Part shown: positions 1 through 64,000 of the stretch, piece after piece
How positions within the stretch are numbered: the first letter of the stretch is position 1
How the letters are laid out: each line of letters starts with the position of its first letter
Source of the DNA: an uncultured SAR86 cluster bacterium
Lineage (GTDB): Bacteria > Pseudomonadota > Gammaproteobacteria > Magnimaribacterales > D2472
Direction: 5' to 3'
Assembly: GCA_902525635.1 (NCBI GenBank)
Contig: CABZHV010000003.1
Span: 9,538 to 73,537, forward strand
Length of the DNA stretch: 64,000 bases
Translations under genes and position numbers: made by a program
The notes under the pieces: model-generated
Databases searched by the model: none
What the model was told of the DNA's origin: nothing
The model's input: the letters and a program-made list of their open reading frames with translations, nothing else

Positions 1-402
1 CTTATTGGTTGAATCTATACTTCCATGTTGGCTTATAACTTTATTTTCTTCTTCTGAAATACCTTCAGGAACAGATTCATCAGGAATGTTTGGTATATCT
101 AATAAAAGGTTGTTAAGACTAAAGATAACTTCCTGAAGACTCATATCTTTTTGTTCTAAATCAGTATTAATTAAATCAATAGTTTCTTTTAATTTTGATG
201 TATCTTTATCAGTAGCCTTAAGTTTACCAAATTCACTTGAGAGTTTTTTTCTTTCAGCTTGAAGTGTTTCAACTTCAATTTGAAGAATTTTTCTTTTTTC
301 ATCAATTGATTTAAAAGATTCCTCGTTTAAATCATATCCACGTTTCTGTAATGAAGCTTGAACATTGGAAAAATTTTCTCGAAGTTTTTTTATATCTATC
401 AT
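1..402 (-). CDS. serS: seryl-tRNA synthetase, N-terminal fragment; the gene runs off the window start
   Basis: My minus-strand translation from the ATG at 402-400 reads MIDIKKLRENFSNVQASLQKRGYDLNEESFKSID..., which fits the SerS N-terminal coiled-coil arm. ftsK-lolA-serS synteny matches E. coli. Absent from the ORF track because it is truncated. Confidence 0.8.
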   Translation of the reverse strand, partial: MIDIKKLRENFSNVQASLQKRGYDLNEESFKSIDEKRKILQIEVETLQAERKKLSSEFGKLKATDKDTSKLKETIDLINTDLEQKDMSLQEVIFSLNNLLLDIPNIPDESVPEGISEEENKVISQHGSIDSTNK

Positions 403-764
403 TATTTAGTGATTAATGTTCCTAAGTAAGTTGCAACTATTGTTGCAAGTACTGTAAGCATTATATATGAAACTCCATAGATTAAATTTGTATTAGCTAT
501 CAAAATTGTTTGATGTGTAACAGCTGACATTGTAGTAAAAGAACCTAAAAATCCGATAATAAAAAAGTAATATGAGGCATCTTTTGATGGCATTGATGAA
601 CCAAGGACAAGGCCTATAAAAAAACATCCAAGTATATTAATAAAAAGTATTGATATCGTTGCTGAAGAGATTAAATATCTCTCAAATAATTCATTAATTC
701 CATATCTCAATATAGCTCCAATAGCACCCCCAATGCCTACAAAAATAAAATTAGTTAACATCAC
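402..764 (-). CDS. crcB: fluoride ion channel CrcB/FluC
   Basis: 120 aa with four hydrophobic segments. GIGGAIGAILRY and GFLGSFTTMS match the CrcB signature regions. Confidence 0.85.
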   Translation of the reverse strand: MMLTNFIFVGIGGAIGAILRYGINELFERYLISSATISILFINILGCFFIGLVLGSSMPSKDASYYFFIIGFLGSFTTMSAVTHQTILIANTNLIYGVSYIMLTVLATIVATYLGTLITK

Positions 765-1251
765 TTTTAGAAAAATTAATTAAAGTATCAATATTCATAT
801 TATCTTTATACTTAATCTGAAGTATATTTTTATCTAAAAACTCAAAATAATAAATTTTTTTACCTTCAAAAATCTTAAAACTTCTTTTATTAATGATTTC
901 AATATTTGAAGGATTTTTTGGGAATCCATTATTAATAAAATTTATAAGATTATTTGAGATATCATTCTTTTTAATAAATTTCTTTTGATTGAATTCTAGG
1001 TCATGAATTTGAATACCTGTTTTATCAATAATATATGTTTCTTTAAATGGTTTGTTTATTTCGATCTTAATAGAATTGTCAGAGTTTCTATAAAAGTTTC
1101 CATATGACTTATCAAAAACGTTATTGATATTATTAAAACTTGTTTGAACAAAGCTGAGGTTATAACTAAAAAAATTATTTAAGGTTTCTGATGAATATGC
1201 AGAAAGTGTTAAGTTAAATATTAGTAGTAGACATATTTGAATATGTTTCAT
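751..1251 (-). CDS. lolA: outer-membrane lipoprotein carrier LolA-like (short)
   Basis: Signal peptide. Sits immediately downstream of ftsK, as in enterics. Has a LolA-like pattern (FVQTSF...KPFKETYIIDKTGIQIHDLEFNQ). 166 aa is shorter than E. coli LolA. Confidence 0.6.
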   Translation of the reverse strand: MKHIQICLLLIFNLTLSAYSSETLNNFFSYNLSFVQTSFNNINNVFDKSYGNFYRNSDNSIKIEINKPFKETYIIDKTGIQIHDLEFNQKKFIKKNDISNNLINFINNGFPKNPSNIEIINKRSFKIFEGKKIYYFEFLDKNILQIKYKDNMNIDTLINFSKSDVN

Positions 1252-3552
1252 TTAATTGCTTTTTGGAACTAAAACTTCTCTTGATCCATTAGAACTCATT
1301 TCTGATACAAGACCAGCTTCTTCCATGGTTTCAATCAAACGAGCTGCTCTGTTATAACCAATTCTCAATTTTCTTTGAACAGCAGAAATTGATGCTCTTC
1401 TTGATTCAATTACAAAATTTACCGCTTCATCATATAATTCATCCTGTTCATCCGATGAGCCAGAATCTATTCCTGTCCATCCTGGTATGGGTCCAGTATC
1501 TTGTGAAGATGAAGTTATCTCATCCACATAATTTGTTTCTGCTCTGGATTTCCAATCATTTACTACTCTGTGAACTTCGTCATCTCCAACAAATGCTCCA
1601 TGAACTCTTACAGGAACGCCAACTCCAGGTGGTAAATACAACATATCACCATAACCAAGAAGTTGTTCTGCACCTCCCTGGTCAAGAATTGTTCTTGAAT
1701 CAATTTTTGTTGATACCTGAAAAGCAATTCTTGTTGGGATATTTGCCTTAATTAATCCTGTAATAACGTCAACAGATGGTCTTTGAGTGGCTAAAATAAG
1801 GTGAATTCCTGCAGCTCGTGCCTTTTGAGCTATTCTTGCAATAAGATGTTCTACTTTTTTTCCAACCAACATCATCATATCTGCAAACTCATCAACCACT
1901 ACCACTATCGATGGAAGAACTTCTAAATATTCTTCTTCATCTTCATTTAAAGGATTTAGTATCTGCTTGCCATTTTTTTCAGCTTCTTGAATTTTCTTAT
2001 TAAAACCAGCTAAATTTCTAACGCCCATCATAGACATCAATTTATACCGTCTATCCATCTCAGCTACGCACCACCTTAATCCATTTGAAGCATCTGTCAT
2101 ATCTGTAATGACAGGTGTCAAAAGATGAGGTATCCCATCATATACTGCGAGTTCAAGCATTTTTGGATCAACAAGTATTAACCTTACTTCTTCAGGATCA
2201 GATTTGAAAAGTAAACTTAATAACATCGCATTCAAACCGACTGACTTACCCGAACCTGTTGTTCCAGCAACTAGTAAATGAGGCATTTTTGCCAAATCCA
2301 CTACAATTGGATTTCCAGAAATATCCTGGCCAAGAGCAACACTTAAATTAGAGGGAGATGATTTGAATGCTTTTGAAGAGAGTATTTCAGTGAGCCTAAC
2401 CATCTTCCTGTTATTGTTTGGAATCTCAATACCAACAAATGACTTGCCTTCAATTACCTCAACCACTCTGACACTACTCACAGACAAAGACCTTGCAATA
2501 TCTTGTGCAATGTTTGTGATCTTGCTGGCTTTTGTTCCAGGTGCTGGCTGTATTTCAAAACGAGTAACTACTGGACCAGGAAGAACTGATTCAACAGTGG
2601 CCTCAATTCCAAATTCTTCTAATTTTGATTCTAATAATTCAGCAATTTGATTTAGTTCATTTTCAGAAAGCGAGCTACCATCATCTAAGGCTCTATCAAG
2701 CAGTTCTGTGCTTGGCATTACAGCTTTTTCTTTTTTTTGTTCTTCTTCGATACTTTCTATATTCTCTTTTTGAACTTCCTTTAACGGTGACTCAGCTTTT
2801 ATTGGGAGATCAACTTGTTTAAGATCCTTGGTATATTCTTCTATTTGCCTTTCTTTAATCTGAGGTTCTTTATTAATTACTGGTTTGACTGATTTGACTT
2901 TATTTTTATTCGCACTTTTCATAGTATCAACAATCTTTTTCATATTGCTAAACAATTTTATGAAAAGATTTTGTATAATTTTTAATAGATTGGATATTAA
3001 ATCAAGAAGTATCTTTCCAAAAAAAATTACAATATTTCCTATTCGATCAATCGCCTTTAACCACGAAAAATTAAAAGCTAATGAAGTTGAAGGTATTAAC
3101 AATATTATGAGAAAAATTAGTGCTCCAATATCTCCAATTATTGAGGACAGGGCTAAAATAACCTCTTCCCCAATAGCACCACCAAAATTACTTAAAAAAT
3201 AAAAATATCCAATCGAACAAAAACATGTAAGTAAGATTAATGAACTTACTAACCTTACAAAAGTTTTGTATATCGATGAGTAAGGATCGTCGTAAAATAA
3301 TATTTGTATTGCCCAAACTGAACCAATAATTAGAACTAAGTATCCTCCAAGTCCAAAAATGGTATTTAAAAAATCTGAAATTTTTGCACCAAGTGGTCCA
3401 CCTAAATTATTAATCTCAACAGATGAATTTTTATTAAAGAAACCTGAATCTGAGACATCGTAAGAAACAAGTGAGATAAAAATATACAAAGAAAATGCTA
3501 TTAGAAAAAAACTTAGGAAATTTAAAAGAGTATTTTTTATATATGGTGGCAT
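1252..3552 (-). CDS. ftsK: DNA translocase FtsK
   Basis: N-terminal TM segments, Walker A GTTGSGKS, and a C-terminal gamma (KOPS-binding) domain [30 protein letters not shown]. Confidence 0.95.
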
Positions 3553-3590
3553 TTAACTATATCTAATTTTTACTCTAATTATAGGCATAA

Positions 3591-4568
<978 letters not shown>

Positions 4569-4570
4569 AA

Positions 4571-5554
4571 ATGAGATTTAAAGGCTATCTTGTCACAGAA
4601 AAAAACGAAATATTTAGTGGTTCATTAGAAGAAATTGATACACCATCAATAGAACCAGATAGGGTTTTGATTAAAGTACACTATTCTTCACTAAACTATA
4701 AAGATGCTCTTGCAGCATCAGGTGCCAAAGGAGTAGTAAAGTCTTATCCATTCGTTCCTGGGATTGATGTTGCAGGTCAAATAATAGAATCCATGTCTCC
4801 AGATTTTTCTATTGGTGATAATGTTCTTGCAACAGGCTACAAAATTGGCATGTCAGAATTTGGTGGTTTTGGTGAAATTGTTCACCTACCTACAGAATGG
4901 GTTATAAAAATGCCAGCAAAGCTTGATTTTGTAAAAGCAATGTCATACGGAACAGCCGGAATTACAGCTGCAGCATGTATAAAAAAAATTATCGATGCAG
5001 ATTGTTCTAAAGAGTTACCAGTAATTGTATCTGGCTCAACTGGAGGTGTTGGATCAGTAGCCTTAGGAATACTAGCAAAATTAGGCTATCAAGTTCATGC
5101 AATTTCAGGCAAATCCTCAAAAAAGAAAGTATTAAAGATGATGGGTGCTAGCAAAGTAATAGATAGAGATATGTTTATGTCTGAACCTATAAAGCCAATG
5201 GATAAAGGTTTATATTCTGCAGCAGTTGATACTGTTGGTGGTGATATATTATCTAAAATTATTACAATGATTTCTAATCACGGTGTAGTTTCTTGCTGCG
5301 GAAATGTTGCTGGTCCAAAATTTTCATCATCAGTATTTCCATTTATTTTGAGAGGTATTCAATTATCTGGAATTGATTCTGCTGAATCATCAATACATTT
5401 TAAGAGAGAATTATGGGATTTACTCTCTGACGAATGGTCGCTAAATTTATTAAATCAAACCAAAATAATTGGAATATCAAAAATCGATAAAGAAATTGAT
5501 AAAATTCTTAAAGGAAATCAAATTGGAAGAGTTGTAATAAAACATGGAGAATAA
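4571..5554 (+). CDS. MDR-family NADPH:quinone/acrylyl-CoA reductase (YhdH/AcuI-like)
   Basis: 327 aa. The pattern SSLNYKDALA...PGIDVAG...GSTGGVGS is typical of the zinc-independent YhdH/AcuI subgroup. Confidence 0.7.
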   Translation: MRFKGYLVTEKNEIFSGSLEEIDTPSIEPDRVLIKVHYSSLNYKDALAASGAKGVVKSYPFVPGIDVAGQIIESMSPDFSIGDNVLATGYKIGMSEFGGFGEIVHLPTEWVIKMPAKLDFVKAMSYGTAGITAAACIKKIIDADCSKELPVIVSGSTGGVGSVALGILAKLGYQVHAISGKSSKKKVLKMMGASKVIDRDMFMSEPIKPMDKGLYSAAVDTVGGDILSKIITMISNHGVVSCCGNVAGPKFSSSVFPFILRGIQLSGIDSAESSIHFKRELWDLLSDEWSLNLLNQTKIIGISKIDKEIDKILKGNQIGRVVIKHGE

Positions 5555-5556
5555 TT

Positions 5557-5688
5557 ATGAATGATGATTACAAAGATAGCTACGAATCAGATGAAGCAAA
5601 CCTAGACAGTAAAAGTGATGCAAAGGTTATTTTATTTTTAATTATTGTTGCTGTAATTGCTATGACTTATTGGGTGGCAGTTCAATAA
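5557..5688 (+). CDS. possible 43-aa tail-anchored small membrane protein
   Basis: My reading gives MNDDYKDSYESDEANLDSKSDAKVILFLIIVAVIAMTYWVAVQ: an acidic N-terminus plus one TM. It starts 3 nt after the upstream stop. Below the ORF-track size cutoff, with no homology evidence. Confidence 0.25.
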   Translation: MNDDYKDSYESDEANLDSKSDAKVILFLIIVAVIAMTYWVAVQ

Positions 5689-5689
5689 T

Positions 5690-6460
5690 CTATCTTGGTT
5701 TCATTCTCATCCCAGAATCTAATCGAATTGTCTCACCATTAAGATAACTATTTTCGACGATGTGAACTGCTAAATCTGCAAATTCATTTGGCACGCCAAA
5801 TCTATGAGGAAATTGTGTAGATTCTAGAAGAGGTTCTCTGATCTTATCAGGTGCAAGCTGCATCAGTGGTGTATCAAAAATTCCTGGAGCAATCGTACAA
5901 ACTCTGATAGCGTGTCTAGCTAGATCTCTAGCAGCTGTTATTGTCAAACCTATAACTCCTGCTTTAGATGCGCTGTATGCAGATTGTCCAATTTGACCCT
6001 CTATTCCTGCAATTGAAGCTGTATTAATAATAACTCCCTTCTCTCCTTTTTCATCTGGTTCATTTTTATCCATTAATTGAGCTGCAAGTCTCATTACATT
6101 GAAAGTGCCAACAAGATTCAAATTAATAATAAATTGAAATGCATCAAGTGGATGAGGTTCATCTTTCCCTAATATTCTTCCAGGATAGCCTGTACCAGCA
6201 CAGTTCACAGCTATATGAAGCGAACCAAATCTATCTTTGATCTTATCAACAGCATTGATGACTGGGTCTTCTTTCATAATGTCTGTCGATACAAACATTA
6301 CATTATCACTGCCTAAATTTTGAATGAGTTCTTTAGCCTTGTCTTCATTAATGTCTAAAATAACTACTTTGGCCCCATTTTTGACATAGGCTTCTACTGT
6401 TGCTCGTCCTAGACCAGAAGCTCCTCCAGTAACTAATGCAATTTTATTGTTAAGGTCCAT
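5690..6460 (-). CDS. short-chain dehydrogenase, 3-hydroxyacyl-CoA dehydrogenase type-2-like
   Basis: TGGASGLG Rossmann motif and YSASK catalytic motif. 256 aa. Confidence 0.8.
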   Translation of the reverse strand: MDLNNKIALVTGGASGLGRATVEAYVKNGAKVVILDINEDKAKELIQNLGSDNVMFVSTDIMKEDPVINAVDKIKDRFGSLHIAVNCAGTGYPGRILGKDEPHPLDAFQFIINLNLVGTFNVMRLAAQLMDKNEPDEKGEKGVIINTASIAGIEGQIGQSAYSASKAGVIGLTITAARDLARHAIRVCTIAPGIFDTPLMQLAPDKIREPLLESTQFPHRFGVPNEFADLAVHIVENSYLNGETIRLDSGMRMKPR

Positions 6461-6526
6461 ATGGTCTCCATGAATGTTATTAAAAATTATAACTTTTTTT
6501 TATTAAAAAATAATATATACATTTTT

Positions 6527-6543
6527 TGGCACACTAATTGCAT
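6527..6543 (+). promoter_or_regulatory. sigma54 (RpoN) -24/-12 promoter
   Basis: TGGCAC-actaa-TTGCAT matches the TGGCAC-N5-TTGCA consensus exactly. It lies about 35 nt upstream of the AAGGAG RBS and ATG of the porin-glnK-amtB operon. Confidence 0.7.
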
Positions 6544-6577
6544 ACTAAGTATTGAGTATACTTTTAAGGAGATATAA

Positions 6578-7183
6578 ATGAAAAAAATATTACTTTTATT
6601 AACTATGGTCTCTTTACCTGCATTTGCATCAGTAAGCGCAAATGTGAGTATTGCATCTGACTATATATGGAGAGGAATGACCCAAACAGATGGGATTACC
6701 GTCAATGGTGGATTTGATTATGCCGCTGACAGTGGATTCTATGCAGGTATTTGGGGTTCTAATGTTAACTTTAATGATAGTACAGGCAGCGGTAACGGTG
6801 CTGAATTTGACTATTATTTTGGATACGGTTTTGAAATGGGTGGAATTGGCGTTGACTTAGGTTACGTGTTCTTTGACTATCCTGGAAATGAAGATGATCT
6901 TGATTTTGAAGAAATTGTACTTGGCTTAAGCATGGGTGACCTAGGCTTAACATACGCATCTGGTGTAGATGGAGCATCTGATTATTTAGAAGTTTCATAT
7001 GCTGTTGGTGCTGTTGGTTTTTCATATGGTCAATATGATGATTATGGAGATAACTTCTCTATTTCATATGGATTCGCATGTGGGACATATGATTGCGGAA
7101 TTGGTTACTATGACTTTTCTGATGATGGTTATAGTGGTATGGATGAAGACGCTTTAGTTTTCTCAGTTTCTGCAAGCTTGTAG
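6578..7183 (+). CDS. small outer-membrane beta-barrel protein (TIGR02001/Gcw_chp-like)
   Basis: Signal peptide. [13 protein letters not shown]-terminal motif and Gly/Tyr/Asp-rich beta-strand repeats. Located 11 nt upstream of glnK. Confidence 0.65.
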
Positions 7184-7194
7184 CTGAAAGTTAT

Positions 7195-7533
7195 ATGAAA
7201 TTAGTCAGTGCCATTATCAAACCTTTTAAACTTCAAGAAGTTAGAGAGTCTTTGGTTGGTGCTGGCATTGAAGGCCTTACAATCACGGAAGTGAAAGGTT
7301 ACGGAAGACAAAAAGGACATACGGAGATGTATAGAGGCGCAGAATATTCTGTAGATACCTTACCGAAAATGAGATTAGATATTCTAGTTATTGATGACAA
7401 TCTTGAAACTGTAAAGGATGTGATTCTAAAGTCAGCTGCTACAGGAAAAATTGGTGACGGTAAGATATTTGTAACTACCATCGATGATGTTATTAGGATT
7501 AGAACTGGAGAAACTGGTTCTGACGCTATTTAA
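7195..7533 (+). CDS. glnK: nitrogen regulatory protein P-II
   Basis: 112 aa. T-loop [17 protein letters not shown]. Immediately upstream of amtB. Confidence 0.95.
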
Positions 7534-7554
7534 ATATTTAAAGGAGAGAAAAAA

Positions 7555-8814
7555 ATGGAAGAAATTAAATTTGCATTAGATACATTCTATGCAGTAATGG
7601 CTGGTGCCCTCGTTATGTGGATGGCAGCAGGATTTACAATGCTTGAAGCAGGAATGGTTCAAAAGAAAGATGTATCTGAAATTGTTACTAAAAACCTAGG
7701 ACTATATTCAATTGCATGTATTATGTATTTGGTCTGTGGTTTTGCACTTATGTATGCTGGAGATGACCGCCTTGGATTATTCCCTCAATTCGGAAGTTCA
7801 TTGGGATTATCAATGGCCACAGAAGCCGATCCTATGATGTATGGTTCTGACGGTTCAGTAGAAGGTGGTGATTTTGTTGGGTACTATTCTCATCAAGCTG
7901 ACTTCTTTTTCCAAGTAGTTTTTGTTGCTACTGCAATGTCAATAGTATCAGGAGCTGTTGCTGGAAGAATGAAGATGTTACCTTTCTTTTTATTCGCAGT
8001 TGTTCTAACTGGTTTTATTTATCCAACTCAAGGATATTGGAACTGGGGCGGTGGTTTTGAAGGACTAGGAATTGCATACTCAGACTATGCTGGCTCTGGT
8101 ACAGTTCATCTATGTGGTGCTGCTGCAGCGATGGCGGTTGTGACTGTGCTAGGACCTAGAAATGGTAAATATGCATATGACGGCACACCAAATCCAATGC
8201 CAGGGTCAAATATTCCAATGGCCGCATTAGGTGCATGGATTTTATGGTTAGGTTGGTTTGGATTTAACGGTGGCTCTGAGCTTAAAGTTTCTGAAGTAAG
8301 CAGTGCTACTGCAGTTAGCCAAGTATTTCTAAATACTAATATGGCTGCAGCTGGTGGAGTTTTAGCGGCAATGTTAATGAGTTTATTCATGACAGGTAAA
8401 ATGGATGTAACAATGGCGATTAATGGAGCTATTGCAGGGTTGGTATCAATTACTGCTGATCCATTAAGTCCTGCTGGTGGTATGGCTGTTTTAGTTGGTG
8501 CTATAGGTGGAATTATAGTCTACTTCTCAATTGTGTTTCTTGAAAAAGCAGGTGTGGATGATCCTGTAGGTGCAATTTCTGCTCATGGAACAGTTGGTAT
8601 TTATGGTGTTCTTGTAGTTGCATTAACTGGTGGTGCGTCATTTATGGGGCAACTTACTGGTGTAGTTATGATTGCTGGATTTACATATTTAGCAAGCCTA
8701 GCAACTATTTATGTTATTAATTTGGCAATGCCAATTAGAGCATCTGATGCTGAACAAGAAGCTGGTCTCGATGTCTCTGAGGTAGGTATAGAAGCTTATC
8801 CAGAGTTTAAATAA
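7555..8814 (+). CDS. amtB: ammonium transporter
   Basis: 419 aa polytopic protein. DYAGSGTVHLCGAAAA and GAISAHGTVGIYG are Amt signature regions. Confidence 0.95.
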   Translation: MEEIKFALDTFYAVMAGALVMWMAAGFTMLEAGMVQKKDVSEIVTKNLGLYSIACIMYLVCGFALMYAGDDRLGLFPQFGSSLGLSMATEADPMMYGSDGSVEGGDFVGYYSHQADFFFQVVFVATAMSIVSGAVAGRMKMLPFFLFAVVLTGFIYPTQGYWNWGGGFEGLGIAYSDYAGSGTVHLCGAAAAMAVVTVLGPRNGKYAYDGTPNPMPGSNIPMAALGAWILWLGWFGFNGGSELKVSEVSSATAVSQVFLNTNMAAAGGVLAAMLMSLFMTGKMDVTMAINGAIAGLVSITADPLSPAGGMAVLVGAIGGIIVYFSIVFLEKAGVDDPVGAISAHGTVGIYGVLVVALTGGASFMGQLTGVVMIAGFTYLASLATIYVINLAMPIRASDAEQEAGLDVSEVGIEAYPEFK

Positions 8815-8873
8815 TTTAATAATGATGACTGTCATAGTGCTCCCCCAATAACTAAGTCAGAATATTAAATTTT

Positions 8874-8911
8874 AGAGAAGAGTTACGAAAGTAGCTCTTC
8901 TCTTTTTTTTT
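8874..8911 (+). terminator. intrinsic terminator after amtB
   Basis: AGAGAAGAGTTAC-GAAA-GTAGCTCTTCTCT hairpin with a GNRA loop, followed by a run of T. Confidence 0.8.
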
Positions 8912-10022
8912 ATTTAGCTATTGTTGGATTGCTGTATTGATTAAGTAAGTATGGTTCCATCTCTTCAGGTATCTGCTTCAGTCTACCACTTAGATATTCA
9001 ATAGATTCATTTATTTTAGATGGTTCGAAATTATTTTTGTTCAATTTTCCTTGCATTATTGCAGCTGCATAATTGGTTGTTTGTAATTTATAGGAATCTT
9101 TTATCGCTTTAGTAATCTGATTGGAACAATATTCATATGAGTCTTCGTTAAAAATAATTTTTTTCCCAATAGTTAGATTAACATCACCTTTTTGACCAAC
9201 TATTCCTTCAAAAATACTGTTTAAATCCTCTTTCCTATCTTTCTCATAAGATTGACCAAGATCAGTATGAAACAATTCTTGTGCTTTAAGAATATCATTA
9301 GGATCTTTCTCATAAGATATTGCGACTGGAACAACATTTAAATTATTTAAGTACTCATCAATAGTGATTTTTTTTCTGCCATTTAAATGAATCATCTTTA
9401 TGACTGAAGGATCTGTGAAGTCATTACCATCTTTTGATCTTCCTTGTTTTTGAGCAATCCAAATGGATTCATTTTTATTTTTAATTGCATTAAAAATAAA
9501 TTCTGAAGCGAGATTTAAACTTTTATATATGTCTCTCTTTGATTTGTCACTTCTATCAATAATAAAACTTTTATTTAATCTCATTAGATCAGACGCCCAT
9601 TTCTCGCTCAATAAATTATTGCCGACGGCGTTATAGGTGGTTTTAAATTTATTTTGATGAAGAACTAAGTTTAACAATGCCGAATCAAGAGTGATGTCTC
9701 TATGATTAGAGATGAATAAATATCCTTTATCTTTATCTAAGTTTTCAATTCCTGAAACAGTAAACATGTTAATTGAATTTTTAACAACTTTTGAAACAAT
9801 AGACTCAAATTCATTTTGGTAATCAGCTACATTTTTGATTTTTTTAATTCTATTTTTTAAAAAAATACTTAAAATTTTTCTAGAAAATGGAAGGAATCTC
9901 AACCGATTAAATCCTCCACTAGATAATAGCATTTTTAAAAATCTTCTATTATCAGATAGCTCTGTTAGCACTTGACTGACTTCACTATCGAAATACGGTC
10001 GTATAGAATCGAACTTTTTCAC
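8910..10022 (-). CDS. phospholipid/glycerol acyltransferase family protein
   Basis: H(X)4D acyltransferase motif NHRDITLD. 370 aa. Confidence 0.6.
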   Translation of the reverse strand: MKKFDSIRPYFDSEVSQVLTELSDNRRFLKMLLSSGGFNRLRFLPFSRKILSIFLKNRIKKIKNVADYQNEFESIVSKVVKNSINMFTVSGIENLDKDKGYLFISNHRDITLDSALLNLVLHQNKFKTTYNAVGNNLLSEKWASDLMRLNKSFIIDRSDKSKRDIYKSLNLASEFIFNAIKNKNESIWIAQKQGRSKDGNDFTDPSVIKMIHLNGRKKITIDEYLNNLNVVPVAISYEKDPNDILKAQELFHTDLGQSYEKDRKEDLNSIFEGIVGQKGDVNLTIGKKIIFNEDSYEYCSNQITKAIKDSYKLQTTNYAAAIMQGKLNKNNFEPSKINESIEYLSGRLKQIPEEMEPYLLNQYSNPTIAK

Positions 10023-10087
10023 AGGAAAATTTTAACTTATTATTAAATGCATATATTCTACAATAATAATGTATACAATATCGATGA

Positions 10088-10834
10088 ATGAAAAGTTATC
10101 TTAAATATGACGGACTTGAAGTCTTAGCTCATAGAGGTGGAGCTGAAGAATCACTTGAAAATACTATAGAGTCATTCGAGTATTCTATATCTTTAGGTTG
10201 TAAATATATTGAAACAGATGTTCAAGTATCATCAGATGGAATACCCTATATTTTTCATGACGATGATCTTAAAAGAATTTGTGGTATTACAAAAAAATTT
10301 GATAGTCTCTCAAGCCAAGATATAGATAAAATAAGCATATTTGATGGTCATAAAATCCCTAAATTGAGTGACGTTCTTGAACTATTTCCTGATACAAAAT
10401 TTCAAATTGATTTCAAAACAGATGAAGTCGTTCAACCAGCACTTGATGTTATCAGCAGTTCAAAATCTTTTGAAAGAGTTTGTATTGCGAGTTTTAATAG
10501 TAAAAGGTTAGAAGGTGTTAGAAAAAATTATCCAGATTTGTGTATCTCAATGGGTCCAAAGGAAGTTTATAAAACACTAGCTGCAAGTTTTAATCTTTAT
10601 AAAAAACATATACCTGGTGACTGTCTTCAGATACCCATGAGCTATTATGGCATTAGAGTAGTTACTAAAAGGTTTGTTAATTTTTTAAAATCTAAAGGAT
10701 TAAAGGTTATGGTTTGGACAATTAATGATGTTAGAACATTTAATTTTCTAATTGACTTAAATGTTGATGGAATAATTACTGATAAGCCAAAACTCTTATT
10801 TGAAACTCTGAAAAAATCTAAAGATACTTTTTAA
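10088..10834 (+). CDS. glycerophosphodiester phosphodiesterase family protein
   Basis: LAHRGG...ENT...ETDVQ...HD motifs of the GDPD fold. Confidence 0.85.
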   Translation: MKSYLKYDGLEVLAHRGGAEESLENTIESFEYSISLGCKYIETDVQVSSDGIPYIFHDDDLKRICGITKKFDSLSSQDIDKISIFDGHKIPKLSDVLELFPDTKFQIDFKTDEVVQPALDVISSSKSFERVCIASFNSKRLEGVRKNYPDLCISMGPKEVYKTLAASFNLYKKHIPGDCLQIPMSYYGIRVVTKRFVNFLKSKGLKVMVWTINDVRTFNFLIDLNVDGIITDKPKLLFETLKKSKDTF

Positions 10835-11012
10835 ATAACCTTGTTATTACAGCATACATAGGAATAATTATTGCAGTTGTAATAAGTATTTCTGTTGTAA
10901 CTGAATAGTCAATAAGGCTTCTTATCAAAGGTGCTATGATTAAGGCAGTTATTGCTCCCAATACGCTATAGAAAATAATTGATTTCTTACTGAATAGCTT
11001 CATGATACTCAT
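10818..11012 (-). CDS. small 2-TM membrane protein (hypothetical)
   Basis: 64 aa with two hydrophobic helices. Same strand as the MFS gene and overlaps its 3' end. Confidence 0.35.
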   Translation of the reverse strand: MSIMKLFSKKSIIFYSVLGAITALIIAPLIRSLIDYSVTTEILITTAIIIPMYAVITRLFKKYL

Positions 11013-12243
11013 CTACAAAATATAAAAATATAAACCCTAATATAAATATTATTATCAAAGGTATCAACGCAATTTTTAAATCGTTAAAGGCTATGAGAAA
11101 GATATTTACAAGTAAAGGTCCTACAACTGAACCTGCTCTGCCAAATGTATTATAAAACCCAAAAAATTCGCCAGATTTAGACTCAGGAATAATCTTAGCA
11201 AACAAACTTCTTGAGGATGCCTGAATGCCACCTTGAACGGTTCCAACAAGGGCTGCAAGAATATAAAATTCAGTTGCGTTTGTTAAGAACATTGAAAAAA
11301 TTACAACACCAATATATATAATTATTGTTATATAAATTGTAGATTTGTCTCCATATTTTGTTGAAAATATACTCCAAAGATATGTACATGGAGCGGCTAT
11401 AAACTGAACCAAAATCAATGCAGTGATTATTGATTCTTGCCCTATTCCAATTCCATCTCCAAAAATTGCTGCAAGTGTCATTATTGTGTGAACACCATCA
11501 ATATATAGAAAAAAAGCTACTAAAAAAATTACAATGTTTTTTCTTGATGAAATGTCTTTAAATGTTTTATAAATTTGATTAAAAGATTCTCTCAATTTAT
11601 TTTCTTCAATTGGTTGTTGTTCGTAATTAAAAATTAGAGGCAAGGTAAAAAGAATCCACCAAACTCCTACAGTTACAAAGGACCATTTAATTGCACTCAC
11701 ATTGTCTTCTAAACCAAAGAATGATGGATTTAAAACCATAAATGAGTTTAAAACAAATAGAATACCTCCACCTAAGTAACCAATTGAATAACCTAAACCT
11801 GATATTTTGCTTACATTAGATTTATCTGAAATGAAAATCAGGATTTTGTCGTAAAGAACTATGGCAGCTGAAAAACAGAATAATGATATTCCATACAAAA
11901 TTAAAGCAATAATCCAACTATTTGCATCAATAAAATAAAAAGAACAAACTATTATTGCTCCAAAAAAACTAAAAATCGAAAAAAAAGTTTTTGTTAAATT
12001 TTTAACATCTGTGATTGCTCCTATTATTGGCATACCAACTAAGATAAATAAATTTATTATTGTTAACCCAGCTGTATAATATTTCGTTGATGTTATTTCA
12101 TCTATATCTGCTGCCCAATAACTTGTGAAAAAAAGTGGGAAAAATGCTGCGATAACTGTTGTGGTAAATGCTGAATTACCTGCATCATATGCTATCCATG
12201 ATCTTACTTGTTTATTAAATGTAACTTTACCTTGATGACTCAT
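10987..12243 (-). CDS. MFS transporter (UMF1/Atg22-like)
   Basis: 418 aa with about 12 predicted TM helices. N-terminal WIAYDAGNSAFTT is typical of this subfamily. Confidence 0.75.
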   Translation of the reverse strand: MSHQGKVTFNKQVRSWIAYDAGNSAFTTTVIAAFFPLFFTSYWAADIDEITSTKYYTAGLTIINLFILVGMPIIGAITDVKNLTKTFFSIFSFFGAIIVCSFYFIDANSWIIALILYGISLFCFSAAIVLYDKILIFISDKSNVSKISGLGYSIGYLGGGILFVLNSFMVLNPSFFGLEDNVSAIKWSFVTVGVWWILFTLPLIFNYEQQPIEENKLRESFNQIYKTFKDISSRKNIVIFLVAFFLYIDGVHTIMTLAAIFGDGIGIGQESIITALILVQFIAAPCTYLWSIFSTKYGDKSTIYITIIIYIGVVIFSMFLTNATEFYILAALVGTVQGGIQASSRSLFAKIIPESKSGEFFGFYNTFGRAGSVVGPLLVNIFLIAFNDLKIALIPLIIIFILGFIFLYFVDEYHEAIQ

Positions 12244-12327
12244 GTTTTATGACTTATGAATTTAACTATCTTATAATAATTTAAGCACTTTCATGTGATT
12301 ATAGTGTTTTATTTTTGAGGAATTTTC

Positions 12328-12426
12328 ATGGACGATAACAACACAGTTAAGTACGGTAGCTTTTTTGCAATTGGTATTGGTTTAATAGTACTCGCATTAA
12401 TTATCGGAGCTTGGAAATTTTTTTAA
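12328..12426 (+). CDS. possible 32-aa single-TM peptide
   Basis: My reading gives MDDNNTVKYGSFFAIGIGLIVLALIIGAWKFF, preceded by GAGG 7 nt upstream. No homology evidence. Confidence 0.2.
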   Translation: MDDNNTVKYGSFFAIGIGLIVLALIIGAWKFF

Positions 12427-12764
12427 CCAGGCGGCCAGTTTAATGCCCTTCCAGATAACAAGTGTATATGTAGGTGAAAAACACTTTGTCCTGCCCTTGC
12501 TCCATTGTTAACCACTAGTCGAAAGGTTTCATCAAGACCTAAATCTTCAGCAACTTTGCCAGCAACAAGCATTAAATGACCCAGGATTTCTTGATCTTCT
12601 ATAGTTGAATCAGATAATTTTGGTATTACTTTTTTGGGAATTATTAATAAATGTGTTGGTGCCTGAGGATTAATATCCTTAATGACAAAAGAAATGTCAT
12701 CTTCATACAATATTTCAGATGGTATTTCTTTATTTATTATCTTTTCAAATAATGTAGATGACAT
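12423..12764 (-). CDS. HIT-family nucleotide hydrolase (HinT-like)
   Basis: Histidine triad HLHIHLL. 113 aa. Confidence 0.9.
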   Translation of the reverse strand: MSSTLFEKIINKEIPSEILYEDDISFVIKDINPQAPTHLLIIPKKVIPKLSDSTIEDQEILGHLMLVAGKVAEDLGLDETFRLVVNNGARAGQSVFHLHIHLLSGRALNWPPG

Positions 12765-12770
12765 AGAAGA

Positions 12771-12959
12771 CTAGAAAAAATTCCTAAAAAATCTAAAACC
12801 AATATAAAAAATTGCTGCTGTCATTATGATTGCCAACAACACTATCAGTAAATCTCTTAGAGTTTGCAGAAATCTGCCTTGCCTGCTCGCTTTGATTAAT
12901 TGGAAAAGTAAAAATAAAACTGCTATTGAGCTGACTACTAATATAAACATACTTAACAT
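12771..12959 (-). CDS. small 2-TM membrane protein (hypothetical)
   Basis: 62 aa with two hydrophobic helices. Tightly packed between the DedA and HIT genes. Confidence 0.4.
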   Translation of the reverse strand: MLSMFILVVSSIAVLFLLFQLIKASRQGRFLQTLRDLLIVLLAIIMTAAIFYIGFRFFRNFF

Positions 12960-12963
12960 AATT

Positions 12964-13467
12964 TTATCCTAATAATGAACCAACACCTGTTACAAGTAAT
13001 GCTAGAGCAGTTCCCCAACATGCACATGCTATAACGTCTGCAATATAAAATCTTACAGCTTTTAGATCAGAAATTCCAAGTAAAAATGGAACTATTGGTC
13101 TAATTGCAGGCACAAACCTTCCTAAGATTACTGTATAAGAACCAGTTTTCTCTAAAAAATTTTGAGCTCTTTTAATAGTCTTTTCTCTTTTCATCATAAA
13201 TTTTGATGCTAGTAGACTTGGTCCAACCGTTTTTCCAAAAAAGAAACCAGATACATCACCAAGGTGGGCACCTAACATTGCTATTAGTACAATTGAATAC
13301 AACGGCAGGAGTTCCATATTAAATACAAATATACAAACCGAAAATAAAATTGCACTTGAAACAATAATTCCAGAAAGTATAAAGGACTCCATAAATGCAA
13401 ACATAAATATAGCTATCCAAGCTAATTCATTATTGTTACTTAAAAAAGATTCAATATTTTCAAACAT
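12964..13467 (-). CDS. DedA/SNARE-associated family membrane protein
   Basis: LGRFVPAIRPIVPFLLG motif. 167 aa. Confidence 0.8.
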   Translation of the reverse strand: MFENIESFLSNNNELAWIAIFMFAFMESFILSGIIVSSAILFSVCIFVFNMELLPLYSIVLIAMLGAHLGDVSGFFFGKTVGPSLLASKFMMKREKTIKRAQNFLEKTGSYTVILGRFVPAIRPIVPFLLGISDLKAVRFYIADVIACACWGTALALLVTGVGSLLG

Positions 13468-13531
13468 AAGATTTTTAAAATGATATTTTACTTCAATATA
13501 TTTAAGGTGTGATATAAATTAAACTAAATAA

Positions 13532-14662
13532 TTGCATATGAAAAATATAGAAGAATTTATAGTTAAGGTATCAGAAAAAGATATTGATTTACTAAATAAA
13601 AAGATCGATCTAATAAGATGGCCTGATGAAATAAATCATAAATGGTCTCATGGAACGGATCTTAACTTCTTAAAAGAACTAACAAACTATTGGAGGAATG
13701 AATTTAATTGGCGAGATCATGAAAAGAAGATTAATGACATTGGTAGCTACAAATATAAAACTAAGTCCGGACTTAAGCTTCATTTACTTCATTCAAAGTC
13801 AAACAACAATAATGCTATTCCATTAGTAATGACTCATGGATGGCCCGGAAGCATCCAGGAATTTTTAAAAATAATTCCAATCATTCAAAAAAACTCTGAT
13901 ATACCAATTGATATTATTTGCCCTTCTCTGCCAGGATTTGGATTTTCCGATAAACCAAAAGAGGTTGGTATGGATTCCAAACAGATTGCTATTTTGCAGC
14001 ATGAGCTCTTAATAGCTCTTGGATATGATAAATATATTGTTCAAGGTGGTGACTGGGGAGCTACCATAAGCAAATGGATGGCTGAACTTTATCCAGATCA
14101 TTGTATTGGCATTCATCTTAATATGATTATTGCTTGGCCACCTGCTGATAAAGATCCATTAGAAAATACCTCACAAGAAGAACAAAAACTAATGGCAAAT
14201 TATGAAAAATATAAAGAACAAGGAGTTGGATACTATGAGATACAAAAAACAAAACCACAAACACTTGGTTATGGCTTAAATGACTCTCCTATTGGACTTG
14301 CTGCATGGATTGTAGAGAAGTTTTATGGCTGGTTTGATGGTGAAGAGAATAAACTAGTTGTTTCTAATGATGAAGTTCTGGCAATAGTATCTTTGTATTG
14401 GTTTAGTGAATCAATAACTTCATCAACAAGGTTATATAAAGAAAATGGAGACTTAGGATTTTCTTTTGAGAACATAAAGCAACCTATGGCAGGCGCAGTT
14501 TTTGAAAGAGACTTGATTGCACCTCCAAGAGCATGGGCTGAAGAAATCTATAATGTAGTTCAATGGAATACTCACAAAGGCGGACATTTTGCAGCCTTAG
14601 AGCAACCTGAGTCACTTTCGGTAGATATTATTGATTTTATAAAAAAGTTAAATATTGTTTAA
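13532..14662 (+). CDS. epoxide hydrolase (microsomal EH-like alpha/beta hydrolase)
   Basis: N-terminal EHN-type region, HGWPGS oxyanion motif, GGDWG nucleophile elbow. Confidence 0.85.
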   Translation: MHMKNIEEFIVKVSEKDIDLLNKKIDLIRWPDEINHKWSHGTDLNFLKELTNYWRNEFNWRDHEKKINDIGSYKYKTKSGLKLHLLHSKSNNNNAIPLVMTHGWPGSIQEFLKIIPIIQKNSDIPIDIICPSLPGFGFSDKPKEVGMDSKQIAILQHELLIALGYDKYIVQGGDWGATISKWMAELYPDHCIGIHLNMIIAWPPADKDPLENTSQEEQKLMANYEKYKEQGVGYYEIQKTKPQTLGYGLNDSPIGLAAWIVEKFYGWFDGEENKLVVSNDEVLAIVSLYWFSESITSSTRLYKENGDLGFSFENIKQPMAGAVFERDLIAPPRAWAEEIYNVVQWNTHKGGHFAALEQPESLSVDIIDFIKKLNIV

Positions 14663-15695
14663 TTTCTGAAAGAGATAATAATTTAAAATTCTCCTTAGGT
14701 ATGGTATTTTCACCAGTATTTTTTCCGTCTTGCACAACCAATAAGCCCTCTGCAAAATCGCTATTTAAAAAAGTATTAACAATTTCTAAACCATCGGTAT
14801 CTGAAACTCCATCAATAGAATTGTTTTCTTTTATTTGGAAAGATCCAACATATGCATGTGGTTCAGTTCTATCATATATATTAAATGTATTATTACCTTG
14901 TGAAGATGCAATGAGGTAACCGTTAGTTTGCGATGTTTTTAATATTGCTAATCCTTCAGGATCTCCAACAATATTCCCACCTCTGTCATCTATTCTAATC
15001 TTATTACTAAGCTCCAAGTCTTCTGTAAGAGAATAGGATCTTAATATACCTCTTTGGTTTTCTTCAGAAATAAAAAGTTTTTTATTTTCATCGTCTATGG
15101 CACAACCTTCTGATTCTGAAGCATTGTTATTATTAAAAGTATTTACCAAGTTAAGGTTATTTCCAGAAAACTTCCATAGCCTTACTCTAGGTCCTTTTGC
15201 CTCTGTAACAAATGCAATAAATTGATCATCAATCAAGCCTGCGCATACTCCGTATGCAAGAAAGTTAACCTCGTCAGAATAGTGAGGCGTTTCATCCATA
15301 CTAAAACTGCCTTCTTTTGATTTTTTATGCAAATAAGAGTTCTTATATTTCCATAAATATATTTTATTTGTTGATGTATCAGTTCCAACTATATATGTAC
15401 TGTCTTTGTAAGTCCTTAAATCAATATTATTTATGCTTCCAGACTCAGAAAAGCCAATAATTTCCCCTTTTAAGTTATATGAATAAATACCATTATATTT
15501 ATCAGTCCCAAATATTATTGATAAGCCTGGGTTTGTTTCATTGAACCAAATTGCTGGATCATCTGCGTTTCCATTTATCTTAACTTGTGGTGTTTCAAAT
15601 AAAGCAGAAACTGAAAATTCCCTTGAGGCATAAACATTAACATTACTAATAAATACGAAAATTATTAACAGTAGATTTAATTTTTTAATCAACAT
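14637..15695 (-). CDS. secreted beta-propeller phytase (3-phytase)
   Basis: Signal peptide and the DDPAIW motif characteristic of BPP phytases. 352 aa. Confidence 0.75.
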   Translation of the reverse strand: MLIKKLNLLLIIFVFISNVNVYASREFSVSALFETPQVKINGNADDPAIWFNETNPGLSIIFGTDKYNGIYSYNLKGEIIGFSESGSINNIDLRTYKDSTYIVGTDTSTNKIYLWKYKNSYLHKKSKEGSFSMDETPHYSDEVNFLAYGVCAGLIDDQFIAFVTEAKGPRVRLWKFSGNNLNLVNTFNNNNASESEGCAIDDENKKLFISEENQRGILRSYSLTEDLELSNKIRIDDRGGNIVGDPEGLAILKTSQTNGYLIASSQGNNTFNIYDRTEPHAYVGSFQIKENNSIDGVSDTDGLEIVNTFLNSDFAEGLLVVQDGKNTGENTIPKENFKLLSLSEIKQYLTFL

Positions 15696-15699
15696 TAAA

Positions 15700-16296
15700 T
15701 TATTTTGATTGATTAACCCAATTTAGAATATATGCATGCGCCGCTCTATTAGCCTCAATTTTACCAACTTCGTTTAAGATGCCGTTTTCTCTTGTGTTAA
15801 GAGAAAAAATTGAAATAATTATCTGTGTAAATACTCTAAAAACTCCATCGTTATTAAAGAACTCTGGAAGTTCTATATTTCTTTCTATAAATTCTTGAAC
15901 ACTTGATGACAGTTCATGAAAAGGCTCTTTAGTAACTGGTAGTGATGTTGTATTTGATAAAACCAATTGTTGTGCAGCAATTGAGGATGAAAAATAATCA
16001 TAAATAATTTCGACAGTTCTCAAGACGATTACTGACAGTTCAGCTGTATTTATATCCGATGATCTTTTAGAAAAATCTTTTGATAATTCCATAAAATATT
16101 TAGTTGTTAATGCAGCTTTAATAGCCTCAGGAGTTTGAAAAAATTTATACGTTGAAGTTCTTTTTAAACCTGACACTTTTGAGATATTTGCAATTGTGAT
16201 TGAATCAATACCATTCTCTAACAGAATATTTTCAGCGGTAGTTAATATGACTTCGATTCTTTTTCTACTTCTTTCCTGTTTAGGGGCTTGATCCAT
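15700..16296 (-). CDS. TetR-family transcriptional regulator
   Basis: N-terminal HTH (ITIANISKVSGLKRTSTYKFF). 198 aa. Confidence 0.8.
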   Translation of the reverse strand: MDQAPKQERSRKRIEVILTTAENILLENGIDSITIANISKVSGLKRTSTYKFFQTPEAIKAALTTKYFMELSKDFSKRSSDINTAELSVIVLRTVEIIYDYFSSSIAAQQLVLSNTTSLPVTKEPFHELSSSVQEFIERNIELPEFFNNDGVFRVFTQIIISIFSLNTRENGILNEVGKIEANRAAHAYILNWVNQSK

Positions 16297-16371
16297 AAAT
16301 TTATTATGGACAAATGTTGAGAAAAGTAAATCAGATTGATGTAAAAAGACGCTATAAACCCATTTTACATA

Positions 16372-17292
16372 TTAAAACTTATATTCAAATCCTACAGATA
16401 CATATTCTGCATTCTTAGATGTTTTATCACTCTCTAAATCTGAATAGTGAAAAAAGACCTTAGCAATTTTAGATATTTTATAATCGTATCCGATTGAGTT
16501 TTGCTTACCAGATTCTAACTTTATATCTGAGCTAGCTGTCTGAAGATAGACACTGCCCTTATCTGATACTTTCTTTTTAAGACTTAAAAGATGACCATTT
16601 TCAGATACTCCAGTAGAGGTTTTTTCAGATGATTGATACATCAAACCAACATCAATACCAAGTGATTCTATTGGAAACATTGTTGTAAATCTTGTACTGT
16701 CATATCCCTTTCCGTTTGAATCTAAAGCAAACGCCAATTTTACAGATCCGGTTGAGTAATTAACTGAATAGGATTCAAAGGTTCCTGTTGATTGGCTAAT
16801 GGAGTTTATAGTTACTTTTAGGCCATCAATTAGTTCTGGTGTTGTATACGCAACAAAACTATTCATCCTATTTTCACCTTGGAATAAATATTTAATATCT
16901 GCTCTAGTGTCATTAAATAAATCAACTTTTAATTGTGCAACTTTAAAAGCAGTATCATGCGTTCCAGCAAACAGTCTTCCAAAATTTCCTTCTAGCGCTA
17001 AAAATGTGTTTCTTTCTTTGAAGACTTTTTCTCCATCAGCTCTAAACCTTCCATCAGTTGGATCAATCTCATTTTCAATTTGAAAAGAAATTTTTAGACC
17101 ATCGTTAATATCAAACTTACCTTTAACACCTAATCTTGATGCATTGTTTTTAAAATCTGTATCTGTTTTAGAGTTTTTATCAGTGCTTTCATAACTAGTA
17201 TTTATCTTTCCGTAAAATGTAATATCAGAAAGTAGATCTGAAGAAAAACATAAAACAGCTAAAGTAGTACTTAAAAGCTTAAATATTTTCAT
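16372..17292 (-). CDS. outer-membrane porin (Gram-negative porin family)
   Basis: Signal peptide, FYGKINTSYE start, alternating beta-strand pattern, C-terminal ...GFEYKF. Confidence 0.7.
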   Translation of the reverse strand: MKIFKLLSTTLAVLCFSSDLLSDITFYGKINTSYESTDKNSKTDTDFKNNASRLGVKGKFDINDGLKISFQIENEIDPTDGRFRADGEKVFKERNTFLALEGNFGRLFAGTHDTAFKVAQLKVDLFNDTRADIKYLFQGENRMNSFVAYTTPELIDGLKVTINSISQSTGTFESYSVNYSTGSVKLAFALDSNGKGYDSTRFTTMFPIESLGIDVGLMYQSSEKTSTGVSENGHLLSLKKKVSDKGSVYLQTASSDIKLESGKQNSIGYDYKISKIAKVFFHYSDLESDKTSKNAEYVSVGFEYKF

Positions 17293-17298
17293 TTGGAT

Positions 17299-18546
17299 TT
17301 AAACTCCAAAAACTGTCTTTAATATAAAATAAAATAATATTGTTAGACTTGCGCCAGCCGGGATTGTTACAACCCAAGAAAGAACAATTCTTCCAATAGA
17401 ACCAAGATCTAAATGAGAGACACCTTTTGCCAATCCAACTCCTATAACTGCACCTACTAATGTATGTGTTGTTGATATTGGAAATCCTATATAAGTGGCA
17501 GCTACAACTGTTGATGCTGCTGCCATTTCTGCAGAAAAACCAAGACTAGGTGTTAAATGAGTAATCTTGCTGCCTACTGTCTTAATTACTCTTCCACCAA
17601 GCATTGCCAATCCAAAAACAATACCTATACCACCTATTAATAATACCCATGGACTGACAGCTGCCTTAGCACCTATTGCACCCTCTGAGGCAACACTTAT
17701 TATTGCTGACATTGGTCCAATAGCATTTGCAACATCGTTTGATCCGTGTGCAAAGGCCATTGCTGAAGCAGTTACAATCATTAGAACAGCAAAAGCTGAT
17801 TCGACACCATATTCTTTAATTTTATCTTTATTTAAATTTAATAAAATTGCAGTTACGATTGTTACAACCACTCCAAAACCTATAGTAACTAGAACAACTT
17901 CGTTGTCTGTTAGTGGTAAGCCTACATGCTTCAATCCTTTTCTTGCAGTTACTAAACCTATAATTACTGCTACAAAAAACCCATAAAAAGGTATCAAAGA
18001 TACTGCTGCTTGTTCTGGATCTCTTCTGTCTAAAATTAATTTTTTAGCACTTAAGAAAATTAAAAATGCCATAGTTCCAGATACAGCGGGAGAAACAACC
18101 CAACTAGCAGCGATAGTTCCAACTTTACCCCAAGAAACTGACGCAAAGCCCATAGAGATAATAACAAAACCTACGATCGAACCCACAATTGAATGTGTTG
18201 TTGAAACTGGCCAACCCTTTGAGCTAGCTAATAGTAACCAGGTAGCAGCAGCAAATAATGCTGACATCATACCGATTATAAAAATATTTTCTTGCCCGAT
18301 ATATAAATCTGGTGAGACTATTCCTTTTCTTATGGTTGAGGTAACCTCACCACCTGCTAGATAAGCTCCAAGAAACTCAAAAATAGCTGCTATAAATATT
18401 GCTTGTCTAAATGTAATAGCTTTACTTCCTACAGAAGTTCCCATAGCATTAGCAACATCATTTGCTCCAATACCAAAAGCCATAAAGAAACCAGCAAAAG
18501 CTGCAATTAACAATATAATCGTCGGATCTAAAAATAAATTTTCCAT
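17299..18546 (-). CDS. inorganic phosphate transporter, PiT family
   Basis: Two copies of the GANDVANA/GSNDVANA signature. 415 aa. Confidence 0.95.
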   Translation of the reverse strand: MENLFLDPTIILLIAAFAGFFMAFGIGANDVANAMGTSVGSKAITFRQAIFIAAIFEFLGAYLAGGEVTSTIRKGIVSPDLYIGQENIFIIGMMSALFAAATWLLLASSKGWPVSTTHSIVGSIVGFVIISMGFASVSWGKVGTIAASWVVSPAVSGTMAFLIFLSAKKLILDRRDPEQAAVSLIPFYGFFVAVIIGLVTARKGLKHVGLPLTDNEVVLVTIGFGVVVTIVTAILLNLNKDKIKEYGVESAFAVLMIVTASAMAFAHGSNDVANAIGPMSAIISVASEGAIGAKAAVSPWVLLIGGIGIVFGLAMLGGRVIKTVGSKITHLTPSLGFSAEMAAASTVVAATYIGFPISTTHTLVGAVIGVGLAKGVSHLDLGSIGRIVLSWVVTIPAGASLTILFYFILKTVFGV

Positions 18547-18592
18547 AATATTTTTTTGTAGTTAATTAACAAGAACTATTTAGCACGAGTAA

Positions 18593-18632
18593 TGTTACAA
18601 ATGTGTTACTAAATGATTAAAGTTTTGTAATT
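18593..18632. promoter_or_regulatory. Pho-box-like array of 7-bp repeats with 11-bp period
   Basis: TGTTACA-aatg-TGTTACT-aaat-GATTAAA-gttt-TGTAATT in the PiT/PPK2 divergent intergenic region. On the minus strand, AGTAACAcattTGTAACA is followed 10 nt later by TAAATA, the same geometry as the E. coli phoA Pho box and its -10. Confidence 0.45.
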
Positions 18633-18691
18633 TATTTACGAAGTTTTTGTTAGGGATAGTAAAATATAGTAATTAATAACCAAAAATAATT

Positions 18692-19531
18692 ATGAGTCTT
18701 ATTTCTTTAGATCAAAGTGAGTACAAAAGTTTAGATGCTAAAGCGTATGATCGTGAAAAAAGAAGATTAAGAATTGAGTTACTTAAGCTTCAAGAAGACG
18801 TTATTAAAAATAATAGAAAGTTATGTATTATTTTTGAAGGAAGGGACACTGCAGGAAAGAGTACTGCTATTCGATTTTTTTCTGAATATTTAAGACCTCA
18901 ACACTTTAACTATGTTCAACTTGGCATTCCAACCAAATGGGAATCCTCGCATTGGTTCCAAAGGTGGAAAAAAGCATTACCACGCAGAGGAGAAATTTCG
19001 TTCCTAGACCGTTCCTGGTATACACGTGCAATTACAGAACCGATTATGGGTTATTGCTCTGAAAATCAATATAGAACTTTTATGAAAAAAGTTAATAAAT
19101 GGGAAGATGAACAAATGGATAATGGAGTTGAACTAACAAAGTTTTATTTTTCTTTGTCTAAAGATCAACAAGAGATACGAATGAAGGCAAGAAAGAATTC
19201 AGAATTAAAATATTGGAAGCTTTCAAAAAATGATGAAAAGATCATAACTAAGTGGAATGCATTCACCTTATACAAAGAGCAAATGTTTAATCAAACAAGT
19301 ACCGATAATAGTCCATGGGTCTCTATCAATTCAAATAATAAGATGATTGCAAGACTAACATCACTTAGATACCTCTTAATTAAAACAGAATATGAAGGCA
19401 AAAAGATACTTAAGCCAACAAAATGGTCTAAATCACTTAATAATTATTCATCTAATTTAGAAGGTGTGCAATTCGATAATCTTTCATATGATCAATTCAT
19501 GATTATCAGCAAATACAGTGATAATTCATGA
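18692..19531 (+). CDS. ppk2: polyphosphate kinase 2 (single-domain PPK2)
   Basis: Walker A-like GRDTAGKS and DRSWY motifs. 279 aa. Confidence 0.9.
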   Translation: MSLISLDQSEYKSLDAKAYDREKRRLRIELLKLQEDVIKNNRKLCIIFEGRDTAGKSTAIRFFSEYLRPQHFNYVQLGIPTKWESSHWFQRWKKALPRRGEISFLDRSWYTRAITEPIMGYCSENQYRTFMKKVNKWEDEQMDNGVELTKFYFSLSKDQQEIRMKARKNSELKYWKLSKNDEKIITKWNAFTLYKEQMFNQTSTDNSPWVSINSNNKMIARLTSLRYLLIKTEYEGKKILKPTKWSKSLNNYSSNLEGVQFDNLSYDQFMIISKYSDNS

Positions 19532-20391
19532 AAATTGCATCAGTTGATATAGGAACTAACGCAGTTAAGTCTAAGATTTTTAAAACAACACCTACCTCAA
19601 TTGAGTATATTGATGGAATTCGCTCACCAATTCGACTTGGTGCAGAAGTGTTTAAAAAAGGGAAATTATCTGAAAAAAAACTAAAAGAGTTAACACATAC
19701 TTTAAAAAAATATCAAAAAAAATTTATAAAAGACGGTATTAGTCAATATGAAATAGTGGCAACTAGCGCTCTAAGAAATACCTCAAATTCTGAAGATGCA
19801 AGAAGATATATAGAAAATAAAATTGAACATCCAATTAGAATAATTTCAGGTCTTGAAGAGGCTCAATTAATAAGTTTTCATCCAAAAGCTCAAAAAGAAA
19901 AAAACAAAATGTATGTAGATGTTGGTGGAGGAAGTACTGAGATATATATTTACGACAACTCAAATCATTCAGTTCAATCATTTCAATTAGGTGGTGTTAG
20001 GTTGATGCTTAAAAAGGATGAAAAAAATGAATGGGAAAGAATGGATAAATGGTTAAGCCAATTCAATGATATAAAAGAAATTATAGGAGTTGGAGGTAAC
20101 ATCAGAGCCTTTTTAAGTGCTCATAAATCAAAAAAAATGAAAACCGATGATTTTTTAAAAAAATATAAGCATCTGAGAAATCTTAAAATAGAGGAAAAAA
20201 TTAATGAGTTTGGGTTTGAGAGTGATAGAGCTGACGTCATTGATTTTGCATTAAAAATCTTTGAAAGAATTATTAAAAAATTAGACATTAAAACTATACA
20301 ATCAACTAAATGGGGAGTGTCTGATTCAATTGCAGTTAAAATTTTCCATGAGATTTATTCAAAAAAAATATCAATATATAACGAAAAATGA
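19528..20391 (+). CDS. Ppx/GppA-family phosphatase, N-terminal catalytic domains only
   Basis: ASVDIGTNAVK and DVGGGSTE ASKHA-fold motifs. At 287 aa it lacks the C-terminal domains of long PPX. ATGA overlap with ppk2. Confidence 0.8.
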   Translation: MKIASVDIGTNAVKSKIFKTTPTSIEYIDGIRSPIRLGAEVFKKGKLSEKKLKELTHTLKKYQKKFIKDGISQYEIVATSALRNTSNSEDARRYIENKIEHPIRIISGLEEAQLISFHPKAQKEKNKMYVDVGGGSTEIYIYDNSNHSVQSFQLGGVRLMLKKDEKNEWERMDKWLSQFNDIKEIIGVGGNIRAFLSAHKSKKMKTDDFLKKYKHLRNLKIEEKINEFGFESDRADVIDFALKIFERIIKKLDIKTIQSTKWGVSDSIAVKIFHEIYSKKISIYNEK

Positions 20392-21023
20392 AGTTAAATA
20401 AATATATTTCTGAGTTTTTAGGAACAGCTTTTTTATTCTGTGCAGTTGTAGGATCTGGAATAATGGGTCAATCACTAACAAATGATGAATCGATTATTTT
20501 ATTTGTTAACGCTGTTATTACTTTTTTCGCCCTTTATTTCTTAATCTCATCATTTGAGTCATACAGTAATCATTTTAATCCAGTTGTGTCTCTAGCATTT
20601 TTTTTAAATAAAGAAATTTCTTTTAAAACGTTCTTACTATTTACACTTTTGCAGATTCTAGGAGCAATTATTGGAGTTTTGATAGCAAATATTATGTTTG
20701 ATGTTGAATTATTTCAGTTCTCTAATAAAAACAGGTCTGGATTCAATATTTATCTATCCGAGGTTATTGCTACTTTCGGGTTAGTATTTTTTATATTAAT
20801 TTCAAGTAAAGATAAGATTGCGTTAATTGTTGCATCATATATTGGTGCAGCATATTGGTTTACGTCATCTACTTCATTTGCAAACTTGGCCGGGACGATC
20901 GGACGTATGTTCTCTGATAGCTTTGCTGGTATAAGTCCCGAAAATGTTTTCTCCTTTTGTTTGGCACAGATTGTCGGATCAGTTATAGCGTTTATAGTTT
21001 ATAAATTTTTCTTTAAGGATTGA
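20388..21023 (+). CDS. MIP/aquaporin-family channel with atypical NPA boxes
   Basis: Six TM segments. The first box is NPV (HFNPVVSLAFF) and the second is NLA (SFANLAGTIGR). ATGA overlap with the Ppx-like gene. Confidence 0.8.
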   Translation: MKLNKYISEFLGTAFLFCAVVGSGIMGQSLTNDESIILFVNAVITFFALYFLISSFESYSNHFNPVVSLAFFLNKEISFKTFLLFTLLQILGAIIGVLIANIMFDVELFQFSNKNRSGFNIYLSEVIATFGLVFFILISSKDKIALIVASYIGAAYWFTSSTSFANLAGTIGRMFSDSFAGISPENVFSFCLAQIVGSVIAFIVYKFFFKD

Positions 21024-21486
21024 TTATAAAAATCTCTGTAAAAGATCCCTTCTCGTTTTTTATATAAGTTACTTTACTAAAATCTTTTTCTAACATAAAA
21101 GCTATCTTGTCTGAAACAGAGAAAGATTCCTGTAAATTTTTTGTTTCAAAAGAAATTTTTAGATACTGATCAATATTAGCCACTTCAAGATTTTTTATAT
21201 CTGAATCTATCGAATTCTCTATAAATGATTCGATCTCTGCTGGATCATTTGACTGATTAATCAATAGATTACTTAGTTGTTGAGCTTTTAGAGCTACGTA
21301 TTCATAATCAGATTTAGCTTTATCAAGTTTTTTTGATGAAAAATTCAAGGACTGAATTGTATTACTGACAATAAAAAATAATATTAAAGTAACAACCATT
21401 AATAAAGCAGCCATTATTAAATTTCTTTCTCTATTATTTAAGTTATTCAAAAAATTATTCATTGTAAAATCCAATCTTAATCTCAC
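21013..21486 (-). CDS. gspM: type II secretion system protein M
   Basis: Last gene of the gsp operon, with a single N-terminal TM. The real start is probably the internal MNNFLNN... near 21462. Confidence 0.55.
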   Translation of the reverse strand: MRLRLDFTMNNFLNNLNNRERNLIMAALLMVVTLILFFIVSNTIQSLNFSSKKLDKAKSDYEYVALKAQQLSNLLINQSNDPAEIESFIENSIDSDIKNLEVANIDQYLKISFETKNLQESFSVSDKIAFMLEKDFSKVTYIKNEKGSFTEIFIINP

Positions 21487-22615
21487 CAGAAATCAAATTT
21501 TCATTTGAAGCTACATTCTCACTTATAATTTCGACATTTAAACTTCCAACAGTATTTTTAATCAATCGATATTGAATCTCTGGTAGGCCTTCTAAAGATA
21601 ATACTGCCTCATTTGAATTAAAATCTATATCTACACTTTTAAGATAATTTTCACCTAGAGAAACCAAAAAGTTTAAGTTAGTAAAATTTGAAATAGGATT
21701 ATCTATTTCTGCTAATGGAGTAAGAGATATTTGATTAATAAGTTGATCTATTTGAATCTTTGGAGTCACTACTCTATTAGTATTTTTATCTATTGCTTTA
21801 AAAATATTAAAGGTTTCTGATTCGTAGATGCTTATTTGCTTATTATTTTGAGATACAAATAAGTAAGGAAGAGACAAAGAACAAAATATTAGGAATGCAC
21901 ATAAATATAACTCCATTCTAGTGAAATTAAGTTTATTAAAAATATTTTTAATAGAGACTTCAAACTTAAATAAATTTGGTTCTTTATCGTTTTTATTCTT
22001 AACGAAATCAGAGATATTAAATTTTTTTCTGATCTTAAATGTTTTTAAGTCCTTCACATCACTATCACAATAAATAATTGGATCAAAATCAGGATAATTA
22101 ATTTTTACAGTTTCAATATATTGATTTAATGAATCATGTTCTATTGAACTTCCAGTACCGTTTTTGAAGGAAAATAAGAACTTATTATTAAATTCTGTAA
22201 TAGTATCTTTTCCGAATTGTCTATTTAAAAAATAATCTGGTAAAACTAGAATTTTGCAATTTAATGTATTTAACATGGTATTTAGTTCTTCATACAATGT
22301 TTTATTAATAACAAAACTATTCTCATTAAAAATAAAAAATTCGTTCTTTGAGATATCGTCTACGATAAATGAATCAATATCTGATATGAAATTAGCTAGA
22401 TTATTTTGTTTTGAAAGGTTCTGATTATTCTCAAAAACATAGCTGCTTATTATTGAAGATGGAACAAGATAAATAAGAGTATCTTTTTGACTCAAAGAAT
22501 CAAATTCATTTAAATTTGAAAAAGTGTTTGTTTGTTTGTAATTATCAGAACTGTGATGATATTTACCATTACTTAAACTTAAATTATCGGGATATGCAAC
22601 AATCGTATTCATCAA
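21455..22615 (-). CDS. gspL: type II secretion system protein L
   Basis: Position between gspK and gspM. 386 aa bitopic protein with central TM LYLCAFLIFCSLSLPYLFV. Confidence 0.6.
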   Translation of the reverse strand: MMNTIVAYPDNLSLSNGKYHHSSDNYKQTNTFSNLNEFDSLSQKDTLIYLVPSSIISSYVFENNQNLSKQNNLANFISDIDSFIVDDISKNEFFIFNENSFVINKTLYEELNTMLNTLNCKILVLPDYFLNRQFGKDTITEFNNKFLFSFKNGTGSSIEHDSLNQYIETVKINYPDFDPIIYCDSDVKDLKTFKIRKKFNISDFVKNKNDKEPNLFKFEVSIKNIFNKLNFTRMELYLCAFLIFCSLSLPYLFVSQNNKQISIYESETFNIFKAIDKNTNRVVTPKIQIDQLINQISLTPLAEIDNPISNFTNLNFLVSLGENYLKSVDIDFNSNEAVLSLEGLPEIQYRLIKNTVGSLNVEIISENVASNENLISGEIKIGFYNE

Positions 22616-23586
22616 ATTCCATTATAAATTCTTGAGATAATAAAACCATTGTTATTACCCTCATAAATTATTTTACTTGTAGAAGATGATACAAAATCTT
22701 CAAAAATTATTTCTGTATTAATTTCATAAATATTTGAATTAAATTTGATTTCTCCGTATGCATCCTCAAAATTCATATCAGGAAAATTATTTTTAAAGTT
22801 AATTAAATCATCGAAGCCTGACTCTGGAATATTGTCCAAGATATATTCAGCCTCTTGTAAGGATATATTTGGAAATAAAGAGCTTAATACATAAGTATCC
22901 TTTAAATTAAGAGTATTAACGTTAAGAGATATTTGACTAGCTTCAGGAATAGCACAAAAATTTTTTTTTATTATTGACCAATCAATTTGTTTTACCGCTG
23001 GAATACTTTTTAATTCGTCTATTGAGACCATTAATCTCATTCCAGTATATTCTTTTGGGTTATGAAGAGGTCCAGAATAATAATAATCTTCAAGGCCATA
23101 AGCCCTAGGATTTGAATCAAAATCAATCCAATCAATGGTCTGATCTATAATTTCCTCAATAACATTATTATCAACTTCATTTAACGAAAGTATTTTTCTG
23201 ATTGATGCAATAGAATTCTCATTTTCAACAAATTCACCTTCATTAATAATCACGATAGAATTTATATTAAGACAATTGCTAGCATCTGATATTTTTCCGA
23301 TAATATCCGCTCCATTGAGATTAAAATAAAAATTATCTTTTAGAATTGGATTATTTTTTGAAATTTTGCTTCGATTGAATTTAAGTTCTTTTTCAATTTT
23401 TTCTTTTGATAGTGCTTCAATATTTCTAAAAATATTCAAAGATAGCGTTTGAAACTCAATGTACTCTGCTCTTTTAAGGGATAAAAAATATTTATTACCA
23501 AATAAAACTGCAACCGATGAAAGCAAGAGTACTATCAATAAGATAGAAATTAAAACTATACCTTTAGTTCTTGAATTCATAATCAA
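22612..23586 (-). CDS. gspK: type II secretion minor pseudopilin K
   Basis: N-terminal hydrophobic helix KGIVLISILLIVLLL. Size and operon position fit GspK. Confidence 0.7.
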   Translation of the reverse strand: MIMNSRTKGIVLISILLIVLLLSSVAVLFGNKYFLSLKRAEYIEFQTLSLNIFRNIEALSKEKIEKELKFNRSKISKNNPILKDNFYFNLNGADIIGKISDASNCLNINSIVIINEGEFVENENSIASIRKILSLNEVDNNVIEEIIDQTIDWIDFDSNPRAYGLEDYYYSGPLHNPKEYTGMRLMVSIDELKSIPAVKQIDWSIIKKNFCAIPEASQISLNVNTLNLKDTYVLSSLFPNISLQEAEYILDNIPESGFDDLINFKNNFPDMNFEDAYGEIKFNSNIYEINTEIIFEDFVSSSTSKIIYEGNNNGFIISRIYNGI

Positions 23587-24157
23587 TATTAGGTTCGATT
23601 ATCCATACATAATCTTTATTATTTTTGGTAAATTCTAGTTTTATTAATGTAGGTATTTTTCTTTCAGTGATTGGTGCCGATGGCCATCTTTCATACCATG
23701 TACTTTGATACATAAATCTAAGATCTAAATCTGATATATCTTCAATCAAAACAGTTTTAATATTTTCATCCACATCATATGGATTAGAAGAATAAAATTG
23801 TTTTCTAAGGAGTTTATTTCCATCAAGTTGATATTCGACTCTTTTTATTGGTGATATATCATTTGATATAGATTTAATTTTTGTATTAAAAGTCATTATA
23901 TTCTCAGTATTATTTCCAATAAATGTTCCATTTATTTGATTACCATAAAAATCTCGCAGTGGAACATTAATAATCTGTCTTATGTCTCGTTTAAGTGTGA
24001 TTGAAGAAAAATTTAGTTTTCTTGCTGATTGGAGTCTGTCTGATGAAAGGCGCTCTGTTTCCAGAGATGATTGTAGTATATTTGATGAAATAACGGCAAT
24101 CATTGAAAGAATAATTAAAGATACTAAAACTTCAATTAACGTAAAACCTTTTTTCAT
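23564..24157 (-). CDS. gspJ: type II secretion minor pseudopilin J
   Basis: Prepilin leader MKKGFTLIEVLVSL. 197 aa. Confidence 0.8.
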   Translation of the reverse strand: MKKGFTLIEVLVSLIILSMIAVISSNILQSSLETERLSSDRLQSARKLNFSSITLKRDIRQIINVPLRDFYGNQINGTFIGNNTENIMTFNTKIKSISNDISPIKRVEYQLDGNKLLRKQFYSSNPYDVDENIKTVLIEDISDLDLRFMYQSTWYERWPSAPITERKIPTLIKLEFTKNNKDYVWIIEPNIDYEFKN

Positions 24158-24537
24158 TTTGTGTAATAACCATTAATGGAATAAATATATGTTTCCGAAC
24201 CATCAAGTTTTACAGAAATTTTATACTCAAAAAAATTGTCGTCTTGGCTATTAATGATAGTTTCATCCCATATCCATTTTTGTCCACCCATTATCATCTG
24301 GCCAGTTCTATCTATTGGTTTTAATGATTTTTCAATTGTATTTATTAATGAAATTCTATTATTTGCGACTTCTTTAGCTAGATATCTTTGCTCTAAGTCA
24401 TAGCTTGATACTGCAGTTGATAAAATAAGGTTGTATATAGTAATAACGGATACACTTAAAATAAATAAGGCAACTACAACTTCAACTAGACTAAAGCCTT
24501 TGTTAATAACTGATAATTTCATCTGTGATTTGTCCAT
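24154..24537 (-). CDS. gspI: type II secretion minor pseudopilin I
   Basis: Prepilin motif KGFSLVEVVVAL. 127 aa. Confidence 0.8.
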   Translation of the reverse strand: MDKSQMKLSVINKGFSLVEVVVALFILSVSVITIYNLILSTAVSSYDLEQRYLAKEVANNRISLINTIEKSLKPIDRTGQMIMGGQKWIWDETIINSQDDNFFEYKISVKLDGSETYIYSINGYYTK

Positions 24538-25051
24538 TGCTAAAAATAATAAGCCTTTGAATATAATTTGAGTGATAAATATCTATTTGACCACCAGAGT
24601 TTTCTCCAGATGGATAAAAAATCATCATCGGCAATTCAAGCATCTGGTCATTCAATTCTATAATTGATCCATCTTCAAATTTAAATGTTTTCCTTAGCGA
24701 GGATGTGTCTGACCAAAATGTGTTTTTGTAATTAGAATCTATTTTATTTTTTTTATCGTCTGTAAGATATTCTGCGAATTGTTTATCTGAACTTAGATAT
24801 AGGCCAATAGTATTACCAGTAATAATACTCTCCTCTGTTAAAAAATTTACAGTTCTTTGAAATGAATTAGATTGTTTTTCAATTGAATTTAACGAACTAA
24901 AGTTTACAGTAATTAATGTTGTCGTTATTCCAATAATAATTAATACAACAAGTAGCTCAATTAAAGTAAATCCTGATCGATATTGTTTATTGTTGCATCC
25001 AGTTTCCAAAATCTGCGTCCTCACCAGATCCTCCTTCAACTCCATCAGCAC
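24503..25051 (-). CDS. gspH: type II secretion minor pseudopilin H
   Basis: SGFTLIELLVVLIIIG prepilin motif. The track start overlaps gspG by 65 nt. A GTG preceded by AAGGAGGA, or a TTG further downstream, is the more likely start. Confidence 0.75.
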   Translation of the reverse strand: MLMELKEDLVRTQILETGCNNKQYRSGFTLIELLVVLIIIGITTTLITVNFSSLNSIEKQSNSFQRTVNFLTEESIITGNTIGLYLSSDKQFAEYLTDDKKNKIDSNYKNTFWSDTSSLRKTFKFEDGSIIELNDQMLELPMMIFYPSGENSGGQIDIYHSNYIQRLIIFSNGQITDEIISY

Positions 25052-25424
25052 CTAAAGTATATAAGTCATATTTTTGAGAGCGTCTAGAGGGATATTCATA
25101 GATATATTCTCTTCCCCATGGATCTTTTGGAATTGCAGAAATGTAGCCACCTTGAGGATAAAGAAAAGGATTCTTTAATTCAGGGTGAGGAGTTACAAGA
25201 GCATCTAAGCCTTGCGACGTTGAAGGATATGACAATTCATTAAATCTATATAGTTCAAGTGCTTTATTTGTATTAGCCATGTCAGCCCTAATTTTTTCGA
25301 GATTTGCTCTTTGAAAAACTGGATCCACACTTACAACTACAATGGTTGCTAAAATACCTAAAATAACCAAAACAGCCATTAATTCTATTAGTGTAAAACC
25401 TTTTTCATTGTCTTTGGTTTTCAT
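24987..25424 (-). CDS. gspG: type II secretion major pseudopilin G
   Basis: KGFTLIELMAVLVILGILA leader and helix. 145 aa with a conserved GspG C-terminal region (DPWGREY). Confidence 0.95.
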   Translation of the reverse strand: MKTKDNEKGFTLIELMAVLVILGILATIVVVSVDPVFQRANLEKIRADMANTNKALELYRFNELSYPSTSQGLDALVTPHPELKNPFLYPQGGYISAIPKDPWGREYIYEYPSRRSQKYDLYTLGADGVEGGSGEDADFGNWMQQ

Positions 25425-26611
25425 ATTGCTAGAGTATTCATTTGCATAATTGGTATTAGTATAGCTAGAACTATCATCATAATAAATCCACCCATAAAAA
25501 TTATTACTATTGGTTCAAGAAGTGATAGAAATACGGATCTTTTATTTTCAATTTCAGATTTCATAAAATTAGAAACCTTATTAAACATTTTCTCAAGATT
25601 GCCAGATCTGTATCCACTTGCAATTAATTGGATAAAAATATCTGGGAAAATTTCATTTTGTTTCATAGTAATAATAAAGTCTTTTCCTTCGACTACATCA
25701 TTTCTAGCATTCATGATTATGTTTGATAAATATTGATTATTAAAGATTTTTGAGCATTCTTCCAAAGCAATATCAAGATTTGTTCCAGAGGCTAAAAGTA
25801 ATTCCATAGTGCTTGAAAATCTTTCTAACTCTGAATTTAAAATAAAATTACCCAAGAAAGGAATAGCTAGAATCTTTTTATCAACTAATAATTTATTTTT
25901 TTCTTTTTTGGTATATTTTTTATAAAGGTAATAAAAACCCACAGATAAAAAAGTAATAACCAGTAGTATGGGAATAATGTTATTTGAAATTCCAATTAAA
26001 AACTTTGTTATAAATGGTAATTCAGCTCCTGCTTTAATAAATTGATCAATAACTTGAGGCAAAACAAATGCTAGCAAAGATATAACTACAATAAATGAAA
26101 ATCCAATTAATATGAGTGGATAAGTTAAGGCTGATATAACTTTTTGCCTTATAGATGCGCTTTCTTCTAGGTAATCTGCAAGTTTGGAAAAAACAGTATC
26201 TAAATTTCCTGAAGAGTCTCCTGCTGATACCATCGATACATAAGTGTCTGAAAAAATACCTGGAAATTTTTTCATTGAATTTCCTAACCTTTTACCTTGT
26301 ACAAGGTCTTCTTTGAGATTGTATAAAATTTGAATCAAGTTTTTATTTTTAGTCTGTCTAGCTGTTATATCGATTGAATCGACAATAGGAGTACTTGCTT
26401 CAAGCAATGTTGCAAGTTGCCTAGTCATCAAGACAATATCTTTATTTTTTATTCTAAGAGTCTTATCTAAGTTTTTAGACTCTGATATTTTTAATGGTGT
26501 TAATTTGAGGTCTTTTACAAGTTTTCTAGCTTCTCTTTCTGAATCAGCGCTAAGAATACCTTTTTTCTTAATACCAGCATCATTAATAGCTGTATAACTA
26601 TATGATGGCAT
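25421..26611 (-). CDS. gspF: type II secretion inner-membrane platform protein F
   Basis: 396 aa with a duplicated GspF/PilC domain architecture and three TM segments. Confidence 0.9.
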   Translation of the reverse strand: MPSYSYTAINDAGIKKKGILSADSEREARKLVKDLKLTPLKISESKNLDKTLRIKNKDIVLMTRQLATLLEASTPIVDSIDITARQTKNKNLIQILYNLKEDLVQGKRLGNSMKKFPGIFSDTYVSMVSAGDSSGNLDTVFSKLADYLEESASIRQKVISALTYPLILIGFSFIVVISLLAFVLPQVIDQFIKAGAELPFITKFLIGISNNIIPILLVITFLSVGFYYLYKKYTKKEKNKLLVDKKILAIPFLGNFILNSELERFSSTMELLLASGTNLDIALEECSKIFNNQYLSNIIMNARNDVVEGKDFIITMKQNEIFPDIFIQLIASGYRSGNLEKMFNKVSNFMKSEIENKRSVFLSLLEPIVIIFMGGFIMMIVLAILIPIMQMNTLAI

Positions 26612-28097
26612 CTTCTTTGATATTATTTACTCTTATTATTTCTTCGCATGACGTTACCCCACTAACAATTAAGTCAATGGAAGCTTTATCTATAGACTGA
26701 TTGTCTTTAAATACATAGTCTGAGATTTCATTTTCTGAGGCATCGTTATGAATTAAATCTTTTAATGTCTTGTCTATCTGAATACATTCAGCAATAGCGA
26801 TTCTTCCCTGATAACCAGTATGATTGCATTCATCACATCCATTTGCAGAAAAAACAGATTTATTTTTATCTAATCCAAAAATATCTACAGACTCAGTGCT
26901 TGGTTTATTTTCAGTCTTACAATATGGGCAAAGCCTTCTTACCAACCTTTGTGAGATTATTGTTCTTAAACTTGATGCTAACAAAAAGGACTCAATTCCC
27001 ATATCTCTAAGCCTAGTTATTGCAGCAACTGCATTATTGGTATGAACAGTAGATAGAACAAGATGACCAGTTAAACTTGATTGAATTCCAATTTGAGCAG
27101 TTTCAGTGTCTCTCATCTCGCCAACCATAACCACATCTGGATCTTGTCTTAAGATTGCTCGCAATCCTTTTGCAAATGTATAGCCTGTTTTTGTATTGAC
27201 TTGTGTCTGGCCTATACCGTTAAGTGTGTATTCAATGGGATCCTCAACAGTGAGAATATTTTGAGAGGAATCATTTAAATACCGTAAACCAGCATAAAGT
27301 GTTGTAGTTTTTCCTGATCCAGTAGGTCCTGTAAATAGAATAATGCCTTCAGGATTTTTTAATGAACTTTTATAGTTTGAAAGTATTTTTTTTGGTAATC
27401 CTAAGTCATCAATATTAATTTGAGCTGATTGTTTGTCTAAAATTCTAAGTACAATTCTTTCACCATAAGATGATGGAAGTGTTGATACTCTTACATCAAC
27501 ATTTTTATCTCCAAGAGATAAGGAGACTCTGCCGTCTTGAGGTAATCTTCTTTCAGATATATCAAGGCCAGATATTATTTTAATTCTTGAAATTAGAATA
27601 GAGGCAATCTTACTATCTTGTTTAAGAATTTCTTTAAGAATACCATCAATCCTAAAACGTATAATTACAAAATCCTCATAGGGTTCAAAATGAATATCGG
27701 AAGCCCTACTTTTTATAGCTTGACTGATAACACCGTTAATTAACTTAATTATTGGTGCGTCATTATTTCCACTTAAAAGATCCTCTGTGGCATTTATACT
27801 TCCTGCAAAATCTTGCAAATCAAAGTTATCTGTTAATTCCTCCGATATATTTTCTTGATGATCACTTGTTGTAAATGAATTAGTAAGAATTTCGTTAAAT
27901 TCATCTGGATCACATAATTTAAATGTAAATTCAGAGTCTAAAAACCTTTGAATTTCCTGGTATATATTTAGCGATATTGGTTTAGGTGATGAAACTATGA
28001 TTCCCTTTCCATTCTGTACAGCAATAACTTCATTCTCTTTTACAAAATCATAAGGAAAAATGTTTGTCTGAATGTTTTCTTTAATAGAATCACTCAT
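26598..28097 (-). CDS. gspE: type II secretion ATPase E
   Basis: Walker A GPTGSGKTT and the tetracysteine motif CPYC...CDEC. 499 aa. Confidence 0.95.
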   Translation of the reverse strand: MSDSIKENIQTNIFPYDFVKENEVIAVQNGKGIIVSSPKPISLNIYQEIQRFLDSEFTFKLCDPDEFNEILTNSFTTSDHQENISEELTDNFDLQDFAGSINATEDLLSGNNDAPIIKLINGVISQAIKSRASDIHFEPYEDFVIIRFRIDGILKEILKQDSKIASILISRIKIISGLDISERRLPQDGRVSLSLGDKNVDVRVSTLPSSYGERIVLRILDKQSAQINIDDLGLPKKILSNYKSSLKNPEGIILFTGPTGSGKTTTLYAGLRYLNDSSQNILTVEDPIEYTLNGIGQTQVNTKTGYTFAKGLRAILRQDPDVVMVGEMRDTETAQIGIQSSLTGHLVLSTVHTNNAVAAITRLRDMGIESFLLASSLRTIISQRLVRRLCPYCKTENKPSTESVDIFGLDKNKSVFSANGCDECNHTGYQGRIAIAECIQIDKTLKDLIHNDASENEISDYVFKDNQSIDKASIDLIVSGVTSCEEIIRVNNIKEDAII

Positions 28098-28099
28098 TA

Positions 28100-29944
28100 T
28101 TAGTCTTTAGGATTAGTAAGATCAATAATAGTATTATTCTTTAATTGTTGCTCAGCTTTGAAATAATTATATTTTTCAAGTGAAATCTCATTTGCAATAT
28201 CTGAATTAGTTAGAATAGTTGGTTTTAAAAAAACCATAAGATTTTTGGTGCTTGTGCTAGTGGACGAGGATTGAAAAATCCTTCCAAGAAGAGGTATTGA
28301 TCCTAGAAGTGGTACTTTTGAAACAACTTCTTGAGTATCCTCATCTATAAGTCCACCCAAAACAATAATTTGATTATTATCAACTAAAACAGTCGTTTCT
28401 ATTTCTCTTTTATTTGTTATTAGATCTAACCCACTTTGAGATATTCCAGCAACTCCTGAAACACCCTGTTTTATATTAAGAATAACTGATGCTCCCTCAT
28501 TAATTTGAGGCGTAATTTCCAATTCTATTCCAACTTCTTGTCTGGAAGTTGTTCTAAACGGATTTGAATTATTGGTTCCAAGACTCTCTCCAGTTGTTAT
28601 AGGAATTTCTTGTCCAATAAAAAGTCTTGCTGGTTCATTATCCATAGCTAATATAGATGGAGTTGATAAAATATTAGAATCAGTATCTTCTGCAATTGCA
28701 TTAAGAATTCCAACAAAGTTATCTTTTCCCTTAGTTAAATCACCAAAGCCTGCAACTAAACCCTGGGTGTTTAATAAAGATGATACCGCCGTATTAGTTA
28801 GTGTAACGTCACTTTCATTATCTGCGGCTCCTGCTATTGCAAGAAGGTCTGCTCCAGAACCTGAAAATCTAGTAATGCCTATTGGAATGCTGTCCTCATC
28901 ATTGCCTGAATAGATAGCTTCAACTCCAAGTCTTGTTGCAGCTTTTTCTGATAAATCAACCACAATTGCTTCAACAAGAACTTGTGCCCTTCTTATATCT
29001 AATTTAGAAACAATATTCCTGATAGAATTCAAATTATCTTCGGCTGAAGATATAACCAAAGAATTTGTTTTTTCATGATGAGTAATTACTGTCTTTTTTC
29101 CTTCAGCATCACTTATAAAGCTTCCAGAAATTGAGTTTAGTATGGCTGATATATCTTTAGCTTGAGCATATTTTAAATAAATAACATCCATAGAATCATC
29201 ACTCATTATGTCTTTATCTAAAGAATTTAAAGTATTGGTAATATTATTAGTTATTAGATCATTGGCTGATAAAATCACAGAATTTGACGGTGTGAACGGG
29301 ATAGCAATAAATTGATTGATAGTCGGATTGTTTTGTGTTTTAAGTCTGTCCAAAATTCTAACAGCTTCGATTGATGATAAATTATTAAGCTTCAGAATGC
29401 TTATCTTTGCAGTATTGTTTTTATCTAAATCATTTAATAGATTCCTAATGCGATTAACATTGCTAGCTCGGTCAACAAGCAAGATAGAGTTTATTGATGC
29501 AATGTTAGAGAGATGAGACTGTCTGCCAGTAATTGGTTTTATCATTGGCAAAATTTCTTCAGATGATCTATTTATCAATGGTATAACGGCTGTTTCAAAA
29601 CCTCCTAAAGAAGATTCGCTTGTCATATCTCGAGTCGCTTCATTTTCAGGAACAACCCTAAGGAATCCATCTTCAGAAATTGCACCGAACCCATTGACCT
29701 GGATTGTTCTTAAATACACATCCCAAACCTGATCCCTATTTAAGTTCGCATTTGAGTAAATAGTAATTTTTCCTTTTACTCTTGGATCTAAAACAATTGT
29801 TTTTTTTGAAAATTGAGCTATATCTTGTGTAACTTTTTTTATATCAACATCTTCATAATTTAATATAAATGAGTCCTGGGCATTAATATTTCCAAATGAA
29901 GTTAATAGAACACAAATTAATTTAAATTTTAAAAGACTTCTCAT
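28100..29944 (-). CDS. gspD: type II secretion secretin D
   Basis: Signal peptide, N-domains, and a C-terminal secretin core (VPLLGSIPLLGRIF). 614 aa. Confidence 0.95.
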   Translation of the reverse strand: MRSLLKFKLICVLLTSFGNINAQDSFILNYEDVDIKKVTQDIAQFSKKTIVLDPRVKGKITIYSNANLNRDQVWDVYLRTIQVNGFGAISEDGFLRVVPENEATRDMTSESSLGGFETAVIPLINRSSEEILPMIKPITGRQSHLSNIASINSILLVDRASNVNRIRNLLNDLDKNNTAKISILKLNNLSSIEAVRILDRLKTQNNPTINQFIAIPFTPSNSVILSANDLITNNITNTLNSLDKDIMSDDSMDVIYLKYAQAKDISAILNSISGSFISDAEGKKTVITHHEKTNSLVISSAEDNLNSIRNIVSKLDIRRAQVLVEAIVVDLSEKAATRLGVEAIYSGNDEDSIPIGITRFSGSGADLLAIAGAADNESDVTLTNTAVSSLLNTQGLVAGFGDLTKGKDNFVGILNAIAEDTDSNILSTPSILAMDNEPARLFIGQEIPITTGESLGTNNSNPFRTTSRQEVGIELEITPQINEGASVILNIKQGVSGVAGISQSGLDLITNKREIETTVLVDNNQIIVLGGLIDEDTQEVVSKVPLLGSIPLLGRIFQSSSTSTSTKNLMVFLKPTILTNSDIANEISLEKYNYFKAEQQLKNNTIIDLTNPKD

Positions 29945-30345
29945 AAATTATTACCAACACGATTCTCAATTCTATATAATTTTTCTTTATTGCGAAATAT
30001 TACTTCATCTTTTGTTACTTCTATTAATTCATAAGTTCCTTCTAATTTTTCACCTTTAGCGACAACATACTCTTTATTGCCTTTCTTTAATATTACAGAT
30101 GAATCACTTTTACCAGATCTATATCCGATAAGCTGATAATCAAAAGAAGAAATATTATTAATAGCCTCTGTATTACTAATAAACTCTTTAGAATTTGAAT
30201 TAAAAGATATATCAGCCATATTTGAAACATTTATATTTTTAATATCAGGTCGGTTGAATATCAAGCTCATATTTGATGCAATAAGATACAGCGCAGGCAG
30301 AGCCAGAGCAAAGATAATAATCTTTTTAATTTTGATAAAGTCCAT
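29941..30345 (-). CDS. gspC: short GspC-like protein (TM plus HR domain, no PDZ)
   Basis: First gene of the operon. N-terminal TM and a C-terminal HR-like beta region (VILKKGNKEYVVAKGEKLEGTYELIEVTKDEVIF). Only 134 aa. Confidence 0.55.
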   Translation of the reverse strand: MDFIKIKKIIIFALALPALYLIASNMSLIFNRPDIKNINVSNMADISFNSNSKEFISNTEAINNISSFDYQLIGYRSGKSDSSVILKKGNKEYVVAKGEKLEGTYELIEVTKDEVIFRNKEKLYRIENRVGNNL

Positions 30346-30494
30346 AAGTAAAAAAGAGCTTTTATTTTAGCTCATTTTTGGACTCAATACATTTACTGAC
30401 TAATTCCAGATGCCTTTATAACTTTATTAAGTCTTCCAGACTTCATAAATATGTGAAATTTTTTCCAAATTGTTGTAATCACTTCACTCTCCAC

Positions 30495-30534
30495 TGTTGC
30501 ATTTATGAAACATAAATGTGACATTTGTGTAACA
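30495..30534 (-). promoter_or_regulatory. Pho-box-like array of four 7-bp repeats with exact 11-bp period
   Basis: The minus strand reads TGTTACA-caaa-TGTCACA-ttta-TGTTTCA-taaa-TGCAACA (compare E. coli CTGTCAT-AAAA-CTGTCAT). Lies between the sensor-kinase stop (30568) and the gspC start (30345). Confidence 0.45.
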
Positions 30535-30567
30535 TTCTAGATAATGTAGGTAATAAAGTAAAGGTTT

Positions 30568-31917
30568 TTATTGAGAAATAGGGACTGTAAACCAAAAAAT
30601 AGAGCCTTTTTCTGGTTTAGATTCTAGTCCGACTTCACCATTAAGGTTATTTACAAGATGTTTTACTATAGCAAGCCCAAGTCCGCTACCTTGGTTATCA
30701 GTAGCTCTTGCAGAAGCTGTTCTAAAAAATCTACTAAAAATGTGATCTCGATCCTCTGGTGATATGCCCTCTCCATTATCTTCAATGGCAACTCTAACAT
30801 AATCGCTACCCTCATTTGATGTTGATATTGTTATTTCAGATCCACTTTCAGAATATTTGATAGCATTATCAACTAAATTATTCATAATTCTTTCAAATGC
30901 TTGAAAATCTGCACTTACAGAACCTTTATGATTTGGTAAATACTTAATATCTATATTTTTTTTCTTTGATAAACTTAAAATTGATTGAGTAAATTTTTCA
31001 AAAAATCTATTCAAATCAATTTCCTCAAAATTAAGTTTAAGCTCACCATATTCAATTCTCGATAAATCCAGCAAAGATGAGACCATGTCGGTCAATCTTT
31101 CAGCATTATGAAGTATTGCTTTTGCAAATATTTTTGCCTGATTCTTATCTTCTAGTGCGCTATCAATAAGAGTTTCAGAATTTGCTCTAATGACACTAAT
31201 TGGTGTCCTTAACTCATGTGATAAATTTGAAATAAAATCCCTTCGCATAGAATCCAAGCTTCTTAATTGAGTAATATCATGAACTACTAAAATATTTTCT
31301 CTTGTATTCTTACTTTGATTTATTGTTGCTAAGACCCACCTTATAGAATTATCATTTAATTCAATTTCAAACTCTATATCTGCTTTTTTTTTCTTTTTTG
31401 ATCTTCTGTACAGATACTCAATAGATTTAATGCCTAGATCTTTTATATTATCTTCATGTTTACTTTTGAGATTAAGGATTTGTGAGAATTGATCATTTTC
31501 AAATGTTATAACTCCATTACTATCTGTTACAACAATACCCTCCCCTAGATCATCAAGAACAGAACCAAATTGATCTCTTTGTTTGCCAATTAAATTAATA
31601 TTATTTTTTAAATTTTCTGATATTTCTGAAATACCTTTAGCTACATTACCAAATTCGCCTGTATCTTTTCTTAAGGCCTTAATAAATTTCTTTTTTGTGC
31701 TTCCTTTTGCGATTTGAGATGTTAAAGCCTCTAAAGTTGATATATTTTTATATGTAAGATTACTAAAAATTGTAGAGATAATTAATGTTGTTATTAATAT
31801 GGCGGGGATTAGAAATAAATTTGAGAGATCTGCATTTTTACTTATTAGGTAAGAAAAAAGAACGCCAATACCTATTGATATAAATACTACTATAAATATT
31901 CTCAATCTAAAAAGCAT
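30568..31917 (-). CDS. sensor histidine kinase, PhoR-like
   Basis: Two N-terminal TMs with a short loop, a PAS-like region, H-box SHELRTPISV, and an N/G1/G2 ATPase domain. 449 aa. The PhoR assignment is an inference. Confidence 0.7.
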   Translation of the reverse strand: MLFRLRIFIVVFISIGIGVLFSYLISKNADLSNLFLIPAILITTLIISTIFSNLTYKNISTLEALTSQIAKGSTKKKFIKALRKDTGEFGNVAKGISEISENLKNNINLIGKQRDQFGSVLDDLGEGIVVTDSNGVITFENDQFSQILNLKSKHEDNIKDLGIKSIEYLYRRSKKKKKADIEFEIELNDNSIRWVLATINQSKNTRENILVVHDITQLRSLDSMRRDFISNLSHELRTPISVIRANSETLIDSALEDKNQAKIFAKAILHNAERLTDMVSSLLDLSRIEYGELKLNFEEIDLNRFFEKFTQSILSLSKKKNIDIKYLPNHKGSVSADFQAFERIMNNLVDNAIKYSESGSEITISTSNEGSDYVRVAIEDNGEGISPEDRDHIFSRFFRTASARATDNQGSGLGLAIVKHLVNNLNGEVGLESKPEKGSIFWFTVPISQ

Positions 31918-31925
31918 TTATTATC

Positions 31926-32618
31926 TTAGTCTGGAGTTCTAGAAAATTTATATCCAACACCTCTTATGGTTTGGACATATTTACCCATTGAGCCAAGCTT
32001 CTCTCTTAATCTTTTTATATGAGTATCAACTGTTCTAGTTGTAACCTCTACATTGTATCCCCACACTTCAGATAGTAAGTGATCTCTTGATTGTACTCTT
32101 CCTCGATTATCTACAAGCTGTCTTAATAGACGAAATTCAAGAGCCGTAAGTATTATTTGTTCAGAGTTTACGTGAACCTCATGTGAATCGACATCGATTA
32201 CCAAATCACCAAACTTTCTCTCTACCTCAACGAGATCTTTCTTTTTATGACTTCTTTTTAGAACAGCTTTAATTCTTAAGATTAACTCTTTTACACTAAA
32301 AGGCTTAGTGACATAATCATCAGCACCCAGCTCAAAACCCAAAAGTTTGTCAACTTCATCATCTTTTGCGGTTAATATAATAATTGGAATCGCTTCTGTC
32401 TGAATATTGTTTTTTATCTGTTTACATAGATCTAATCCAGATCCATCAGGCAACATTAAATCTAAAATTATTAATTCAAAGTTATTGTTATTTATTTTTT
32501 GATTAGCGTCATTTAAAGAACCAACAGCTAACACTTTAAATCCTTCACGGCCTAAATTATATTCTAGGTTCTTACGAATATCTGGTTCGTCTTCAACAAC
32601 TAGTAAATTCTCATTCAT
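31926..32618 (-). CDS. OmpR/PhoB-family response regulator (PhoB-like)
   Basis: Receiver domain (VVEDE...DLMLPDGSG...KP) plus winged helix (RTVDTHIKRLREKL...RGVGYKF). Close in layout to E. coli PhoB. Confidence 0.75.
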   Translation of the reverse strand: MNENLLVVEDEPDIRKNLEYNLGREGFKVLAVGSLNDANQKINNNNFELIILDLMLPDGSGLDLCKQIKNNIQTEAIPIIILTAKDDEVDKLLGFELGADDYVTKPFSVKELILRIKAVLKRSHKKKDLVEVERKFGDLVIDVDSHEVHVNSEQIILTALEFRLLRQLVDNRGRVQSRDHLLSEVWGYNVEVTTRTVDTHIKRLREKLGSMGKYVQTIRGVGYKFSRTPD

Positions 32619-32684
32619 AAATAAAGCACCGGTTAATCATTTTCACTCTTTTTTGATGCTTTTTAAAGAGAAAAAATAAAATAT

Positions 32685-34364
32685 TTATTTATCAATAAAC
32701 ATTTTTCTTAAAGCTGGTTTATCAAATTTCCCAGATGCTACTCGAGGAAGATTTGAATCCATGAATTTAATGAGAGCTGGAATTTTAAATGCTGCCAATT
32801 TGTCAGATAAAAAGTTTACTAAATCATCTTTATTAAGTTTAGATCCTTCTCTTAAGACTACTGCTGAGCATAAAATTTCTCCCAGTCTTTGATCAGGAAT
32901 TCCAAAAACACTTGCCTCTAAAACATCAGGATGATCATATATTGCATTTTCAACTTCAGGGCATGCAATATTTTCACCACCTCTAATTACCATATCCTTA
33001 ATCCTATCTACTATATATAAAAGAGGTCCTTCAAATTTGCCCATATCACCAGACTTAAACCAACCAGCCTCATTCACACATTCTTTAGTTGCTGCATCAT
33101 TTTTCCAGTAGCCGATCATGTTTGATTCAGATTTGATTGCAATTTCACCTATTTCTCCAAGTGGTACCTCATTCCATTTACTATCTATTATTTTTATTTC
33201 AGTAACAGGTGGTACAACTCTTCCTGCAGTTGATGGATTAGAAATATATTCATCCCCACCTGCAAGTGTTCCAAGGGCGTTTGTCTCTGTTAGACCATAT
33301 CCTATCCCAGGCCTGCCTTTAAAGTTTTCATCTAATTGTTTTACATGTTCTGCTGGTCTTGGACCACCTCCGCCCCCAAGTACCTTAAGTGATGTAAGGT
33401 CATATTTATCTTTATCAGGATGGTTTAATAATTCCCAGGTTTGAGTTGGGACACCAGTAATGTCTGTTACTTTTTCATCATTAATCAATTTAAGCGCTTC
33501 GCCTGCATCCCATTTTTTCATCATGACAATCTTTCTTCCGACAAGGATCGACATTAAAAAAGATACATGACTTCCAGTAACATGAAATAAAGGAACGCAA
33601 AGTAAGATCGCTAGCTCTGATCCTGTTAGAGGAGAGAATTCATTACCCATTCTTTCTTCCCTTTGACTTAATATCGTTGAGATACATGCAAAACTAAATA
33701 TTGTTGAAATTATGCCTCTTTGTGATGAAAGAACTCCCTTAGGTTTCCCAGTAGATCCAGAGGTATAGTAAATTGTTGCAAAATCATCTCTTGAGATATC
33801 TACCTCAGGCCATTCATCAGAATGATCATTAATGAACTCGGAAATAGACATAAACTTATTATCAGGTGTATAGCTTGTTATGATCTTTGTTATTTTCAAA
33901 TCGTCTAGACCTTTTAATCTTCTTTGATCTCCAAAAATAAGCTTTGCATCACAATGCTCTAAAGCATAAGTAATTTCATCAGCAACCCACCATGAGTTTA
34001 AGGGAACACAAACAGCACCAATACTAACAATTCCCATATAAGCAAATATAAATTCAGGATTATTTTGCATACATATTGCAACACGATCTCCCTTTTTTAT
34101 TCCCTCCTCTATTAGAGCATTTGCAACTTGTGCTGATTTTGAAATTGTCTCTTTAAATGTATAACGTTCTGATTCGTAAACTATAAATTCTTTTTCGGCA
34201 TGCAGTAATCCAAAATCAAAATAACCTTTTAGATTTTCTGGAAAAGTTGCATACTCTTTAGATAGTTGACCAAACTTATCCTTATACTCACGTGTTTCAA
34301 AGAGTTGGCCTTTTGCGGTTAGTTCTATCGTGATTTCTTCAAATAATTTGTCAGGATTATTCAT
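32685..34364 (-). CDS. AMP-dependent acyl-CoA synthetase/ligase
   Basis: YTSGSTGKPKG AMP-binding motif, GYGLTE, and a C-terminal GK motif. 559 aa. Confidence 0.85.
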   Translation of the reverse strand: MNNPDKLFEEITIELTAKGQLFETREYKDKFGQLSKEYATFPENLKGYFDFGLLHAEKEFIVYESERYTFKETISKSAQVANALIEEGIKKGDRVAICMQNNPEFIFAYMGIVSIGAVCVPLNSWWVADEITYALEHCDAKLIFGDQRRLKGLDDLKITKIITSYTPDNKFMSISEFINDHSDEWPEVDISRDDFATIYYTSGSTGKPKGVLSSQRGIISTIFSFACISTILSQREERMGNEFSPLTGSELAILLCVPLFHVTGSHVSFLMSILVGRKIVMMKKWDAGEALKLINDEKVTDITGVPTQTWELLNHPDKDKYDLTSLKVLGGGGGPRPAEHVKQLDENFKGRPGIGYGLTETNALGTLAGGDEYISNPSTAGRVVPPVTEIKIIDSKWNEVPLGEIGEIAIKSESNMIGYWKNDAATKECVNEAGWFKSGDMGKFEGPLLYIVDRIKDMVIRGGENIACPEVENAIYDHPDVLEASVFGIPDQRLGEILCSAVVLREGSKLNKDDLVNFLSDKLAAFKIPALIKFMDSNLPRVASGKFDKPALRKMFIDK

Positions 34365-34469
34365 TTTTGTATTAACAAAATATATTTTTCTTTTATAAAT
34401 ATTATTATAACGATACTATATTTATTAGATATAAAACATTTAAGTTATAAATTTATAGAGGAGATTAGT

Positions 34470-36089
34470 ATGAATCTGGATTTTGCTTCTGTTTGGGAAA
34501 TGATTGCAGATATTGTTCCAAATAATGATGCTTTGATATGTGGCGATGAAGTAATTTCTTGGAAAGATTATGATCTTAAGTCAAGTAAAATTGCCTCAGC
34601 ATTATCCAGTGCTGGCCTAAAAGAAAATTCTAAAGCTGGGTTATATCTGAATAATTCTAATGAATATCTTATTGGACAAAATGCAATTTTTAAAATTGGT
34701 GGAGTCCCTATAAATGTAAATTACAGATATGTTGCAGAGGAATTAATTTATTTATTGGATAACTCAGATTCAGAAGCTGTTTTTTATCATGCTTGCTACA
34801 GCGAAAGAATTAAAGAAATATCAGATTCTCTCCCAAACGTAAAAGCATGGATTGAAATTAATGATGGGACAAAATCTCACTTTGAGAGTGCTCTTAAGTT
34901 TGAGGAGTTACTAGAAGTTAATGATCCAATGAATAGAATACATAGAGATCCTAATACTATTTATATGTTGTACACCGGAGGCACAACTGGAATGCCTAAA
35001 GGAGTTATGTATAAGCAAGGAGAGTTTTTAGTTTTCCTTTTTAGAACTCTTAAGGCTATGGGATATGACGTACCTGAGGATATTAATAACTTAGAATCAC
35101 AAATTAATAACTTTAAAGAAAATAATACATTTATAAAAAGTCTTGTAGGCTGTCCATTGATGCATGGAACCGGTATGTGGTTAGGAGCATTTCTACCTCT
35201 TTTACTTGGAGGGACTGCAATAACTTCAAGAAATCTTGGATTTGATCCAGATCAGTTATGGGCTCAGGTTGAAAAAACTTCAACTACAAACATAGTTATT
35301 GTGGGTGACGCCTTTGCAAAGCCTATGCTTGATGCACTAGATAGAGCTAAAGAAGCAAATAAACCATATGATCTCAATAGTGTAAAAGTGATAATTTCTA
35401 GCGGCGTTATGTGGAGTGAAGAAATTAAGAAAGGATTATTAGAACATCATGATATGCAACTAATGGATACAATGGGGTCGACAGAAGGTGGAATGGGAAG
35501 CTCAGTTTCAACACGAGATAATCCACCAAAAACAGCAAAATTTTCTATAAACCCAGGAGTAATAATTATTGCTGATGATGGAGAAATTCTTCAACCAGGT
35601 TCTGAAAAAATAGGCTTAATTGGCACAAGTGGTCTTGTGCCCGTTGGTTACTATAAAGATGAAAAAAAATCTGCAGAAACTTTTAGAGAAGTAGAAGGAG
35701 TGAGATACAGTTTCCCAGGTGACTACGCTAAATTAGAGGAAGATGGGACAATCACCTTGCTTGGAAGAGGAAGTAATTGTATTAATTCAGCTGGAGAAAA
35801 AATCTATCCTGAAGAGGTTGAAGAAGCTATCAAAAGAAATAAAGAAGTATTTGATTGTCTTGTTGTTGGTGTTGAAGATGAAAAATTTGGTCAAAAAGTT
35901 GTAGCTGTTGTTTCACTTGAAGAAAATATCGAAATTGATCAAAATTCCTTAATAAACAAGACTAGATCATTTATTGCAAGTTATAAACTACCAAAAAAAA
36001 TAATATTTGTTAGCAATGTTGAAAGAGCACCAAATGGTAAAGCTAACTATAAGTGGGCTAAAAATATAGCTAATGAAGATTTCAAATAA
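34470..36089 (+). CDS. AMP-dependent acyl-CoA synthetase/ligase
   Basis: YTGGTTGMPKG motif. 539 aa. Divergent from the other ligase gene. Confidence 0.8.
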   Translation: MNLDFASVWEMIADIVPNNDALICGDEVISWKDYDLKSSKIASALSSAGLKENSKAGLYLNNSNEYLIGQNAIFKIGGVPINVNYRYVAEELIYLLDNSDSEAVFYHACYSERIKEISDSLPNVKAWIEINDGTKSHFESALKFEELLEVNDPMNRIHRDPNTIYMLYTGGTTGMPKGVMYKQGEFLVFLFRTLKAMGYDVPEDINNLESQINNFKENNTFIKSLVGCPLMHGTGMWLGAFLPLLLGGTAITSRNLGFDPDQLWAQVEKTSTTNIVIVGDAFAKPMLDALDRAKEANKPYDLNSVKVIISSGVMWSEEIKKGLLEHHDMQLMDTMGSTEGGMGSSVSTRDNPPKTAKFSINPGVIIIADDGEILQPGSEKIGLIGTSGLVPVGYYKDEKKSAETFREVEGVRYSFPGDYAKLEEDGTITLLGRGSNCINSAGEKIYPEEVEEAIKRNKEVFDCLVVGVEDEKFGQKVVAVVSLEENIEIDQNSLINKTRSFIASYKLPKKIIFVSNVERAPNGKANYKWAKNIANEDFK

Positions 36090-37824
36090 ACTAAACCAAA
36101 TTCTTATATTATTTTTATTATTTCTGTCAAAGAATTTCTATGCGATTGAACCTATTGCATACCTCAATTCACTTGGCTATGAGCCTGCTCAAAAAGAATT
36201 AGCTTCTAGTAAAAATGGTATGGTTTCAACTCAACATTTTCTTGCTACTGCAGTTGGCGAAAGAATTCTTAGTCGTGGTGGAAATGCCTATGATGCATCT
36301 ATTGCTATTGCCTTTACCCTTGCGGTTGTATTGCCAAGAGCAGGTAATATTGGTGGGGGTGGTTTTATGGTTATCTATGATAGTCAAACTCAAAAGCCAT
36401 ACTCAATTGATTTTAGAGAAAAGGCACCTCAAATGTCGACAAGAGATATGTATTTAACGGAAGATGGTTTGTTTAATGATATGAATCTTTCAACACTTGG
36501 GTATCTTGCTAGCGGTGTCCCAGGAACAGTTGCCGGATTATGGGACGTGCATCAAAAATTTGGATCATTACCATGGAATGAACTTTTAGAAGATGCAATT
36601 TATTTTGCTGAAAATGGTTTTAAAATAACTTCCTTTTTAGGAGATATACTTTTTAATTATAGTGAGGCGTTATCTATATTTCCTGAAACAAAGAAAATAT
36701 TTCAAAGACATTATCCAAATTTTAAAGACAAACTTCTTATTCAAAAAGATCTTGCAAATACCTTGAGGATTATTGCTTCTCAAGGAAGAGAAGGATTTTA
36801 TGAAGGACAAATTGCAGAAAAAATTGCTAGTGAAATGAAGAAAAATAATGGTTTGATAACAGAAGATGACCTCAAAAAATATAATCCTATTTGGAGAAAG
36901 CCACTGATTGCAAATTACAGAGATACACAAATAATAACAATGGGCCCTCCCTCCTCTGGTGGATTACATGTTATTCAGATGTTAAATATTGTCGAAAAAT
37001 ACGATTTAAAAAATATAGGTCATAATTCAACTAACTATATAAATCTTCTTGCTGAGGTAATGAAGTATGCTTATTCAGATAGATCAAAATACCTAGGGGA
37101 TCCTGATTTTTATGATGTGCCTGTTGAGAAAATAACAAGTAAAGAATATGCAGCTGAAATAAATAATAATATTGATATTGGACGGTCGACTCCAGTAAAT
37201 GATATCTATCCTGGAAAATTTTTAGACAAGGAAAGCCACGAAACTACTCATTTTTCTGTAGTTGATGAAGAAGGGAATGTTGTTTCCATGACGTATACCT
37301 TAAATTCAACATTTGGTTCTAAAGTTGTCATTAAAGGTACTGGTATATTAATGAATAACGAAATGGATGATTTTTCAGCAGCTCCAGGTGTGCCTAACCA
37401 ATTCAACCTTCTTGGTGCAGATGCAAATGCGATTGCACCATATAAAAGACCATTAAGCTCAATGACTCCTACAATAGTCCTAAAAAATAATGAATTATTT
37501 TTTACAACTGGGAGTCCTGGTGGTGCTCGTATAATTTCAGCAGTGTTTCAATCTATTTTAAATATAATAGATTTTAAAATGAATCTAGAAGAAGCTACCC
37601 TTGCAAAGAGACTTCACCATCAATGGTATCCTGATATGTTAGAGTTTGAGTTTTCAATTGATGAAAAAATCAATGATGAATTAAAAAACATGAACTATAT
37701 AACAAAAATAACACTTCCACTAACATGTCTACAAACAATTATGTTCATTGAAGATACTTATTATGGTTATGGAGATTTTAGAAGAGTTGACTCTTTGGCT
37801 TCTGGAAATATAAATGTTAGATAA
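36073..37824 (+). CDS. ggt: gamma-glutamyltranspeptidase
   Basis: Signal peptide, autoprocessing/catalytic Thr context ETTHFSVVD, GGGGFM and MNNEMDDF motifs. 583 aa. Confidence 0.9.
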   Translation: MKISNKLNQILILFLLFLSKNFYAIEPIAYLNSLGYEPAQKELASSKNGMVSTQHFLATAVGERILSRGGNAYDASIAIAFTLAVVLPRAGNIGGGGFMVIYDSQTQKPYSIDFREKAPQMSTRDMYLTEDGLFNDMNLSTLGYLASGVPGTVAGLWDVHQKFGSLPWNELLEDAIYFAENGFKITSFLGDILFNYSEALSIFPETKKIFQRHYPNFKDKLLIQKDLANTLRIIASQGREGFYEGQIAEKIASEMKKNNGLITEDDLKKYNPIWRKPLIANYRDTQIITMGPPSSGGLHVIQMLNIVEKYDLKNIGHNSTNYINLLAEVMKYAYSDRSKYLGDPDFYDVPVEKITSKEYAAEINNNIDIGRSTPVNDIYPGKFLDKESHETTHFSVVDEEGNVVSMTYTLNSTFGSKVVIKGTGILMNNEMDDFSAAPGVPNQFNLLGADANAIAPYKRPLSSMTPTIVLKNNELFFTTGSPGGARIISAVFQSILNIIDFKMNLEEATLAKRLHHQWYPDMLEFEFSIDEKINDELKNMNYITKITLPLTCLQTIMFIEDTYYGYGDFRRVDSLASGNINVR

Positions 37825-37904
37825 ATTATTAATAATTGGTGCTTACGCCCTACCTGCTTTACTCCTTCTAATTTTTTGTTTTTATATTACTAGAAAGTAA
37901 CAAA

Positions 37905-38750
37905 TTGCTTAATATCTATAACACTTATATTTTTGATTTAAATTATTTGAATTTTATTGAAATTCTTCTTGTATCAATAATTTTTTTATCAATAGGAAGT
38001 TTTGCTGCAGCTACCATATCAAGACTAAATCCAGAGAATAAAAAAAATGACATAAATTTATTATTTCCAAGATCATTTTGCCCTACATGTAAGAAACCAA
38101 TCGATGTTTTACACCTAATTCCTATAATAGGATACTTACTTCAACGAGGCTCATGTAGTTCATGTAACTCAAAAATTTCAATTTTTTATCCAATAACCGA
38201 AATATTTTTTCTCACAATTGGAATAATTTTATTAGGTTTTTATGGTAAGGGTGTAAATTTAGCTTTTTTAATATTAATTTTATTTTTGTTCTATGCATTA
38301 TTTTTTTTAGACTTAAGATATTATTTTTTACCTTTTTCTCTTAATTTGGCTCTCATATTTACTGGAATAATTTCAAACAGTGTTTTCGGGTTATTTATTG
38401 ATGAGTATTTATTATTCTATTTTAAAACTCCTATATTTTTTTCTTTTTTTGGAATATTTTTTGGTTATATATCACTTTGGATCATAAATTTTATATTTAA
38501 ACTAATTTATAAAAAAGATGGTATTGGTGGTGGAGATTTTATTTTATTTGCTGGAATTGGTTCAATTTTTGGACCATTTTCTCTATCTTATATAGTATTT
38601 TTTGGTTCTATGATTGGTTGCTTATATTATGTTTTTTTTAAAGGCTTCAGTCATGATAGGTTGCCTTTTGGATCTTTTTTAATTTTAGGTTCATGTTTGT
38701 ATTTTTTTATTAAAACCTCTGAACTTTTAAGTAAATTGATTGTCATATAA
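37905..38750 (+). CDS. prepilin peptidase (A24 family, PilD/GspO-like)
   Basis: CPTC...CSSC zinc-binding motif, GGGDFILFAGIG active-site region, polytopic. TTG start in the track. Confidence 0.85.
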   Translation: MLNIYNTYIFDLNYLNFIEILLVSIIFLSIGSFAAATISRLNPENKKNDINLLFPRSFCPTCKKPIDVLHLIPIIGYLLQRGSCSSCNSKISIFYPITEIFFLTIGIILLGFYGKGVNLAFLILILFLFYALFFLDLRYYFLPFSLNLALIFTGIISNSVFGLFIDEYLLFYFKTPIFFSFFGIFFGYISLWIINFIFKLIYKKDGIGGGDFILFAGIGSIFGPFSLSYIVFFGSMIGCLYYVFFKGFSHDRLPFGSFLILGSCLYFFIKTSELLSKLIVI

Positions 38751-38797
38751 ATGTAGACCTTCGAATATCCTCTTAATTCATATCCCCTGGGTCTTAA

Positions 38798-38826
38798 AAG
38801 CAGGTAAAATTACCTGCTTTTTTTTT
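38798..38826. terminator. bidirectional intrinsic terminator
   Basis: AAGCAGGTA-aaat-TACCTGCTT hairpin with a T run on the plus strand and TTTT on the minus. Sits between the prepilin peptidase and tRNA-Gly genes. Confidence 0.75.
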
Positions 38827-38831
38827 GAAAT

Positions 38832-38907
38832 TGGAGCGGGTGACGGGATTCGAACCCGTACCAATAGCTTGGAAGGCTATTGTGCTAGCCGTTAACACCA
38901 CACCCGC
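38832..38907 (-). tRNA. tRNA-Gly (anticodon UCC)
   Basis: The minus strand GCGGGTG...ATAGC-CTTCCAA-GCTAT...ACGGG-TTCGAAT-CCCGT-CACCCGC-TCCA folds as a cloverleaf. CCA is encoded. Confidence 0.9.
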
Positions 38908-38965
38908 AATTGAACGAGTGATTATAAAGAAAAAGTGTCTATTATGCTCTTTATTTTTAATATGT

Positions 38966-39700
38966 TTATAAAATATAAAAGACGTCATATGATTTAGCAT
39001 CAACACACTTTGCATTTTCACTAAACTCTTGTTTTATGTCTTCAGCTACTTGCATTGAAATCCATTCTGAACTTATTAAATCTGAATAGTTATCAACATA
39101 GAAATTATTTATCCAAGTGAATTCACCATCATCATCATTTTTTACAAGATAAAGTGCCTCATATGGAATATCTAATGCTTCCATTGTTATATTAAATCTG
39201 TCAATTGCAACTCTAAAAGAGCCATAATTAAAGCCGTTGTTATAAACACATCTTAAAATTTCTACATAATGTGACGATTTATCATTTTCAGCTATTGAAG
39301 ATATCAATGACAAGCCTTTAAAGTTATTTTGTTCGAAGTTACAAGATGCTATTTGATCAAATCCTCTTGTACTAATCTCATTCAAAAAAAGTTCATAAAT
39401 ATTCTTACTAGAATAATTTTTTAGATTTATCATAAATTTATTTTCAAAATCTGAATTAGGAAAAAAAACACCTACATCATAAATATTTTCATCAATACTT
39501 GATTTTGATCTAGTAAGACTAGAGATAAAAGATTCTAAATTTAATAAGGTATAACCCTCATTTAAATTACATTCAAAAAACTCAGCAGAAAACTCATATT
39601 GTGGTGTGATTAATTTATTTCCTTCTATTAATTGATGATCACTAGAACTACAAGAGACTAAAAAAAATAAAATTAAGGAAAAACACTTTATATTATTCAT
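38966..39700 (-). CDS. lipoprotein of unknown function; distant member of the secreted two-half paralog family at 53.7-56.1 kb
   Basis: Lipobox LVSC. Shares the AEFF(x)CNLNEG-type start motif and two spaced Cys (ILRCVYNNGF, NAKCVDAKSYD) with the 53761-56083 proteins. Confidence 0.6.
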   Translation of the reverse strand: MNNIKCFSLILFFLVSCSSSDHQLIEGNKLITPQYEFSAEFFECNLNEGYTLLNLESFISSLTRSKSSIDENIYDVGVFFPNSDFENKFMINLKNYSSKNIYELFLNEISTRGFDQIASCNFEQNNFKGLSLISSIAENDKSSHYVEILRCVYNNGFNYGSFRVAIDRFNITMEALDIPYEALYLVKNDDDGEFTWINNFYVDNYSDLISSEWISMQVAEDIKQEFSENAKCVDAKSYDVFYIL

Positions 39701-39764
39701 AATTTAAATTATAAATAATCTTGCTGAAAAGTATGTAAAATAAACATTTTTAAAAGCCCAAATT

Positions 39765-41264
39765 TTGTTAATGAAAAATCTAAATATTATTTTTATTGAT
39801 CAATTATCTAAAGATAATCCTGTTCTAAAAAATCCTAAAAATGGTGATTATTACTTATTTTATGAACCTCTTGATACATTTTATGAAATAAAACATCATA
39901 AACAAAAAATTACTCTTCTCGTTTCAGGTCTTAGAAATATATTAAATGATTTTAAGCATGAAAATGTTATTCATAAGAAAATTCAGAAGACTAAGGTAAT
40001 TTTGGATGAATACTTAAAGGCTGTTTGTGATGAACATAAGTTCAATAAAATTACTGTCTCTAAACCATCTGATTTTAATACATATAAAGATTTATTATTT
40101 TTTTCACAATCAAATAATATTGAACTTGAGGTCTTAAAGGATAAAAAATTTATATCACACTCAGAGGATTTTTCTGACTGGGCCTCAGATAAAAAAACAA
40201 GAATTCAAGAATATTATTATCGTTGGCTAAGAAAAAAATATGATATTTTTATGGATGATAATAATAAACCTATTGGTGATAAGTGGAATTTTGATAAAGA
40301 CAACCGTAAAGGAGTAAGTCAGCTAAAAATTGAAATTCCAAAAAGAAAAACAATTAAGACAAATCAAATTACATTTGACTCTATGGTTGATGTTGAAGAA
40401 TGTTTTCCAAGTTCGTATGGAACTTTAGAAAATTTTAATTGGGCTGTAACTTATAAGGAAGCAGAGAAATTATTAGATGATTTTCTTGAAAGATATTTTG
40501 AAAATTATGGACCGTTTCAGGATGCTATTAATAAAGATAGTACTTTTATGTTCCATTCTCTTCTTTCACCTTATCTAAATTGTGGCTTGCTAGATCCAAA
40601 AATATGTATTGAAAAAGCAGAAGAAAAATTTTATGAATCTGATGGACAAATACCAATTAACTCTGTTGAGGGCTTTATAAGACAAATCCTAGGTTGGAGA
40701 GAGTTTATTAGAGGCGTGTATTGGGAAAATATGCCTAAATATAAAACTCTTAATTATTGGTCACATAAATTAAAACTAAATCAAAACTGGTATGACGGAA
40801 AGACAACAATACCGCCTTTGGATGATGCTATTAACGAATCAAGAGAATTTGCTTACTCACATCATATCAATAGATTGATGATAATTTCCAACCTAATGAA
40901 TCTTTGTGGCGTTAATCCTAATGAAATGTATAAATGGTTTATGGAAATGTACATAGACTCATACGACTGGGTTATGGTACCAAATGTTTATGGGATGGGT
41001 TCTTATGCTGATGGTGGCATCTTTTCTACCAAACCTTATATTTGTGGTTCGAGTTACATGTTAAGAATGTCAAACTATAAGAAAGGTGAGTGGTGTGACA
41101 TTGTTGATGGTTTGTATTGGAGATTTGTTAATAAAAATATTAAATTTTTTGAATCTAATCCAAGATTAGCAGTAATGACAAGGTCTCTTGAAAAAATGAA
41201 TAAAGAAAGAAAATCAACGATATTCAAAAAGGCAGAAAATTTTATTGAGCAGAATACTCTTTAA
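39765..41264 (+). CDS. cryptochrome/photolyase-related protein (COG3046, FeS-BCP / (6-4) photolyase-like)
   Basis: About 500 aa with the layout typical of PhrB/CryB-type proteins. C-terminal region has spaced Cys (CGVNP..., YICGSSYMLRMSNYKKGEWC). Confidence 0.7.
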   Translation: MLMKNLNIIFIDQLSKDNPVLKNPKNGDYYLFYEPLDTFYEIKHHKQKITLLVSGLRNILNDFKHENVIHKKIQKTKVILDEYLKAVCDEHKFNKITVSKPSDFNTYKDLLFFSQSNNIELEVLKDKKFISHSEDFSDWASDKKTRIQEYYYRWLRKKYDIFMDDNNKPIGDKWNFDKDNRKGVSQLKIEIPKRKTIKTNQITFDSMVDVEECFPSSYGTLENFNWAVTYKEAEKLLDDFLERYFENYGPFQDAINKDSTFMFHSLLSPYLNCGLLDPKICIEKAEEKFYESDGQIPINSVEGFIRQILGWREFIRGVYWENMPKYKTLNYWSHKLKLNQNWYDGKTTIPPLDDAINESREFAYSHHINRLMIISNLMNLCGVNPNEMYKWFMEMYIDSYDWVMVPNVYGMGSYADGGIFSTKPYICGSSYMLRMSNYKKGEWCDIVDGLYWRFVNKNIKFFESNPRLAVMTRSLEKMNKERKSTIFKKAENFIEQNTL

Positions 41265-41266
41265 AT

Positions 41267-42121
41267 TTAATAATCAAGTTCATCCAAAAGAAAATTAGCT
41301 GCATATTTTTTAATTTCAATAGCATTATGTTCTAACTCTGGAATAACTTTATATCTCCATCTAAATGGAATACTATTTTTTTCACTAAAAATAACTAAAC
41401 TATTAAAATAATTTTTAGCTCTCTCATACCTATTTTCGCCTTGTCTCATTGCGCCCCTGCTCTTATTCAAATCAATATCATTAGGATCATTATCATACTC
41501 ACCAAGAAGAAATAAAACTTTTGTAGATAGAAACTTTTCATACTTATCATTATTAAGGGCTAAATTTTTTATACCATATGGAAACGGCTCATTATTTAAG
41601 AATGTATACCAACCAGCGCCACCAAGAACAACTTTTTCAATTTTTTTATCCTGGCTAAGTAATAAATACCTGTGAGTGAATTGAGAGCCAGCTGAGTATC
41701 CAAATACAGAATAAGTTTGAGTTTTAAGATTTAATTTATTTTGAAAATAAGTAAAAAAATATGACAACGAATTTTTAAGATTATTTGACTGATCATTTAG
41801 CATTTTTCCTGATGATTTTGCCATTTGCAAAGTCCAAAAATTAGGATAACTTGATTTTACAAAATGAGGCGCAATCAAAATAATATTTTTATTTATCGAT
41901 ATATCTTTCCACTGTTTTAAACTACTCTCAGCATCTCGTGAATTTCCATGAATAATAAATAAAACTCTAGTATTCTCATTTATTTCTTTTGGTAATGAAT
42001 ATAATAATTCAACATCAGGTTTGTCCCATGATGCATAAATGACTTTATTAATAGCATCTGAATAAAGTTCAGTAGCAAAGAATAAGAATAGAGAATAAAA
42101 TAATCTTTTCTTTATGTTCAT
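41267..42121 (-). CDS. secreted alpha/beta hydrolase (esterase)
   Basis: Signal peptide, HGNSRD oxyanion-type region, nucleophile elbow GYSAG. Confidence 0.65.
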   Translation of the reverse strand: MNIKKRLFYSLFLFFATELYSDAINKVIYASWDKPDVELLYSLPKEINENTRVLFIIHGNSRDAESSLKQWKDISINKNIILIAPHFVKSSYPNFWTLQMAKSSGKMLNDQSNNLKNSLSYFFTYFQNKLNLKTQTYSVFGYSAGSQFTHRYLLLSQDKKIEKVVLGGAGWYTFLNNEPFPYGIKNLALNNDKYEKFLSTKVLFLLGEYDNDPNDIDLNKSRGAMRQGENRYERAKNYFNSLVIFSEKNSIPFRWRYKVIPELEHNAIEIKKYAANFLLDELDY

Positions 42122-42184
42122 TAATTTATTCTAGCAATGAATGATTGATAATAGGTTAAAATATTTGTATTTAAGTTCAACTAA

Positions 42185-43291
42185 TTGAAAAAATCTATAG
42201 ACATTATTAATAAAATTCATTCGTCTCCATTTAAGCTTACGATAGTTTCAAGTGGTGGTGGCACTAATGCTATTTCAGCATTATTAAAGGTGCCAGGTGC
42301 GAGTAATACTATTTTAGAATCTTATATACCTTACTCTAAGGAATCGATGGATGATTTTTTAAGTAAAAAACCAGATCACTACTGCTCTCTTGATACTTGT
42401 TTAAGTATGGCAGCAAATGCTTTTAAAAAATCAAAACAAATTGATTCAGCTTCAAAAACAAAGCATCTTTTGGGTATTGCAATAACAGCAAGCTTAGCAA
42501 CAACTTATGAAAAAAAAGGTGAACACAAATTTTTTATTGTTGTTCAGAGTTATAACTATACTAAGTATCTTGAATGTCTTTTAGAGAAAGGTAAAAGGAC
42601 ACGTGAAGAGGAAGAAGAATTAATTACCAATTGTGTAATTAGTCTTTTAGCAAGTTCGTGTAATTTTGAATTCGATCTTCCAGAGATAGACGAAAATATT
42701 AAGATAAAACAAATTAATGCTGAGAAGTCTTGGAAGAAATTATTTAATAATAAAATTGGCTATATTTCAAATAATAAAAGTAATCCAGAGTTGATATTCC
42801 CAGGATCTTTTAATCCACTTCATGAAGGTCATTTAAAGATGAAAGAGTTAGCAGAAAAGAAAACAGGAATGCACACTACATTTGAGATATGTGCAAAAAA
42901 TGCTGACAAACCGCCTTTAACATTTTACGAAATTAAAAGGACCATAGAGCAATTTAAAAATGAGGAAAGTTGGATGCTCACCTCAGCAGGAAGATTTAGC
43001 GAGAAAGCTAAAATGTTTCCGAATTCAGTTTTTATCATTGGTGCTGATACGTTGATGAGGGTTTTTGATGAAAAATTCTATGACAGTTATGAAAACATGA
43101 TGGAACACATTCAAAGATTCAATGATCATAATATAAATTTTCTTGTATTTGGCAGAAAGGTTCAAAAAAAGTTTATATCTCTTGATGATCTAAAAGTGCC
43201 TGACATTATTGAGGATCGATGCACAGGTATTGATGAAAATGTTTTCAGGGATGATATTTCATCTACCGTTATAAGACTAACAAAAGATTAG
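42185..43291 (+). CDS. fusion protein: CinA/PncC-like domain plus NadD/NMNAT-like nucleotidyltransferase
   Basis: The N-terminal half has SSGGGTNAISALLKVPGASNTILESYIPYSKES (compare PncC ESCTGG...PGSS...YSNEAK). The C-terminal half has GSFNPLHEGH, an (H/T)xGH motif, and terminal ISSTVIR, as in NadD. Confidence 0.6.
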   Translation: MKKSIDIINKIHSSPFKLTIVSSGGGTNAISALLKVPGASNTILESYIPYSKESMDDFLSKKPDHYCSLDTCLSMAANAFKKSKQIDSASKTKHLLGIAITASLATTYEKKGEHKFFIVVQSYNYTKYLECLLEKGKRTREEEEELITNCVISLLASSCNFEFDLPEIDENIKIKQINAEKSWKKLFNNKIGYISNNKSNPELIFPGSFNPLHEGHLKMKELAEKKTGMHTTFEICAKNADKPPLTFYEIKRTIEQFKNEESWMLTSAGRFSEKAKMFPNSVFIIGADTLMRVFDEKFYDSYENMMEHIQRFNDHNINFLVFGRKVQKKFISLDDLKVPDIIEDRCTGIDENVFRDDISSTVIRLTKD

Positions 43292-43482
43292 TTATGAGGA
43301 GGCAATTTTGCTTCTACAAACCATTCATGAACTCTTTTTACAGGATTAAATTTCTTAAGTCTCATTTTCTTGTTTTCAAGAGTAAACTTTCTAGTCTTAA
43401 TCGCAGTGTAATGATAGGTGTGACTATCACGGGATTCGCTTTCTGGTATTAAGTAAACTTTAGTTTGTTTTTTATCAGCCAT
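43288..43482 (-). CDS. rpmG: divergent ribosomal protein L33-like
   Basis: KKFNPVKRVHEWFVEAKL aligns with E. coli L33 RKFDPVVRQHVIYKEAKI. 64 aa with no Cys. Stands alone, with no adjacent rpmB. Confidence 0.5.
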   Translation of the reverse strand: MADKKQTKVYLIPESESRDSHTYHYTAIKTRKFTLENKKMRLKKFNPVKRVHEWFVEAKLPPHN

Positions 43483-43578
43483 AATTGTGACAAATTATAC
43501 ACAAAGTTCAATATTTATAAATTGTTATTTATTTTTATATCAAATGACTACATTAAAAACTCACAAGGAAAGTTATCT

Positions 43579-44478
43579 TTAAAACTTTGACTTAAACAAA
43601 TGGAAATTACCATAAAGAGGAGTTCTTTCCTTAGTTATTACACCAATAGATATCTTTTCTAATATTTCCTTGTGAGTATTGCTCTTAATATCCATAAATG
43701 TGTTTATAAATTCTTCTTTATTGATATCTGGATAAATTCTACGCATTAAACTTCCAGCTAAAAAAATTCCATCACCTGGTAAAAATGTCAAGGCTAGATC
43801 TGAAAGAGTTTCTGATAATGATTTTATAAACCCTTTAATGACATCAGTTGCAATCTCATCTTTTTTAATAAATTTTTTATATATTTCTTCAGAGGATATT
43901 TCTTTATTTGTGATTAATTTATAAATAGATGAAATTGCAGAACCTGAAACAAGACTTTCGAGTGTTCTGTAATCATCCAAATTTACACTATAATTTTTTT
44001 TTAGTGAAAAACTTGTATTTGTTGTATTACCAATTTCTGTAGGAATAACAATTTTGTTGTCTATGGATATTGATGCTCCAAGTCCAGTACCAGGGCCAAT
44101 AAATAATTTTGTGTTATTAAATTTATTTCCTTCTTTTATAAAATCTATGCTGCTTGAAACATAACTAAAACTATATGCAATTGCTTCCCAGTCATTCAGC
44201 AAAATACAATCATCAAGATTAAACTTTTTTTTAATAACATCAGCATCGATTAAAAAATTTCTATTAGTCATAGAAATTGAATTATTAATTTTTGGGCCTG
44301 CAACTGAAATGATTAAAATGTTTATCTTTTGATCGTTTATTATTTTTTCAATAAAGCAATTAAAATTACTCTGATTAAACTGAATTTTATTTATTTCACA
44401 TAGATCATCATCAAATTCTTTTGCAACGGCATAACGCATATTTGTTCCACCGAGATCTACTAGCAGGGCATTATTCAT
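43579..44478 (-). CDS. glk: glucokinase
   Basis: LLVDLGGTNMRYAV N-terminal ATP motif. 299 aa. 8-nt overlap with the upstream GH3 gene. Confidence 0.85.
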   Translation of the reverse strand: MNNALLVDLGGTNMRYAVAKEFDDDLCEINKIQFNQSNFNCFIEKIINDQKINILIISVAGPKINNSISMTNRNFLIDADVIKKKFNLDDCILLNDWEAIAYSFSYVSSSIDFIKEGNKFNNTKLFIGPGTGLGASISIDNKIVIPTEIGNTTNTSFSLKKNYSVNLDDYRTLESLVSGSAISSIYKLITNKEISSEEIYKKFIKKDEIATDVIKGFIKSLSETLSDLALTFLPGDGIFLAGSLMRRIYPDINKEEFINTFMDIKSNTHKEILEKISIGVITKERTPLYGNFHLFKSKF

Positions 44479-46378
44479 CTAGATGCTTATAAGTCAATCC
44501 ATAGCCATATTTATATAAAGGGAGATAATCTTCATCCTTTTCATTAAGCGGATTATTAGATGTTTTACTAGGCCATGAAAATGAAAGCTTCCCTTTAAAG
44601 TCATAATTTATTGATCCATCTTTATTACTAAAAATTACATCATTTATCCCCTCAACAGCTGTGCCAGGTAGCCATATAGACACAAATGAATCTGAATATT
44701 TAATTTCATTATCAACAATCAAAGGTCTGCCTGATATGAATAACGAAACTACTGATATGTTATTTTTTTGAAACATCCTCATTTTTCTTAAAAGATTTTG
44801 GTTATTTTTAGAAAAATTAAGATTAACGATATCACCCTCACCTTCAGCATAAGGAGTTTCACCATATACGAAAATCACTGTATCAGGTTTATTTTTATAA
44901 GAACCATCTTTTGAATATTCAACACTTCCACCATTTTGTATGATGAAGTTTGATAAAGAATCATAAATGCTTTGAGTATTTGGAAAATCTTCATTTGATA
45001 AATTAACACCTTCCCATGATTTGCCTTGCCATGTAATTGTCCAACCTCCCATTTGATTTTCAATTTGCTGAGACATTTTACCAACAATGAGATATTTTTT
45101 ATTTGGATTCATTGGCAGATTATTATTTTGATTTTTTAATAGTACTAATGATTCGCGAACAGCCTGTCTTGCAAGCATTCTATGATCTTTGCTGCCCAAA
45201 AAGTTTTTATTATAATTGTGAGGTATTCTTTGGTTAAATAAACCAAGGTGCTCTTTTGCTATCAAAATTCTTTGAACTGCATCATTTAATCTTTCAATTG
45301 GAATGACTCCATTTCTAACTTGTTCAAGTGTATTAAAATATAGTGACTCCCATTCAGTTGGTACCATATAAATGTCAACACCCGAAATTAGAGCATCAGG
45401 GCAATTATTATCCTCGCAACCAGGAATTTGACCATGACCATTCCAATCTCCAACTATAAATCCATTAAAGCCCATTTGAGATTTTAAAACTTCAGTCAAT
45501 AAATATTTATTTCCGTGCATCTTTTTGCCATTCCATGAATTAAAACTGGCCATTATTGAAAGTGCACATTCGTTTATAGCAGTATAGTAAGGTTTAGCAT
45601 GAACCTCTTTAAGTGATAACTCATCAATGATGGTATTACCTTGATCAATACCATTCTTTGTTCCACCATCACCAACAAAGTGTTTTACAGTTGCTAGGAT
45701 ATGATCTTCATCTAAAAATGATTCACTTTCTCCCTGTAAACCAATAATAAAACTTGTTCCTAAACTTGATACTAAATCAGTATTTTCAGAGAAACCCTCA
45801 TAAGTTCGGCCCCATAGATCATTTTTTGGAACAGCTACAGTGGGTGCAAATGTCCAAATAATCCCTGTAGATGCGACTTCTTTAGCAACAGCATTTCCTA
45901 TTTTTCTCACTAAAACTTCATTTCTAGTGGCACCAAGTCCTATATTATGAGGAAAAATTGTTGCTCCAATTACATTGTTATGTCCGTGGACCGCATCAGT
46001 TCCCCATAAAATAGGAACCTTTACTCCATCTATGATCGGAGATGCTTCATAATAATTTTTACTAAGATTTTTCCAGTCTTGAACGGAGCTATTTTTATTT
46101 TGATTTGGAAAACCTCCTCCCCCATTAAGAATTGTCCCAAATTGATATTTTTTAACTTCCTCAGGTGTAACACTATTAATTTCAGGCATAATAACGTGTC
46201 CAACTTTTTGCTCTAAAGTCATATTTTTTAAAATTCTATTTGTTAAATCAGATTGATTTGGTAGTTCGCAAGCATTTGGGTTAGACCAATCAACCTGAGC
46301 AGATATACAGGAACTAAATATAATTAAAACAAATAACTTTTTCATAAATTTATGCAAATGTTGTGTATATAATTCCAA
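44471..46378 (-). CDS. periplasmic/lipoprotein GH3 beta-glucosidase (exo-1,3/1,4-beta-glucanase type)
   Basis: KHFVGDGGT and GFIVGDW (catalytic Asp) GH3 motifs. The likely real start is MKKLFVLIIFSSC at 46345. Confidence 0.9.
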   Translation of the reverse strand: MELYTQHLHKFMKKLFVLIIFSSCISAQVDWSNPNACELPNQSDLTNRILKNMTLEQKVGHVIMPEINSVTPEEVKKYQFGTILNGGGGFPNQNKNSSVQDWKNLSKNYYEASPIIDGVKVPILWGTDAVHGHNNVIGATIFPHNIGLGATRNEVLVRKIGNAVAKEVASTGIIWTFAPTVAVPKNDLWGRTYEGFSENTDLVSSLGTSFIIGLQGESESFLDEDHILATVKHFVGDGGTKNGIDQGNTIIDELSLKEVHAKPYYTAINECALSIMASFNSWNGKKMHGNKYLLTEVLKSQMGFNGFIVGDWNGHGQIPGCEDNNCPDALISGVDIYMVPTEWESLYFNTLEQVRNGVIPIERLNDAVQRILIAKEHLGLFNQRIPHNYNKNFLGSKDHRMLARQAVRESLVLLKNQNNNLPMNPNKKYLIVGKMSQQIENQMGGWTITWQGKSWEGVNLSNEDFPNTQSIYDSLSNFIIQNGGSVEYSKDGSYKNKPDTVIFVYGETPYAEGEGDIVNLNFSKNNQNLLRKMRMFQKNNISVVSLFISGRPLIVDNEIKYSDSFVSIWLPGTAVEGINDVIFSNKDGSINYDFKGKLSFSWPSKTSNNPLNEKDEDYLPLYKYGYGLTYKHLDE

Positions 46379-47915
46379 GAACTACAACTACGATCAGAAT
46401 ATTGATATTAAAAGCTCTTGATGTTGAAAAATTAATATTATTTAAATTTATTGCTTTTTCTTGATTCTTGTAACCTTGCAAGAAGGAAGTTAACCAGCAA
46501 CCTACTGCAGACAACACAAATACAATTGTCATCCTATGTATATATGGCAATTCAGGAAATTGGATACTTATTAGTATTGACCCAAATAGAGAAATCAATG
46601 CCGCTATTAAAACTGATAATGAAGTAGCTTTTTTCCAAAATAAAGCAACTAAAAAAATCACCACAATTCCTGGAGAAAAATAGCCAGTGAAATTTTGTAT
46701 ATATTGAAAAATTGATTCAAAGCTGCCGAGAAGCGGTTTTGCAATTAAAGCTGCAATAATGAGTGAAACAACAACAGTTATTCTTCCAACTTTTATTAAA
46801 TTAAATTGAGATACTTCGTTTCCCTTGAAATATCTATATATATCCATTGTAAATATTGTACTTATGCTATTGCTCATAGATGCCAATGAAGAAACAATAG
46901 CTGCTATTAATGCTGCAAAGGTTAAACCTAATAGACCACTAGGCAATAAAGACATCATTGTAGGATAAGCTTGGTCAGATTTTTCAAGAACAGGAAAAAG
47001 AATAGCGGCACATATTCCCGGAAGCACAATTACTATTGGCATAAGTAATTTCAGATATGCAGCAAACATCACTCCCTTTTGAGCTTCTTTTATATTTTTT
47101 GCACCAAGTGCTCTTTGAGTAATATATTGATTAAAGCCCCAGTAGAAAAAATGACCAATCCAAACCCCTAACCCAAGTAATATCCATATACCTGGCAAAT
47201 CTTTGTATGAAGGATTATCTTTAGATAAAACCATATCGAACTTTTCTGGCATTTCATTCATAACAATCCTTAATCCCTCAAAAACTCCTGAAGATTCTGA
47301 GATTATATTCAAAGCAATAAATGAGACTGCTAATCCTCCAAAAATTAAAAGAACGACCTGAACAACATCTGTCATTGCAACAGCCTTCAATCCTCCAGAT
47401 AAAGAATATGCTAGAGAAAAGAGAGCCAATATTATCAAGCCATAAAAAAGATCTAATCCAGTGAGCGCATTAATTGCAAGAGATCCTAACCAGAGAACGG
47501 ATGTTAAGTTAATAAATATATATACAATTAACCAAAAAAATGAAAGAACTAAACTAACCCTTTTATCAAACCTTTGTTCTAAAAATTGAGGCATCGTATA
47601 TATTTTTTTTTCTAAGAACAAAGGTAAAAAGAACTTTGCCATTACAATCAACGCAATAGCAGCAGTTAATTCCCATACAGCAATAGCCATGCCAACAATA
47701 AAACCTTGTCCAGACATTCCGATAATTTGTTCTGCTGAAATATTAGCAGCGATTAATGAGGCGCCTATGGCCCACCATGGTAATGATCTGCCTGCAAGAA
47801 AATAATCTTCGGCACTTCTTTCGGTACCTGATTTTTTTCTTGATATGTATGTAGCTAAAGAAATTATCCCAACACAATAAATACCTACGATTATCCAATC
47901 TAAAGCGACAAACAT
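46350..47915 (-). CDS. sodium:solute symporter, SGLT-like (sodium/glucose)
   Basis: YFLAGRSLPWWAIGASLIAANISAEQIIGMSGQG is nearly identical in pattern to the vSGLT signature. 521 aa. Confidence 0.9.
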   Translation of the reverse strand: MFVALDWIIVGIYCVGIISLATYISRKKSGTERSAEDYFLAGRSLPWWAIGASLIAANISAEQIIGMSGQGFIVGMAIAVWELTAAIALIVMAKFFLPLFLEKKIYTMPQFLEQRFDKRVSLVLSFFWLIVYIFINLTSVLWLGSLAINALTGLDLFYGLIILALFSLAYSLSGGLKAVAMTDVVQVVLLIFGGLAVSFIALNIISESSGVFEGLRIVMNEMPEKFDMVLSKDNPSYKDLPGIWILLGLGVWIGHFFYWGFNQYITQRALGAKNIKEAQKGVMFAAYLKLLMPIVIVLPGICAAILFPVLEKSDQAYPTMMSLLPSGLLGLTFAALIAAIVSSLASMSNSISTIFTMDIYRYFKGNEVSQFNLIKVGRITVVVSLIIAALIAKPLLGSFESIFQYIQNFTGYFSPGIVVIFLVALFWKKATSLSVLIAALISLFGSILISIQFPELPYIHRMTIVFVLSAVGCWLTSFLQGYKNQEKAINLNNINFSTSRAFNINILIVVVVLGIIYTTFA

Positions 47916-47976
47916 TATTCCCTATTTATTAATAATTATATTTATATTGTAACAATTAAAACTAATTACTAGCGAC

Positions 47977-49389
47977 CTAAAAGTTAATAATTTGAATCGC
48001 CTCAGAATGTTTTTCAGAAAATATTCCTGAAACCATTACAAGCTTTAAAGACTTCCTTTTTTTATAATAAATCTTCAATGTTTTTTTAATGTGATCTAAT
48101 GTTTTATCATGATTATTTAGCCTTTCTACATAAAAAGGTATTGAAGAACCAATTAATGAAAGCTGTTTTAAAGTATTAAGATTATTAGTAAATGTAAATA
48201 TTGGAATATCTTTAGGTTTGGCATTGGAAATAAAATTTGCTGTATCGCCTGTTCTTGTGACTGCGATTATTCCATCAGCTCTAATTGATTCACTTAAATT
48301 TTTTGCAGCGACTGCAATTGACTCCCAGTCTGAATTAGTAATTAATTCTTTTTCATAGCCAAGGGTTTTGAACTTTTCAGTTTTCTTAGAAATTGACTTT
48401 AAAAATTTTACACACTCTACAGGATGCTTACCTATACTTGTTTCTCCAGAAAGCATTAAAGCATCAGCTCCTTCATATACTGCATTAGCAACGTCAGTTA
48501 CTTCCGCTCTAGTTGGTGTTGGATTGTTAATCATTGATTCTAGAAGATGAGTGGCTACAATTGATCTTTTACCCCATTTTGCACATGAAAACATTATCTT
48601 TCGTTGAATATTAGGTAAATCAGTTAAGCTTGTCTCAATACCCAAGTCACCTCTTGCAACCATTATTCCCCATGCTAATTCACAGATCTCGTCAATGCTG
48701 TCTAGGCCTTCTTGATTTTCAATTTTTGCAATTATCTTAGATGTTGATTTTTTTTTAGAAAGCATTTTGTCAAGAACTTCTAAATCTTTTTTATTTCTTA
48801 CAAACGAAGCAGCAATAAAATCCACATTATTTTTAATTCCGAAATTTATATCTTTCATATCTTTTGAGGTTATTGATGGCATATCTAACCTTACTCCAGG
48901 TAGATTGACATGTCTTTTTGAGCCAACTTTACCACCATGAACAACTTTACATATTAAATTTTCTGATTGTTTTGAAAGAACTTTAAAGCTTATCAATCCG
49001 TTATCTACTGATATTTTTGAACCAACATCAACACTGTGAATTAATCCTTTATAGTTAACTTTTATTGAAGATGTTTCTACATCAACTTCATCGCGAACAG
49101 TCAATGTAACTTTATCGCCAACTTTTAAATCAATTGGAAGTGAAGTATCTCCAGTTCTAATTTCTGGTCCTTGTGTATCTAGAAGAATTCCAATCTCAGA
49201 TAATTTATTATTTTTCTCTTTATTGATTTTATTTATATTTTCAATAATTTGTTTAGCACTACTGTGAGTAGCATGAGACATATTAATTCTTGCAACATTC
49301 ATCCCAGCAGTATGAAGTTTTTTTAAAATTATCGGTGAGCTGCTTGCAGGCCCAATAGTACATATGATTTTAGATCTAGTGAATGTCAT
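47977..49389 (-). CDS. pyk: pyruvate kinase
   Basis: KIICTIGPAS start, MVARGDLG motif. 470 aa. Confidence 0.95.
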   Translation of the reverse strand: MTFTRSKIICTIGPASSSPIILKKLHTAGMNVARINMSHATHSSAKQIIENINKINKEKNNKLSEIGILLDTQGPEIRTGDTSLPIDLKVGDKVTLTVRDEVDVETSSIKVNYKGLIHSVDVGSKISVDNGLISFKVLSKQSENLICKVVHGGKVGSKRHVNLPGVRLDMPSITSKDMKDINFGIKNNVDFIAASFVRNKKDLEVLDKMLSKKKSTSKIIAKIENQEGLDSIDEICELAWGIMVARGDLGIETSLTDLPNIQRKIMFSCAKWGKRSIVATHLLESMINNPTPTRAEVTDVANAVYEGADALMLSGETSIGKHPVECVKFLKSISKKTEKFKTLGYEKELITNSDWESIAVAAKNLSESIRADGIIAVTRTGDTANFISNAKPKDIPIFTFTNNLNTLKQLSLIGSSIPFYVERLNNHDKTLDHIKKTLKIYYKKRKSLKLVMVSGIFSEKHSEAIQIINF

Positions 49390-49398
49390 AATTATTGG

Positions 49399-49426
49399 AT
49401 ATTAATGATTATTTAGCCTTTTGCAA
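49399..49426 (-). promoter_or_regulatory. sigma70-type promoter directly abutting the pyk start codon
   Basis: The minus strand reads TTGCAA-N16-TAATAT, with the -10 ending 9 nt before the pyk ATG and no Shine-Dalgarno in between. Confidence 0.4.
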
Positions 49427-49429
49427 GCC

Positions 49430-49650
49430 AAAAAAAAACAGAGACTAGCTCTGTTTCTTAAACGAGTTCCTCAGGGGTCTAAAGTGAGAACTTCTTTAGC
49501 TCCTTGGATTCTCTCTCTTGAATCCTTGGTGGACTTGCAAGCTGTTTTTTAACATCGACTCTTGCACGTGCTTTCACCCTTCGGTCTCTTCCTCTGGTTT
49601 CTCTCTAGATCTTCCGTCTGCAGGTGGTCACTAGTCGGTTACCCTTGGTA
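49430..49650 (-). ncRNA. putative ~220-nt sRNA, copy A (unclassified)
   Basis: Minus-strand promoter TTGACA(49684-49679)-N16-TAATAT(49662-49657). Intrinsic terminator ACAGAG-CTAGT-CTCTGT followed by U9 (49454-49430). No credible ORF. Purine-rich transcript. Confidence 0.6.
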
Positions 49651-49732
49651 TATTTAATATTACTCTAACTTTTAAATGTGTCAACAGTTTTTTTAAAAAA
49701 AATAAGTTTTTTTTTATGTATTTACTGCGGAC

Positions 49733-49953
49733 AAAAAAAAACAGAGACTAGCTCTGTTTCTTAACCGAGTTCCTCAGGGGTCTAAAGTGAGATTTTCTTT
49801 AGCTCCTTGGATTCTTTCTCTTGAATCCTTGGTGGACTTGCAAGCTGTTTTTTAACATCGACTCTTGCATGTGCTTTCACCCTTCGGTCTCTACCTTCAA
49901 CTTCTCTCTAGGTCTCCCGTCTGCAGTTGGTCACTAGTCGGATGTTGTTGGTA
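49733..49953 (-). ncRNA. putative ~220-nt sRNA, copy B (tandem paralog of copy A)
   Basis: Same architecture 303 bp upstream: TTGACA(49987-49982)-N16-TAATAT(49965-49960) and an identical terminator (49757-49733). The 3' two-thirds are near-identical to copy A and the 5' third has diverged. Confidence 0.6.
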
Positions 49954-50036
49954 TTTAATATATTACTTCATACAAAAATCTTGTCAACAGTTTTCACAAA
50001 AAAAAATCTTTTTTTTACAAAAGTTATATTTTATTT

Positions 50037-50324
50037 TTATGACCCCTCTACAACAGTAAATAATCTCTCCGCAGATTCACCAATATACTTTAGAGCATTT
50101 TGATATTGACTTGACTTATAACAATCCACTGCTTCCTTATGTGAATTAAATTCTACAACTACAGTTCTTTCGTATCCATGATTTTCATATTCAGTTTGAG
50201 TACCTCCACGAACTAAAAATCTACCTCCAAATAGGTCTACAGCTGCTGTAGCTTTTTCAATATATTCTGAATATTTTTCTTTGTTAAGAACAGTTGCTCT
50301 GACTACCCAATAACCTTTTCGCAT
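50037..50324 (-). CDS. DUF1330-family protein (dimeric alpha/beta barrel)
   Basis: 95 aa. The pattern MRKGYWVV...KYSEY...FGGRFLVRGG...VVVEF is typical of DUF1330. Confidence 0.75.
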   Translation of the reverse strand: MRKGYWVVRATVLNKEKYSEYIEKATAAVDLFGGRFLVRGGTQTEYENHGYERTVVVEFNSHKEAVDCYKSSQYQNALKYIGESAERLFTVVEGS

Positions 50325-50325
50325 A

Positions 50326-52518
50326 TTATTTTCTTCTGATTCTCATTTCATGCAGTATCGGTTCTGTATATCCACTAGGTTGATATTTTCCTTTAATTGC
50401 AAGTTCGCATGCTGCCTTAAAAGCAATACTGTCGAATGATGGTGACATCTTTTTATAATTAACGTCATTCTTATTTTGTTCATCAACCACTTTTGCCATT
50501 TTCTTCATTATTTCAATTATCTCAGCTTCCGTGCACAATCCATGGTGTAACCAATTCGAAATATGCTGACTAGATATTCTGCATGTGGCCCTGTCTTCCA
50601 TAAGGCCAATATTATTTATATCTAATACTTTAGAACATCCTATGCCTTGATCTACCCACCTAACAACATAGCCTAGTATTCCTTGTGCATTGTTTTCTAT
50701 CTCTGCAAATATTTCTTCTTTTGATGGAAAGTTTTCTTTTTTTATAAAGGGGATATTCAAGAGATCATCTAATTTTGCTTTTTCTCTATTTGTAATTTTT
50801 TCTTGTTCTTCCTGAACAAAAATTTTATGGTAGTGAATTGCATGAATTGTTGCTGCTGTTGGTGAGGGAACCCATGCACAATTTGCACCTGCTAGTGGAT
50901 GCATAGTTTTTGTATTATACATTTCAAGCATTTCATCAGGCATTGGCCACATTCCTTTTCCAATCTGTGCATTTCCTTTGAAACCAGTTTCAAGACCTAT
51001 ATCAACGTTCCAATTTTCATATGCATTTATCCACTTTTCTTTTTTCATGTCAGCTTTAGTAACCATTGGAGCTGCTTCCATGCTAGTGTGTATCTCATCT
51101 CCAGTTCTATCAAGAAAACCAGTGTTTATAAAAATAACTCGATGTTTTGCTACTTCAATACATTCTTTAAGATTTACAGTAGTTCTTCTTTCTTCATCCA
51201 TTATTCCTAATTTGACTGTATTTTCTGGTAAATTAAAAATCTTTTCAATTTCAGAGAATAGATCACAAGTAAACCTTACTTCTTCTGGACCATGCATTTT
51301 AGGTTTAACAATATAAATGCTTTTAGTTTTAGAATTTTTATAAATTCCGTTTCCAATAATGTCATGTATTGCAATGCATATCGTAAAAAATGCATCCATG
51401 ATACCCTCAGGAACTTCGTTATCTTTATTATCTTTTATCGCAGGGTTTGTCATGAGATGTCCAACATTTCTGACAAGCATTAAACTTCTTCCTGGAAGTA
51501 AAATCATTTTGCCGTTTTTAAGAAGATATTTTCTATCAGAATTTAATTCTCTTGTAATAAATTTTCCAGCCTTATCGAAAGATCTTTTTAGATTGCCCTT
51601 CATTAAACCAAGCCAATTTCTATAAACAATTATTTTATCCTCAGCATCAACTGCTGCCACTGAATCTTCACAATCCTGAATAGTTGTAATTGCTGATTCC
51701 ATAAGGATATCCTTTATATTTGCCAAGTCTTCCTGACCAATTGGATGAGATTTATCAATTTGTATTTCAAAATGTAAATTATTATTTTTAAATAATAGGC
51801 CATAAGCACCCTCTCCTTTATCTTGGTAACCTACATATTTATCTTTATCTTTGAGATTTACTTTTGAACCATCTTTTAATTTCATTGACAACTCATTGCC
51901 AATAAATTCAAATTTTATTACTTGATCGTATGTACCTTTGCTCATTGGAATAGTTTCATCTAGAAATTTTTTAGCAAAAGAAATTACCTTATCTCCACGA
52001 ACTGAGTTATACCCGCCTGCTTTTTGAGCTCCATCACTCTCATCAATTATATCTGTTCCATAAAGAGCATCATAAAGACTTCCCCATCTTGCATTTGCAG
52101 CATTTAGTGCAAATCTTGCATTCATTACAGGGACCACTAATTGAGGTCCAGCAATTTTCCTAATTTCAGGATCTACATTCCAAGTTTTAATAGTAAAATC
52201 TTTGCATCTTGGATATATATAGCCAATTTCAATTAAAAATTTTTTATATTTCTCTAGATTAAACTCAGAATTTCTATTTTTAATATGCCATTCGTCTATT
52301 TGATTTTGAAGTTCTTCCCTTTTATTTAATAAATCTTGATTTCGTTTATAGAATTTATTAAGAAGCTCTTCAAATGAGCTCCAAAAATAATTCGCTGATA
52401 TATCTAATCCAGGTAAAAGTTCAGTCTTAACAAATTCTTCCAAACTTGATGAAATGACTAAAGTTATATTCTTATTTTTATCAGATGAGAAGTTAAAAAG
52501 CCTTAAGAGAAATTTCAT
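50326..52518 (-). CDS. glcB: malate synthase G
   Basis: 730 aa, the size and layout of the G isoform. Conserved regions include ARWGSLYDALYGTD, MDEERRTT and PSPTAATIHA. Confidence 0.9.
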   Translation of the reverse strand: MKFLLRLFNFSSDKNKNITLVISSSLEEFVKTELLPGLDISANYFWSSFEELLNKFYKRNQDLLNKREELQNQIDEWHIKNRNSEFNLEKYKKFLIEIGYIYPRCKDFTIKTWNVDPEIRKIAGPQLVVPVMNARFALNAANARWGSLYDALYGTDIIDESDGAQKAGGYNSVRGDKVISFAKKFLDETIPMSKGTYDQVIKFEFIGNELSMKLKDGSKVNLKDKDKYVGYQDKGEGAYGLLFKNNNLHFEIQIDKSHPIGQEDLANIKDILMESAITTIQDCEDSVAAVDAEDKIIVYRNWLGLMKGNLKRSFDKAGKFITRELNSDRKYLLKNGKMILLPGRSLMLVRNVGHLMTNPAIKDNKDNEVPEGIMDAFFTICIAIHDIIGNGIYKNSKTKSIYIVKPKMHGPEEVRFTCDLFSEIEKIFNLPENTVKLGIMDEERRTTVNLKECIEVAKHRVIFINTGFLDRTGDEIHTSMEAAPMVTKADMKKEKWINAYENWNVDIGLETGFKGNAQIGKGMWPMPDEMLEMYNTKTMHPLAGANCAWVPSPTAATIHAIHYHKIFVQEEQEKITNREKAKLDDLLNIPFIKKENFPSKEEIFAEIENNAQGILGYVVRWVDQGIGCSKVLDINNIGLMEDRATCRISSQHISNWLHHGLCTEAEIIEIMKKMAKVVDEQNKNDVNYKKMSPSFDSIAFKAACELAIKGKYQPSGYTEPILHEMRIRRK

Positions 52519-52569
52519 CCTTGAATTATAACAATTTCATTAAATTTACCAATTATTAATAAATTTTGC

Positions 52570-53694
52570 TTAAATGATTTTTTTTACATCATAAGACCAA
52601 ATACTGTTAGTCCTTTTTAAAATAACGTTGGTATATTTCATAAGAATATTTCTTGCAAAAACAGTCATTGGATTGCTTAAGTGATTTAATTTAGCTTGAT
52701 TAAGAGACTTTTTATGAATAGATTTAATTCTTTTTAGTCTTAATGATTCATAATCTTTTTGAGTAGCTTTAAAATCATTTTTGTATTTACTAAGTAAGCT
52801 CCCAAATATAATTACATCCTCTAAGGCTAAACTTGCTCCTTGGCCTATAAAAGGAACTATGGGATGCGCAGCATCTCCAAAAAAAGTCATGTTCTGATAA
52901 GATAAATTTTTTAATTCAGGCCGTGTATATATTCCCCACTTGTAAATATCACTTGAATGCTCAATCGAGGGATATTTTTTTAATATATCAAATTCAATTT
53001 CTGATAATAATTCACTTAAAGTCCCTTTTTCTTTCCAAGACTCAATATATTCATTTTTACTTTTTATGGCAGCTATAAAACTTATTCTTTTTCTATCGAT
53101 GGGATATGTAACTATATGAAAATTTGATCCTAGATAAAAATTTATTTCATTTTGTTTATAAGGAAAGATAGCTCTCCAAACTGAATATCCGCTGAACTGT
53201 GGTTTTACATTTGATTGAGATATCATTTCTTGGCATATTGATTTTATCCCATCACATGCTGCTATGTGACAAACATTGAATGATTTCGTATTTGAGAATG
53301 TAATATTTTTATTTTGAATATCCAAATGTTCTAATCTATGGTCAAAGAATATTTCACCATCTAAAGATAGATATTTTTTGAGCAAAATTTTATATAAATT
53401 TTTTCTAGAGGTTGTTCGCACCTCTGAGAGAACGTCTGTAATTTTTTTATTATTTGAGAAGAAAACTGTATTTTTTGGTTGCTCTGAAACTTTACAAAAT
53501 TCTGATTTTAAATCCATGCACTCAAGGACTTTCATCCCATTTGGAGAAATTGAAATACCTGCTCCATACTCTGAAATACTTTTTGATTTTTCAAAGATTA
53601 CACAATTAATATTATTTTTTTTTAAAATAATACCTAACGCAAGACCAGCTATGCCTGCACCTATTATCGCAATGTGATCACTATAATAATTCAT
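52570..53694 (-). CDS. FAD-dependent aromatic-ring monooxygenase (salicylate hydroxylase/UbiH-like)
   Basis: IIGAGIAGLALG dinucleotide motif and GDAAHPIVPFIGQGASLALED motif. Confidence 0.8.
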   Translation of the reverse strand: MNYYSDHIAIIGAGIAGLALGIILKKNNINCVIFEKSKSISEYGAGISISPNGMKVLECMDLKSEFCKVSEQPKNTVFFSNNKKITDVLSEVRTTSRKNLYKILLKKYLSLDGEIFFDHRLEHLDIQNKNITFSNTKSFNVCHIAACDGIKSICQEMISQSNVKPQFSGYSVWRAIFPYKQNEINFYLGSNFHIVTYPIDRKRISFIAAIKSKNEYIESWKEKGTLSELLSEIEFDILKKYPSIEHSSDIYKWGIYTRPELKNLSYQNMTFFGDAAHPIVPFIGQGASLALEDVIIFGSLLSKYKNDFKATQKDYESLRLKRIKSIHKKSLNQAKLNHLSNPMTVFARNILMKYTNVILKRTNSIWSYDVKKII

Positions 53695-53710
53695 AAAATC
53701 TCTATGTACT

Positions 53711-53740
53711 ATAAATAAAAAGGGAGCTGAAAGCTCCCTT
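53711..53740 (-). terminator. intrinsic terminator after the paralog operon
   Basis: AAGGGAGC-loop-GCTCCCTT hairpin followed on the minus strand by TTTTATTTAT. Confidence 0.7.
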
Positions 53741-53760
53741 TAATAAAAAAATTATCAATA

Positions 53761-54540
53761 CTATTCAGAGCCAGAGTAATAAAGCCATTCAATTCTATAT
53801 GTTGATTGAGGTCCACAAGATACATTTTTTCTAAATTCGTCCAAATAGCCATTTTCAATCATCATATTTCTGAATGATGAAGTTGATGAAATTATGTCAC
53901 TTCTCTTTTTTGCACTGTAATAATGCCTCATTATTACAAAATCATATTCAATATCTGAATCGAGACCTCTATATGGTGTAAAGTAATGTTCTCCATAACC
54001 AGATCTATTACCTAGCTCAATTTCGCTAGCCTCTACTTTTGCATTAATTTCAAGAAGTTTATCGATACTTCCTCCAGTTTTAAATTTACATTGTCTAAAA
54101 TCAACAAAATTAAACCTATCTCTTTCATCTTCTGGGATTCTTATTCCTCTTGCACGAACACCTCTCATAGAAATACTTCTGCTAGTTTCAACTGCTTCGT
54201 TTTCAAATTCACTATTTTCAGCTGCCCATTGGGGATAATCATTCATATATGCACCCCATTCTTTATACTGCTCTTGACCATTCGGCCACCAACCGTATTC
54301 AATAATATTGTACTCAGTTTCTCCTGCCCAAATTGGAACAAATAATGCTCGACCATATTTTAGATCATTTTCTTCAAGAAATTTGAGGTACTCCATATTT
54401 TGGGCTTTTACATCCTCATATGTTATTCCCTCATTCATATTTCCAAAGAAAAACTCTGCTCTGTATGTATATTGCTCAGATGTTTCAGCAAATATATTGA
54501 TTGTGAAAATAGTTAAAAATAGTATGGAAAGTAATTTCAT
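53761..54540 (-). CDS. secreted protein of unknown function, paralog 1 (two-half, Cys-pair family)
   Basis: Signal peptide. AEFFFGNMNEG start motif, FRQCKFKTGG and NVSCGPQSTYR Cys motifs. 3-nt gap to paralog 2. Confidence 0.75.
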   Translation of the reverse strand: MKLLSILFLTIFTINIFAETSEQYTYRAEFFFGNMNEGITYEDVKAQNMEYLKFLEENDLKYGRALFVPIWAGETEYNIIEYGWWPNGQEQYKEWGAYMNDYPQWAAENSEFENEAVETSRSISMRGVRARGIRIPEDERDRFNFVDFRQCKFKTGGSIDKLLEINAKVEASEIELGNRSGYGEHYFTPYRGLDSDIEYDFVIMRHYYSAKKRSDIISSTSSFRNMMIENGYLDEFRKNVSCGPQSTYRIEWLYYSGSE

Positions 54541-54543
54541 AAC

Positions 54544-55290
54544 TTAATTTTTAACTGGAACAATGCTATATGTTCTTTCATTTTCGCAAACACCACCAAG
54601 ATCAACAAGTGCTTGATATTCTGGCATATCTTCTGCTTGCTCAGACCAAAAATTTGTCCAATTTTTACCATAATCTGCAATTGTAGATGTGGTAACAAGT
54701 TGCACATAGTCATAATCCCAGTCAGAACTTGTGCCCGCGCCAGGGAAAATCATTTTTCTTCCTGCAACATCTCCGAGTTCTTGTGCAGCTTTTGCATATG
54801 CAAAATAAGCTTTGTATACATCTTCTGATGATACATCATCACCCAGTTTGCAATCAGTGTAAACTGCATAACCTGCCTGACCATCTGGAGTTTCAGATAC
54901 AGTTCTTTGCCAGGTATAAATGACTTGGTTTCCACTTTCAAGTATTGTATTTAATTCTGTTTGAAGTTTACCGCCATTGTTAACCCAATAGTCATTACCT
55001 CCATAATGCGCTTCAGGATTTGGACTGATTCCAACCCAAACAAAATCTTGATCTAATTCTCCCGAATGATAATAAGGAATAAGCATTGCGGAACGATAAT
55101 CTTTTAAAGCATCACTTTCTTCAGCCCACTTTGTCCATTTTGCAGCCCACTTCATCATATCATCCATGTCTTTTCCATCCTTAAAAGTACTTACATAATA
55201 TTCAGCTACATTTGGTTCATAATAGTTTTCATGATCATCTGCATAAACCGAAAAACTAAAAACTAGACTTAAAATTAATATTAATTTCAT
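54544..55290 (-). CDS. secreted protein of unknown function, paralog 2
   Basis: Signal peptide ending YADDHE. AEYYVSTFKDGKDMDDM, YTDCKLGDD and GGVCENERTYS motifs. Confidence 0.75.
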   Translation of the reverse strand: MKLILILSLVFSFSVYADDHENYYEPNVAEYYVSTFKDGKDMDDMMKWAAKWTKWAEESDALKDYRSAMLIPYYHSGELDQDFVWVGISPNPEAHYGGNDYWVNNGGKLQTELNTILESGNQVIYTWQRTVSETPDGQAGYAVYTDCKLGDDVSSEDVYKAYFAYAKAAQELGDVAGRKMIFPGAGTSSDWDYDYVQLVTTSTIADYGKNWTNFWSEQAEDMPEYQALVDLGGVCENERTYSIVPVKN

Positions 55291-55306
55291 ATTTCTTCTC
55301 CTCCTT

Positions 55307-56083
55307 TTAGTTGAATGCCGTCATTGACATACCAACAAATGTTCTAGCATTATTGCATGAAAAGCCTTTCAAGTTTGCTGATGCTTCAGAATCAGCTAAA
55401 GATGAGTAATACCTATCAGCATTTATTCCTCTTTCAGAGATTGAAGAGCTGTACATTAATCTTACAAAATCAACTCCGTCAGCTAATTTTCTTCCCGCAT
55501 CTGGAACAATAATTTTTCTACCATTTGTATCACCTTGAGACTGAGCATAAATTGCAAAATCTTTGTACAGGTCGTAAACAGTTCTCAAGTCATAGCCCTC
55601 TTCAAGGGAGCAATCTGCATAAGTAGCATAATTCATATTTCCAGCCTCAAGGCTTGCTGGTTCAGAAATAACCCATTGCCATGCATCAATTGCTTCAGAC
55701 CATCTTGCAGGCAGCGACTCAGCTAATTTAGGGCCTCCATTCAGCATCCACTTTTCCATTCCATTATATTGGGCAGTTGGTGTAGGCCAATTATTAGACC
55801 ACATAACCTCAATTGATTTTAAATCAGAATGGAATACCGGAGTCATTAAAGCTGTAGACATGCTATCAAAAGCTCCGTCTTGAGTACCAGCCCATTCTGC
55901 AAACTTGTTGTACCAAGCAACAAGATCACTCATGTCTTTACCCTTCTTAAATTTACCAATAAAGTATTCAGCTTTATTTGCATCTGGTTCATATTTATAT
56001 TCTGGAGTTTCATGATCGTCTGCATAAATCACAAAACTTATTAATAAACTTAAACTAAATAATAATTTCATAATTCTCTCCAT
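55307..56083 (-). CDS. secreted protein of unknown function, paralog 3
   Basis: Signal peptide ending YADDHE. AEYFIGKFKKGKDMSDL, YADCSLEEG and GFSCNNARTFV motifs. The likely start is the MKLLFSL Met at 56071, preceded by GGAGAG. Confidence 0.75.
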   Translation of the reverse strand: MERIMKLLFSLSLLISFVIYADDHETPEYKYEPDANKAEYFIGKFKKGKDMSDLVAWYNKFAEWAGTQDGAFDSMSTALMTPVFHSDLKSIEVMWSNNWPTPTAQYNGMEKWMLNGGPKLAESLPARWSEAIDAWQWVISEPASLEAGNMNYATYADCSLEEGYDLRTVYDLYKDFAIYAQSQGDTNGRKIIVPDAGRKLADGVDFVRLMYSSSISERGINADRYYSSLADSEASANLKGFSCNNARTFVGMSMTAFN

Positions 56084-56152
56084 ATTATGTCAATATTTAA
56101 ATATATCATCTCTTTGTGTGAAAATTTTTACAATTGTGTATATTTTTTGTAG

Positions 56153-57103
56153 CTAATTAATGAAGCCATACAAATTGTATTGAGATACAAAATCCCATAT
56201 CTCATTTGAAGCACTTATATTGTGTGAATTGATGTTTGGCCATGTATGATCCATTGTCGGATGTAGAATTAATTTGATATTAACATCGTTTAAACAGTTA
56301 ACATAAGTTTCATACCGAATTAAAGCATAATTGTCATACTTTATAAGAGTGTCAGGTTCTGGATTACAAGAACTATAATTAGACCAGTAATTCATAACAT
56401 CAGATATGCTTTTAGATCCTGAATTTCCATTATAGGGAACAACAAAATCTAATAAACCATGAATCTGTAAAATAGGAGTTGGATGAGATGGTGAACAATT
56501 ATCATACGTGCTAATAGTCATTGAACCAGTGACAGATGCTATTGCAGCAAATTTATCACTTAGATTACATGCTAAGTGATAACCCATATATCCTCCGTTT
56601 GACATTCCAGATGAGTAAATCCTTGATTCATCTATTGGTAATTTATCTTTTAATAAATCAATAACTGTTTCAACAAACTCTAAGTCCTTTACAGTACTCT
56701 TTGATGTCCAGCCACCAACATTCCAATGAGCAGATAACGTTGAGGTCGTCTCTCCTTGCGGGTAAACGACTATAAAATTATTTTCATCTGCAATAGGCAT
56801 GTAATTTGTATAACCAAGATGTCTCAATGCAGATGATCCATAACCATGAAATGCAAACAAAACAGGAATGCTTTGATTTGTATCAAGATTATCAGGAACA
56901 TACAAATAGTAAAATCTGCTCCTATCGTCATGAGTTAAATCACATTTATCTACACCATTTCGAGATGTATTTGTACACGTCTCATTAATAGAATTAAGTT
57001 CATCACCAGGAATACCAGAATTGTCTTCTTCAATAATGTTAGAAGAGCCACCGCTGCATGAAGAAATTATTAATAAGACAACAAAAATATATGTTGTTTT
57101 CAT
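56153..57103 (-). CDS. lipoprotein esterase (PHB-depolymerase/LpqC-type alpha/beta hydrolase)
   Basis: Lipobox IISSC, FHGYGSS oxyanion region, GMSNGG nucleophile elbow. I moved the start to MKTTYIF at 57103 because the track start at 57148 lies inside the upstream terminator hairpin. Confidence 0.75.
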   Translation of the reverse strand: MKTTYIFVVLLIISSCSGGSSNIIEEDNSGIPGDELNSINETCTNTSRNGVDKCDLTHDDRSRFYYLYVPDNLDTNQSIPVLFAFHGYGSSALRHLGYTNYMPIADENNFIVVYPQGETTSTLSAHWNVGGWTSKSTVKDLEFVETVIDLLKDKLPIDESRIYSSGMSNGGYMGYHLACNLSDKFAAIASVTGSMTISTYDNCSPSHPTPILQIHGLLDFVVPYNGNSGSKSISDVMNYWSNYSSCNPEPDTLIKYDNYALIRYETYVNCLNDVNIKLILHPTMDHTWPNINSHNISASNEIWDFVSQYNLYGFIN

Positions 57104-57130
57104 TGATTTATATATTAATGCAGTGATGTT

Positions 57131-57159
57131 GAAAAAAAAAGGGAGCATTTTGCTCCCTT
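57131..57159 (-). terminator. intrinsic terminator
   Basis: AAGGGAGC-aaaat-GCTCCCTT followed by T9 on the minus strand. The stem sequence is the same as in the terminator at 53720-53740. Confidence 0.8.
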
Positions 57160-57178
57160 TAAAACATATATATAATTG

Positions 57179-57883
57179 CTAATTATTATAAGTCTTAACA
57201 GTTGATATTATGGAAATATTTTTGATGTCTCTGTTTCCTTGAACTTCTTTTGAAAATTCAGCAAAAGAGTCACTGGCATATAAGACTTCTGCAGTTTTCA
57301 TAGCCTCTTCAAAGCTTCCGGCACTTGTATAAGCATAGTGTGTGTAATAATTCACACTTCCACTCATTTGAGCTCTTAAACCATAACTACCTGCTACATT
57401 ACCAGATTCTTCTTGTGCTTTTGTAACCTTAGCATAAGCCTTTGCATAAGAAGCAGCGTCTTTTACTTCCATTCTATAAATTGTATATACCTGATTATTC
57501 TCTGGTTCATAATTACCACCATTAATTAATTTCATATTTAATGATTGTTCTATTGGCTCAACAAACTTCGAAGTTTTAGCAAAAAAAGATTGAAACACAG
57601 GATCTGAAAATGATTCAGTTCCTTTGCCAAGGCTTTCAGTATCATCGTAATTTAAAACAACTACATGAGTCGCATCATCATAGCCATTGAAGGCATACTG
57701 GTGCAATGCAACAACTGCAGGAAATGATTTACCCCACTCAGTGCTCATTAATTCATCCATAGCTTCAACATAAGCTGCTGGATTAGAAACTTTTACAGAA
57801 TAGCTAGCAATATAACCGGCTGCGAGCAAAGATTGAGATGAAACAAAAATTGTTAATAAAAAACTAAAGTATAATTTTTTCAT
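57179..57883 (-). CDS. secreted protein of unknown function with two ferredoxin-like-looking halves (no Cys)
   Basis: Signal peptide. The two halves (YIASYSVKVSNPAAYVEAMDEL... and VYTIYRMEVKDAASYAKAYAKV...) show a strand-helix pattern like dimeric alpha/beta-barrel domains. The fold assignment is an inference. Confidence 0.6.
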   Translation of the reverse strand: MKKLYFSFLLTIFVSSQSLLAAGYIASYSVKVSNPAAYVEAMDELMSTEWGKSFPAVVALHQYAFNGYDDATHVVVLNYDDTESLGKGTESFSDPVFQSFFAKTSKFVEPIEQSLNMKLINGGNYEPENNQVYTIYRMEVKDAASYAKAYAKVTKAQEESGNVAGSYGLRAQMSGSVNYYTHYAYTSAGSFEEAMKTAEVLYASDSFAEFSKEVQGNRDIKNISIISTVKTYNN

Positions 57884-57968
57884 AAGTCTCTCCTATTTAG
57901 ATTGATAATATATCATCAGGAACAGAAAATACTCAAAGCTTTTTATTTTATTTTTAAATGTGGATCAA

Positions 57969-58044
57969 TGGTGCGGTACGCCGGTCTCGAACCGGCGGCC
58001 TTCTGCTTGGCAAGCAGACGCTCTACCAACTGAGCTAGTACCGC
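57969..58044 (-). tRNA. tRNA-Gly (anticodon GCC)
   Basis: The minus strand GCGGTAC-TA-GCTC-AGTTGGTA-GAGC-G-TCTGC-TTGCCAA-GCAGA-...GCCGG-TTCGAGA-CCGGC-GTACCGC-ACCA folds as a cloverleaf. Confidence 0.9.
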
Positions 58045-58101
58045 ATTGGATGCTTAATATACTCTTTTAAAGTTATGCTTTCAACAGAGCGCTTTTGGAT
58101 A

Positions 58102-58581
58102 TTAATTCAATTCAATTTTTTGAATATCATTAAATTTATTAGTGTTATCTCTCTTTGATACTATAAAAAATGAGGGTTCAATATTAAGAGGTAAAGTGAT
58201 TTCTATGTTTGCAGATTTTACAGGGCCGCCCATGTACTCTCTGTCTTCAAAACCTATATGTGTATAATTTGCATAAAATGGATTACCAATACCAATGCTA
58301 TAGAGATATTTTTCATTTTTACCAAAAACTTTGATTGCATAAATATCACTATCATCAACAAATTTAAGTTTCGTTAAACTTCTTTTTTTTTGTTTACCTG
58401 TGTAAGTATTTTTTAAAACAAAATTTTCTTGAGAGCCATTAAAAACATATACGTTACCTGATTCATTGGGATTAACATGTAATTTGAAGATTTTTTTACT
58501 GTCTAAGTCATTACCAAAAACAAGACAAGTTGAAAAAAATAAGACAAAAAGACTTATGTGATATTTTTTTAATAGTTTCAT
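58102..58581 (-). CDS. secreted hypothetical protein
   Basis: Signal peptide MKLLKKYHISLFVLFFSTCLVFG. I chose the start at 58581 because it forms a TAATG stop/start overlap with the upstream gene. The track gives 58596. Confidence 0.55.
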   Translation of the reverse strand: MKLLKKYHISLFVLFFSTCLVFGNDLDSKKIFKLHVNPNESGNVYVFNGSQENFVLKNTYTGKQKKRSLTKLKFVDDSDIYAIKVFGKNEKYLYSIGIGNPFYANYTHIGFEDREYMGGPVKSANIEITLPLNIEPSFFIVSKRDNTNKFNDIQKIELN

Positions 58582-60623
58582 TACCATCTCTCCCAATTAA
58601 TACCCCAAGTTCCTCCCATGGGTCCAACCACATATCCATAATCGTATTGAGTTCTATCTGTTGGATTTCTTCCCCATTGCTCACTCTCATAGTCATACCA
58701 ATAGAAATCTGAATTGAATAACCCTTCATAAAAATCATCAAAGTCTGTTACATCATCGGGGGCGATGACGCTGCCGGTAAGATCATCGACACGCCATGTA
58801 TAAACTTGTACAGAGTTATCAGGTGGTCTATCGAATGCTACATTTGTTTGATTTTCCCTAGAAATATCTTCAACTCCATTAACGTACCATTTTAATTTTA
58901 ATTTTGAAGGGTCATAAGCGACATCAATATCAATTTCAAATGCTGTTCGGGTACTAGTGTTATCTGTTATAAAACCAACTGAATCTCCATCGACAAATCC
59001 CTGATTTTGAATTGATCCAATTGCAAATCCCTCTGCATTCACTTCACCATATTGATCTGTGTTAGTTTGCATTACAGTTAGAAACTTAGGTCTATAATTG
59101 TCAAATTCTCCATAATAATTTCCTTCAAATAAACCAACTTGATTGCATTGAGGATTTCTTCCAGTTCTATTTCCACTTGCATCATAGATATTGTAAAGAC
59201 AGTCACAGGTTGTTGGATCAACATCATCATAGAGCCCAACTGAACCATCAGACCAGTTATAGCAAACCTTAAAAGTACTTCCAGCTACATTAGTTAAATC
59301 ATTTATATGATGTTTCCATTTAACCAAAGATGGATCAGACTGGGTTGTAGTATTTACATTTCTATCAGCATATGCACTTACATCTCTATCATCATCAGAT
59401 ATATATTCGTCTCCCATTCCTCCATGTGCATGGCCAAGTTCGTGCATTAAGACGTAGTCTGTTCTTGTTCCAATGGGTTGTATGTTTGTATTTCCTAAAT
59501 TTACACCCCTACCACTGATAGTTGTAAGAACTGAAATAAGAGTATTATTTGCATACAAGTCATCAAATACTGAGGTATTAATATCGTTAGAACCAATACA
59601 ATAGACATCTTCATCCCAATCATAACAACCGGTTTCAATTGATGCTAATGATGTTCCATCAGGATTGACTGGTTCTGCAACAATGATGTCGAAATATCCT
59701 TGAAAAAAATCAGCAATCTCTGAATCATTTAAGCGGTTAATTGATCTTAAAAGCGCATCTCTAAAATTATCAAGATCGCTTTCTGAACTCCCTGACGAGT
59801 TTTCACTCAAAGAATCTGCAACAAATAAATAATCTGTTCTGCCAAGAGATGAATCACCACCTACAAGGTAATAAACATAATAGTCCTTATTAGTTGTTGA
59901 GCCTGAATCAAATCCATCACTTTTATCATCATCTTGTGCTACTGTTACTACTCTTTTGTTTGCAATTAACCAAGTTGAAAAAGTATCTGATGACGAGGCA
60001 CTTCCATCTGAGACAAAAAGCTCGACCTCAAAATATCCTGCAGTTCTTAAATTAGATAGATCAATTTGTAAATTGCCTAAACCGTCTCCTGTGGTTGTAA
60101 AAATTGCTGGTACCTCATTTTGATTTACCCTTGCTGAGAAAACAAAATTTTCATCTGAACTGTCTACGTCAGAAAAGTAAATTTCAAATATTGGATTACT
60201 CTCAAATATTAAATTATTTTTATCTAAATCTATTTTTGAAGCCATGGTAATTTGAGGGGCATCATTAACAGCAGAAATTTCAATATTTACAGTACTTGTT
60301 TGAGTAACATTTTTTTCAACTGCAGTTACGCTGTAAGTAAACTCATCTTGGCCAAAATAATTACTATTTGGCTGATATCTAATTGACGCATCAGCATTAA
60401 AAACCAAAACTCCATTCGTTGTCGAATTAACTAATGCATATTGAAGAGTAACTGCCTCGTTGGCAGTAGCAGATAATGATCCGCTATAAACTGTATCTTC
60501 ATCAATTGAAATTGAATTAGATGCTAGAGTTATTGCAAATGGTATCTGGGGGGCACCACCTCCACCGCCGCCACCACAAGACGAGATCAAAAATAAAATA
60601 AAAAATAGTTTTGAATATTTCAC
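58581..60623 (-). CDS. surface lipoprotein with cadherin/Ig-like repeat and M64-like zinc metallopeptidase domain
   Basis: Lipobox LISSC plus a poly-Gly linker. The VNDAPQI motif is typical of cadherin-like repeats. MHELGHAHGGMGDEY resembles the Peptidase_M64 HEFGHSFGGLADEY signature. GTG start. Confidence 0.65.
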   Translation of the reverse strand: MKYSKLFFILFLISSCGGGGGGGAPQIPFAITLASNSISIDEDTVYSGSLSATANEAVTLQYALVNSTTNGVLVFNADASIRYQPNSNYFGQDEFTYSVTAVEKNVTQTSTVNIEISAVNDAPQITMASKIDLDKNNLIFESNPIFEIYFSDVDSSDENFVFSARVNQNEVPAIFTTTGDGLGNLQIDLSNLRTAGYFEVELFVSDGSASSSDTFSTWLIANKRVVTVAQDDDKSDGFDSGSTTNKDYYVYYLVGGDSSLGRTDYLFVADSLSENSSGSSESDLDNFRDALLRSINRLNDSEIADFFQGYFDIIVAEPVNPDGTSLASIETGCYDWDEDVYCIGSNDINTSVFDDLYANNTLISVLTTISGRGVNLGNTNIQPIGTRTDYVLMHELGHAHGGMGDEYISDDDRDVSAYADRNVNTTTQSDPSLVKWKHHINDLTNVAGSTFKVCYNWSDGSVGLYDDVDPTTCDCLYNIYDASGNRTGRNPQCNQVGLFEGNYYGEFDNYRPKFLTVMQTNTDQYGEVNAEGFAIGSIQNQGFVDGDSVGFITDNTSTRTAFEIDIDVAYDPSKLKLKWYVNGVEDISRENQTNVAFDRPPDNSVQVYTWRVDDLTGSVIAPDDVTDFDDFYEGLFNSDFYWYDYESEQWGRNPTDRTQYDYGYVVGPMGGTWGINWERW

Positions 60624-60642
60624 GATTTAATTATATCTTAGA

Positions 60643-60670
60643 CAAAAAAAAAGAGGACTAAATGTCCTCT
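60643..60670 (-). terminator. intrinsic terminator after the TonB-dependent receptor gene
   Basis: AGAGGAC-attta-GTCCTCT followed by T9 on the minus strand. Confidence 0.8.
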
Positions 60671-60689
60671 CTTTTTCTATTTTTAATTT

Positions 60690-63600
60690 TTAGAAACTTA
60701 CTCTAAACCCAGCCTTGTAAATTGGTCCATGGTCTTGATATAAGAATGTCATTTCTTCATATCTTGAGTAAAGTTCAACTTCCTCATCTGTAATATTAAT
60801 CGCTTCAAAAAATACCTGTGTATTTTCAGAAACTATGTAAGTAGTTGTAAAGTCTACTTGTGCCCTTTCTACAACATATAAAGGATTATATTGATCACTT
60901 CCAGCATAAGTTTCACCTTTGTAATTATAAGAAATCCTTGTTCTCCATTTATCATCTTCATAAAAAACAGAGAAATTAGCCGCATCACCAAAGCCTGGTA
61001 AAGCAAATTGTTCGCCTAAGGCTGCAGGATCTGCATCAGTATCTCCGCCTACAAAAGTTGCATTAGCAAGAACACCAAAATTGTTATCAAAAAGATGTTG
61101 TATAGCAACCTCGACACCATCCAAGGTTCCATCATATTTATTAACTGGTTGTGCTAGGTTAAAAATGTAAAATGGATCATCAGAATTGCCTATAAATATT
61201 GCATTTCCAGTATTTGGATCAGGAATACAATCTGTAGATCCATTGCATCCAAATGTAAATCCAGTATTTACAAGCCATGCCCAATCGTATGCATTAGACC
61301 AACCACAAGCCCAATATCCTTGAGGTGCGGTCCATTGACAAAGAGCATCATCATTTTCTGGAACAATCAATTCACCTCTTGGACCTCTTGTGACATCTCT
61401 TACACCATTAAAGGGACCACTATTAAGACCAGCACCATGATAATCTTTAATTTCTTTTCTAAAATAATTTAAAGCAAAATAACTGCCTTCAGCATAATAG
61501 TATTCATATGCCATATCAAAATTGACTGATTCATATGGTTGAAGGTTTGGATTACCCGTGCCCAAGGTTAGCGGGTATCTTGGATCAAAAGCTCCAACAC
61601 TTACAGTAGAATCTAATTGCTCAAGGTCAGGTCTTGCAATAGTTTTACTTAATGATGTTCTTACAACGGTATCATCATTTACATCAACTGAAATATTTAT
61701 ATTTGGTAAAAAATAATCAGAATCGCCTATTCCTGTATAAACTGTAGGTTCAGTTATAACACCAACTTTATTTCCATAAACAAATGCACCGAGACTCCAT
61801 GCAGTATTTGTAGGAACTGTAGTGGTAGCTGTTGAAGCTCTTTCTTCATCTTCATACCTCAAACCAATCTGTGCTCTAACGGGCATGCCATTCATTTCAG
61901 TATCGAAATTGAAATTAACAAATATTGAATTTAGTTCTTCAGTTATAATTCCATTTGAATCTCTGCCACCAAAACAACCATCTACAACACCTCGTGTAGT
62001 AGTTCTATTGCCATCATATCCTACATTCGATCCCAAGCCATTTGGATTACCGTCTGCATCAACCGCATCGTTAGCAAGACATTCTGAAGGCCAAGTATAT
62101 GGTGTATTGCTGTTATTCCACCAACTTCCATCTCCTCCAGAAAAATCTCCAACAAAACCAGCAGCTCCAAACCAATATAAAGCATCTTCTTTAGAGATAT
62201 TTAAGTAATAAAATTGAGTTCCAGAGCCTAAATAATCAGGAACATTTACAGTTGTCCATACATCGTCAGGCATAAACGCATAAGTCATCATAATAGGATT
62301 ACCATCAGCAATTTTTCCGTTAATTAATTGATTAAACCATTTTTGATTGTTAAAGGTAGTATCCATCTGAGATACACCAAATTCAATAGATGATAGAGAT
62401 TCCATGAATATTCCATCGTTGTTATCCCATGTACCTATTAATTGCAATTGATTGAGATCACTTTCTCTGTCCTGGTAATTTAAAAAAGCTTGTCTTGGAC
62501 CCATATCACTTCCATCAAATTGAGTAACATCTATTGGCGTACCCTGAAAGCTCTTATCCATTGCCCAAGTCAATGCACCAACTTGATTGCTAAAATCAAA
62601 AGATCTTGCTCTTAAGTATCCTGACGCCTCTTGAACAGGCCAGTAACCCCAACCTTGCCAAGCACCATTAGAAAATTGAAGAATATTATTTTGTGTCCCA
62701 CCTGGCGTGCCTTTAAAGCCAGCAGATGAATCGTGGTAATCGAGTGTTAAATTCAAGTTATCGTTTAGTTGAAAATCAAAATTTATACCAATCGATTTAT
62801 TATTATTTGATGAATTACCATATTCAAAATCATTTTGAAAACTATCTCCATCTCCAGGAGCTTCAGATGTAGCACTGATAACTGCTCCTCTCTCGTTAAT
62901 TGTCATCTGAGTGGTATTATATCCAGCAAAATAAGAACCTGTTGTAATTCCAGTGAAATCAAAACTTGTGCTTGATACGGTGTAATCAAGAGTCATTACC
63001 AAGCCGTTTGACCATTCATATTGAAAAGCACTTTGTAGATTACCTCTTTCACTTTGGTTATCTTTAAACTTGTAAGCAAGTGCTTCTGGATAAAAATAGA
63101 CTCCATCAGCTCTTTGATTAGATGAGGTAATTACTGCACTAGATGGAACGTACCCTCTAACATCACTTGGGAGCCACGTAATTTCGTTTGTTCCCTCCTC
63201 TCTGTTGTTTCTTTCTTGATGAGATCCTGAAATTGAAAAACCCCAACTATTTCCATCTAACTCCCCATTTGTAATGAAGATGAAATCTAATTCAGGGGTA
63301 TAGTCGTCTCCAGTAATATTTTTTGTATGATTATTAAGCCTGAAGCTAACTGCACCACCCTTGTCTGCATTTAAAGGCTTTGCAGTTACCATATTGATTG
63401 TGGATCCCAATCCACCAGTTGGTAAAACAGCATTTGCTGATTTATAAACTTCAACAGCTGCAATACCATGACCAGAAATATCACCAAAATTAAAAGATCT
63501 TCCTCCACCATATTGAGGTGGAACTGTTGGCATTGTTCTGCCGTTAAGTGTAACCATATTAAACTCAGGACCTAAACCTCTCACAGAGACTTTTGTACCT

Positions 63601-63866
63601 TCATCATTTGATCTTTCTGTTGTAACACCCACTAGTCTAGAAAGAGCTTCAGCTAAGTTGCCATCAGGAAATTTTCCCAAGTCTTCTGAAGTAAGTGCGT
63701 CTACAACTCCAACATTGTTTCTTTTTATTTTAATGGCATCTTTTAGACTAGATTTTATTCCAGTAACCACTACTTCTTCTACTTCGTCTTCAGAGTTATC
63801 TTCTTGCGCATTGATAACAACCGAAAAAGACAACACAGCTATCAATGATAATAAGTACTTATTCAC
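60690..63866 (-). CDS. TonB-dependent outer-membrane receptor (large, 1058 aa)
   Basis: Signal peptide, TonB-box-like EEVVVTG, plug region (DALTSEDLGKFPDGNLAEALSRLVGV), C-terminal ...GFRVSF. Confidence 0.9.
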   Translation of the reverse strand: MNKYLLSLIAVLSFSVVINAQEDNSEDEVEEVVVTGIKSSLKDAIKIKRNNVGVVDALTSEDLGKFPDGNLAEALSRLVGVTTERSNDEGTKVSVRGLGPEFNMVTLNGRTMPTVPPQYGGGRSFNFGDISGHGIAAVEVYKSANAVLPTGGLGSTINMVTAKPLNADKGGAVSFRLNNHTKNITGDDYTPELDFIFITNGELDGNSWGFSISGSHQERNNREEGTNEITWLPSDVRGYVPSSAVITSSNQRADGVYFYPEALAYKFKDNQSERGNLQSAFQYEWSNGLVMTLDYTVSSTSFDFTGITTGSYFAGYNTTQMTINERGAVISATSEAPGDGDSFQNDFEYGNSSNNNKSIGINFDFQLNDNLNLTLDYHDSSAGFKGTPGGTQNNILQFSNGAWQGWGYWPVQEASGYLRARSFDFSNQVGALTWAMDKSFQGTPIDVTQFDGSDMGPRQAFLNYQDRESDLNQLQLIGTWDNNDGIFMESLSSIEFGVSQMDTTFNNQKWFNQLINGKIADGNPIMMTYAFMPDDVWTTVNVPDYLGSGTQFYYLNISKEDALYWFGAAGFVGDFSGGDGSWWNNSNTPYTWPSECLANDAVDADGNPNGLGSNVGYDGNRTTTRGVVDGCFGGRDSNGIITEELNSIFVNFNFDTEMNGMPVRAQIGLRYEDEERASTATTTVPTNTAWSLGAFVYGNKVGVITEPTVYTGIGDSDYFLPNINISVDVNDDTVVRTSLSKTIARPDLEQLDSTVSVGAFDPRYPLTLGTGNPNLQPYESVNFDMAYEYYYAEGSYFALNYFRKEIKDYHGAGLNSGPFNGVRDVTRGPRGELIVPENDDALCQWTAPQGYWACGWSNAYDWAWLVNTGFTFGCNGSTDCIPDPNTGNAIFIGNSDDPFYIFNLAQPVNKYDGTLDGVEVAIQHLFDNNFGVLANATFVGGDTDADPAALGEQFALPGFGDAANFSVFYEDDKWRTRISYNYKGETYAGSDQYNPLYVVERAQVDFTTTYIVSENTQVFFEAINITDEEVELYSRYEEMTFLYQDHGPIYKAGFRVSF

Positions 63867-63922
63867 GATTACCCCCTAGGTATTTGTAATATATGTGTAA
63901 TTTGTTAATTCATTAGACTTTT

Positions 63923-63940
63923 TTGACATATTAATGTCAA
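63923..63940. promoter_or_regulatory. perfect 18-bp palindrome (candidate operator) overlapping a -35-like hexamer upstream of the TBDR gene
   Basis: TTGACAT-ATTA-ATGTCAA lies about 57-74 nt upstream of the receptor start codon. TTGACA reads on both strands. Confidence 0.4.
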
Positions 63941-64000
63941 GATAAAAGGTATATATATTGTTTATATTGTCGGCTAATAATTATATTAAAAACTTATTTA

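What the first reader, a model, noticed from the sequence alone, without database searches (positions are those of the whole stretch)
30346..32618. T2SS operon preceded by a four-repeat, 11-bp-periodic Pho-box-like array and directly downstream of a PhoR/PhoB-like pair
In the 222-bp gap between the sensor-kinase stop and gspC, the minus strand reads TGTTACA-caaa-TGTCACA-ttta-TGTTTCA-taaa-TGCAACA. That is four heptamers at exact 11-bp spacing with A/T-rich 4-bp spacers, the architecture of PhoB-binding Pho boxes (E. coli CTGTCAT-AAAA-CTGTCAT). The adjacent response regulator is PhoB-like. A Pho-regulated T2SS has a precedent in the P. aeruginosa Hxc system, which secretes the phosphatase LapA under phosphate limitation. 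This window also encodes a signal-peptide beta-propeller phytase that could be cargo. Two caveats apply. I could not place a convincing -10 at the canonical 10-nt distance. The heptamers are quasi-palindromic (TGTnACA), so their orientation is ambiguous.
Basis: partly seen in the sequence, partly recalled or inferred. Interest (0 to 1): 0.7.

Follow-up and report, generated by a model that had tools for sequence, protein, structure and literature searches.

The report
SAR86 Pho boxes guarding a tiny gene
The repeat array is real and is very probably the phosphate-regulator (PhoB-type) binding site of the uncultured marine bacterium SAR86, but it sits on the promoter of an unannotated 29-codon gene, not on the secretion-system operon.

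Summary
The four 11-bp-spaced heptamers exist exactly as described (minus strand 30534-30495) and are far beyond chance. The window is from the marine SAR86 clade. Three of the four boxes are conserved in eight related genomes. The same box pair, as a same-strand direct repeat, lies upstream of the phosphate transporter gene in 41 of 60 distinct SAR86-like metagenome contigs, 10 nt before a -10-like element. It also precedes phytase genes in relatives. A matrix trained only on transporter promoters ranks boxes 1-2 second in the window. The adjacent regulator pair is PhoB/PhoR-like. So "Pho box" is supported.

"Pho-activated T2SS" is not. The array abuts the ribosome-binding site of a conserved, unannotated 29-codon ORF (30482-30393). 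A hairpin separates this ORF from gspC. In SAR86A-type genomes the ORF and its boxes lie about 8 kb away with their own terminator, while gspC follows the kinase without boxes. One relative has the same regulator pair next to the phosphate genes with no T2SS. A conserved sigma-70-like promoter ends where box 1 begins, which is operator geometry and suggests repression. This is a new member of a known kind, plus a lineage-specific small gene of unknown function.

The parts
31926..32618 (-). OmpR/PhoB-family response regulator, PhoB-like
   Evidence: It has Response_reg and Trans_reg_C domains. The best NCBIfam hit is PhoB TIGR02154 at 244.7 bits, below the 296.2 cut-off. PDB hits include RegX3 and the PhoB DNA-binding domain 1gxp.
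30568..31917 (-). PhoR-like sensor histidine kinase
   Evidence: It has PAS, HisKA and HATPase domains. The best NCBIfam hits are PnpS, WalK and PhoR, all below cut-off. The N-terminus has two hydrophobic segments joined by a loop of about 7 residues, as in E. coli PhoR (my reading).
30557..30562 (-). -35-like hexamer TTTACT
   Evidence: This is part of the consensus promoter hit TTTACT-17-TAGAAT. CTTTAC(T/A) is conserved in 9 genomes while the 17-nt spacer varies.
30534..30539 (-). -10-like hexamer TAGAAT; its last T is the first base of box 1
   Evidence: It was found. Relatives read TAGAAT, TAAAAT or TAAGAT at the same place.
30517..30534 (-). Pho boxes 1 and 2 (TGTTACA caaa TGTCACA), the strongest pair
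   Evidence: The pair scores 19.5 with the matrix trained on PHO4 promoters only. This is the second-best hit in the window; the next unrelated hit scores 13.0. Relatives read TGTCACA-N4-TG(T/A)CACA.
30495..30512 (-). Box 3 (TGTTTCA, conserved as TGTnnCA), spacer TAAA, and the degenerate box 4 (TGCAACA)
   Evidence: (A)TAAAT at 30506-30501 is the only candidate -10 for an activator reading. Boxes 2-4 form an imperfect dyad.
30393..30482 (-). Unannotated 29-codon ORF (VITTIWKKFHIFMKSGRLNKVIKASGISQ) with SD GGAG at 30492-30489
   Evidence: The ORF is open in 9 genomes and its indels are multiples of 3. Variable columns by codon position are 11, 7 and 20 of 28, and the other frames carry 20-22 stops. 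Homologues with their own boxes occur at another locus in L007 and L008. There are 7 hits among 1.84 billion representative proteins: five are short SAR86-like peptides or read-throughs, and two are weak hits in long proteins that I did not inspect. It has no Pfam or NCBIfam match.
30356..30373 (-). Hairpin GAGCTAAAATAAAAGCTC followed by a T-run, with a -10-like TAAAAT (30369-30364) in its loop, just before the gspC ATG
   Evidence: It is a terminator-like hit. The 61-nt region folds at -14.5 kcal/mol, z=-3.5. The stem is conserved in relatives. L012 has a hairpin of different sequence at the same place.
21013..30345 (-). T2SS operon gspC-D-E-F-G-H-I-J-K-L-M
   Evidence: GspD scores 440.5 bits and GspG 143.9 bits, both above cut-off. 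GspE and GspF are best hits just below cut-off. Pfam finds T2SSI, J, K and M. GspC matches only weakly (E=0.0011), but one homologue cluster carries PF11356. The prepilin peptidase lies at 37905-38750.
18593..18610 (-). Pho box of the phosphate transporter promoter (AGTAACA catt TGTAACA), followed by 10 nt and then TAAATA (18582-18577)
   Evidence: The matrix score is 21.1.
14637..18546 (-). PHO4-family phosphate transporter, porin, TetR-like protein and signal-peptide beta-propeller phytase
   Evidence: Pfam finds PHO4, Porin_4 and Phytase. The TetR match is weak. The phytase N-terminus reads as a signal peptide.
18692..20391 (+). PPK2 and Ppx (polyphosphate metabolism), divergent from the transporter
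   Evidence: Pfam finds PPK2 and Ppx-GppA.

Best explanation
The array is a set of Pho boxes, that is, head-to-tail binding sites for the phosphorylated PhoB-type response regulator encoded just upstream. In this SAR86 lineage the box is (T/n)(G/T)T(C/A)ACA repeated every 11 bp. At the phosphate transporter gene a box pair takes the place of the -35 element, 10 nt before a -10-like element. That is the classical activator layout. At the locus of the finding the boxes begin at the last base of a conserved sigma-70-like -10 and run to the ribosome-binding site of a conserved 29-codon ORF. A regulator bound there would cover the transcription start and early transcribed region. The most likely effect is repression of the small ORF when phosphate is scarce. 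The secretion operon lies beyond the ORF, behind a hairpin, and has its own -10-like element, so it is at most indirectly coupled by read-through.

Shown: the sequence anatomy, its conservation, the recurrence of the motif at phosphorus genes, and the relocation of boxes and ORF together. Inferred: which protein binds, the direction of regulation, and transcript boundaries.
For: The array is non-random.

Conservation in 9 SAR86 genomes: the -35-like element, a variable 17-nt spacer, the -10-like element, three boxes, GGAG and the ORF.

PHO4 promoters: 41 of 60 distinct upstream regions carry the box pair ending 42-51 nt before the ATG, followed by 10 nt and then YWAAT. Position 4 is C or A in both boxes on the same strand (16C/12A/1G and 15C/13A/1T). 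This means a direct repeat, as expected for an OmpR/PhoB-family regulator.

Independent matrix: the window's top hits are the PHO4 promoter (21.1) and boxes 1-2 (19.5); the next is 13.0. The 95th percentile of the shuffle maxima is 18.0.

Other box sites in relatives precede TetR-phytase, phytase, a secreted 141-aa protein next to a PhoD-like phosphatase, and a lipoprotein plus TonB receptor directly after the kinase.

The regulator pair is PhoB/PhoR-like. The recognition helix is identical in the 60%-identical regulator of L113, where the same boxes occur.

Boxes travel with the ORF. In L007 and L008 the ORF homologue lies between the DPRP gene and the o38966 homologue. It has a TTGACA-17/18-TAACAT/CACAAT promoter, boxes starting right after the -10, and a strong terminator. 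There, gspC follows the kinase without boxes.

Precedent: in S. meliloti, PHO boxes just upstream of the translation start accompany PhoB-dependent repression of orfA-pit (PMC3131613).

Field data: SAR86 pit transcripts rise under P depletion (PMC12981677).
Against: There is no binding or expression data.

Promoter calls in 30% GC DNA are weak evidence; the scan gave 3 hits against 1.7 expected. The boxes themselves resemble promoter hexamers: TAACAT is -10-like, and TTGACA is the reverse complement of TGTCAA. This makes the SAR86A-type promoter assignment ambiguous.

In the main clade an activator reading also fits: boxes 1-2, then 10-11 nt, then (A)TAAAT, which would leave a leader of about 12 nt that includes the SD.

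The regulator and kinase score below NCBIfam trusted cut-offs for PhoB and PhoR.

I could not examine the rest of any SAR86 genome for a second phoBR or for pstS promoters.

The hairpin before gspC lacks a T-run in several relatives, so read-through into gsp may be substantial.
Confidence: 0.6

Rival explanations
1. The array is a PhoB-activated promoter that drives the T2SS operon, together with the small ORF as its first gene, under phosphate starvation. The system would then be like Hxc of P. aeruginosa, with the phytase as cargo.
For: Boxes 1-2 are followed after 10-11 nt by (A)TAAAT, close to the PHO4 promoter geometry. The boxes are in the sense orientation. Only 47 nt separate the ORF stop from the gspC ATG, and the hairpin lacks a T-run in L001, L005 and L013. 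The operon lies between phoBR and a phosphorus gene cluster that includes a signal-peptide phytase. Hxc secretes LapA (PMC7035377); its induction under phosphate limitation is from my own knowledge.
Against: Boxes 3-4 would lie over the -10 and the start site. Box 3 is conserved, although the equivalent spacer in PHO4 promoters is not. SAR86A-type ORF copies have no -10 at the activator distance. SAR86A-type genomes keep kinase-gspC adjacency without any box. L113 has phoBR and the phosphorus genes without a T2SS. A conserved hairpin and a -10-like element precede gspC.
Confidence: 0.22
2. The boxes are operators of the TetR-like repressor encoded between the porin and the phytase, not of the response regulator.
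For: In relatives, three boxes overlap the promoter of the TetR-like gene itself, with the last box 6 nt before TAAACT. This is the classical autoregulation layout. Every box position seen could be read as an operator. The heptamers are near-palindromes.
Against: Both boxes prefer C or A at the central position on the same strand, and box A keeps only its 3' part. This means direct repeats, not the inverted repeats used by TetR dimers. The TetR assignment is itself weak (Pfam E=0.003; best NCBIfam hit 8.8e-05, far below cut-off). The window's own TetR-like gene has no box upstream. An 11-bp head-to-tail array is the signature of the OmpR/PhoB family (established knowledge).
Confidence: 0.08
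3. The repeats act in RNA, as a 5' leader hairpin or protein-binding repeats of the small-ORF mRNA, or they are a terminator for the kinase gene.
For: Boxes 2-4 form a 13-pair imperfect dyad. The array would be transcribed from the upstream promoter. All boxes are in the sense orientation.
Against: Strict 11-nt phasing matches the DNA helical repeat. PHO4 boxes lie upstream of the -10-like element, outside the transcript under that reading. The hairpin is A/U-rich and weak. There is no Rfam match. There is no T-run after it on the sense strand.
Confidence: 0.05
4. The array is a chance low-complexity repeat in AT-rich intergenic DNA.
For: The genome is about 31% GC, and short A/T-rich repeats are common.
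Against: Shuffles give a mean of 0.07 matches against 3 observed. The array is conserved across genomes whose flanking spacer has diverged. The motif recurs at phosphorus genes.
Confidence: 0.01

Closest known systems
E. coli Pho box (CTGTCAT-A(A/T)A(T/A)-CTGTCA(C/T)) bound by PhoB; pstS has two Pho boxes, i.e. four repeats (from my own knowledge)
   Same: Both have 7-nt direct repeats with a 4-nt A/T-rich spacer and an 11-bp period. Both share the TGTCA core; relatives read TGTCACA. Both lie in sense orientation. At the SAR86 PHO4 promoter the pair lies 10 nt before the -10-like element, as in E. coli. The regulator is 43% identical, with recognition helix RTVDTHIKRLR against RTVDVHIRRLR.
   Different: In the upstream repeat the conserved part is T(C/A)ACA rather than TGTCA. 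At the locus of the finding the boxes lie downstream of a -35/-10 pair and abut a ribosome-binding site, instead of replacing a -35.
B. subtilis PhoP boxes TT(A/T/C)ACA at 11-bp spacing, and Streptomyces PHO boxes GTTCACC (from my own knowledge)
   Same: Upstream-box variants such as CTTCACA, TTTAACA, ATTCACA and GTTCACA match these consensus repeats. PhoP both activates genes and represses others (tagA, tagD).
   Different: The phylum is different. The SAR86 proximal box keeps the gammaproteobacterial TGTCA.
S. meliloti orfA-pit, repressed by PhoB, with PHO boxes just upstream of the translation start (PMC3131613)
   Same: The boxes lie next to the start codon rather than upstream of the promoter.
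   Different: In SAR86 the Pit/PHO4 gene has the activator layout. The start-proximal boxes belong to a 29-codon ORF.
P. aeruginosa Hxc T2SS with LapA, induced under phosphate limitation (PMC7035377, and my own knowledge)
   Same: A T2SS lies in a phosphorus-acquisition neighbourhood with a candidate secreted phosphatase.
   Different: No Pho box is demonstrably attached to the gsp promoter. A sister clade has none. Cargo is untested. Regulation may even be opposite.
Small proteins under two-component control that feed back on the system, such as MgrB with PhoQ or PmrD (from my own knowledge)
   Same: A very small ORF lies directly beside the kinase gene and carries the regulator's binding sites.
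   Different: This ORF has no transmembrane segment. It is strongly basic (pI about 11.4). Its function is untested. It has no sequence similarity to any known family.

Membership tests
PhoB (phosphate regulon response regulator) | Receiver domain plus OmpR/PhoB-type winged-helix domain | tested here: met
   Pfam finds Response_reg and Trans_reg_C.
PhoB (phosphate regulon response regulator) | Score above the curated equivalog cut-off | tested here: not met
   TIGR02154 scores 244.7 against a cut-off of 296.2. NF053854 scores 234.5 against 270. PhoB is nevertheless the best hit.
PhoB (phosphate regulon response regulator) | Conserved DNA-contact residues of the recognition helix and wing (R193, T194, H198, R201, R203, R219 in E. 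coli numbering, from my own knowledge) | tested here: met
   RTVDTHIKRLR...IRGVGY aligns with RTVDVHIRRLR...VRGTGY. The differences are V197T and R200K. These residues are also common in related regulators, so the evidence is weak.
PhoB (phosphate regulon response regulator) | Adjacent PhoR-type kinase: two transmembrane segments with a short loop, then PAS, HisKA and HATPase | tested here: met
   The kinase in L012 and L113 has an extra sCache and HAMP domain.
PhoB (phosphate regulon response regulator) | Activity controlled by phosphate supply | not testable with these tools
   Only indirect evidence exists: SAR86 pit and phoBR transcripts respond to phosphate in a mesocosm study (PMC12981677).
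Pho box | Two or more 7-nt direct repeats with 4-nt A/T-rich spacers at an 11-bp period | tested here: met
   The direct-repeat nature is shown.
Pho box | Recurs upstream of phosphate-acquisition genes of the same lineage | tested here: met
   PHO4 transporter promoters carry it in 41 of 60 cases. It also precedes phytase, TetR-phytase, and a gene next to a PhoD-like phosphatase. pstS, phoX and phoU promoters could not be examined.
Pho box | Replaces the -35 element, about 10 bp upstream of the -10 (activator layout) | tested here: inconclusive
   This is met at PHO4. At the array of the finding, a -35/-10 pair lies upstream of the boxes, and only a weak alternative -10 lies 10-11 nt after box 2.
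Pho box | Bound by phosphorylated PhoB | not testable with these tools
   This needs EMSA, footprinting or DAP-seq.
Pho-regulated T2SS (Hxc-like) | Complete T2SS gene set | tested here: met
   gspC-M and a prepilin peptidase are present.
Pho-regulated T2SS (Hxc-like) | Pho box at the promoter of the secretion operon | tested here: not met
   The boxes belong to the small ORF. A hairpin and a separate -10-like element precede gspC. SAR86A-type loci have no boxes before gspC.
Pho-regulated T2SS (Hxc-like) | Secretes a phosphatase under phosphate limitation | not testable with these tools
   A phytase with a signal peptide lies 5.3 kb from gspM. This is adjacency only.

The most novel reading that the evidence does not exclude
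The 29-residue basic peptide is a dedicated feedback component of phosphate signalling in SAR86. It would be made when phosphate is sufficient and shut off by PhoB~P. It would act on PhoR, PhoB or the PHO4 transporter, playing a PhoU-like or MgrB-like role. The lineage was reported to lack the PstSCAB transporter, through which PhoR normally senses phosphate (PMC3358033). The peptide's gene and its Pho boxes move through the genome as one cassette.
Probability: 0.1. Interest if true: 0.7.

Novelty: new member of a known kind. Interest (0 to 1): 0.45.

Why it matters
SAR86 is one of the most abundant heterotrophic bacteria of the surface ocean and has not been studied genetically. None of my three SAR86 paper searches turned up a described Pho box, phoBR regulon or Pho-linked T2SS for this clade.

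A usable Pho-box motif, (T/n)(G/T)T(C/A)ACA-N4-TGT(C/A)ACA, would let the phosphate-starvation regulon of SAR86 be predicted directly from genomes and metagenomes. It would also help interpret metatranscriptomes.

The work corrects an attractive but unsupported inference that the T2SS is phosphate-induced. It also exposes a conserved, essentially unannotated small gene tied to the Pho boxes, which is a concrete target for experiments.

Tried and rejected
- **Over-fitted matrix.** A matrix built from the array itself, spacers included, missed the PHO4 site. I replaced it with a matrix trained only on PHO4 promoters.
- **One-mismatch pattern search.** On its own it is not significant: 9 matches against 4.4 expected. 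The PHO4 site needed comparative support.
- **Rfam.** No match over 30200-30700.
- **Small ORF.** It has no Pfam or NCBIfam family. Its exact sequence is not in the 15-billion-protein collection. The search for homologous proteins refuses queries under 40 aa. The representative search with a 33-aa extended form gave seven hits; the five I read are SAR86-like.
- **GspC homologue search.** It returned almost only 84-99% identical microdiversity, so it added no new array variants.
- **141-aa protein.** It is a lineage-restricted hypothetical protein and so does not help decide the activation or repression question.
- **Autoregulatory box upstream of the regulator gene.** I looked at 32619-32684 and 34365-34469 and found none.
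- **CTTTACT as an extra phased box.** I rejected this because it is 28-29 nt from box 1, which is out of phase.
- **Eye-reading of promoters.** I attempted to settle activation against repression this way. It is unreliable because the boxes mimic -10 (TAACAT) and reversed -35 (TTGACA) hexamers.
Full report
**Observation**

The minus strand reads TGTTACA caaa TGTCACA ttta TGTTTCA taaa TGCAACA at 30534-30495. This lies inside the 222-bp gap between the kinase stop codon (30568-30570) and the gspC ATG at 30345. The pattern TGTNNCA-N4-TGTNNCA has three exact matches in the window, all in the array. Dinucleotide shuffles give a mean of 0.07, and 0 of 100 shuffles reach 3.

**Organism and neighbourhood**

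A scan of species-representative genomes with the kinase returned 13 orthologous loci at 58-86% identity. Ten are titled SAR86; the other three carry Gammaproteobacteria or Methanobacteriota labels. The window is about 31% GC.

The genes on the minus strand are as follows.
- **Regulator pair.** An OmpR/PhoB-family regulator lies at 31926-32618 and a PAS-HisKA-HATPase kinase at 30568-31917.
- **Secretion operon.** gspC-D-E-F-G-H-I-J-K-L-M occupies 30345-21013.
- **Phosphorus gene cluster.** Beyond the operon lie an aquaporin-type channel, Ppx, PPK2, a PHO4/Pit-family phosphate transporter, a porin, a weakly TetR-like protein, a signal-peptide beta-propeller phytase and, further on, a glycerophosphodiester phosphodiesterase.

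The rest of the window holds no further obvious phosphate genes.

**Is the two-component pair PhoBR?**
- PhoB is the regulator's best NCBIfam hit, but it scores below the trusted cut-off (244.7 against 296.2). The kinase's best hits are PnpS, WalK and PhoR, also below cut-off.
- The regulator is 43% identical over its full length to E. coli PhoB. The recognition helix reads RTVDTHIKRLR against RTVDVHIRRLR.
- PDB relatives include RegX3 and the PhoB DNA-binding domain.
- The kinase starts with two hydrophobic segments joined by about seven residues. It therefore has no periplasmic sensor domain, as in E. coli PhoR (my reading).
- In a more distant relative (L113, transporter 63% identical) the orthologous pair lies directly beside Ppx-PPK2-PHO4 with no secretion genes between.

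I regard PhoBR identity as likely but not proven. I could not scan a whole SAR86 genome for a second pair.

**Is the heptamer the lineage's Pho box?**

A one-mismatch search found a second site, TGTTACA aatg TGTTACT, in the divergent PHO4/PPK2 intergenic region. On its own it was not significant. I therefore fetched 79 metagenome loci encoding relatives of the transporter.
- **Recurrence.** In 41 of 60 distinct upstream regions a pair nnT(C/A)AC(A/T)-N4-YGT(C/A/T)ACA ends 42-51 nt before the ATG. It is followed after 10 nt by a conserved Y-W-A-A-T block. This is the activator layout known from E. coli, where the Pho box replaces the -35 about 10 bp before the -10 (established knowledge).
- **Direct repeat.** The central position is C or A in both boxes on the same strand (16C/12A/1G and 15C/13A/1T). 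The upstream box keeps only its 3' part. The unit is therefore a direct repeat, not an inverted one.
- **Independent scoring.** A matrix trained only on 27 such transporter sites, leaving out the contig identical to the window, gives two top hits in the window. They are the transporter promoter (21.1) and boxes 1-2 of the finding in the sense orientation (19.5). The next hit scores 13.0, and the 95th percentile of mononucleotide-shuffle maxima is 18.0.
- **Other sites.** In 726 kb of related loci, further strong sites precede the TetR-like/phytase genes, a phytase gene, and a secreted 141-aa protein beside a PhoD-like phosphatase. The lipoprotein plus TonB receptor inserted after the kinase in L012 are also preceded by a two-box site (TTTCACA taaa TGTTTCA), which I read directly from the sequence.
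- **Field data.** A mesocosm study reports pit transcripts, mostly from SAR86 and Pseudomonadales, rising under phosphate depletion (PMC12981677). The first SAR86 genome paper reports only two ABC importers, neither for phosphate (PMC3358033).

The Pho-box reading is therefore well supported in silico.

**What the array actually precedes**

I aligned the kinase-gspC gap from nine genomes. The conserved blocks, in order, are:
1. CTTTAC(T/A).
2. A variable 17-nt spacer.
3. TA(G/A)AAT.
4. TGTCACA-N4-TG(T/A)CACA-N4-TGTnnCA-TAAA-TGnnnnn.
5. GGAG.
6. A 28-29-codon ORF.
7. AAAATGAGCTAAAAT...GCTC.
8. The gspC ATG.

Several features support it as a coding gene.
- It is open in all nine genomes.
- Its indels are multiples of three.
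- It varies mostly at third codon positions (11, 7 and 20 of 28 columns).
- The other two frames carry 20-22 stops.

It has no family match and is absent as an exact sequence from the large protein collection. It has seven hits among 1.84 billion representative proteins. The five I read are SAR86-like, and the other two are weak hits in long proteins that I did not inspect.

Box 4 ends 12 nt before its start codon.

**The boxes belong to the small ORF, not to gsp**

SAR86A-type loci (L007-L010) keep the order regulator-kinase-gspC. Their gap is only 66-150 nt and lacks both array and ORF.

In L007 and L008 a homologue of the ORF (MSILKKQWNRFHIFMKSGRIHKVWNSMPK) lies about 8 kb away, between the DPRP gene and the o38966 homologue. 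It is preceded by TTGACA-17/18-TAACAT/CACAAT and the boxes TGTAACA tt TGTCACA gttt TGTAACA. It is followed by a strong terminator.

Boxes and ORF thus move as one cassette, whereas the secretion operon does without them.

Between the ORF and gspC there is a hairpin (30373-30356). The surrounding 61 nt fold at -14.5 kcal/mol with z=-3.5. The stem is conserved in relatives, and L012 has a hairpin of different sequence at the same place. The loop holds a -10-like TAAAAT that resembles the TAAACT before gspC in SAR86A-type loci.

Pho control of the T2SS is therefore undemonstrated. At most it is indirect, through read-through.

**Direction of regulation**

The consensus scan finds TTTACT-17-TAGAAT on the minus strand at 30562-30534. 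Both hexamers are conserved while the spacer is not. The last T of the -10 is the first base of box 1. The boxes would then cover roughly -1 to +40.

The SAR86A-type copies show the same order: -35, 17-18 nt, -10, then boxes immediately after.

This is operator geometry. A precedent exists in S. meliloti, where PHO boxes just upstream of the translation start go with PhoB-dependent repression of orfA-pit (PMC3131613). B. subtilis PhoP also represses from such positions (my own knowledge).

I therefore lean towards repression of the small ORF under phosphate starvation, at about 55-60% given that the regulator binds. Three caveats apply.
- Promoter-like hits are common in AT-rich DNA (3 found against 1.7 expected).
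- TAACAT and TTGACA can be read as parts of boxes.
- In the main clade (A)TAAAT lies 10-11 nt after box 2, which would allow activation with a leader of about 12 nt. That reading leaves the conservation of box 3 unexplained and fails in the SAR86A-type copies.

**Rivals**
- **TetR-like repressor.** Three boxes overlap its own promoter in relatives, which suggests it. The direct-repeat statistics and the weak TetR assignment speak against it.
- **RNA-level role.** The 11-nt phasing and the position of the PHO4 boxes upstream of the -10 make this unlikely. There is no Rfam match.
- **Chance.** This is excluded.

**Comparison with the known**

The motif sits between the E. coli Pho box (TGTCA core, 11-bp period) and the Gram-positive PhoP boxes (TT(A/C/T)ACA, GTTCACC). 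This comparison rests on my own knowledge.

None of the three SAR86 paper searches returned a description of a SAR86 Pho box, or of a Pho link to its T2SS or to this ORF.

The finding is a new member of a known kind, namely a Pho regulon operator in an uncultured lineage. It comes with a lineage-specific small gene of unknown function attached.

Hxc-like membership fails on the one feature I could test, a Pho box at the secretion operon's own promoter.

**Verdict**

Interest is moderate. The SAR86 Pho-box motif and the Pho-box-linked small ORF are useful and testable. The headline claim of a phosphate-induced T2SS is not supported by the comparative evidence.

Noticed in passing
window 30393-30482 (-): A conserved, unannotated 29-codon ORF with a GGAG ribosome-binding site lies between the kinase and gspC. 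The peptide is strongly basic (pI about 11.4) and has no family match. Homologues appear confined to SAR86.
   Followed up: yes
L007 about 1217-1306 and L008 about 1222-1311: In SAR86A-type genomes the small-ORF homologue lies between the DPRP gene and the o38966 homologue. It has its own boxes and a strong terminator. This means boxes and ORF form a relocatable cassette.
   Followed up: yes
window 30356-30373 (-); L012 17114-17134: A hairpin sits directly before the gspC start codon. The position is conserved in L012, but the stem sequence there is different (ATGGGCTAC aat GTAGCCCAT). It could be a terminator, an insulator or an mRNA 5' stabiliser; I cannot tell which.
   Followed up: partly
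L004 (NYXO01000057.1): This contig is deposited as 'MAG: Methanobacteriota archaeon'. It carries the SAR86 regulator-kinase-smORF-T2SS locus, with the kinase at 81% and the Gsp proteins at 95-99% amino-acid identity to the window. It is almost certainly a mis-binned bacterial contig.
   Followed up: partly
L113 1-7251: A more distant relative has this order: acyl-CoA ligase, boxes, a 141-aa secreted protein, the regulator, a kinase with sCache and HAMP domains, Ppx, PPK2, boxes, PHO4. There is no T2SS. The secretion operon therefore looks like an insertion between phoR and the phosphate genes, or was lost here.
   Followed up: partly
L012 1901-2326 and L113 1028-1453: A lineage-restricted 141-aa protein with a signal peptide and no Pfam match is preceded by 3-5 phased boxes that run up to its ribosome-binding site. 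In L012 it lies next to a PhoD-like phosphatase.
   Followed up: partly
L012 11326-17100: A 991-aa lipoprotein (no Pfam match) and a TonB-dependent receptor are inserted between the kinase and gspC. They are preceded by TTTCACA taaa TGTTTCA directly after the kinase stop. This may be a Pho-regulated outer-membrane uptake pair.
   Followed up: partly
window 15700-16296 (-): A weakly TetR-like 198-aa protein is encoded between the porin and the phytase. In several relatives its gene is preceded by three boxes (for example TGACACT agtt TGTCACA tgaa TGACACA). The window's copy has none.
   Followed up: partly
window 30495-30523: Boxes 2-4 form a 13-pair imperfect dyad because the spacers TTTA and TAAA are reverse complements. 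I could not explain why box 3 is conserved if only boxes 1-2 act as the Pho box.
   Followed up: no
window 18593-18632 (+): Read towards PPK2, the transporter Pho box continues as two weak phased units (GATTAAA gttt TGTAATT). I did not resolve whether PPK2-Ppx share the regulation.
   Followed up: no

Follow-up and report, generated by a model that had tools for sequence, protein, structure and literature searches.

The locus examined here raises the question of what is encoded between a DUF1330 gene (50037..50324, minus strand; Pfam), which is itself preceded by the malate synthase G gene (50326-52518), and pyk, the gene for pyruvate kinase (47977..49389, minus strand; Pfam PK and PK_C). The DNA analysed is a stretch of 64,000 nucleotides from an uncultured SAR86 bacterium, hereafter called the window, and the interval contains a direct repeat made of two 236-nt copies (49429-49664 and 49732-49967) that are 90% identical and spaced by 303 nt; an additional 35-nt repeat spans the promoters of both copies. 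A sequence-only reading had proposed that this repeat holds two minus-strand units, each of about 220 nt from promoter to terminator, and that they represent an unclassified pair of small RNAs in a marine gammaproteobacterium. We find that the feature is, with near certainty, two tandem and separately transcribed IMES-1 RNA genes (RF02034) of a SAR86 (Magnimaribacterales) gammaproteobacterium; the units and the presumed kind of host were correct, yet no new class is needed, IMES-1 being already catalogued in Rfam. Taken as a whole, this identification together with the proposal of a trans-acting structured RNA is in our judgement very probably the best explanation of the locus.

In each unit, read on the minus strand, a near-consensus sigma-70 promoter preceded by A/T-rich sequence is followed by a purine-rich body of about 195 nt and an invariant intrinsic terminator. 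In the upstream copy (copy A), the -35 hexamer TTGACA (49982..49987) and the -10 hexamer TAATAT (49960..49965) are separated by a 16-nt spacer, and the same elements are found at 49679..49684 and 49657..49662 in the downstream copy (copy B). Both promoters (TTGACA-N16-TAATAT; 49987..49960 and 49684..49657) gave 10 of 12 consensus matches in a promoter scan, with the -35 hexamer being a perfect consensus. The genes themselves, about 220 nt each, occupy 49733..49952 in copy A (nhmmer, 49952-49733) and 49430..49649 in copy B (nhmmer, 49649-49430). Their terminators, at 49733..49757 (U run, 49741-49733) and 49430..49454, respectively, have the same sequence, namely ACAGAG-CUAGU-CUCUGU followed by U9; a consensus terminator scan picked up only the copy-B site (49459-49433), and the hairpin folds in both copies in a minimum-free-energy prediction (ViennaRNA). 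Judging from the promoter and terminator geometry, the transcript would start at the A located 8 nt after the -10 hexamer and end at U9. The RNA is 64% purine, compared with 48% for the window. The 303-bp period, the strong promoter in each copy, the identical terminators and the purine-rich transcript, on which the sequence-only reading had been built, were thus all confirmed.

A covariance-model search of Rfam then gave the identity of the units. Copy A (49757-49947, minus strand) matched RF02034 with 191.6 bits (E 3.9e-45) and copy B (49454-49644, minus strand) with 181.4 bits (E 1.5e-42), both over the entire model (1-191 of 191) and both with more than twice the curated gathering score of 81 bits. 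All helices of the family are present, with four non-canonical pairs flagged in copy A and five in copy B, and compensatory changes are observed among the homologues. Apart from IMES-1, only weak chance matches (AgrB, L10 leader and mir-76) appeared in the Rfam search at E up to 10. The description of the pair as unclassified, which the sequence-only reading had itself made to depend on such a search, is therefore not tenable in the face of clean, full-length matches to a known family. We take IMES-1 to be a motif of Weinberg et al. 2009 (Nature 462:656) and one of the psRNA groups of Shi et al. 2009 (Nature 459:266), and the RNA of these two studies is said to be extraordinarily abundant, ranking among the top non-ribosomal RNAs in surface-ocean metatranscriptomes. 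A literature search for IMES-1 by name returned only an unrelated chemistry paper.

In terms of distribution, 88 public assemblies (GTDB genomes) were found to contain the core pattern of IMES-1, on 99 stretches in all, and nearly all of these are labelled SAR86 (Magnimaribacterales), a marine group. At least two copies were present in 17 of the 88 assemblies, and tandem pairs numbered four. The RF02034 threshold is likewise exceeded, at 120-206 bits, by 16 copies from 13 other loci; these include SAR86A, SAR86E and the cultured SAR86 isolate Magnimaribacter mokuoloeensis HIMB1674 (145.5 bits), the description of which makes no mention of non-coding RNAs. The window DNA is 75-79% identical to the nearest SAR86 loci, so that its own genome is not one of the species representatives, and no record of its pyk protein was found. 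In a 96-copy flank alignment, the position of the promoter (with both the -35 and -10 hexamers) and the A/T-rich stretch upstream of it are conserved whatever the neighbouring genes, and across 84 copies neither the terminator stem (CAGAG/CUCUG) nor the U run shows any change. Promoter, body and terminator are hence kept together in about 100 copies of other genomes, as expected for independent non-coding RNA genes, and the conservation beyond the window genome that the sequence-only reading had asked about is indeed present. In the surface ocean, about 2-6% of the community belongs to SAR86 (PMC11582366). A viral origin was considered and rejected: among four matches in IMG/VR, one occurred by chance within a helicase gene on a giant-virus-like contig, and the other three were partial IMES-1 fragments at contig ends, so that these cases are chimeras or chance rather than phage genes. 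One of the fragments was fused to a picorna-like RNA-virus genome, which indicates that the IMES-1 sequence came from an RNA library.

The fold of IMES-1 is strongly supported by covariation. When an eight-helix structure was placed on 84 distinct copies, 86.4% of the cells were paired as compared with 28-49% when the partners were slid, and in 33 of the 48 pairs both partners had changed; the covariation score was 0.436, against at most 0.106 in the slid controls, and was reached by none of 500 shuffles. The structure consists of a 5' domain (P1a, P1b, P2 and a loop of about 20 nt) and a long-range helix that encloses the hairpins P3, P4 and P5, the last three of which were independently recovered by RNAalifold. 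P1a is an extra 5' helix outside the Rfam model, and the two hairpins that had been pointed out from the letters of the window, GGAUUC-N8-GAAUCC and CUAAAG-N9-CUUUAG, are Rfam helices that covary family-wide and are labelled here as P4 and P5. Mean identity is higher in the unpaired columns (0.88) than in the paired ones (0.71), and the invariant blocks are scattered over the whole molecule; the conserved unpaired blocks are rich in purines. AGAG was the only enriched motif among those tested (6 observed versus 1.6 +/- 1.2 expected). RNAalifold pairs the invariant AGAG at positions 62-65 with CUCU of the terminator, and because both sides of this pairing are invariant, covariation neither supports nor rejects it.

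As a possible rather than a probable function, we propose that IMES-1 is a structured RNA acting in trans through binding or titration of a protein, or perhaps of a metabolite. The RNA would be expressed at a very high level, as suggested by the perfect consensus -35 hexamer, the assemblies with multiple copies, the chimera from an RNA library and the abundance described in earlier reports. It would act through its three-dimensional fold and invariant unpaired nucleotides and not through a single seed pairing with mRNAs, given that the unpaired columns are more conserved than the paired ones and that the invariant blocks are spread throughout. The output would probably bear on the pyruvate/glucose node, with IMES-1 almost always encoded beside the genes of this node. 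In the window, indeed, the gene order is glcB, DUF1330, two IMES-1 copies, pyk, SSF, GH3 and glk, which is a cluster for glucose uptake and glycolysis. The neighbours downstream of IMES-1 across the SAR86 loci are most often pyk (co-oriented, 24 copies), then OAD-beta (11), aceE, SSF and LacI-glucokinase (6 each) and eda (3), although much of this association is inherited synteny and the counts are hence not phylogenetically independent; no gene was found to co-occur consistently with IMES-1.

A link of this kind has a precedent in the literature. In the sections of Dupont et al. 2012 (ISME J; PMC3358033) dealing with this region, an RNA abundant in metatranscriptomes is placed in a region for glycolysis, glucose uptake and the pentose-phosphate pathway in SAR86A/B, and RNA-based control of carbon assimilation is inferred; these sections cite Shi et al. 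2009 and do not use the name IMES-1. On the SAR86A scaffold JH611156, we found an IMES-1 copy adjoining pyk, and from this match and the matching context described in those sections we infer that their RNA is IMES-1. The carbon-region context of what is probably the IMES-1 RNA in SAR86 was thus already published in 2012.

Several other readings of the pair were weighed against the trans-acting structured RNA. The sequence-only reading had taken it for base-pairing sRNAs, in which divergent 5' seeds for different mRNAs are joined to a 3' scaffold or protein-binding module that is conserved. The uneven divergence on which it relied is real: copies A and B show 14 differences within the first 65 positions and 5 within the 130 that follow. 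This imbalance is also larger than usual, with a 5' divergence of at least 20% being seen in only 7% of the family pairs that have a comparable (2-5%) divergence of the 3' domain, and the Rho-independent terminator with its U tail resembles those of many Hfq-dependent sRNAs. The main 5' differences, however, sit on both strands of the inner P1 segment, P1b (CAAC/GUUG to GGGU/ACCA), where three of the four pairs are changed on both sides and still pair. Compensatory changes within helix P1, which covaries family-wide, argue against a free targeting region, and the idea of a conserved scaffold with variable targeting regions finds no support in these differences. Furthermore, the dispersed and purine-rich unpaired blocks fit poorly with a seed pairing to Shine-Dalgarno sequences, runs of three ARN repeats are not significantly enriched (4 versus 2.1 +/- 1.7 expected), and the pair is not unclassified. 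A base-pairing sRNA pair is therefore considered unlikely. The window pair looks like a mosaic or a case of gene conversion: in the 3' domain, copies A and B are each other's nearest relatives, and in the 5' domain, copies from other species are no more than 2-4 differences away from copy A. The 3' domains appear to have been homogenised within the window genome, with the 5' domains differing by structure-preserving changes, and the two 5' domains may differ somewhat in function.

We also considered that IMES-1 is a cis-acting leader, that is, a riboswitch or attenuator in which the fold senses a signal and the terminator gates read-through into pyk, aceE, SSF or glucokinase, with the short RNA being the terminated product. 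A co-oriented gene follows 53 of 98 copies, mostly within 100 nt, the 24 copies that precede pyk have any of six genes on their upstream side, and a promoter followed by a multi-stem junction with invariant nucleotides and a terminator resembles the arrangement of transcriptional riboswitches. Consistent co-orientation upstream of a regulated gene is nonetheless not observed, because the gene after the other 45 copies is convergent, often only 2-20 nt away, and the first copy in each of the four tandem pairs is followed by another IMES-1 promoter. Also, the terminator does not vary in its stem or U run, neither a covarying antiterminator nor an alternative antiterminator pairing was found in the 84-copy alignment with RNAalifold, and Rfam lists the family as a gene but not as a cis-regulatory element. 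We hence regard a leader as quite unlikely to be the main role of IMES-1, while terminator read-through from the 53 copies that have a co-oriented gene 0-100 nt downstream may make a contribution in cis.

What separates the RNA from pyk in the window is another point against a leader. A promoter-like element, TTGCAA-N16-TAATAT (49399..49426, minus strand), lies immediately after the terminator of copy B, and a similar element follows the terminator at other loci with pyk downstream in the flank alignment. It had been described as a third promoter of the same geometry that drives pyk; the element is indeed there, but by our own count it has 8 of 12 consensus matches, is weaker than the two IMES-1 promoters with 10 of 12, and is absent from the list given by the promoter scan. 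Its -10 hexamer ends only 9 nt before the ATG of pyk, which would make the pyk mRNA leaderless or nearly so. This element is a plausible candidate for the pyk promoter.

A more speculative variant, which we judge distinctly unlikely, is that IMES-1 forms a self-associating particle, in which kissing-loop homodimers through a palindrome in the P2 loop, with or without a protein bound to the AGAG boxes, set the pyruvate/glucose flux, the directly repeated genes serve as recombination joints by which carbon-metabolism cassettes are reshuffled, and the tandem P1 variants are isoforms with distinct functions. Between unpaired purines in the P2 loop lies a 6-nt palindrome, for which 64 of the 84 copies have CUGCAG and the other 20 have CUCGAG; the latter form belongs to a divergent clade including HIMB1674, and the former is found in most SAR86. 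The predicted homoduplexes (-9.9 and -9.5 kcal/mol) are more stable than the heteroduplex (-1.1 kcal/mol), and self-assembling RNAs such as GOLLD, ROOL and OLE are known in bacteria (Nature 2025, PMC12286853). The palindrome is, however, supported by a single double substitution, and the number of palindromic hexamers per copy (3) is that expected by chance (3.1). A single metagenome scan for P2-loop variants with A/T at the third hexamer position, which is the first of the two central bases, gave one chance match in a coding region, so that only GC and CG centres have been seen.

It is very doubtful that IMES-1 is a sponge of a known type for a global regulator, namely a CsrB/RsmZ-like sponge for CsrA, a CrcZ-like sponge for Hfq or a 6S-like mimic acting on RNA polymerase. 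The high abundance reported by Weinberg 2009 and Shi 2009, the several copies in many genomes, the purine-rich sequence and the location amid genes for carbon metabolism would suit such a role, and CAAGGAGC is nearly invariant, with its GGA kept in 94% of copies. Yet copy A has 4 GGA motifs compared with 4.6 +/- 1.8 in shuffles, and the one GGA column kept by more than half of the copies is located in a linker; the GGA motifs of CsrB and RsmX/Y/Z are thus not recognised here. The AANAANAA motifs typical of CrcZ/CrcY average 0.21 per copy and are absent from both window copies, and the fold supported by covariation is branched, with a 5' hairpin domain and a three-hairpin junction, instead of the 6S rod with a central bubble. 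No match to CsrB, Rsm, CrcZ or 6S was obtained in Rfam at E up to 10. A tblastn search for Hfq, CsrA (E. coli query) and ProQ gave no match in about 0.85 Mb of scattered 8-kb SAR86 blocks, a coverage too partial to be informative, and our literature search found no paper linking SAR86 with Hfq, CsrA or 6S.

Highly improbable is the reading that the pair is primarily repetitive DNA (a hotspot of recombination, for instance, or a mobile or insulator element) that shuffles cassettes in a variable carbon island of SAR86. Copies in direct orientation do flank cassettes whose order differs between genomes (GH2, IMES, pyk, patatin, IMES and LacI-glk at locus L054, but GH2, IMES, patatin, IMES and pyk at locus L063), copies are often found at contig ends, and the region is called variable in the relevant sections of Dupont et al. 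2012 (PMC3358033). The compensatory changes in eight helices nevertheless indicate selection on RNA structure, promoter and terminator are conserved, the sequence was found in an RNA-derived library, and neither terminal inverted repeats nor transposase genes accompany it; recombination among the copies could be a by-product rather than their function. Finally, a small protein-coding gene is effectively refuted, because the ATG ORF M(QES)MLKNSLQVHQGFKRKNPRS of both window copies (23 aa in copy A and 19 aa in copy B), similar 19-aa forms of which occur in 15 of 84 copies, has no counterpart in the 58 of the 84 distinct copies that lack any ATG ORF on the RNA strand, and because the substitutions are compensatory within helices and not codon-like.

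The analysis of this locus tidies the picture of the family: IMES-1 is a complete and conserved transcription unit, specific to SAR86, often present in at least two copies, and tied to pyk, aceE, glk and SSF. As IMES-1 is carried by HIMB1674, the first SAR86 strain to be cultured, the question of its function is experimentally approachable.

Compared with known systems, IMES-1 shares with the leaders of transcriptional riboswitches a promoter, a multi-helix junction, a terminator and, frequently, a co-oriented metabolic gene, but differs from them in that 46% of its neighbours are convergent, that it occurs in tandem copies and that no antiterminator was found. Similar to CsrB/RsmZ and CrcZ, it is a multicopy or paralogous, non-coding and reportedly abundant RNA that is linked to carbon metabolism and probably binds a factor instead of using a seed; in contrast to them, it lacks the repeated GGA of hairpin loops and the repeated AANAANAA, and it folds into one complex structure where they have a series of hairpins resembling one another. 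The kissing loops of the HIV-1 DIS have the palindromes GCGCGC and GUGCAC, and the P2 palindrome of IMES-1 is likewise self-complementary in both of its forms. With the RNA described in the carbon-region sections of Dupont et al. 2012 (PMC3358033), the window pair has the group of organisms and the kind of locus in common. The closest relative is naturally RF02034 itself, whose helices and invariant unpaired blocks are shared by the window copies with no difference in kind, and what is added to its description here is the definition of the transcription unit by a conserved promoter, the extra 5' helix P1a and an invariant terminator, together with the tandem pairs in four genomes, the mosaic divergence that the window pair appears to exhibit, and the presence of IMES-1 in HIMB1674.

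Both units of the tandem repeat upstream of pyk belong to IMES-1 (RF02034), a structured small RNA. With cmscan against Rfam 15, copy A, the upstream gene (49733..49952, minus strand), was matched at 49757-49947 on the minus strand with 191.6 bits (E = 3.9e-45), and copy B, the downstream gene (49430..49649, minus strand), at 49454-49644 on the same strand with 181.4 bits (E = 1.5e-42); both alignments extend over positions 1-191 of the 191-position model, for which the gathering score is 81. At the Rfam gathering thresholds, the whole 64-kb window gave two IMES-1 and two tRNA-Gly matches and nothing else, and the tRNA-Gly genes (anticodons UCC and GCC; 38832-38907 and 57969-58044, minus strand) were the only other RNA genes found with Rfam or ARAGORN. 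The sequence-only reading had called the pair putative unclassified sRNAs, had itself proposed this search, and had allowed that a clean match to a known Rfam family would make the RNA known rather than novel. The word "unclassified" is therefore to be withdrawn: the pair is a real RNA that was already classified, namely a known RNA family in a known host and a known kind of locus. IMES-1 is said to have been placed among the "exceptional" metagenome RNAs by Weinberg and co-workers in 2009 and was reportedly described by Shi and co-workers in the same year as a highly abundant sRNA group in metatranscriptomes; to our knowledge, its host was not known at the time of those descriptions.

When the minus strand was re-read, the earlier account of the repeat, the promoters, the terminators, the purine-rich body and the 5'/3' divergence was found to be accurate. 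The direct repeat is 236 nt long (49429-49664 and 49732-49967; 90% identity, 303-bp spacing), and an additional 35-nt repeat spans promoter parts of both units. A consensus scan placed the promoter TTGACA-N16-TAATAT at 49987..49960 for copy A and at 49684..49657 for copy B (minus strand, 10/12 matches each), with a perfect -35 TTGACA and a 16-nt spacer in both. The RNA body of about 195 nt per unit is 64% purine (48% in the window), and the GC content of the IMES-1 sequence is 45% as against 31% for the window. Each unit ends in the hairpin ACAGAG-CUAGU-CUCUGU (49741-49757 in copy A and 49438-49454 in copy B, minus strand) followed by a nine-U run; while the terminator scan reported the downstream hairpin alone, the two terminator sequences are identical, and both form in the MFE structures. 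Two mechanical ORFs on the plus strand, of 64 aa (49865-50059) and 43 aa (49421-49552), overlap the IMES-1 genes antisense and are almost certainly spurious.

Alignment of the flanks of 96 copies shows that, regardless of the neighboring genes, the units keep an A/T-rich stretch, a -35 hexamer (TTGACA; in the divergent clade that includes the cultured isolate HIMB1674, TTGCAA), a -10 hexamer (TAATAT, TATATT or TATAAT) and the stem and U run of the terminator. The fold was examined on an alignment of 84 distinct copies (mean column identity, 74%) by using the Rfam structure with an extension of the outer 5' helix (P1a, UACC/GGUA), an extended long-range helix and an added terminator. Standard pairs occupy 86.4% of the cells, compared with 28-49% when the partners were slid by 1-3 columns; both sides have changed at 33 of 48 pairs (11-21 in the slid controls), and the covariation score of 0.436 (at most 0.106 when slid) was reached by none of 500 shuffles. 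Helices P3, P4 and P5 were recovered independently by RNAalifold from the raw MAFFT alignment, with many compensatory changes, and no ATG-initiated ORF exists on the RNA strand in 58 of the 84 copies. IMES-1 is a transcription unit of its own, conserved, structured and non-coding, and its promoter is close to the consensus; the promoter-to-terminator RNA units proposed earlier are thus borne out by the flanks kept in 96 copies and the covarying fold in 84.

Unpaired columns are more conserved (0.88) than paired ones (0.71). The invariant blocks are AGAG, GAAAG, CCACCAAG, AAGAGA in the P4 loop and GAC, and CAAGGAGC is invariant save at one position, where A is found in at least 90% of the copies. 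This is the pattern of an RNA that works by way of a specific tertiary structure or of a partner bound to it. We also noticed that the terminator stem CAGAG/CUCUG is invariant across clades otherwise only ~74% identical, with a varying loop, a degree of constancy not usual in a simple terminator. In the RNAalifold structure, the invariant AGAG at positions 62-65 is paired with the terminator CUCU, sites that hold no variation by which the pairing could be tested.

The uneven divergence of copies A and B is real, with 14 differences in the first 65 RNA positions and 5 in the next 130, and had been read as marking variable targeting regions. The largest block of differences, however, CAAC...GUUG in copy A and GGGU...ACCA in copy B, constitutes the two strands of helix P1b in the 5' domain, where three of four pairs are altered on both sides with the pairing kept (A-U to G-C twice and C-G to U-A once). 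Covariation of the same kind is seen in P1 across the family; the divergence therefore keeps structure, unlike a free targeting seed. In the 3' domain, copies A and B are nearest to each other, with 5 differences, and every other copy is at least 10 differences away from either, whereas the 5' domain of copy A differs at 2-4 positions from copies of other species (L019, a homologous locus, and SAR86A) and at 14 from copy B. Where the 3' domains of two family members diverge by 2-5%, the mean 5' divergence is 4.5%, and only 7% of such pairs reach 20%; the tandem pairs at two other loci (L020 and L032) follow the same trend more weakly. The simplest reading of these comparisons is that copies A and B are a mosaic, which would have arisen either by homogenization of the 3' domains through gene conversion or by a recent duplication followed by replacement of one 5' domain.

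A 21-base core from the junction and P4 region, which has exactly two matches in the window and none in shuffles, was found in 99 stretches from 88 assemblies (one genome per GTDB species). Nearly all are labeled SAR86 cluster, and they include SAR86A, SAR86E, three closed genomes and HIMB1674. Together with the window (GC 31%; 75-79% DNA identity to SAR86 loci), an nhmmer profile gave 107 IMES-1 copies, with at least two in 17 of the 88 assemblies. The pyk protein of the window is absent from the protein collection searched, and the window therefore represents a SAR86 species outside the set of representatives. All of 16 copies re-tested in 13 loci pass the Rfam threshold (120-206 bits), the divergent clade with HIMB1674 (145.5 bits) included. 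Three loci bear other labels, namely Pseudohongiella, Woeseiaceae and Neomarinimicrobiota; the GC content of two is SAR86-like (31-32%). The locus labeled Pseudohongiella sp. AG-343-G22 (L004, CACAEJ010000016) has a main-type copy on a contig of uniform 43% GC (31-40% in the other loci), which leaves two readings, a SAR86 relative of higher GC or a mislabeled or chimeric single-cell assembly. Dupont et al. (2012; PMC3358033) had mapped an abundant non-coding RNA from metatranscriptomes, in all probability IMES-1, to the glycolysis and glucose-uptake region of SAR86, and had inferred that carbon assimilation is under the control of RNA; the host and context of IMES-1 are therefore likewise already published. 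The 2024 description of HIMB1674 makes no mention of non-coding RNAs. An IMES-1 gene in a cultured SAR86 strain makes experiments feasible and, with the function of this reportedly very abundant ocean RNA and the mosaic tandem pair, constitutes the remaining interest.

IMES-1 sequences are also present in virus-labeled contigs. In IMGVR_UViG_3300016740_000053 (L102:1-141), 141 nt of IMES-1 are joined to the 5' end of a picorna-like virus contig that codes for RdRP_1, RNA helicase and Rhv capsid domains; this join is evidently an assembly chimera, from which it follows indirectly that an RNA-derived library contained IMES-1. Partial copies lie at the ends of two further short "viral" contigs (L100 and L103). 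A 15-bit match in another (L101:399-437) was rejected as a chance match in a helicase-like ORF; that contig also encodes capsid-like proteins and a putative ribonucleotide reductase recognized by eye, and resembles a giant-virus contig.

In the window, the minus strand carries, in order, malate synthase G, DUF1330, the two IMES-1 genes, pyruvate kinase, an SSF sodium:solute symporter, a GH3 glycosidase and glucokinase. Counted as nearest neighbors of the 107 copies, much of which is inherited synteny and hence not independent events, pyk lies downstream and co-oriented in 24 (with six different upstream genes), an indoleamine-dioxygenase-like gene upstream and divergent in 27, ETF-QO upstream with a convergent DUF1285 gene downstream in 17 (the divergent clade including HIMB1674), GH2 upstream in 14, OAD-beta downstream and convergent in 11, aceE, SSF and a LacI-glucokinase fusion downstream in 6 each, eda downstream in 3 and glcB upstream in 3. 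IMES-1 genes are overwhelmingly set among genes of the glucose/pyruvate/oxaloacetate node. Of 98 genes downstream of a copy, 53 share its orientation, mostly at a distance of 10-100 nt, and would suit a leader; the remaining 45 are convergent with it, often at 2-20 nt, and therefore rule out IMES-1 as an obligate leader. A promoter-like TTGCAA-N16-TAATAT (49399-49426, minus strand) follows the second terminator and ends 9 nt before the pyk ATG (pyk start, 49389), with no Shine-Dalgarno sequence in between; if used, it would make the pyk mRNA leaderless or nearly so. Similar elements lie between IMES-1 terminators and pyk in other SAR86 loci. The LacI-type HTH-glucokinase fusion (Pfam LacI and Glucokinase; 368 aa) adjoins IMES-1 as the ORF downstream of L069:5565 and has homologues in five loci (L054, L031, L035, L040 and L095); the glucokinase in the window is plain (299 aa).

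Head-to-tail pairs exist in four genomes (303 bp in the window, 305 in L020, 314 in L083 and 325 in L032). Second copies in direct orientation, 1-10 kb apart (L054, L063, L069, L048/L051, L034/L082, L023/L035, L040/L096 and L067/L095), bracket pyk, patatin-like lipase, LacI-glucokinase and isochorismatase cassettes, the order of which differs among genomes. Copies are often at contig ends, and ARRL01000002 has one at its start and one at its end. These arrangements suggest that assemblies break at IMES-1 repeats and that the variable carbon-metabolism island may be rearranged through them.

As for mechanism, IMES-1 may be a trans-acting RNA that uses its fold to bind or titrate a protein or a small molecule, with central carbon flux as the output; we hold this class of mechanism to be tenable, at somewhat less than even chances. 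Of the short motifs, only AGAG is enriched, with 6 occurrences in copy A where 1.6 ± 1.2 are expected (family mean, 6.9); such boxes number 6-9 per copy, about fourfold the shuffle expectation, and lie in several invariant unpaired blocks and the terminator stem. A CsrA sponge was not borne out, GGA motifs numbering 4 against 4.6 expected, with one conserved site. A CrcZ-like Hfq sponge was likewise not borne out, with AANAANAA motifs at 0.21 per copy, and ARN runs (ARN x3) were not significant. 6S RNA is not supported, the fold being branched and no 6S match appearing in Rfam at E up to 10.

The loop of helix P2 (~20 nt) contains a hexamer (49920-49925 in copy A and 49617-49622 in copy B, minus strand) with two states among the 84 distinct copies, CUGCAG (64 copies) and CUCGAG (the 20 copies of the divergent clade), and no other; when metagenomes were scanned for variants with a central A or T, one chance match was the sole result. 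While about three palindromic hexamers per copy are expected by chance, no other is both conserved and unpaired. Both states are perfect palindromes, with predicted homoduplexes of -9.9 and -9.5 kcal/mol versus -1.1 for the heteroduplex. Speculatively, and from one double substitution, the hexamer would be compatible with kissing-loop homodimers, and we liken it to kissing-loop dimerization signals.

Follow-up and report, generated by a model that had tools for sequence, protein, structure and literature searches.

The question raised by this locus is whether a metallopeptidase-like lipoprotein encoded beside a TonB-dependent receptor (TBDR) belongs to an uptake system, and what such a system would act on. 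The DNA analyzed was a 64,000-nt window of a SAR86 (Magnimaribacterales) genome, with the locus on the minus strand. The preliminary description had proposed a PUL-like uptake locus in a gammaproteobacterial background. The gene trio and its coordinates were confirmed, i.e., genes for a 1058-aa TBDR, a 680-aa lipoprotein and an overlapping secreted protein of 159–161 aa, and the domain E-values of the locus proteins were well outside the chance range. The gammaproteobacterial background was also borne out: the 79 related loci stem from SAR86 or unclassified Gammaproteobacteria MAGs, except for a single MAG labelled Hyphomicrobiales, which contributed two contigs. Apart from the unclassified-MAG and Hyphomicrobiales-labelled contigs among these 79 loci, the family of the lipoprotein and its small partner was not found outside SAR86.

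The TBDR (60690..63866, minus strand) comprises a signal peptide, a TonB-box-like EEVVVTG, a plug and a 22-strand-type barrel. Its assignment was confirmed by the Pfam matches Plug (E 6e-15) and TonB_dep_Rec_b-barrel (E 6e-12) and by the NCBIfam class TIGR01782 (TonB-Xanth-Caul), the only strong model returned, with 467 bits compared to a cutoff of 310. No SusC/RagA model was listed for the TBDR in the NCBIfam scan at E up to 0.1. A putative promoter lies upstream of the gene (63912..63940, minus strand), with TTGACA at 63940-63935, a 17-nt spacer and TCTAAT at 63917-63912. Its -35 hexamer sits inside the inverted repeat TTGACAT-TAAT-ATGTCAA, and CTTGACAT-N11-AAAAAGTYTAAT is kept 5' of the TBDR gene in about 35 related loci with both TIGR01782 TBDR types. 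Position 63940, at which the region of the preliminary description ended, is the first base of the TTGACA hexamer. A strong Shine-Dalgarno region (CCTAGGGGGT; 63871..63880, minus strand) precedes the GTG start by 5 nt and is retained in almost every related locus; CTAGGGGG occurs once within the window, at this very site.

The M64 lipoprotein (680 aa, GTG start; 58581..60623, minus strand) begins with MKYSKLFFILFLISSC-GGGGGGG, i.e., the lipobox LISSC16 followed by a Gly7 linker. Two Ig-like domains (residues about 28-225), the M64 domain (about 226-545) and a beta-sandwich (about 546-680) follow. The cadherin/Ig-like repeat with VNDAP that had been described is present: the first Ig-like domain matched Pfam Big_9 with 40.3 bits (threshold 23.6; residues 34-114), with which V119-N-D-A-P123 is placed, while Cadherin_4 and Cadherin_5 scored slightly under threshold. 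The suggested resemblance to Peptidase_M64 was substantiated by a match to PF09471 (39.3 bits compared to a gathering threshold of 26, E 5.7e-10, residues 381-532), which spans profile positions 135-297 of 302 and leaves the N-terminal half of the profile unmatched. The same match is precomputed for nearly all relatives, which are annotated by NCBI as 'M64 family metallopeptidase'.

The catalytic motif HEXXHXXXGXXD-EY was located at 59403..59444 (minus strand) as H394-E-L-G-H398-A-H-G-G-M-G-D405-E406-Y407 (H394-ELGHAHGGMGDEY-407 in the window protein). In HEXXHXXXGXXD, the two H and the D are zinc ligands, and the E is catalytic (PMC12402451). H394, E395, H398, D405, E406 and Y407 were invariant in alignments of relatives down to 33% identity; the glycine at position 402, part of the published motif, is variable within the family, and G401 is conserved. 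The motif aligns with HEFGHSFGGLADEY of 3p1v and 4df9. When an AlphaFold2 model was used in a Foldseek search of the PDB, the top 15 hits were all M64 peptidases (probability 1.00, E 1e-6 to 6e-5), and the lipoprotein has the M64 catalytic fold. The catalytic region of the model was of moderate confidence only, with loops at pLDDT <50; the sequence match to solved M64 enzymes was weak (E about 0.03), and identity in structural alignments was at most 18%. The M64 lipoprotein is, as far as its sequence tells, a predicted zinc peptidase that would hydrolyze peptide bonds.

Neisserial surface lipoproteins such as TbpB carry a Gly-rich tether after the lipidated Cys and are paired with TBDRs. The long Gly-rich tether and Ig-like stalk of the SAR86 lipoprotein recall them, and its gene adjoins a TBDR gene. 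It could therefore be imagined as an inactive M64-like protein that retains the protease fold and serves in binding or capture, as a TBDR co-receptor like those of bipartite pairs. However, since the six catalytic residues are invariant down to 33% identity, a pseudo-enzyme is not expected, and the other copy of the family described below exists without a TBDR. A co-receptor role is thus considered highly improbable.

The small secreted protein (58102..58587, minus strand) had been described as a 159-aa protein coupled to the lipoprotein by a TAATG overlap. The overlap is real (...tgg taa tga aac...), with the 159-aa form starting from ATG 58581. The in-frame ATG 58587 (ATGGTAATG) would yield 161 aa and is the commoner start among relatives, most of which retain it as '..G[EK]MV..'. 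The protein possesses a type I signal peptide, lacks a lipobox and adopts, in the AlphaFold2 model, a beta-sandwich, in which GIGNPF...HIG[YF]ED is invariant. No Pfam family was found for it, and the protein database contained only ~155-aa orphans as relatives. BLASTP of the small protein against the C-termini of longer relatives (P0137, P0175, P0166, P0131) returned E-values of 4e-19 to 3e-6. M64 and small protein are encoded by a single ORF in 23 loci and by separate overlapping genes in 53, and the fused form occurs within the same synteny in L079 and L080. The small gene is located directly 3' of the M64 gene in every locus with readable downstream sequence. Judged by these comparisons, the small protein represents the C-terminal beta-sandwich of the M64 peptidase in detached form. 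An independent accessory role of the small protein was rejected, since the C-terminal homology and the fused loci point to a split-off enzyme domain. Because the start of the small gene overlaps the stop of the large-subunit gene, matched amounts of both subunits are probable.

A single operon of TBDR, lipoprotein and small protein genes was considered and judged improbable, since a terminator and a separate -10 box oppose it and the sole overlap is that between the M64 and small genes. The intrinsic terminator 3' of the TBDR gene (60643..60677, minus strand) consists of AGAGGAC-ATTTA-GTCCTCT followed by T9; the terminator scan flagged this hairpin on the + strand, too. An equivalent hairpin with T-run was seen in all 18 spacers of related loci that were folded, covering all TBDR types. 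A gap of 6 nt, which holds no Shine-Dalgarno sequence, separates a TATAAT hexamer (60630..60635, minus strand) from the GTG of the M64 gene. TATAAT or TATACT ending at most 12 nt before the start (mostly exactly 6) was found in 38 of the 41 syntenic loci with detected start, and the conserved box is also present in all four syntenic loci that lack the TBDR. This hexamer is a candidate promoter, from whose putative transcription start site a leaderless mRNA would arise. Since both terminator and -10 box are conserved, separate transcription of TBDR and peptidase is argued for; a common operon of all three is improbable, with some read-through possible. A terminator-like hairpin (AAAGGGAGC-AAA-GCTCCCTTT with T-run; 57138..57160, minus strand) closes the unit of M64 gene, small gene and a third gene for a 234-aa protein.

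The co-conservation of TBDR and M64 genes was assessed by neighbourhood comparison. Of the 52 syntenic loci, 48 have a TBDR gene directly upstream of the M64 gene. In the four others it is absent, the remainder of the block is intact and a patatin gene directly adjoins the M64 gene. Orthologues of the window-type TBDR (75-97% identity) stand at this position in about 17 loci, and a different TBDR is substituted in about 19, where the M64 genes are equally similar to that of the window. The substitute TIGR01782 receptors share 37-46% identity with the window-type TBDR; those of L007, L014, L051 and L079 scored 452-506 bits against TIGR01782. The receptor of L084 is a non-TIGR01782 TBDR, so that at least three non-orthologous TBDR forms occur at this slot. 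L084 is also the deepest locus, with an M64 identity of 33%; it retains the core patatin-TBDR-M64-small and, further downstream, malate synthase G, while the genes 3' of the core are replaced. In addition, several SAR86 genomes carry at least two M64-family copies, one in the TBDR-adjoining locus and the other stand-alone in fused form. The stand-alone copy adjoins no TBDR; it lies 2.5-3.5 kb from a gene for a 951-aa Peptidase_M14, and a gene for a Peptidase_S10 is located at a distance of about 5.3-7.5 kb.

Because four loci lack the TBDR and about 19 carry a different one, the coupling of peptidase and TBDR is regarded as loose. The two might even be uncoupled neighbours, the gap between patatin and M64 being a slot of TBDR gain, swap and loss, and the M64/small pair a general envelope peptidase. 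Adjacency would then reflect the layout of a streamlined, TBDR-rich genome, in line with the 19-33 TBDRs per SAR86 genome (PMC3358033). The probable independent transcription of the units, the loss of the receptor from otherwise intact blocks, the similarity of M64 genes regardless of the receptor type beside them and the TBDR-free second copy are all consistent with this. On the other hand, the TBDR keeps its exact slot in nearly all syntenic loci, down to the most divergent M64 gene and despite changing surroundings, and where the receptor has been exchanged, another TBDR stands in its stead. This looks like selection for the presence of a TBDR in the slot, and complete uncoupling is considered unlikely.

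Downstream of the small gene follows the gene for the 234-aa secreted protein (57179..57883, minus strand), a member of an uncharacterized paralogue family that occurs in 27 related loci and gave no match in Pfam and PDB sequence searches. Next is a gene for an esterase lipoprotein of the PHB-depolymerase/Esterase_PHB family (about 316 aa; 56153..57103, minus strand), which matched Pfam Peptidase_S9, Abhydrolase_2 and Esterase and scored 140.6 bits with NF050058, slightly below the cutoff of 150. Its likely start is MKTTY...LLIISSC, as in the 316 aa called in L001; the longer version in the ORF list runs into the terminator. Three further secreted paralogues of 258, 248 and 259 aa (53761..56083, minus strand) are conserved neighbours and are followed by a terminator detected in the scan (53741..53719, minus strand). 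Genes for an FAD monooxygenase and for malate synthase G follow farther downstream. The genes upstream of the TBDR are known from relatives only; in loci with 97-98% protein identity they encode an amidase, a 3-beta-HSD/epimerase, a steroid dehydrogenase-like protein, a GMC oxidoreductase, a rhodanese and a patatin.

These neighbours allow the locus to be read as one for membrane debris or lipids, in which the TBDR imports sulfolipid, phospholipid or lipopeptide fragments. Patatin, esterase and oxidoreductases would do the main work, and the M64 enzyme, instead of being the centre of peptide uptake, would be one among several hydrolases of the envelope and strip peptide or protein from lipid-linked substrates, e.g., lipoproteins or lipopeptides. 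The upstream set from amidase to patatin and the downstream esterase lipoprotein, FAD monooxygenase and malate synthase G suit such chemistry; patatin stands beside the M64 gene when the TBDR is missing and is retained even in L084. A 2024 study of SAR86 likewise emphasized the periplasmic breakdown of complex lipids. Moreover, Dupont et al. (2012) interpreted a TBDR region of SAR86 as a putative sulfolipid locus; the region also encodes a patatin, a flavin oxidoreductase and a protein of the rhodanese family (PMC3358033). These genes match those that precede the TBDR gene in near-identical relatives, and this lipid-degrading TBDR locus is probably the same as that of the window. The term peptidase has no occurrence in their text (PMC3358033), and the split domain and the downstream secreted paralogues are therefore also unaddressed there. 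However, no feature of the M64 peptidase hints at lipid chemistry, its other copy lies near M14 and S10 peptidase genes and not near lipases, and in L084 the genes 3' of the M64 pair are swapped while pair and TBDR stay. A lipid locus with the peptidase in a side role is hence possible, albeit doubtful.

The closest known enzymes are the M64 peptidases ThomasA/IgAse of Thomasclavelia ramosa (9qdh, 9i4z, 9qa6, 9ekk) and BF3526 of Bacteroides fragilis (4df9, 9qdi). They share with the SAR86 protein the motif HEXXHXXXGXXD followed by E-Y and a PF09471 match above threshold, and M64 peptidases were its sole confident structural matches. As in ThomasA, beta-sandwich domains follow the catalytic domain; in ThomasA, one of them supplies a loop to the active-site region, and a second, structural zinc site is formed by a Glu and three Cys (PMC12402451). 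The cluster C454, C473, C475 and C493 of the SAR86 protein may correspond to this second site. BF3526, whose PDB deposition is labelled 'Lipoprotein', is a characterized M64 lipoprotein that trims peptides (PMC12402451), and the SAR86 protein is likewise a lipoprotein. In contrast to both enzymes, the SAR86 peptidase is extended at its N-terminus by a stalk of two Ig-like domains, and its last beta-sandwich is encoded by a separate gene. Its host lives free in the ocean, where no IgA is available as a substrate, unlike that of the IgA peptidase ThomasA.

The placement of M64 genes beside TBDR genes had been taken for a Bacteroidetes PUL theme. This was not confirmed: in the 2025 M64 study, BF3526 and its homologues (the Bacteroidales-rich cluster CL-I) were reported as not PUL-encoded (PMC12402451), whereas the SAR86 M64 gene adjoins a TBDR gene, and a literature search found no paper joining Peptidase_M64 with TonB-dependent. 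With SusC/SusD PULs and RagAB of Bacteroidota, the SAR86 locus shares a TonB-dependent transporter gene beside lipoprotein or secreted hydrolase genes, and likewise the idea of envelope processing of a substrate followed by uptake. It differs in the receptor (TIGR01782, not SusC/RagA), in its probably separately transcribed units, in having no adjoining regulator or sensor gene and in the absence of SusD/RagB. As had been noted, SusD is missing: no match to the SusD family was found among the eight proteins at 53761-63866, nor among the called genes of L001-L005. Thus, of the PUL-like uptake locus, the TBDR beside hydrolases stood, whereas a SusC-type receptor, SusD and a single operon did not, and the PUL analogy is weak. 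The locus is also akin to the TBDR-centred carbohydrate utilization (CUT) loci of Xanthomonas and Caulobacter, reportedly described by Blanvillain et al. in 2007, in that a TonB-Xanth-Caul TBDR stands beside degradative enzymes in proteobacteria and without SusD. It differs from them in the enzymes encoded nearby, a peptidase and esterases, and the neighbours examined included no gene for a glycoside hydrolase, an inner-membrane transporter or a regulator. The SAR86 locus is a variant of known parts and not a new kind of system. New here are the small gene as a split peptidase domain, the counts of fused and split forms, the spread of the family, the variability of the TBDR, the signals for separate transcription and the match of the upstream genes to the locus of Dupont et al.

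The reading favoured, with about even confidence, is that of an M64 peptidase in two parts at the outer membrane, with a loose link to uptake by the TBDR. The first unit would be the single-gene TBDR of the TonB-Xanth-Caul class with its strong expression signals. The second would be a two-part M64 zinc metallopeptidase with a Sec-exported small subunit and a lipid-anchored large subunit, in which lipobox Cys, poly-Gly tether, two-Ig stalk, catalytic domain and beta-sandwich follow one another. Hanging from the outer membrane, the peptidase would cut polypeptides or peptide-bearing fragments admitted by the adjoining TBDR to short peptides, which would be passed on to the oligopeptide ABC importer. 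According to Dupont et al. (PMC3358033), SAR86 possesses just one ABC importer besides this one and lacks some amino-acid pathways. The periplasmic face of the outer membrane is slightly favoured as the site of the enzyme because its partner would be a soluble Sec-exported protein, and separate export of the partner is at least as compatible with a periplasmic complex as with surface exposure.

This peptide-directed reading is supported by the M14 and S10 genes near the other copy, by the peptide trimming of BF3526 and by the peptide importer of SAR86, as well as by the persistence of the TBDR in the syntenic loci and of the core in L084. Against it stand the terminator and separate promoter that set the TBDR apart from the peptidase, the second copy without an adjoining TBDR, and patatin, rhodanese, GMC oxidoreductase, esterase and malate synthase G, which suggest lipids rather than protein. 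The pairing of TBDR and M64 peptidase may reveal the harvesting of protein fragments by SAR86, an abundant ocean bacterium.

The TonB-dependent receptor (TBDR), the lipoprotein and the small secreted protein are all encoded on the minus strand of the window, the G+C content of which is about 31%. The TBDR gene (63866-60690; 1058 aa, Plug and beta-barrel domains) matched the NCBIfam subfamily TIGR01782 (TonB-Xanth-Caul) with 467 bits (cutoff 310). It is preceded by a promoter-like site (TTGACA-17 nt-TCTAAT; 63940..63912) and a strong ribosome-binding site (CCTAGGGGGT). Directly 3' of its stop codon lies a hairpin followed by nine T's (60677..60643 on the minus strand; placed on the plus strand in the terminator scan), and a TATAAT hexamer (60635..60630) is located 6 nt ahead of the GTG start of the lipoprotein gene (60623..58581). 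The encoded 680-aa lipoprotein begins with MKYSKLFFILFLISSC and seven glycines, and carries a Big_9 Ig-like domain (40.3 bits) with VNDAP within it (residues 119-123). Its HExxH region matched a metallopeptidase profile, Peptidase_M64, with 39.3 bits (gathering score 26). The small gene starts at ATG 58587 (161 aa) or ATG 58581 (159 aa), ends at 58102, and overlaps the stop codon of the lipoprotein gene with its start (ATGGTAATG). The preliminary description, which had noted a TBDR, a lipoprotein with repeat and peptidase motif, and a TAATG-coupled small gene, was right in every particular as regards the window sequence. In addition, the -35 hexamer of the TBDR promoter was found inside the perfect inverted repeat TTGACAT-TAAT-ATGTCAA (63922-63940, minus strand), which could be an operator; in relatives its right arm is only partly retained (..TCAAAAAAG).

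Peptidases of family M64 are described as carrying the motif HEXXHXXXGXXD, with two His and one Asp as zinc ligands (PMC12402451). In the window protein the motif reads H394-ELG-H398-AHG-G-MG-D405, followed by E406-Y407, and H394, E395, H398, D405, E406 and Y407 were invariant in alignments of relatives down to 33-36% identity. The Bacteroides enzymes of known structure, 3p1v and 4df9/9qdi, resemble it weakly in sequence (E about 0.03 to 0.15); the alignment was colinear across the motif and a second block, VGxxEGxxYxxxxxYRP. When the whole protein was compared with 1.84 billion representative proteins, giant Big_9 repeat proteins dominated the matches, and only seven full-length relatives were useful. 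A first structure prediction of the full 680 aa from 16 sequences gave a pLDDT below 50 in the catalytic region and was unusable for fold assignment. The second prediction was based on 44 database relatives, including 19 fused forms, and targeted residues 226-680 concatenated with the mature small protein (mean pLDDT 71.8, pTM 0.67). When this model was compared with the PDB by Foldseek, ranks 1-15 were all M64 enzymes, namely the Thomasclavelia ramosa IgA peptidase and Bacteroides fragilis BF3526, with a probability of 1.00 each, followed by generic fibronectin-type sandwiches with far weaker scores. Some relatives are already named 'M64 family metallopeptidase' in the NCBI annotation. Because of the motif, the invariant residues, the Foldseek matches and this naming, the lipoprotein is classified as a divergent M64 member and a predicted peptidase. 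A pseudo-enzyme serving as co-receptor is very unlikely, since the catalytic residues are invariant. The architecture is unusual: a lipobox, two Ig-like domains, the catalytic domain, a beta-sandwich and, fused or encoded separately, a final beta-sandwich.

This last domain corresponds to the small protein. Some relatives comprise 807-946 aa compared with the usual approximately 680, and their extra C-terminal residues (about 140) align with the small protein (BLASTP against four of these longer relatives: P0137, E 4e-19; P0175, 3e-13; P0166, 1e-11; P0131, 3e-6). Related loci were collected by a scan of one genome per species (79 loci) and by exact protein match (five loci). Among these 84 loci, all 76 that matched both genes contained the small-protein sequence 3' of the M64 gene, the others being short or fragmented contigs. 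Of the 76 loci, 23 have both parts in a single uninterrupted ORF of 789-894 aa, and 53 encode them in separate genes. In the latter, the small gene overlaps the M64 stop codon or sits a few nt away, with the exception of the frameshifted locus L039. Two loci, L079 and L080, possess the fused form in the same gene neighbourhood as the window; therefore, the split arose within this locus lineage. As judged from the alignments and the fused loci, the small protein is the detached C-terminal domain of the M64 enzyme.

In every split form, the small protein carries a type I signal peptide of its own that lacks a lipobox, and the large protein always retains S/A-C-GGGGGG. The small domain evolves faster than the catalytic part: its identities of about 56% and about 27% correspond to 83% and 55%, respectively, in the latter. 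D79, G97, P101, F102 and H108 are kept without exception (motif GIGNPF...HIG[YF]ED). In two lineages, this loop carries a His-rich insertion directly after the invariant HIGY motif (HHHAKIDHEH in L079, 12188-12592; HNHDHHHDK in L080, 12164-12568), which hints that the loop is near a metal. The domain was modelled as a beta-sandwich in the second prediction. It matched no Pfam family, and a profile search of the protein database retrieved only orphan proteins of about 155 aa and no other architectures. An alignment mixing full-length and small-protein-only rows was discarded, as every small protein was misplaced in it. Since a beta-sandwich that follows the catalytic domain of the T. ramosa IgA peptidase is reported to supply a loop to the active-site region (PMC12402451), a role of the small domain in substrate recognition or gating is plausible by analogy. 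The fission also offers a natural experiment on the function of M64 C-terminal beta-sandwich domains.

All related loci were from SAR86 or unclassified gammaproteobacterial MAGs, except for two contigs of one Hyphomicrobiales-labelled MAG, which probably reflect a binning error. Several genomes harbor two M64 copies, e.g., AG-422-O05 with 69% (L014) and 39% identity (L062). In the first copy type, which has the window's arrangement, genes for an amidase, an epimerase, a steroid-dehydrogenase-like protein, a GMC oxidoreductase, a rhodanese and a patatin lie upstream of the core of TBDR, M64 gene and small gene; a 234-aa protein, an esterase lipoprotein, one to three paralogues, an FAD monooxygenase and malate synthase G are encoded downstream. 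The second copy type is fused and stands alone between clpA/infA and typA (L085 and L086, 10001-19376; L087, 10001-21606). A gene for a 951-aa Peptidase_M14 protein lies 2.5-3.5 kb and a Peptidase_S10 gene about 5.3-7.5 kb away, and the three may form a loose cluster of secreted peptidase genes. At L084 (33% M64 identity), the deepest locus sharing the window's arrangement, the patatin gene, a TBDR gene and the M64 and small genes are kept, and malate synthase G is encoded farther away; genes for a PhoPQ_related protein, an amidase and an amine oxidase stand in for the esterase and paralogues. The PhoPQ_related gene there (12472-13857; PF10142, E 1e-117) occupies the position of the esterase and paralogues elsewhere.

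Several features of the accessory genes were observed in passing. The window encodes four secreted paralogues of 234-259 aa (53761-56083 and 57179-57883, minus strand) with a mutual identity of only 15-38%, and SAR86 species have between 0 and 4 of them per locus. Each half of such a protein may represent a repeat of about 110 aa. The paralogues matched neither a Pfam family nor a PDB sequence, and an identity as DUF1330 or chlorite dismutase was rejected, as the matches were too weak (E > 0.06) to count as evidence. The esterase ORF as mechanically called (start 57148, 331 aa, minus strand) overruns a terminator hairpin (57160..57138); the real start is probably ATG 57103 (MKTTY...LLIISSC), yielding a lipoprotein of about 316 aa as called in the related locus L001. 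In L032 (SAR86A scaffold JH611156), a partial second copy, comprising M64 residues 1-259 together with the small and esterase genes, is present between the TBDR and the full copy (7420-9814). It reflects either a genuine local duplication or an artefact of the 2012 metagenomic assembly.

In 48 of the 52 syntenic loci, the gene immediately upstream of the M64 gene encodes a TBDR; together with the constant presence of the small-protein sequence, this bears out the co-conservation that the preliminary description had presupposed. The arrangement of TBDR, M64 gene and small gene is real and conserved. In the four loci lacking the TBDR (L018, L024, L025 and L060), the patatin gene abuts the M64 gene directly. 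Among loci with M64 proteins 73-75% identical to that of the window, the receptor was either of the window type (92% identity) or a different TIGR01782 member (39-46%), and L018 of this group has none; the receptor of L084 falls outside TIGR01782. The promoter (CTTGACAT-N11-AAAAAGTYTAAT), leader (CCTAGGGGGT) and ribosome-binding site of the TBDR gene are common to both TIGR01782 types. Constant promoter, leader and terminator surround sharply different coding regions (window 60690-63940), which looks like cassette-style replacement between conserved flanks. The slot is read as being under selection to hold a TBDR, in a loose partnership. Adjacency of the genes without any functional coupling was considered unlikely.

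A GC-rich hairpin with a T-run was present 3' of the TBDR stop codon in 18 of 18 spacers folded. TATAAT or TATACT ended at most 12 nt, mostly exactly 6 nt, before the M64 start in 38 of the 41 syntenic loci with a detected start; the hexamer was found also in loci without a TBDR. No Shine-Dalgarno sequence was detected between hexamer and start in these loci, and about 14 loci, the window included, use GTG as the M64 start codon. Owing to the conserved terminator, the hexamer and the separately conserved TBDR promoter, the locus is read as two predicted transcription units, a single-gene TBDR unit and the M64/small pair. A single operon was rejected, as a predicted terminator and a candidate internal promoter separate the TBDR and M64 genes. 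The M64/small mRNA is probably leaderless or nearly so, and the overlap between the M64 stop and the small-gene start points to translational coupling of the pair. Across the window, an exact TATAAT ended 5-7 nt before the first start codon of 5 of the 51 ORFs of at least 150 aa (3630 on the plus strand; 52518, 60623, 39700 and 22615 on the minus strand), with about 0.8% expected from base composition, and only 8 of the 51 had a Shine-Dalgarno-like motif. Leaderless transcripts may therefore be common in this SAR86 genome.

The preliminary description had termed the locus PUL-like. It works in the manner of a TBDR-centred utilisation locus, and the absence of SusD was confirmed; however, it also lacks a SusC-type receptor, and a true PUL was rejected on both counts. 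Nor was the notion of M64 enzymes beside TBDRs as a Bacteroidetes PUL theme confirmed: BF3526 and its homologues (cluster CL-I, mostly Bacteroidales) are reported not to be PUL-encoded, a statement that PMC12402451 confines to CL-I. With the CUT loci of Xanthomonas and Caulobacter, the window locus has the receptor subfamily in common, but not the carbohydrate enzymes, inner-membrane transporter and regulator found there. A literature search found no paper joining M64 with TonB-dependent, or M64 with SAR86.

As the most likely reading, with roughly even confidence, the locus is interpreted as encoding a two-part, outer-membrane-anchored M64 zinc peptidase. The enzyme would act on polypeptides in conjunction with uptake by the TBDR, and the resulting short peptides would be delivered to the cell. 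This reading draws on the second M64 copy near other peptidase genes, on the peptide-trimming activity described for BF3526 (PMC12402451), and on two features reported for SAR86 (PMC3358033), its amino-acid auxotrophy and an oligopeptide importer that is one of just two importers of the ABC type. Either face of the outer membrane would be compatible with the glycine tether and the Ig stalk. A periplasmic enzyme is slightly favored over a surface-facing one, because the partner is soluble and Sec-exported and would more easily fit a periplasmic complex. The main alternative, possible if doubtful, is that the locus instead serves lipids or membrane debris, with the peptidase as one accessory hydrolase. 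Dupont et al. proposed a lipid role for a SAR86 TBDR locus with a patatin, a rhodanese-family protein and a flavin oxidoreductase (PMC3358033), and the same gene set lies upstream of the window-type TBDR in near-identical relatives.

A further, more far-reaching interpretation is improbable as a whole. The TBDR, the lipid-anchored M64 enzyme and the beta-sandwich subunit would be physically assembled into one outer-membrane machine, comparable to the Bacteroidota 'utilisome' but proteobacterial and without SusD. The invariant GIGNPF...HIG[YF]ED loop would extend to the catalytic zinc and serve there as a removable lid, a switch for latency or an element that captures substrate, and cassette-like exchange of the TBDR coding region between conserved promoter and terminator flanks would retune import.

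The following points are new in this analysis: the M64 enzyme has undergone domain fission; its family was restricted to SAR86 among the loci found, and several genomes have two copies; the TBDR slot is variable between regulatory flanks that stay constant; the terminator is conserved, as is a promoter of the leaderless type; and a predicted peptidase was recognized in a locus earlier read as lipid-related. Genome papers on SAR86, including PMC3358033, stress lipids. One study names protein as the expected but unproven target of receptors unlinked to carbohydrate enzymes, and states that genomic context rarely helps. The locus provides a concrete case of a receptor with a predicted peptidase, conserved across SAR86. 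Since a cultured SAR86 isolate, Magnimaribacter mokuoloeensis HIMB1674, now exists, the model is testable; if it fails, the locus would be an ordinary hydrolase cluster. According to PMC3358033, some amino-acid pathways are missing from SAR86, which relies on an oligopeptide importer, and if the model is true, the locus would be part of the SAR86 route from dissolved protein to amino acids.
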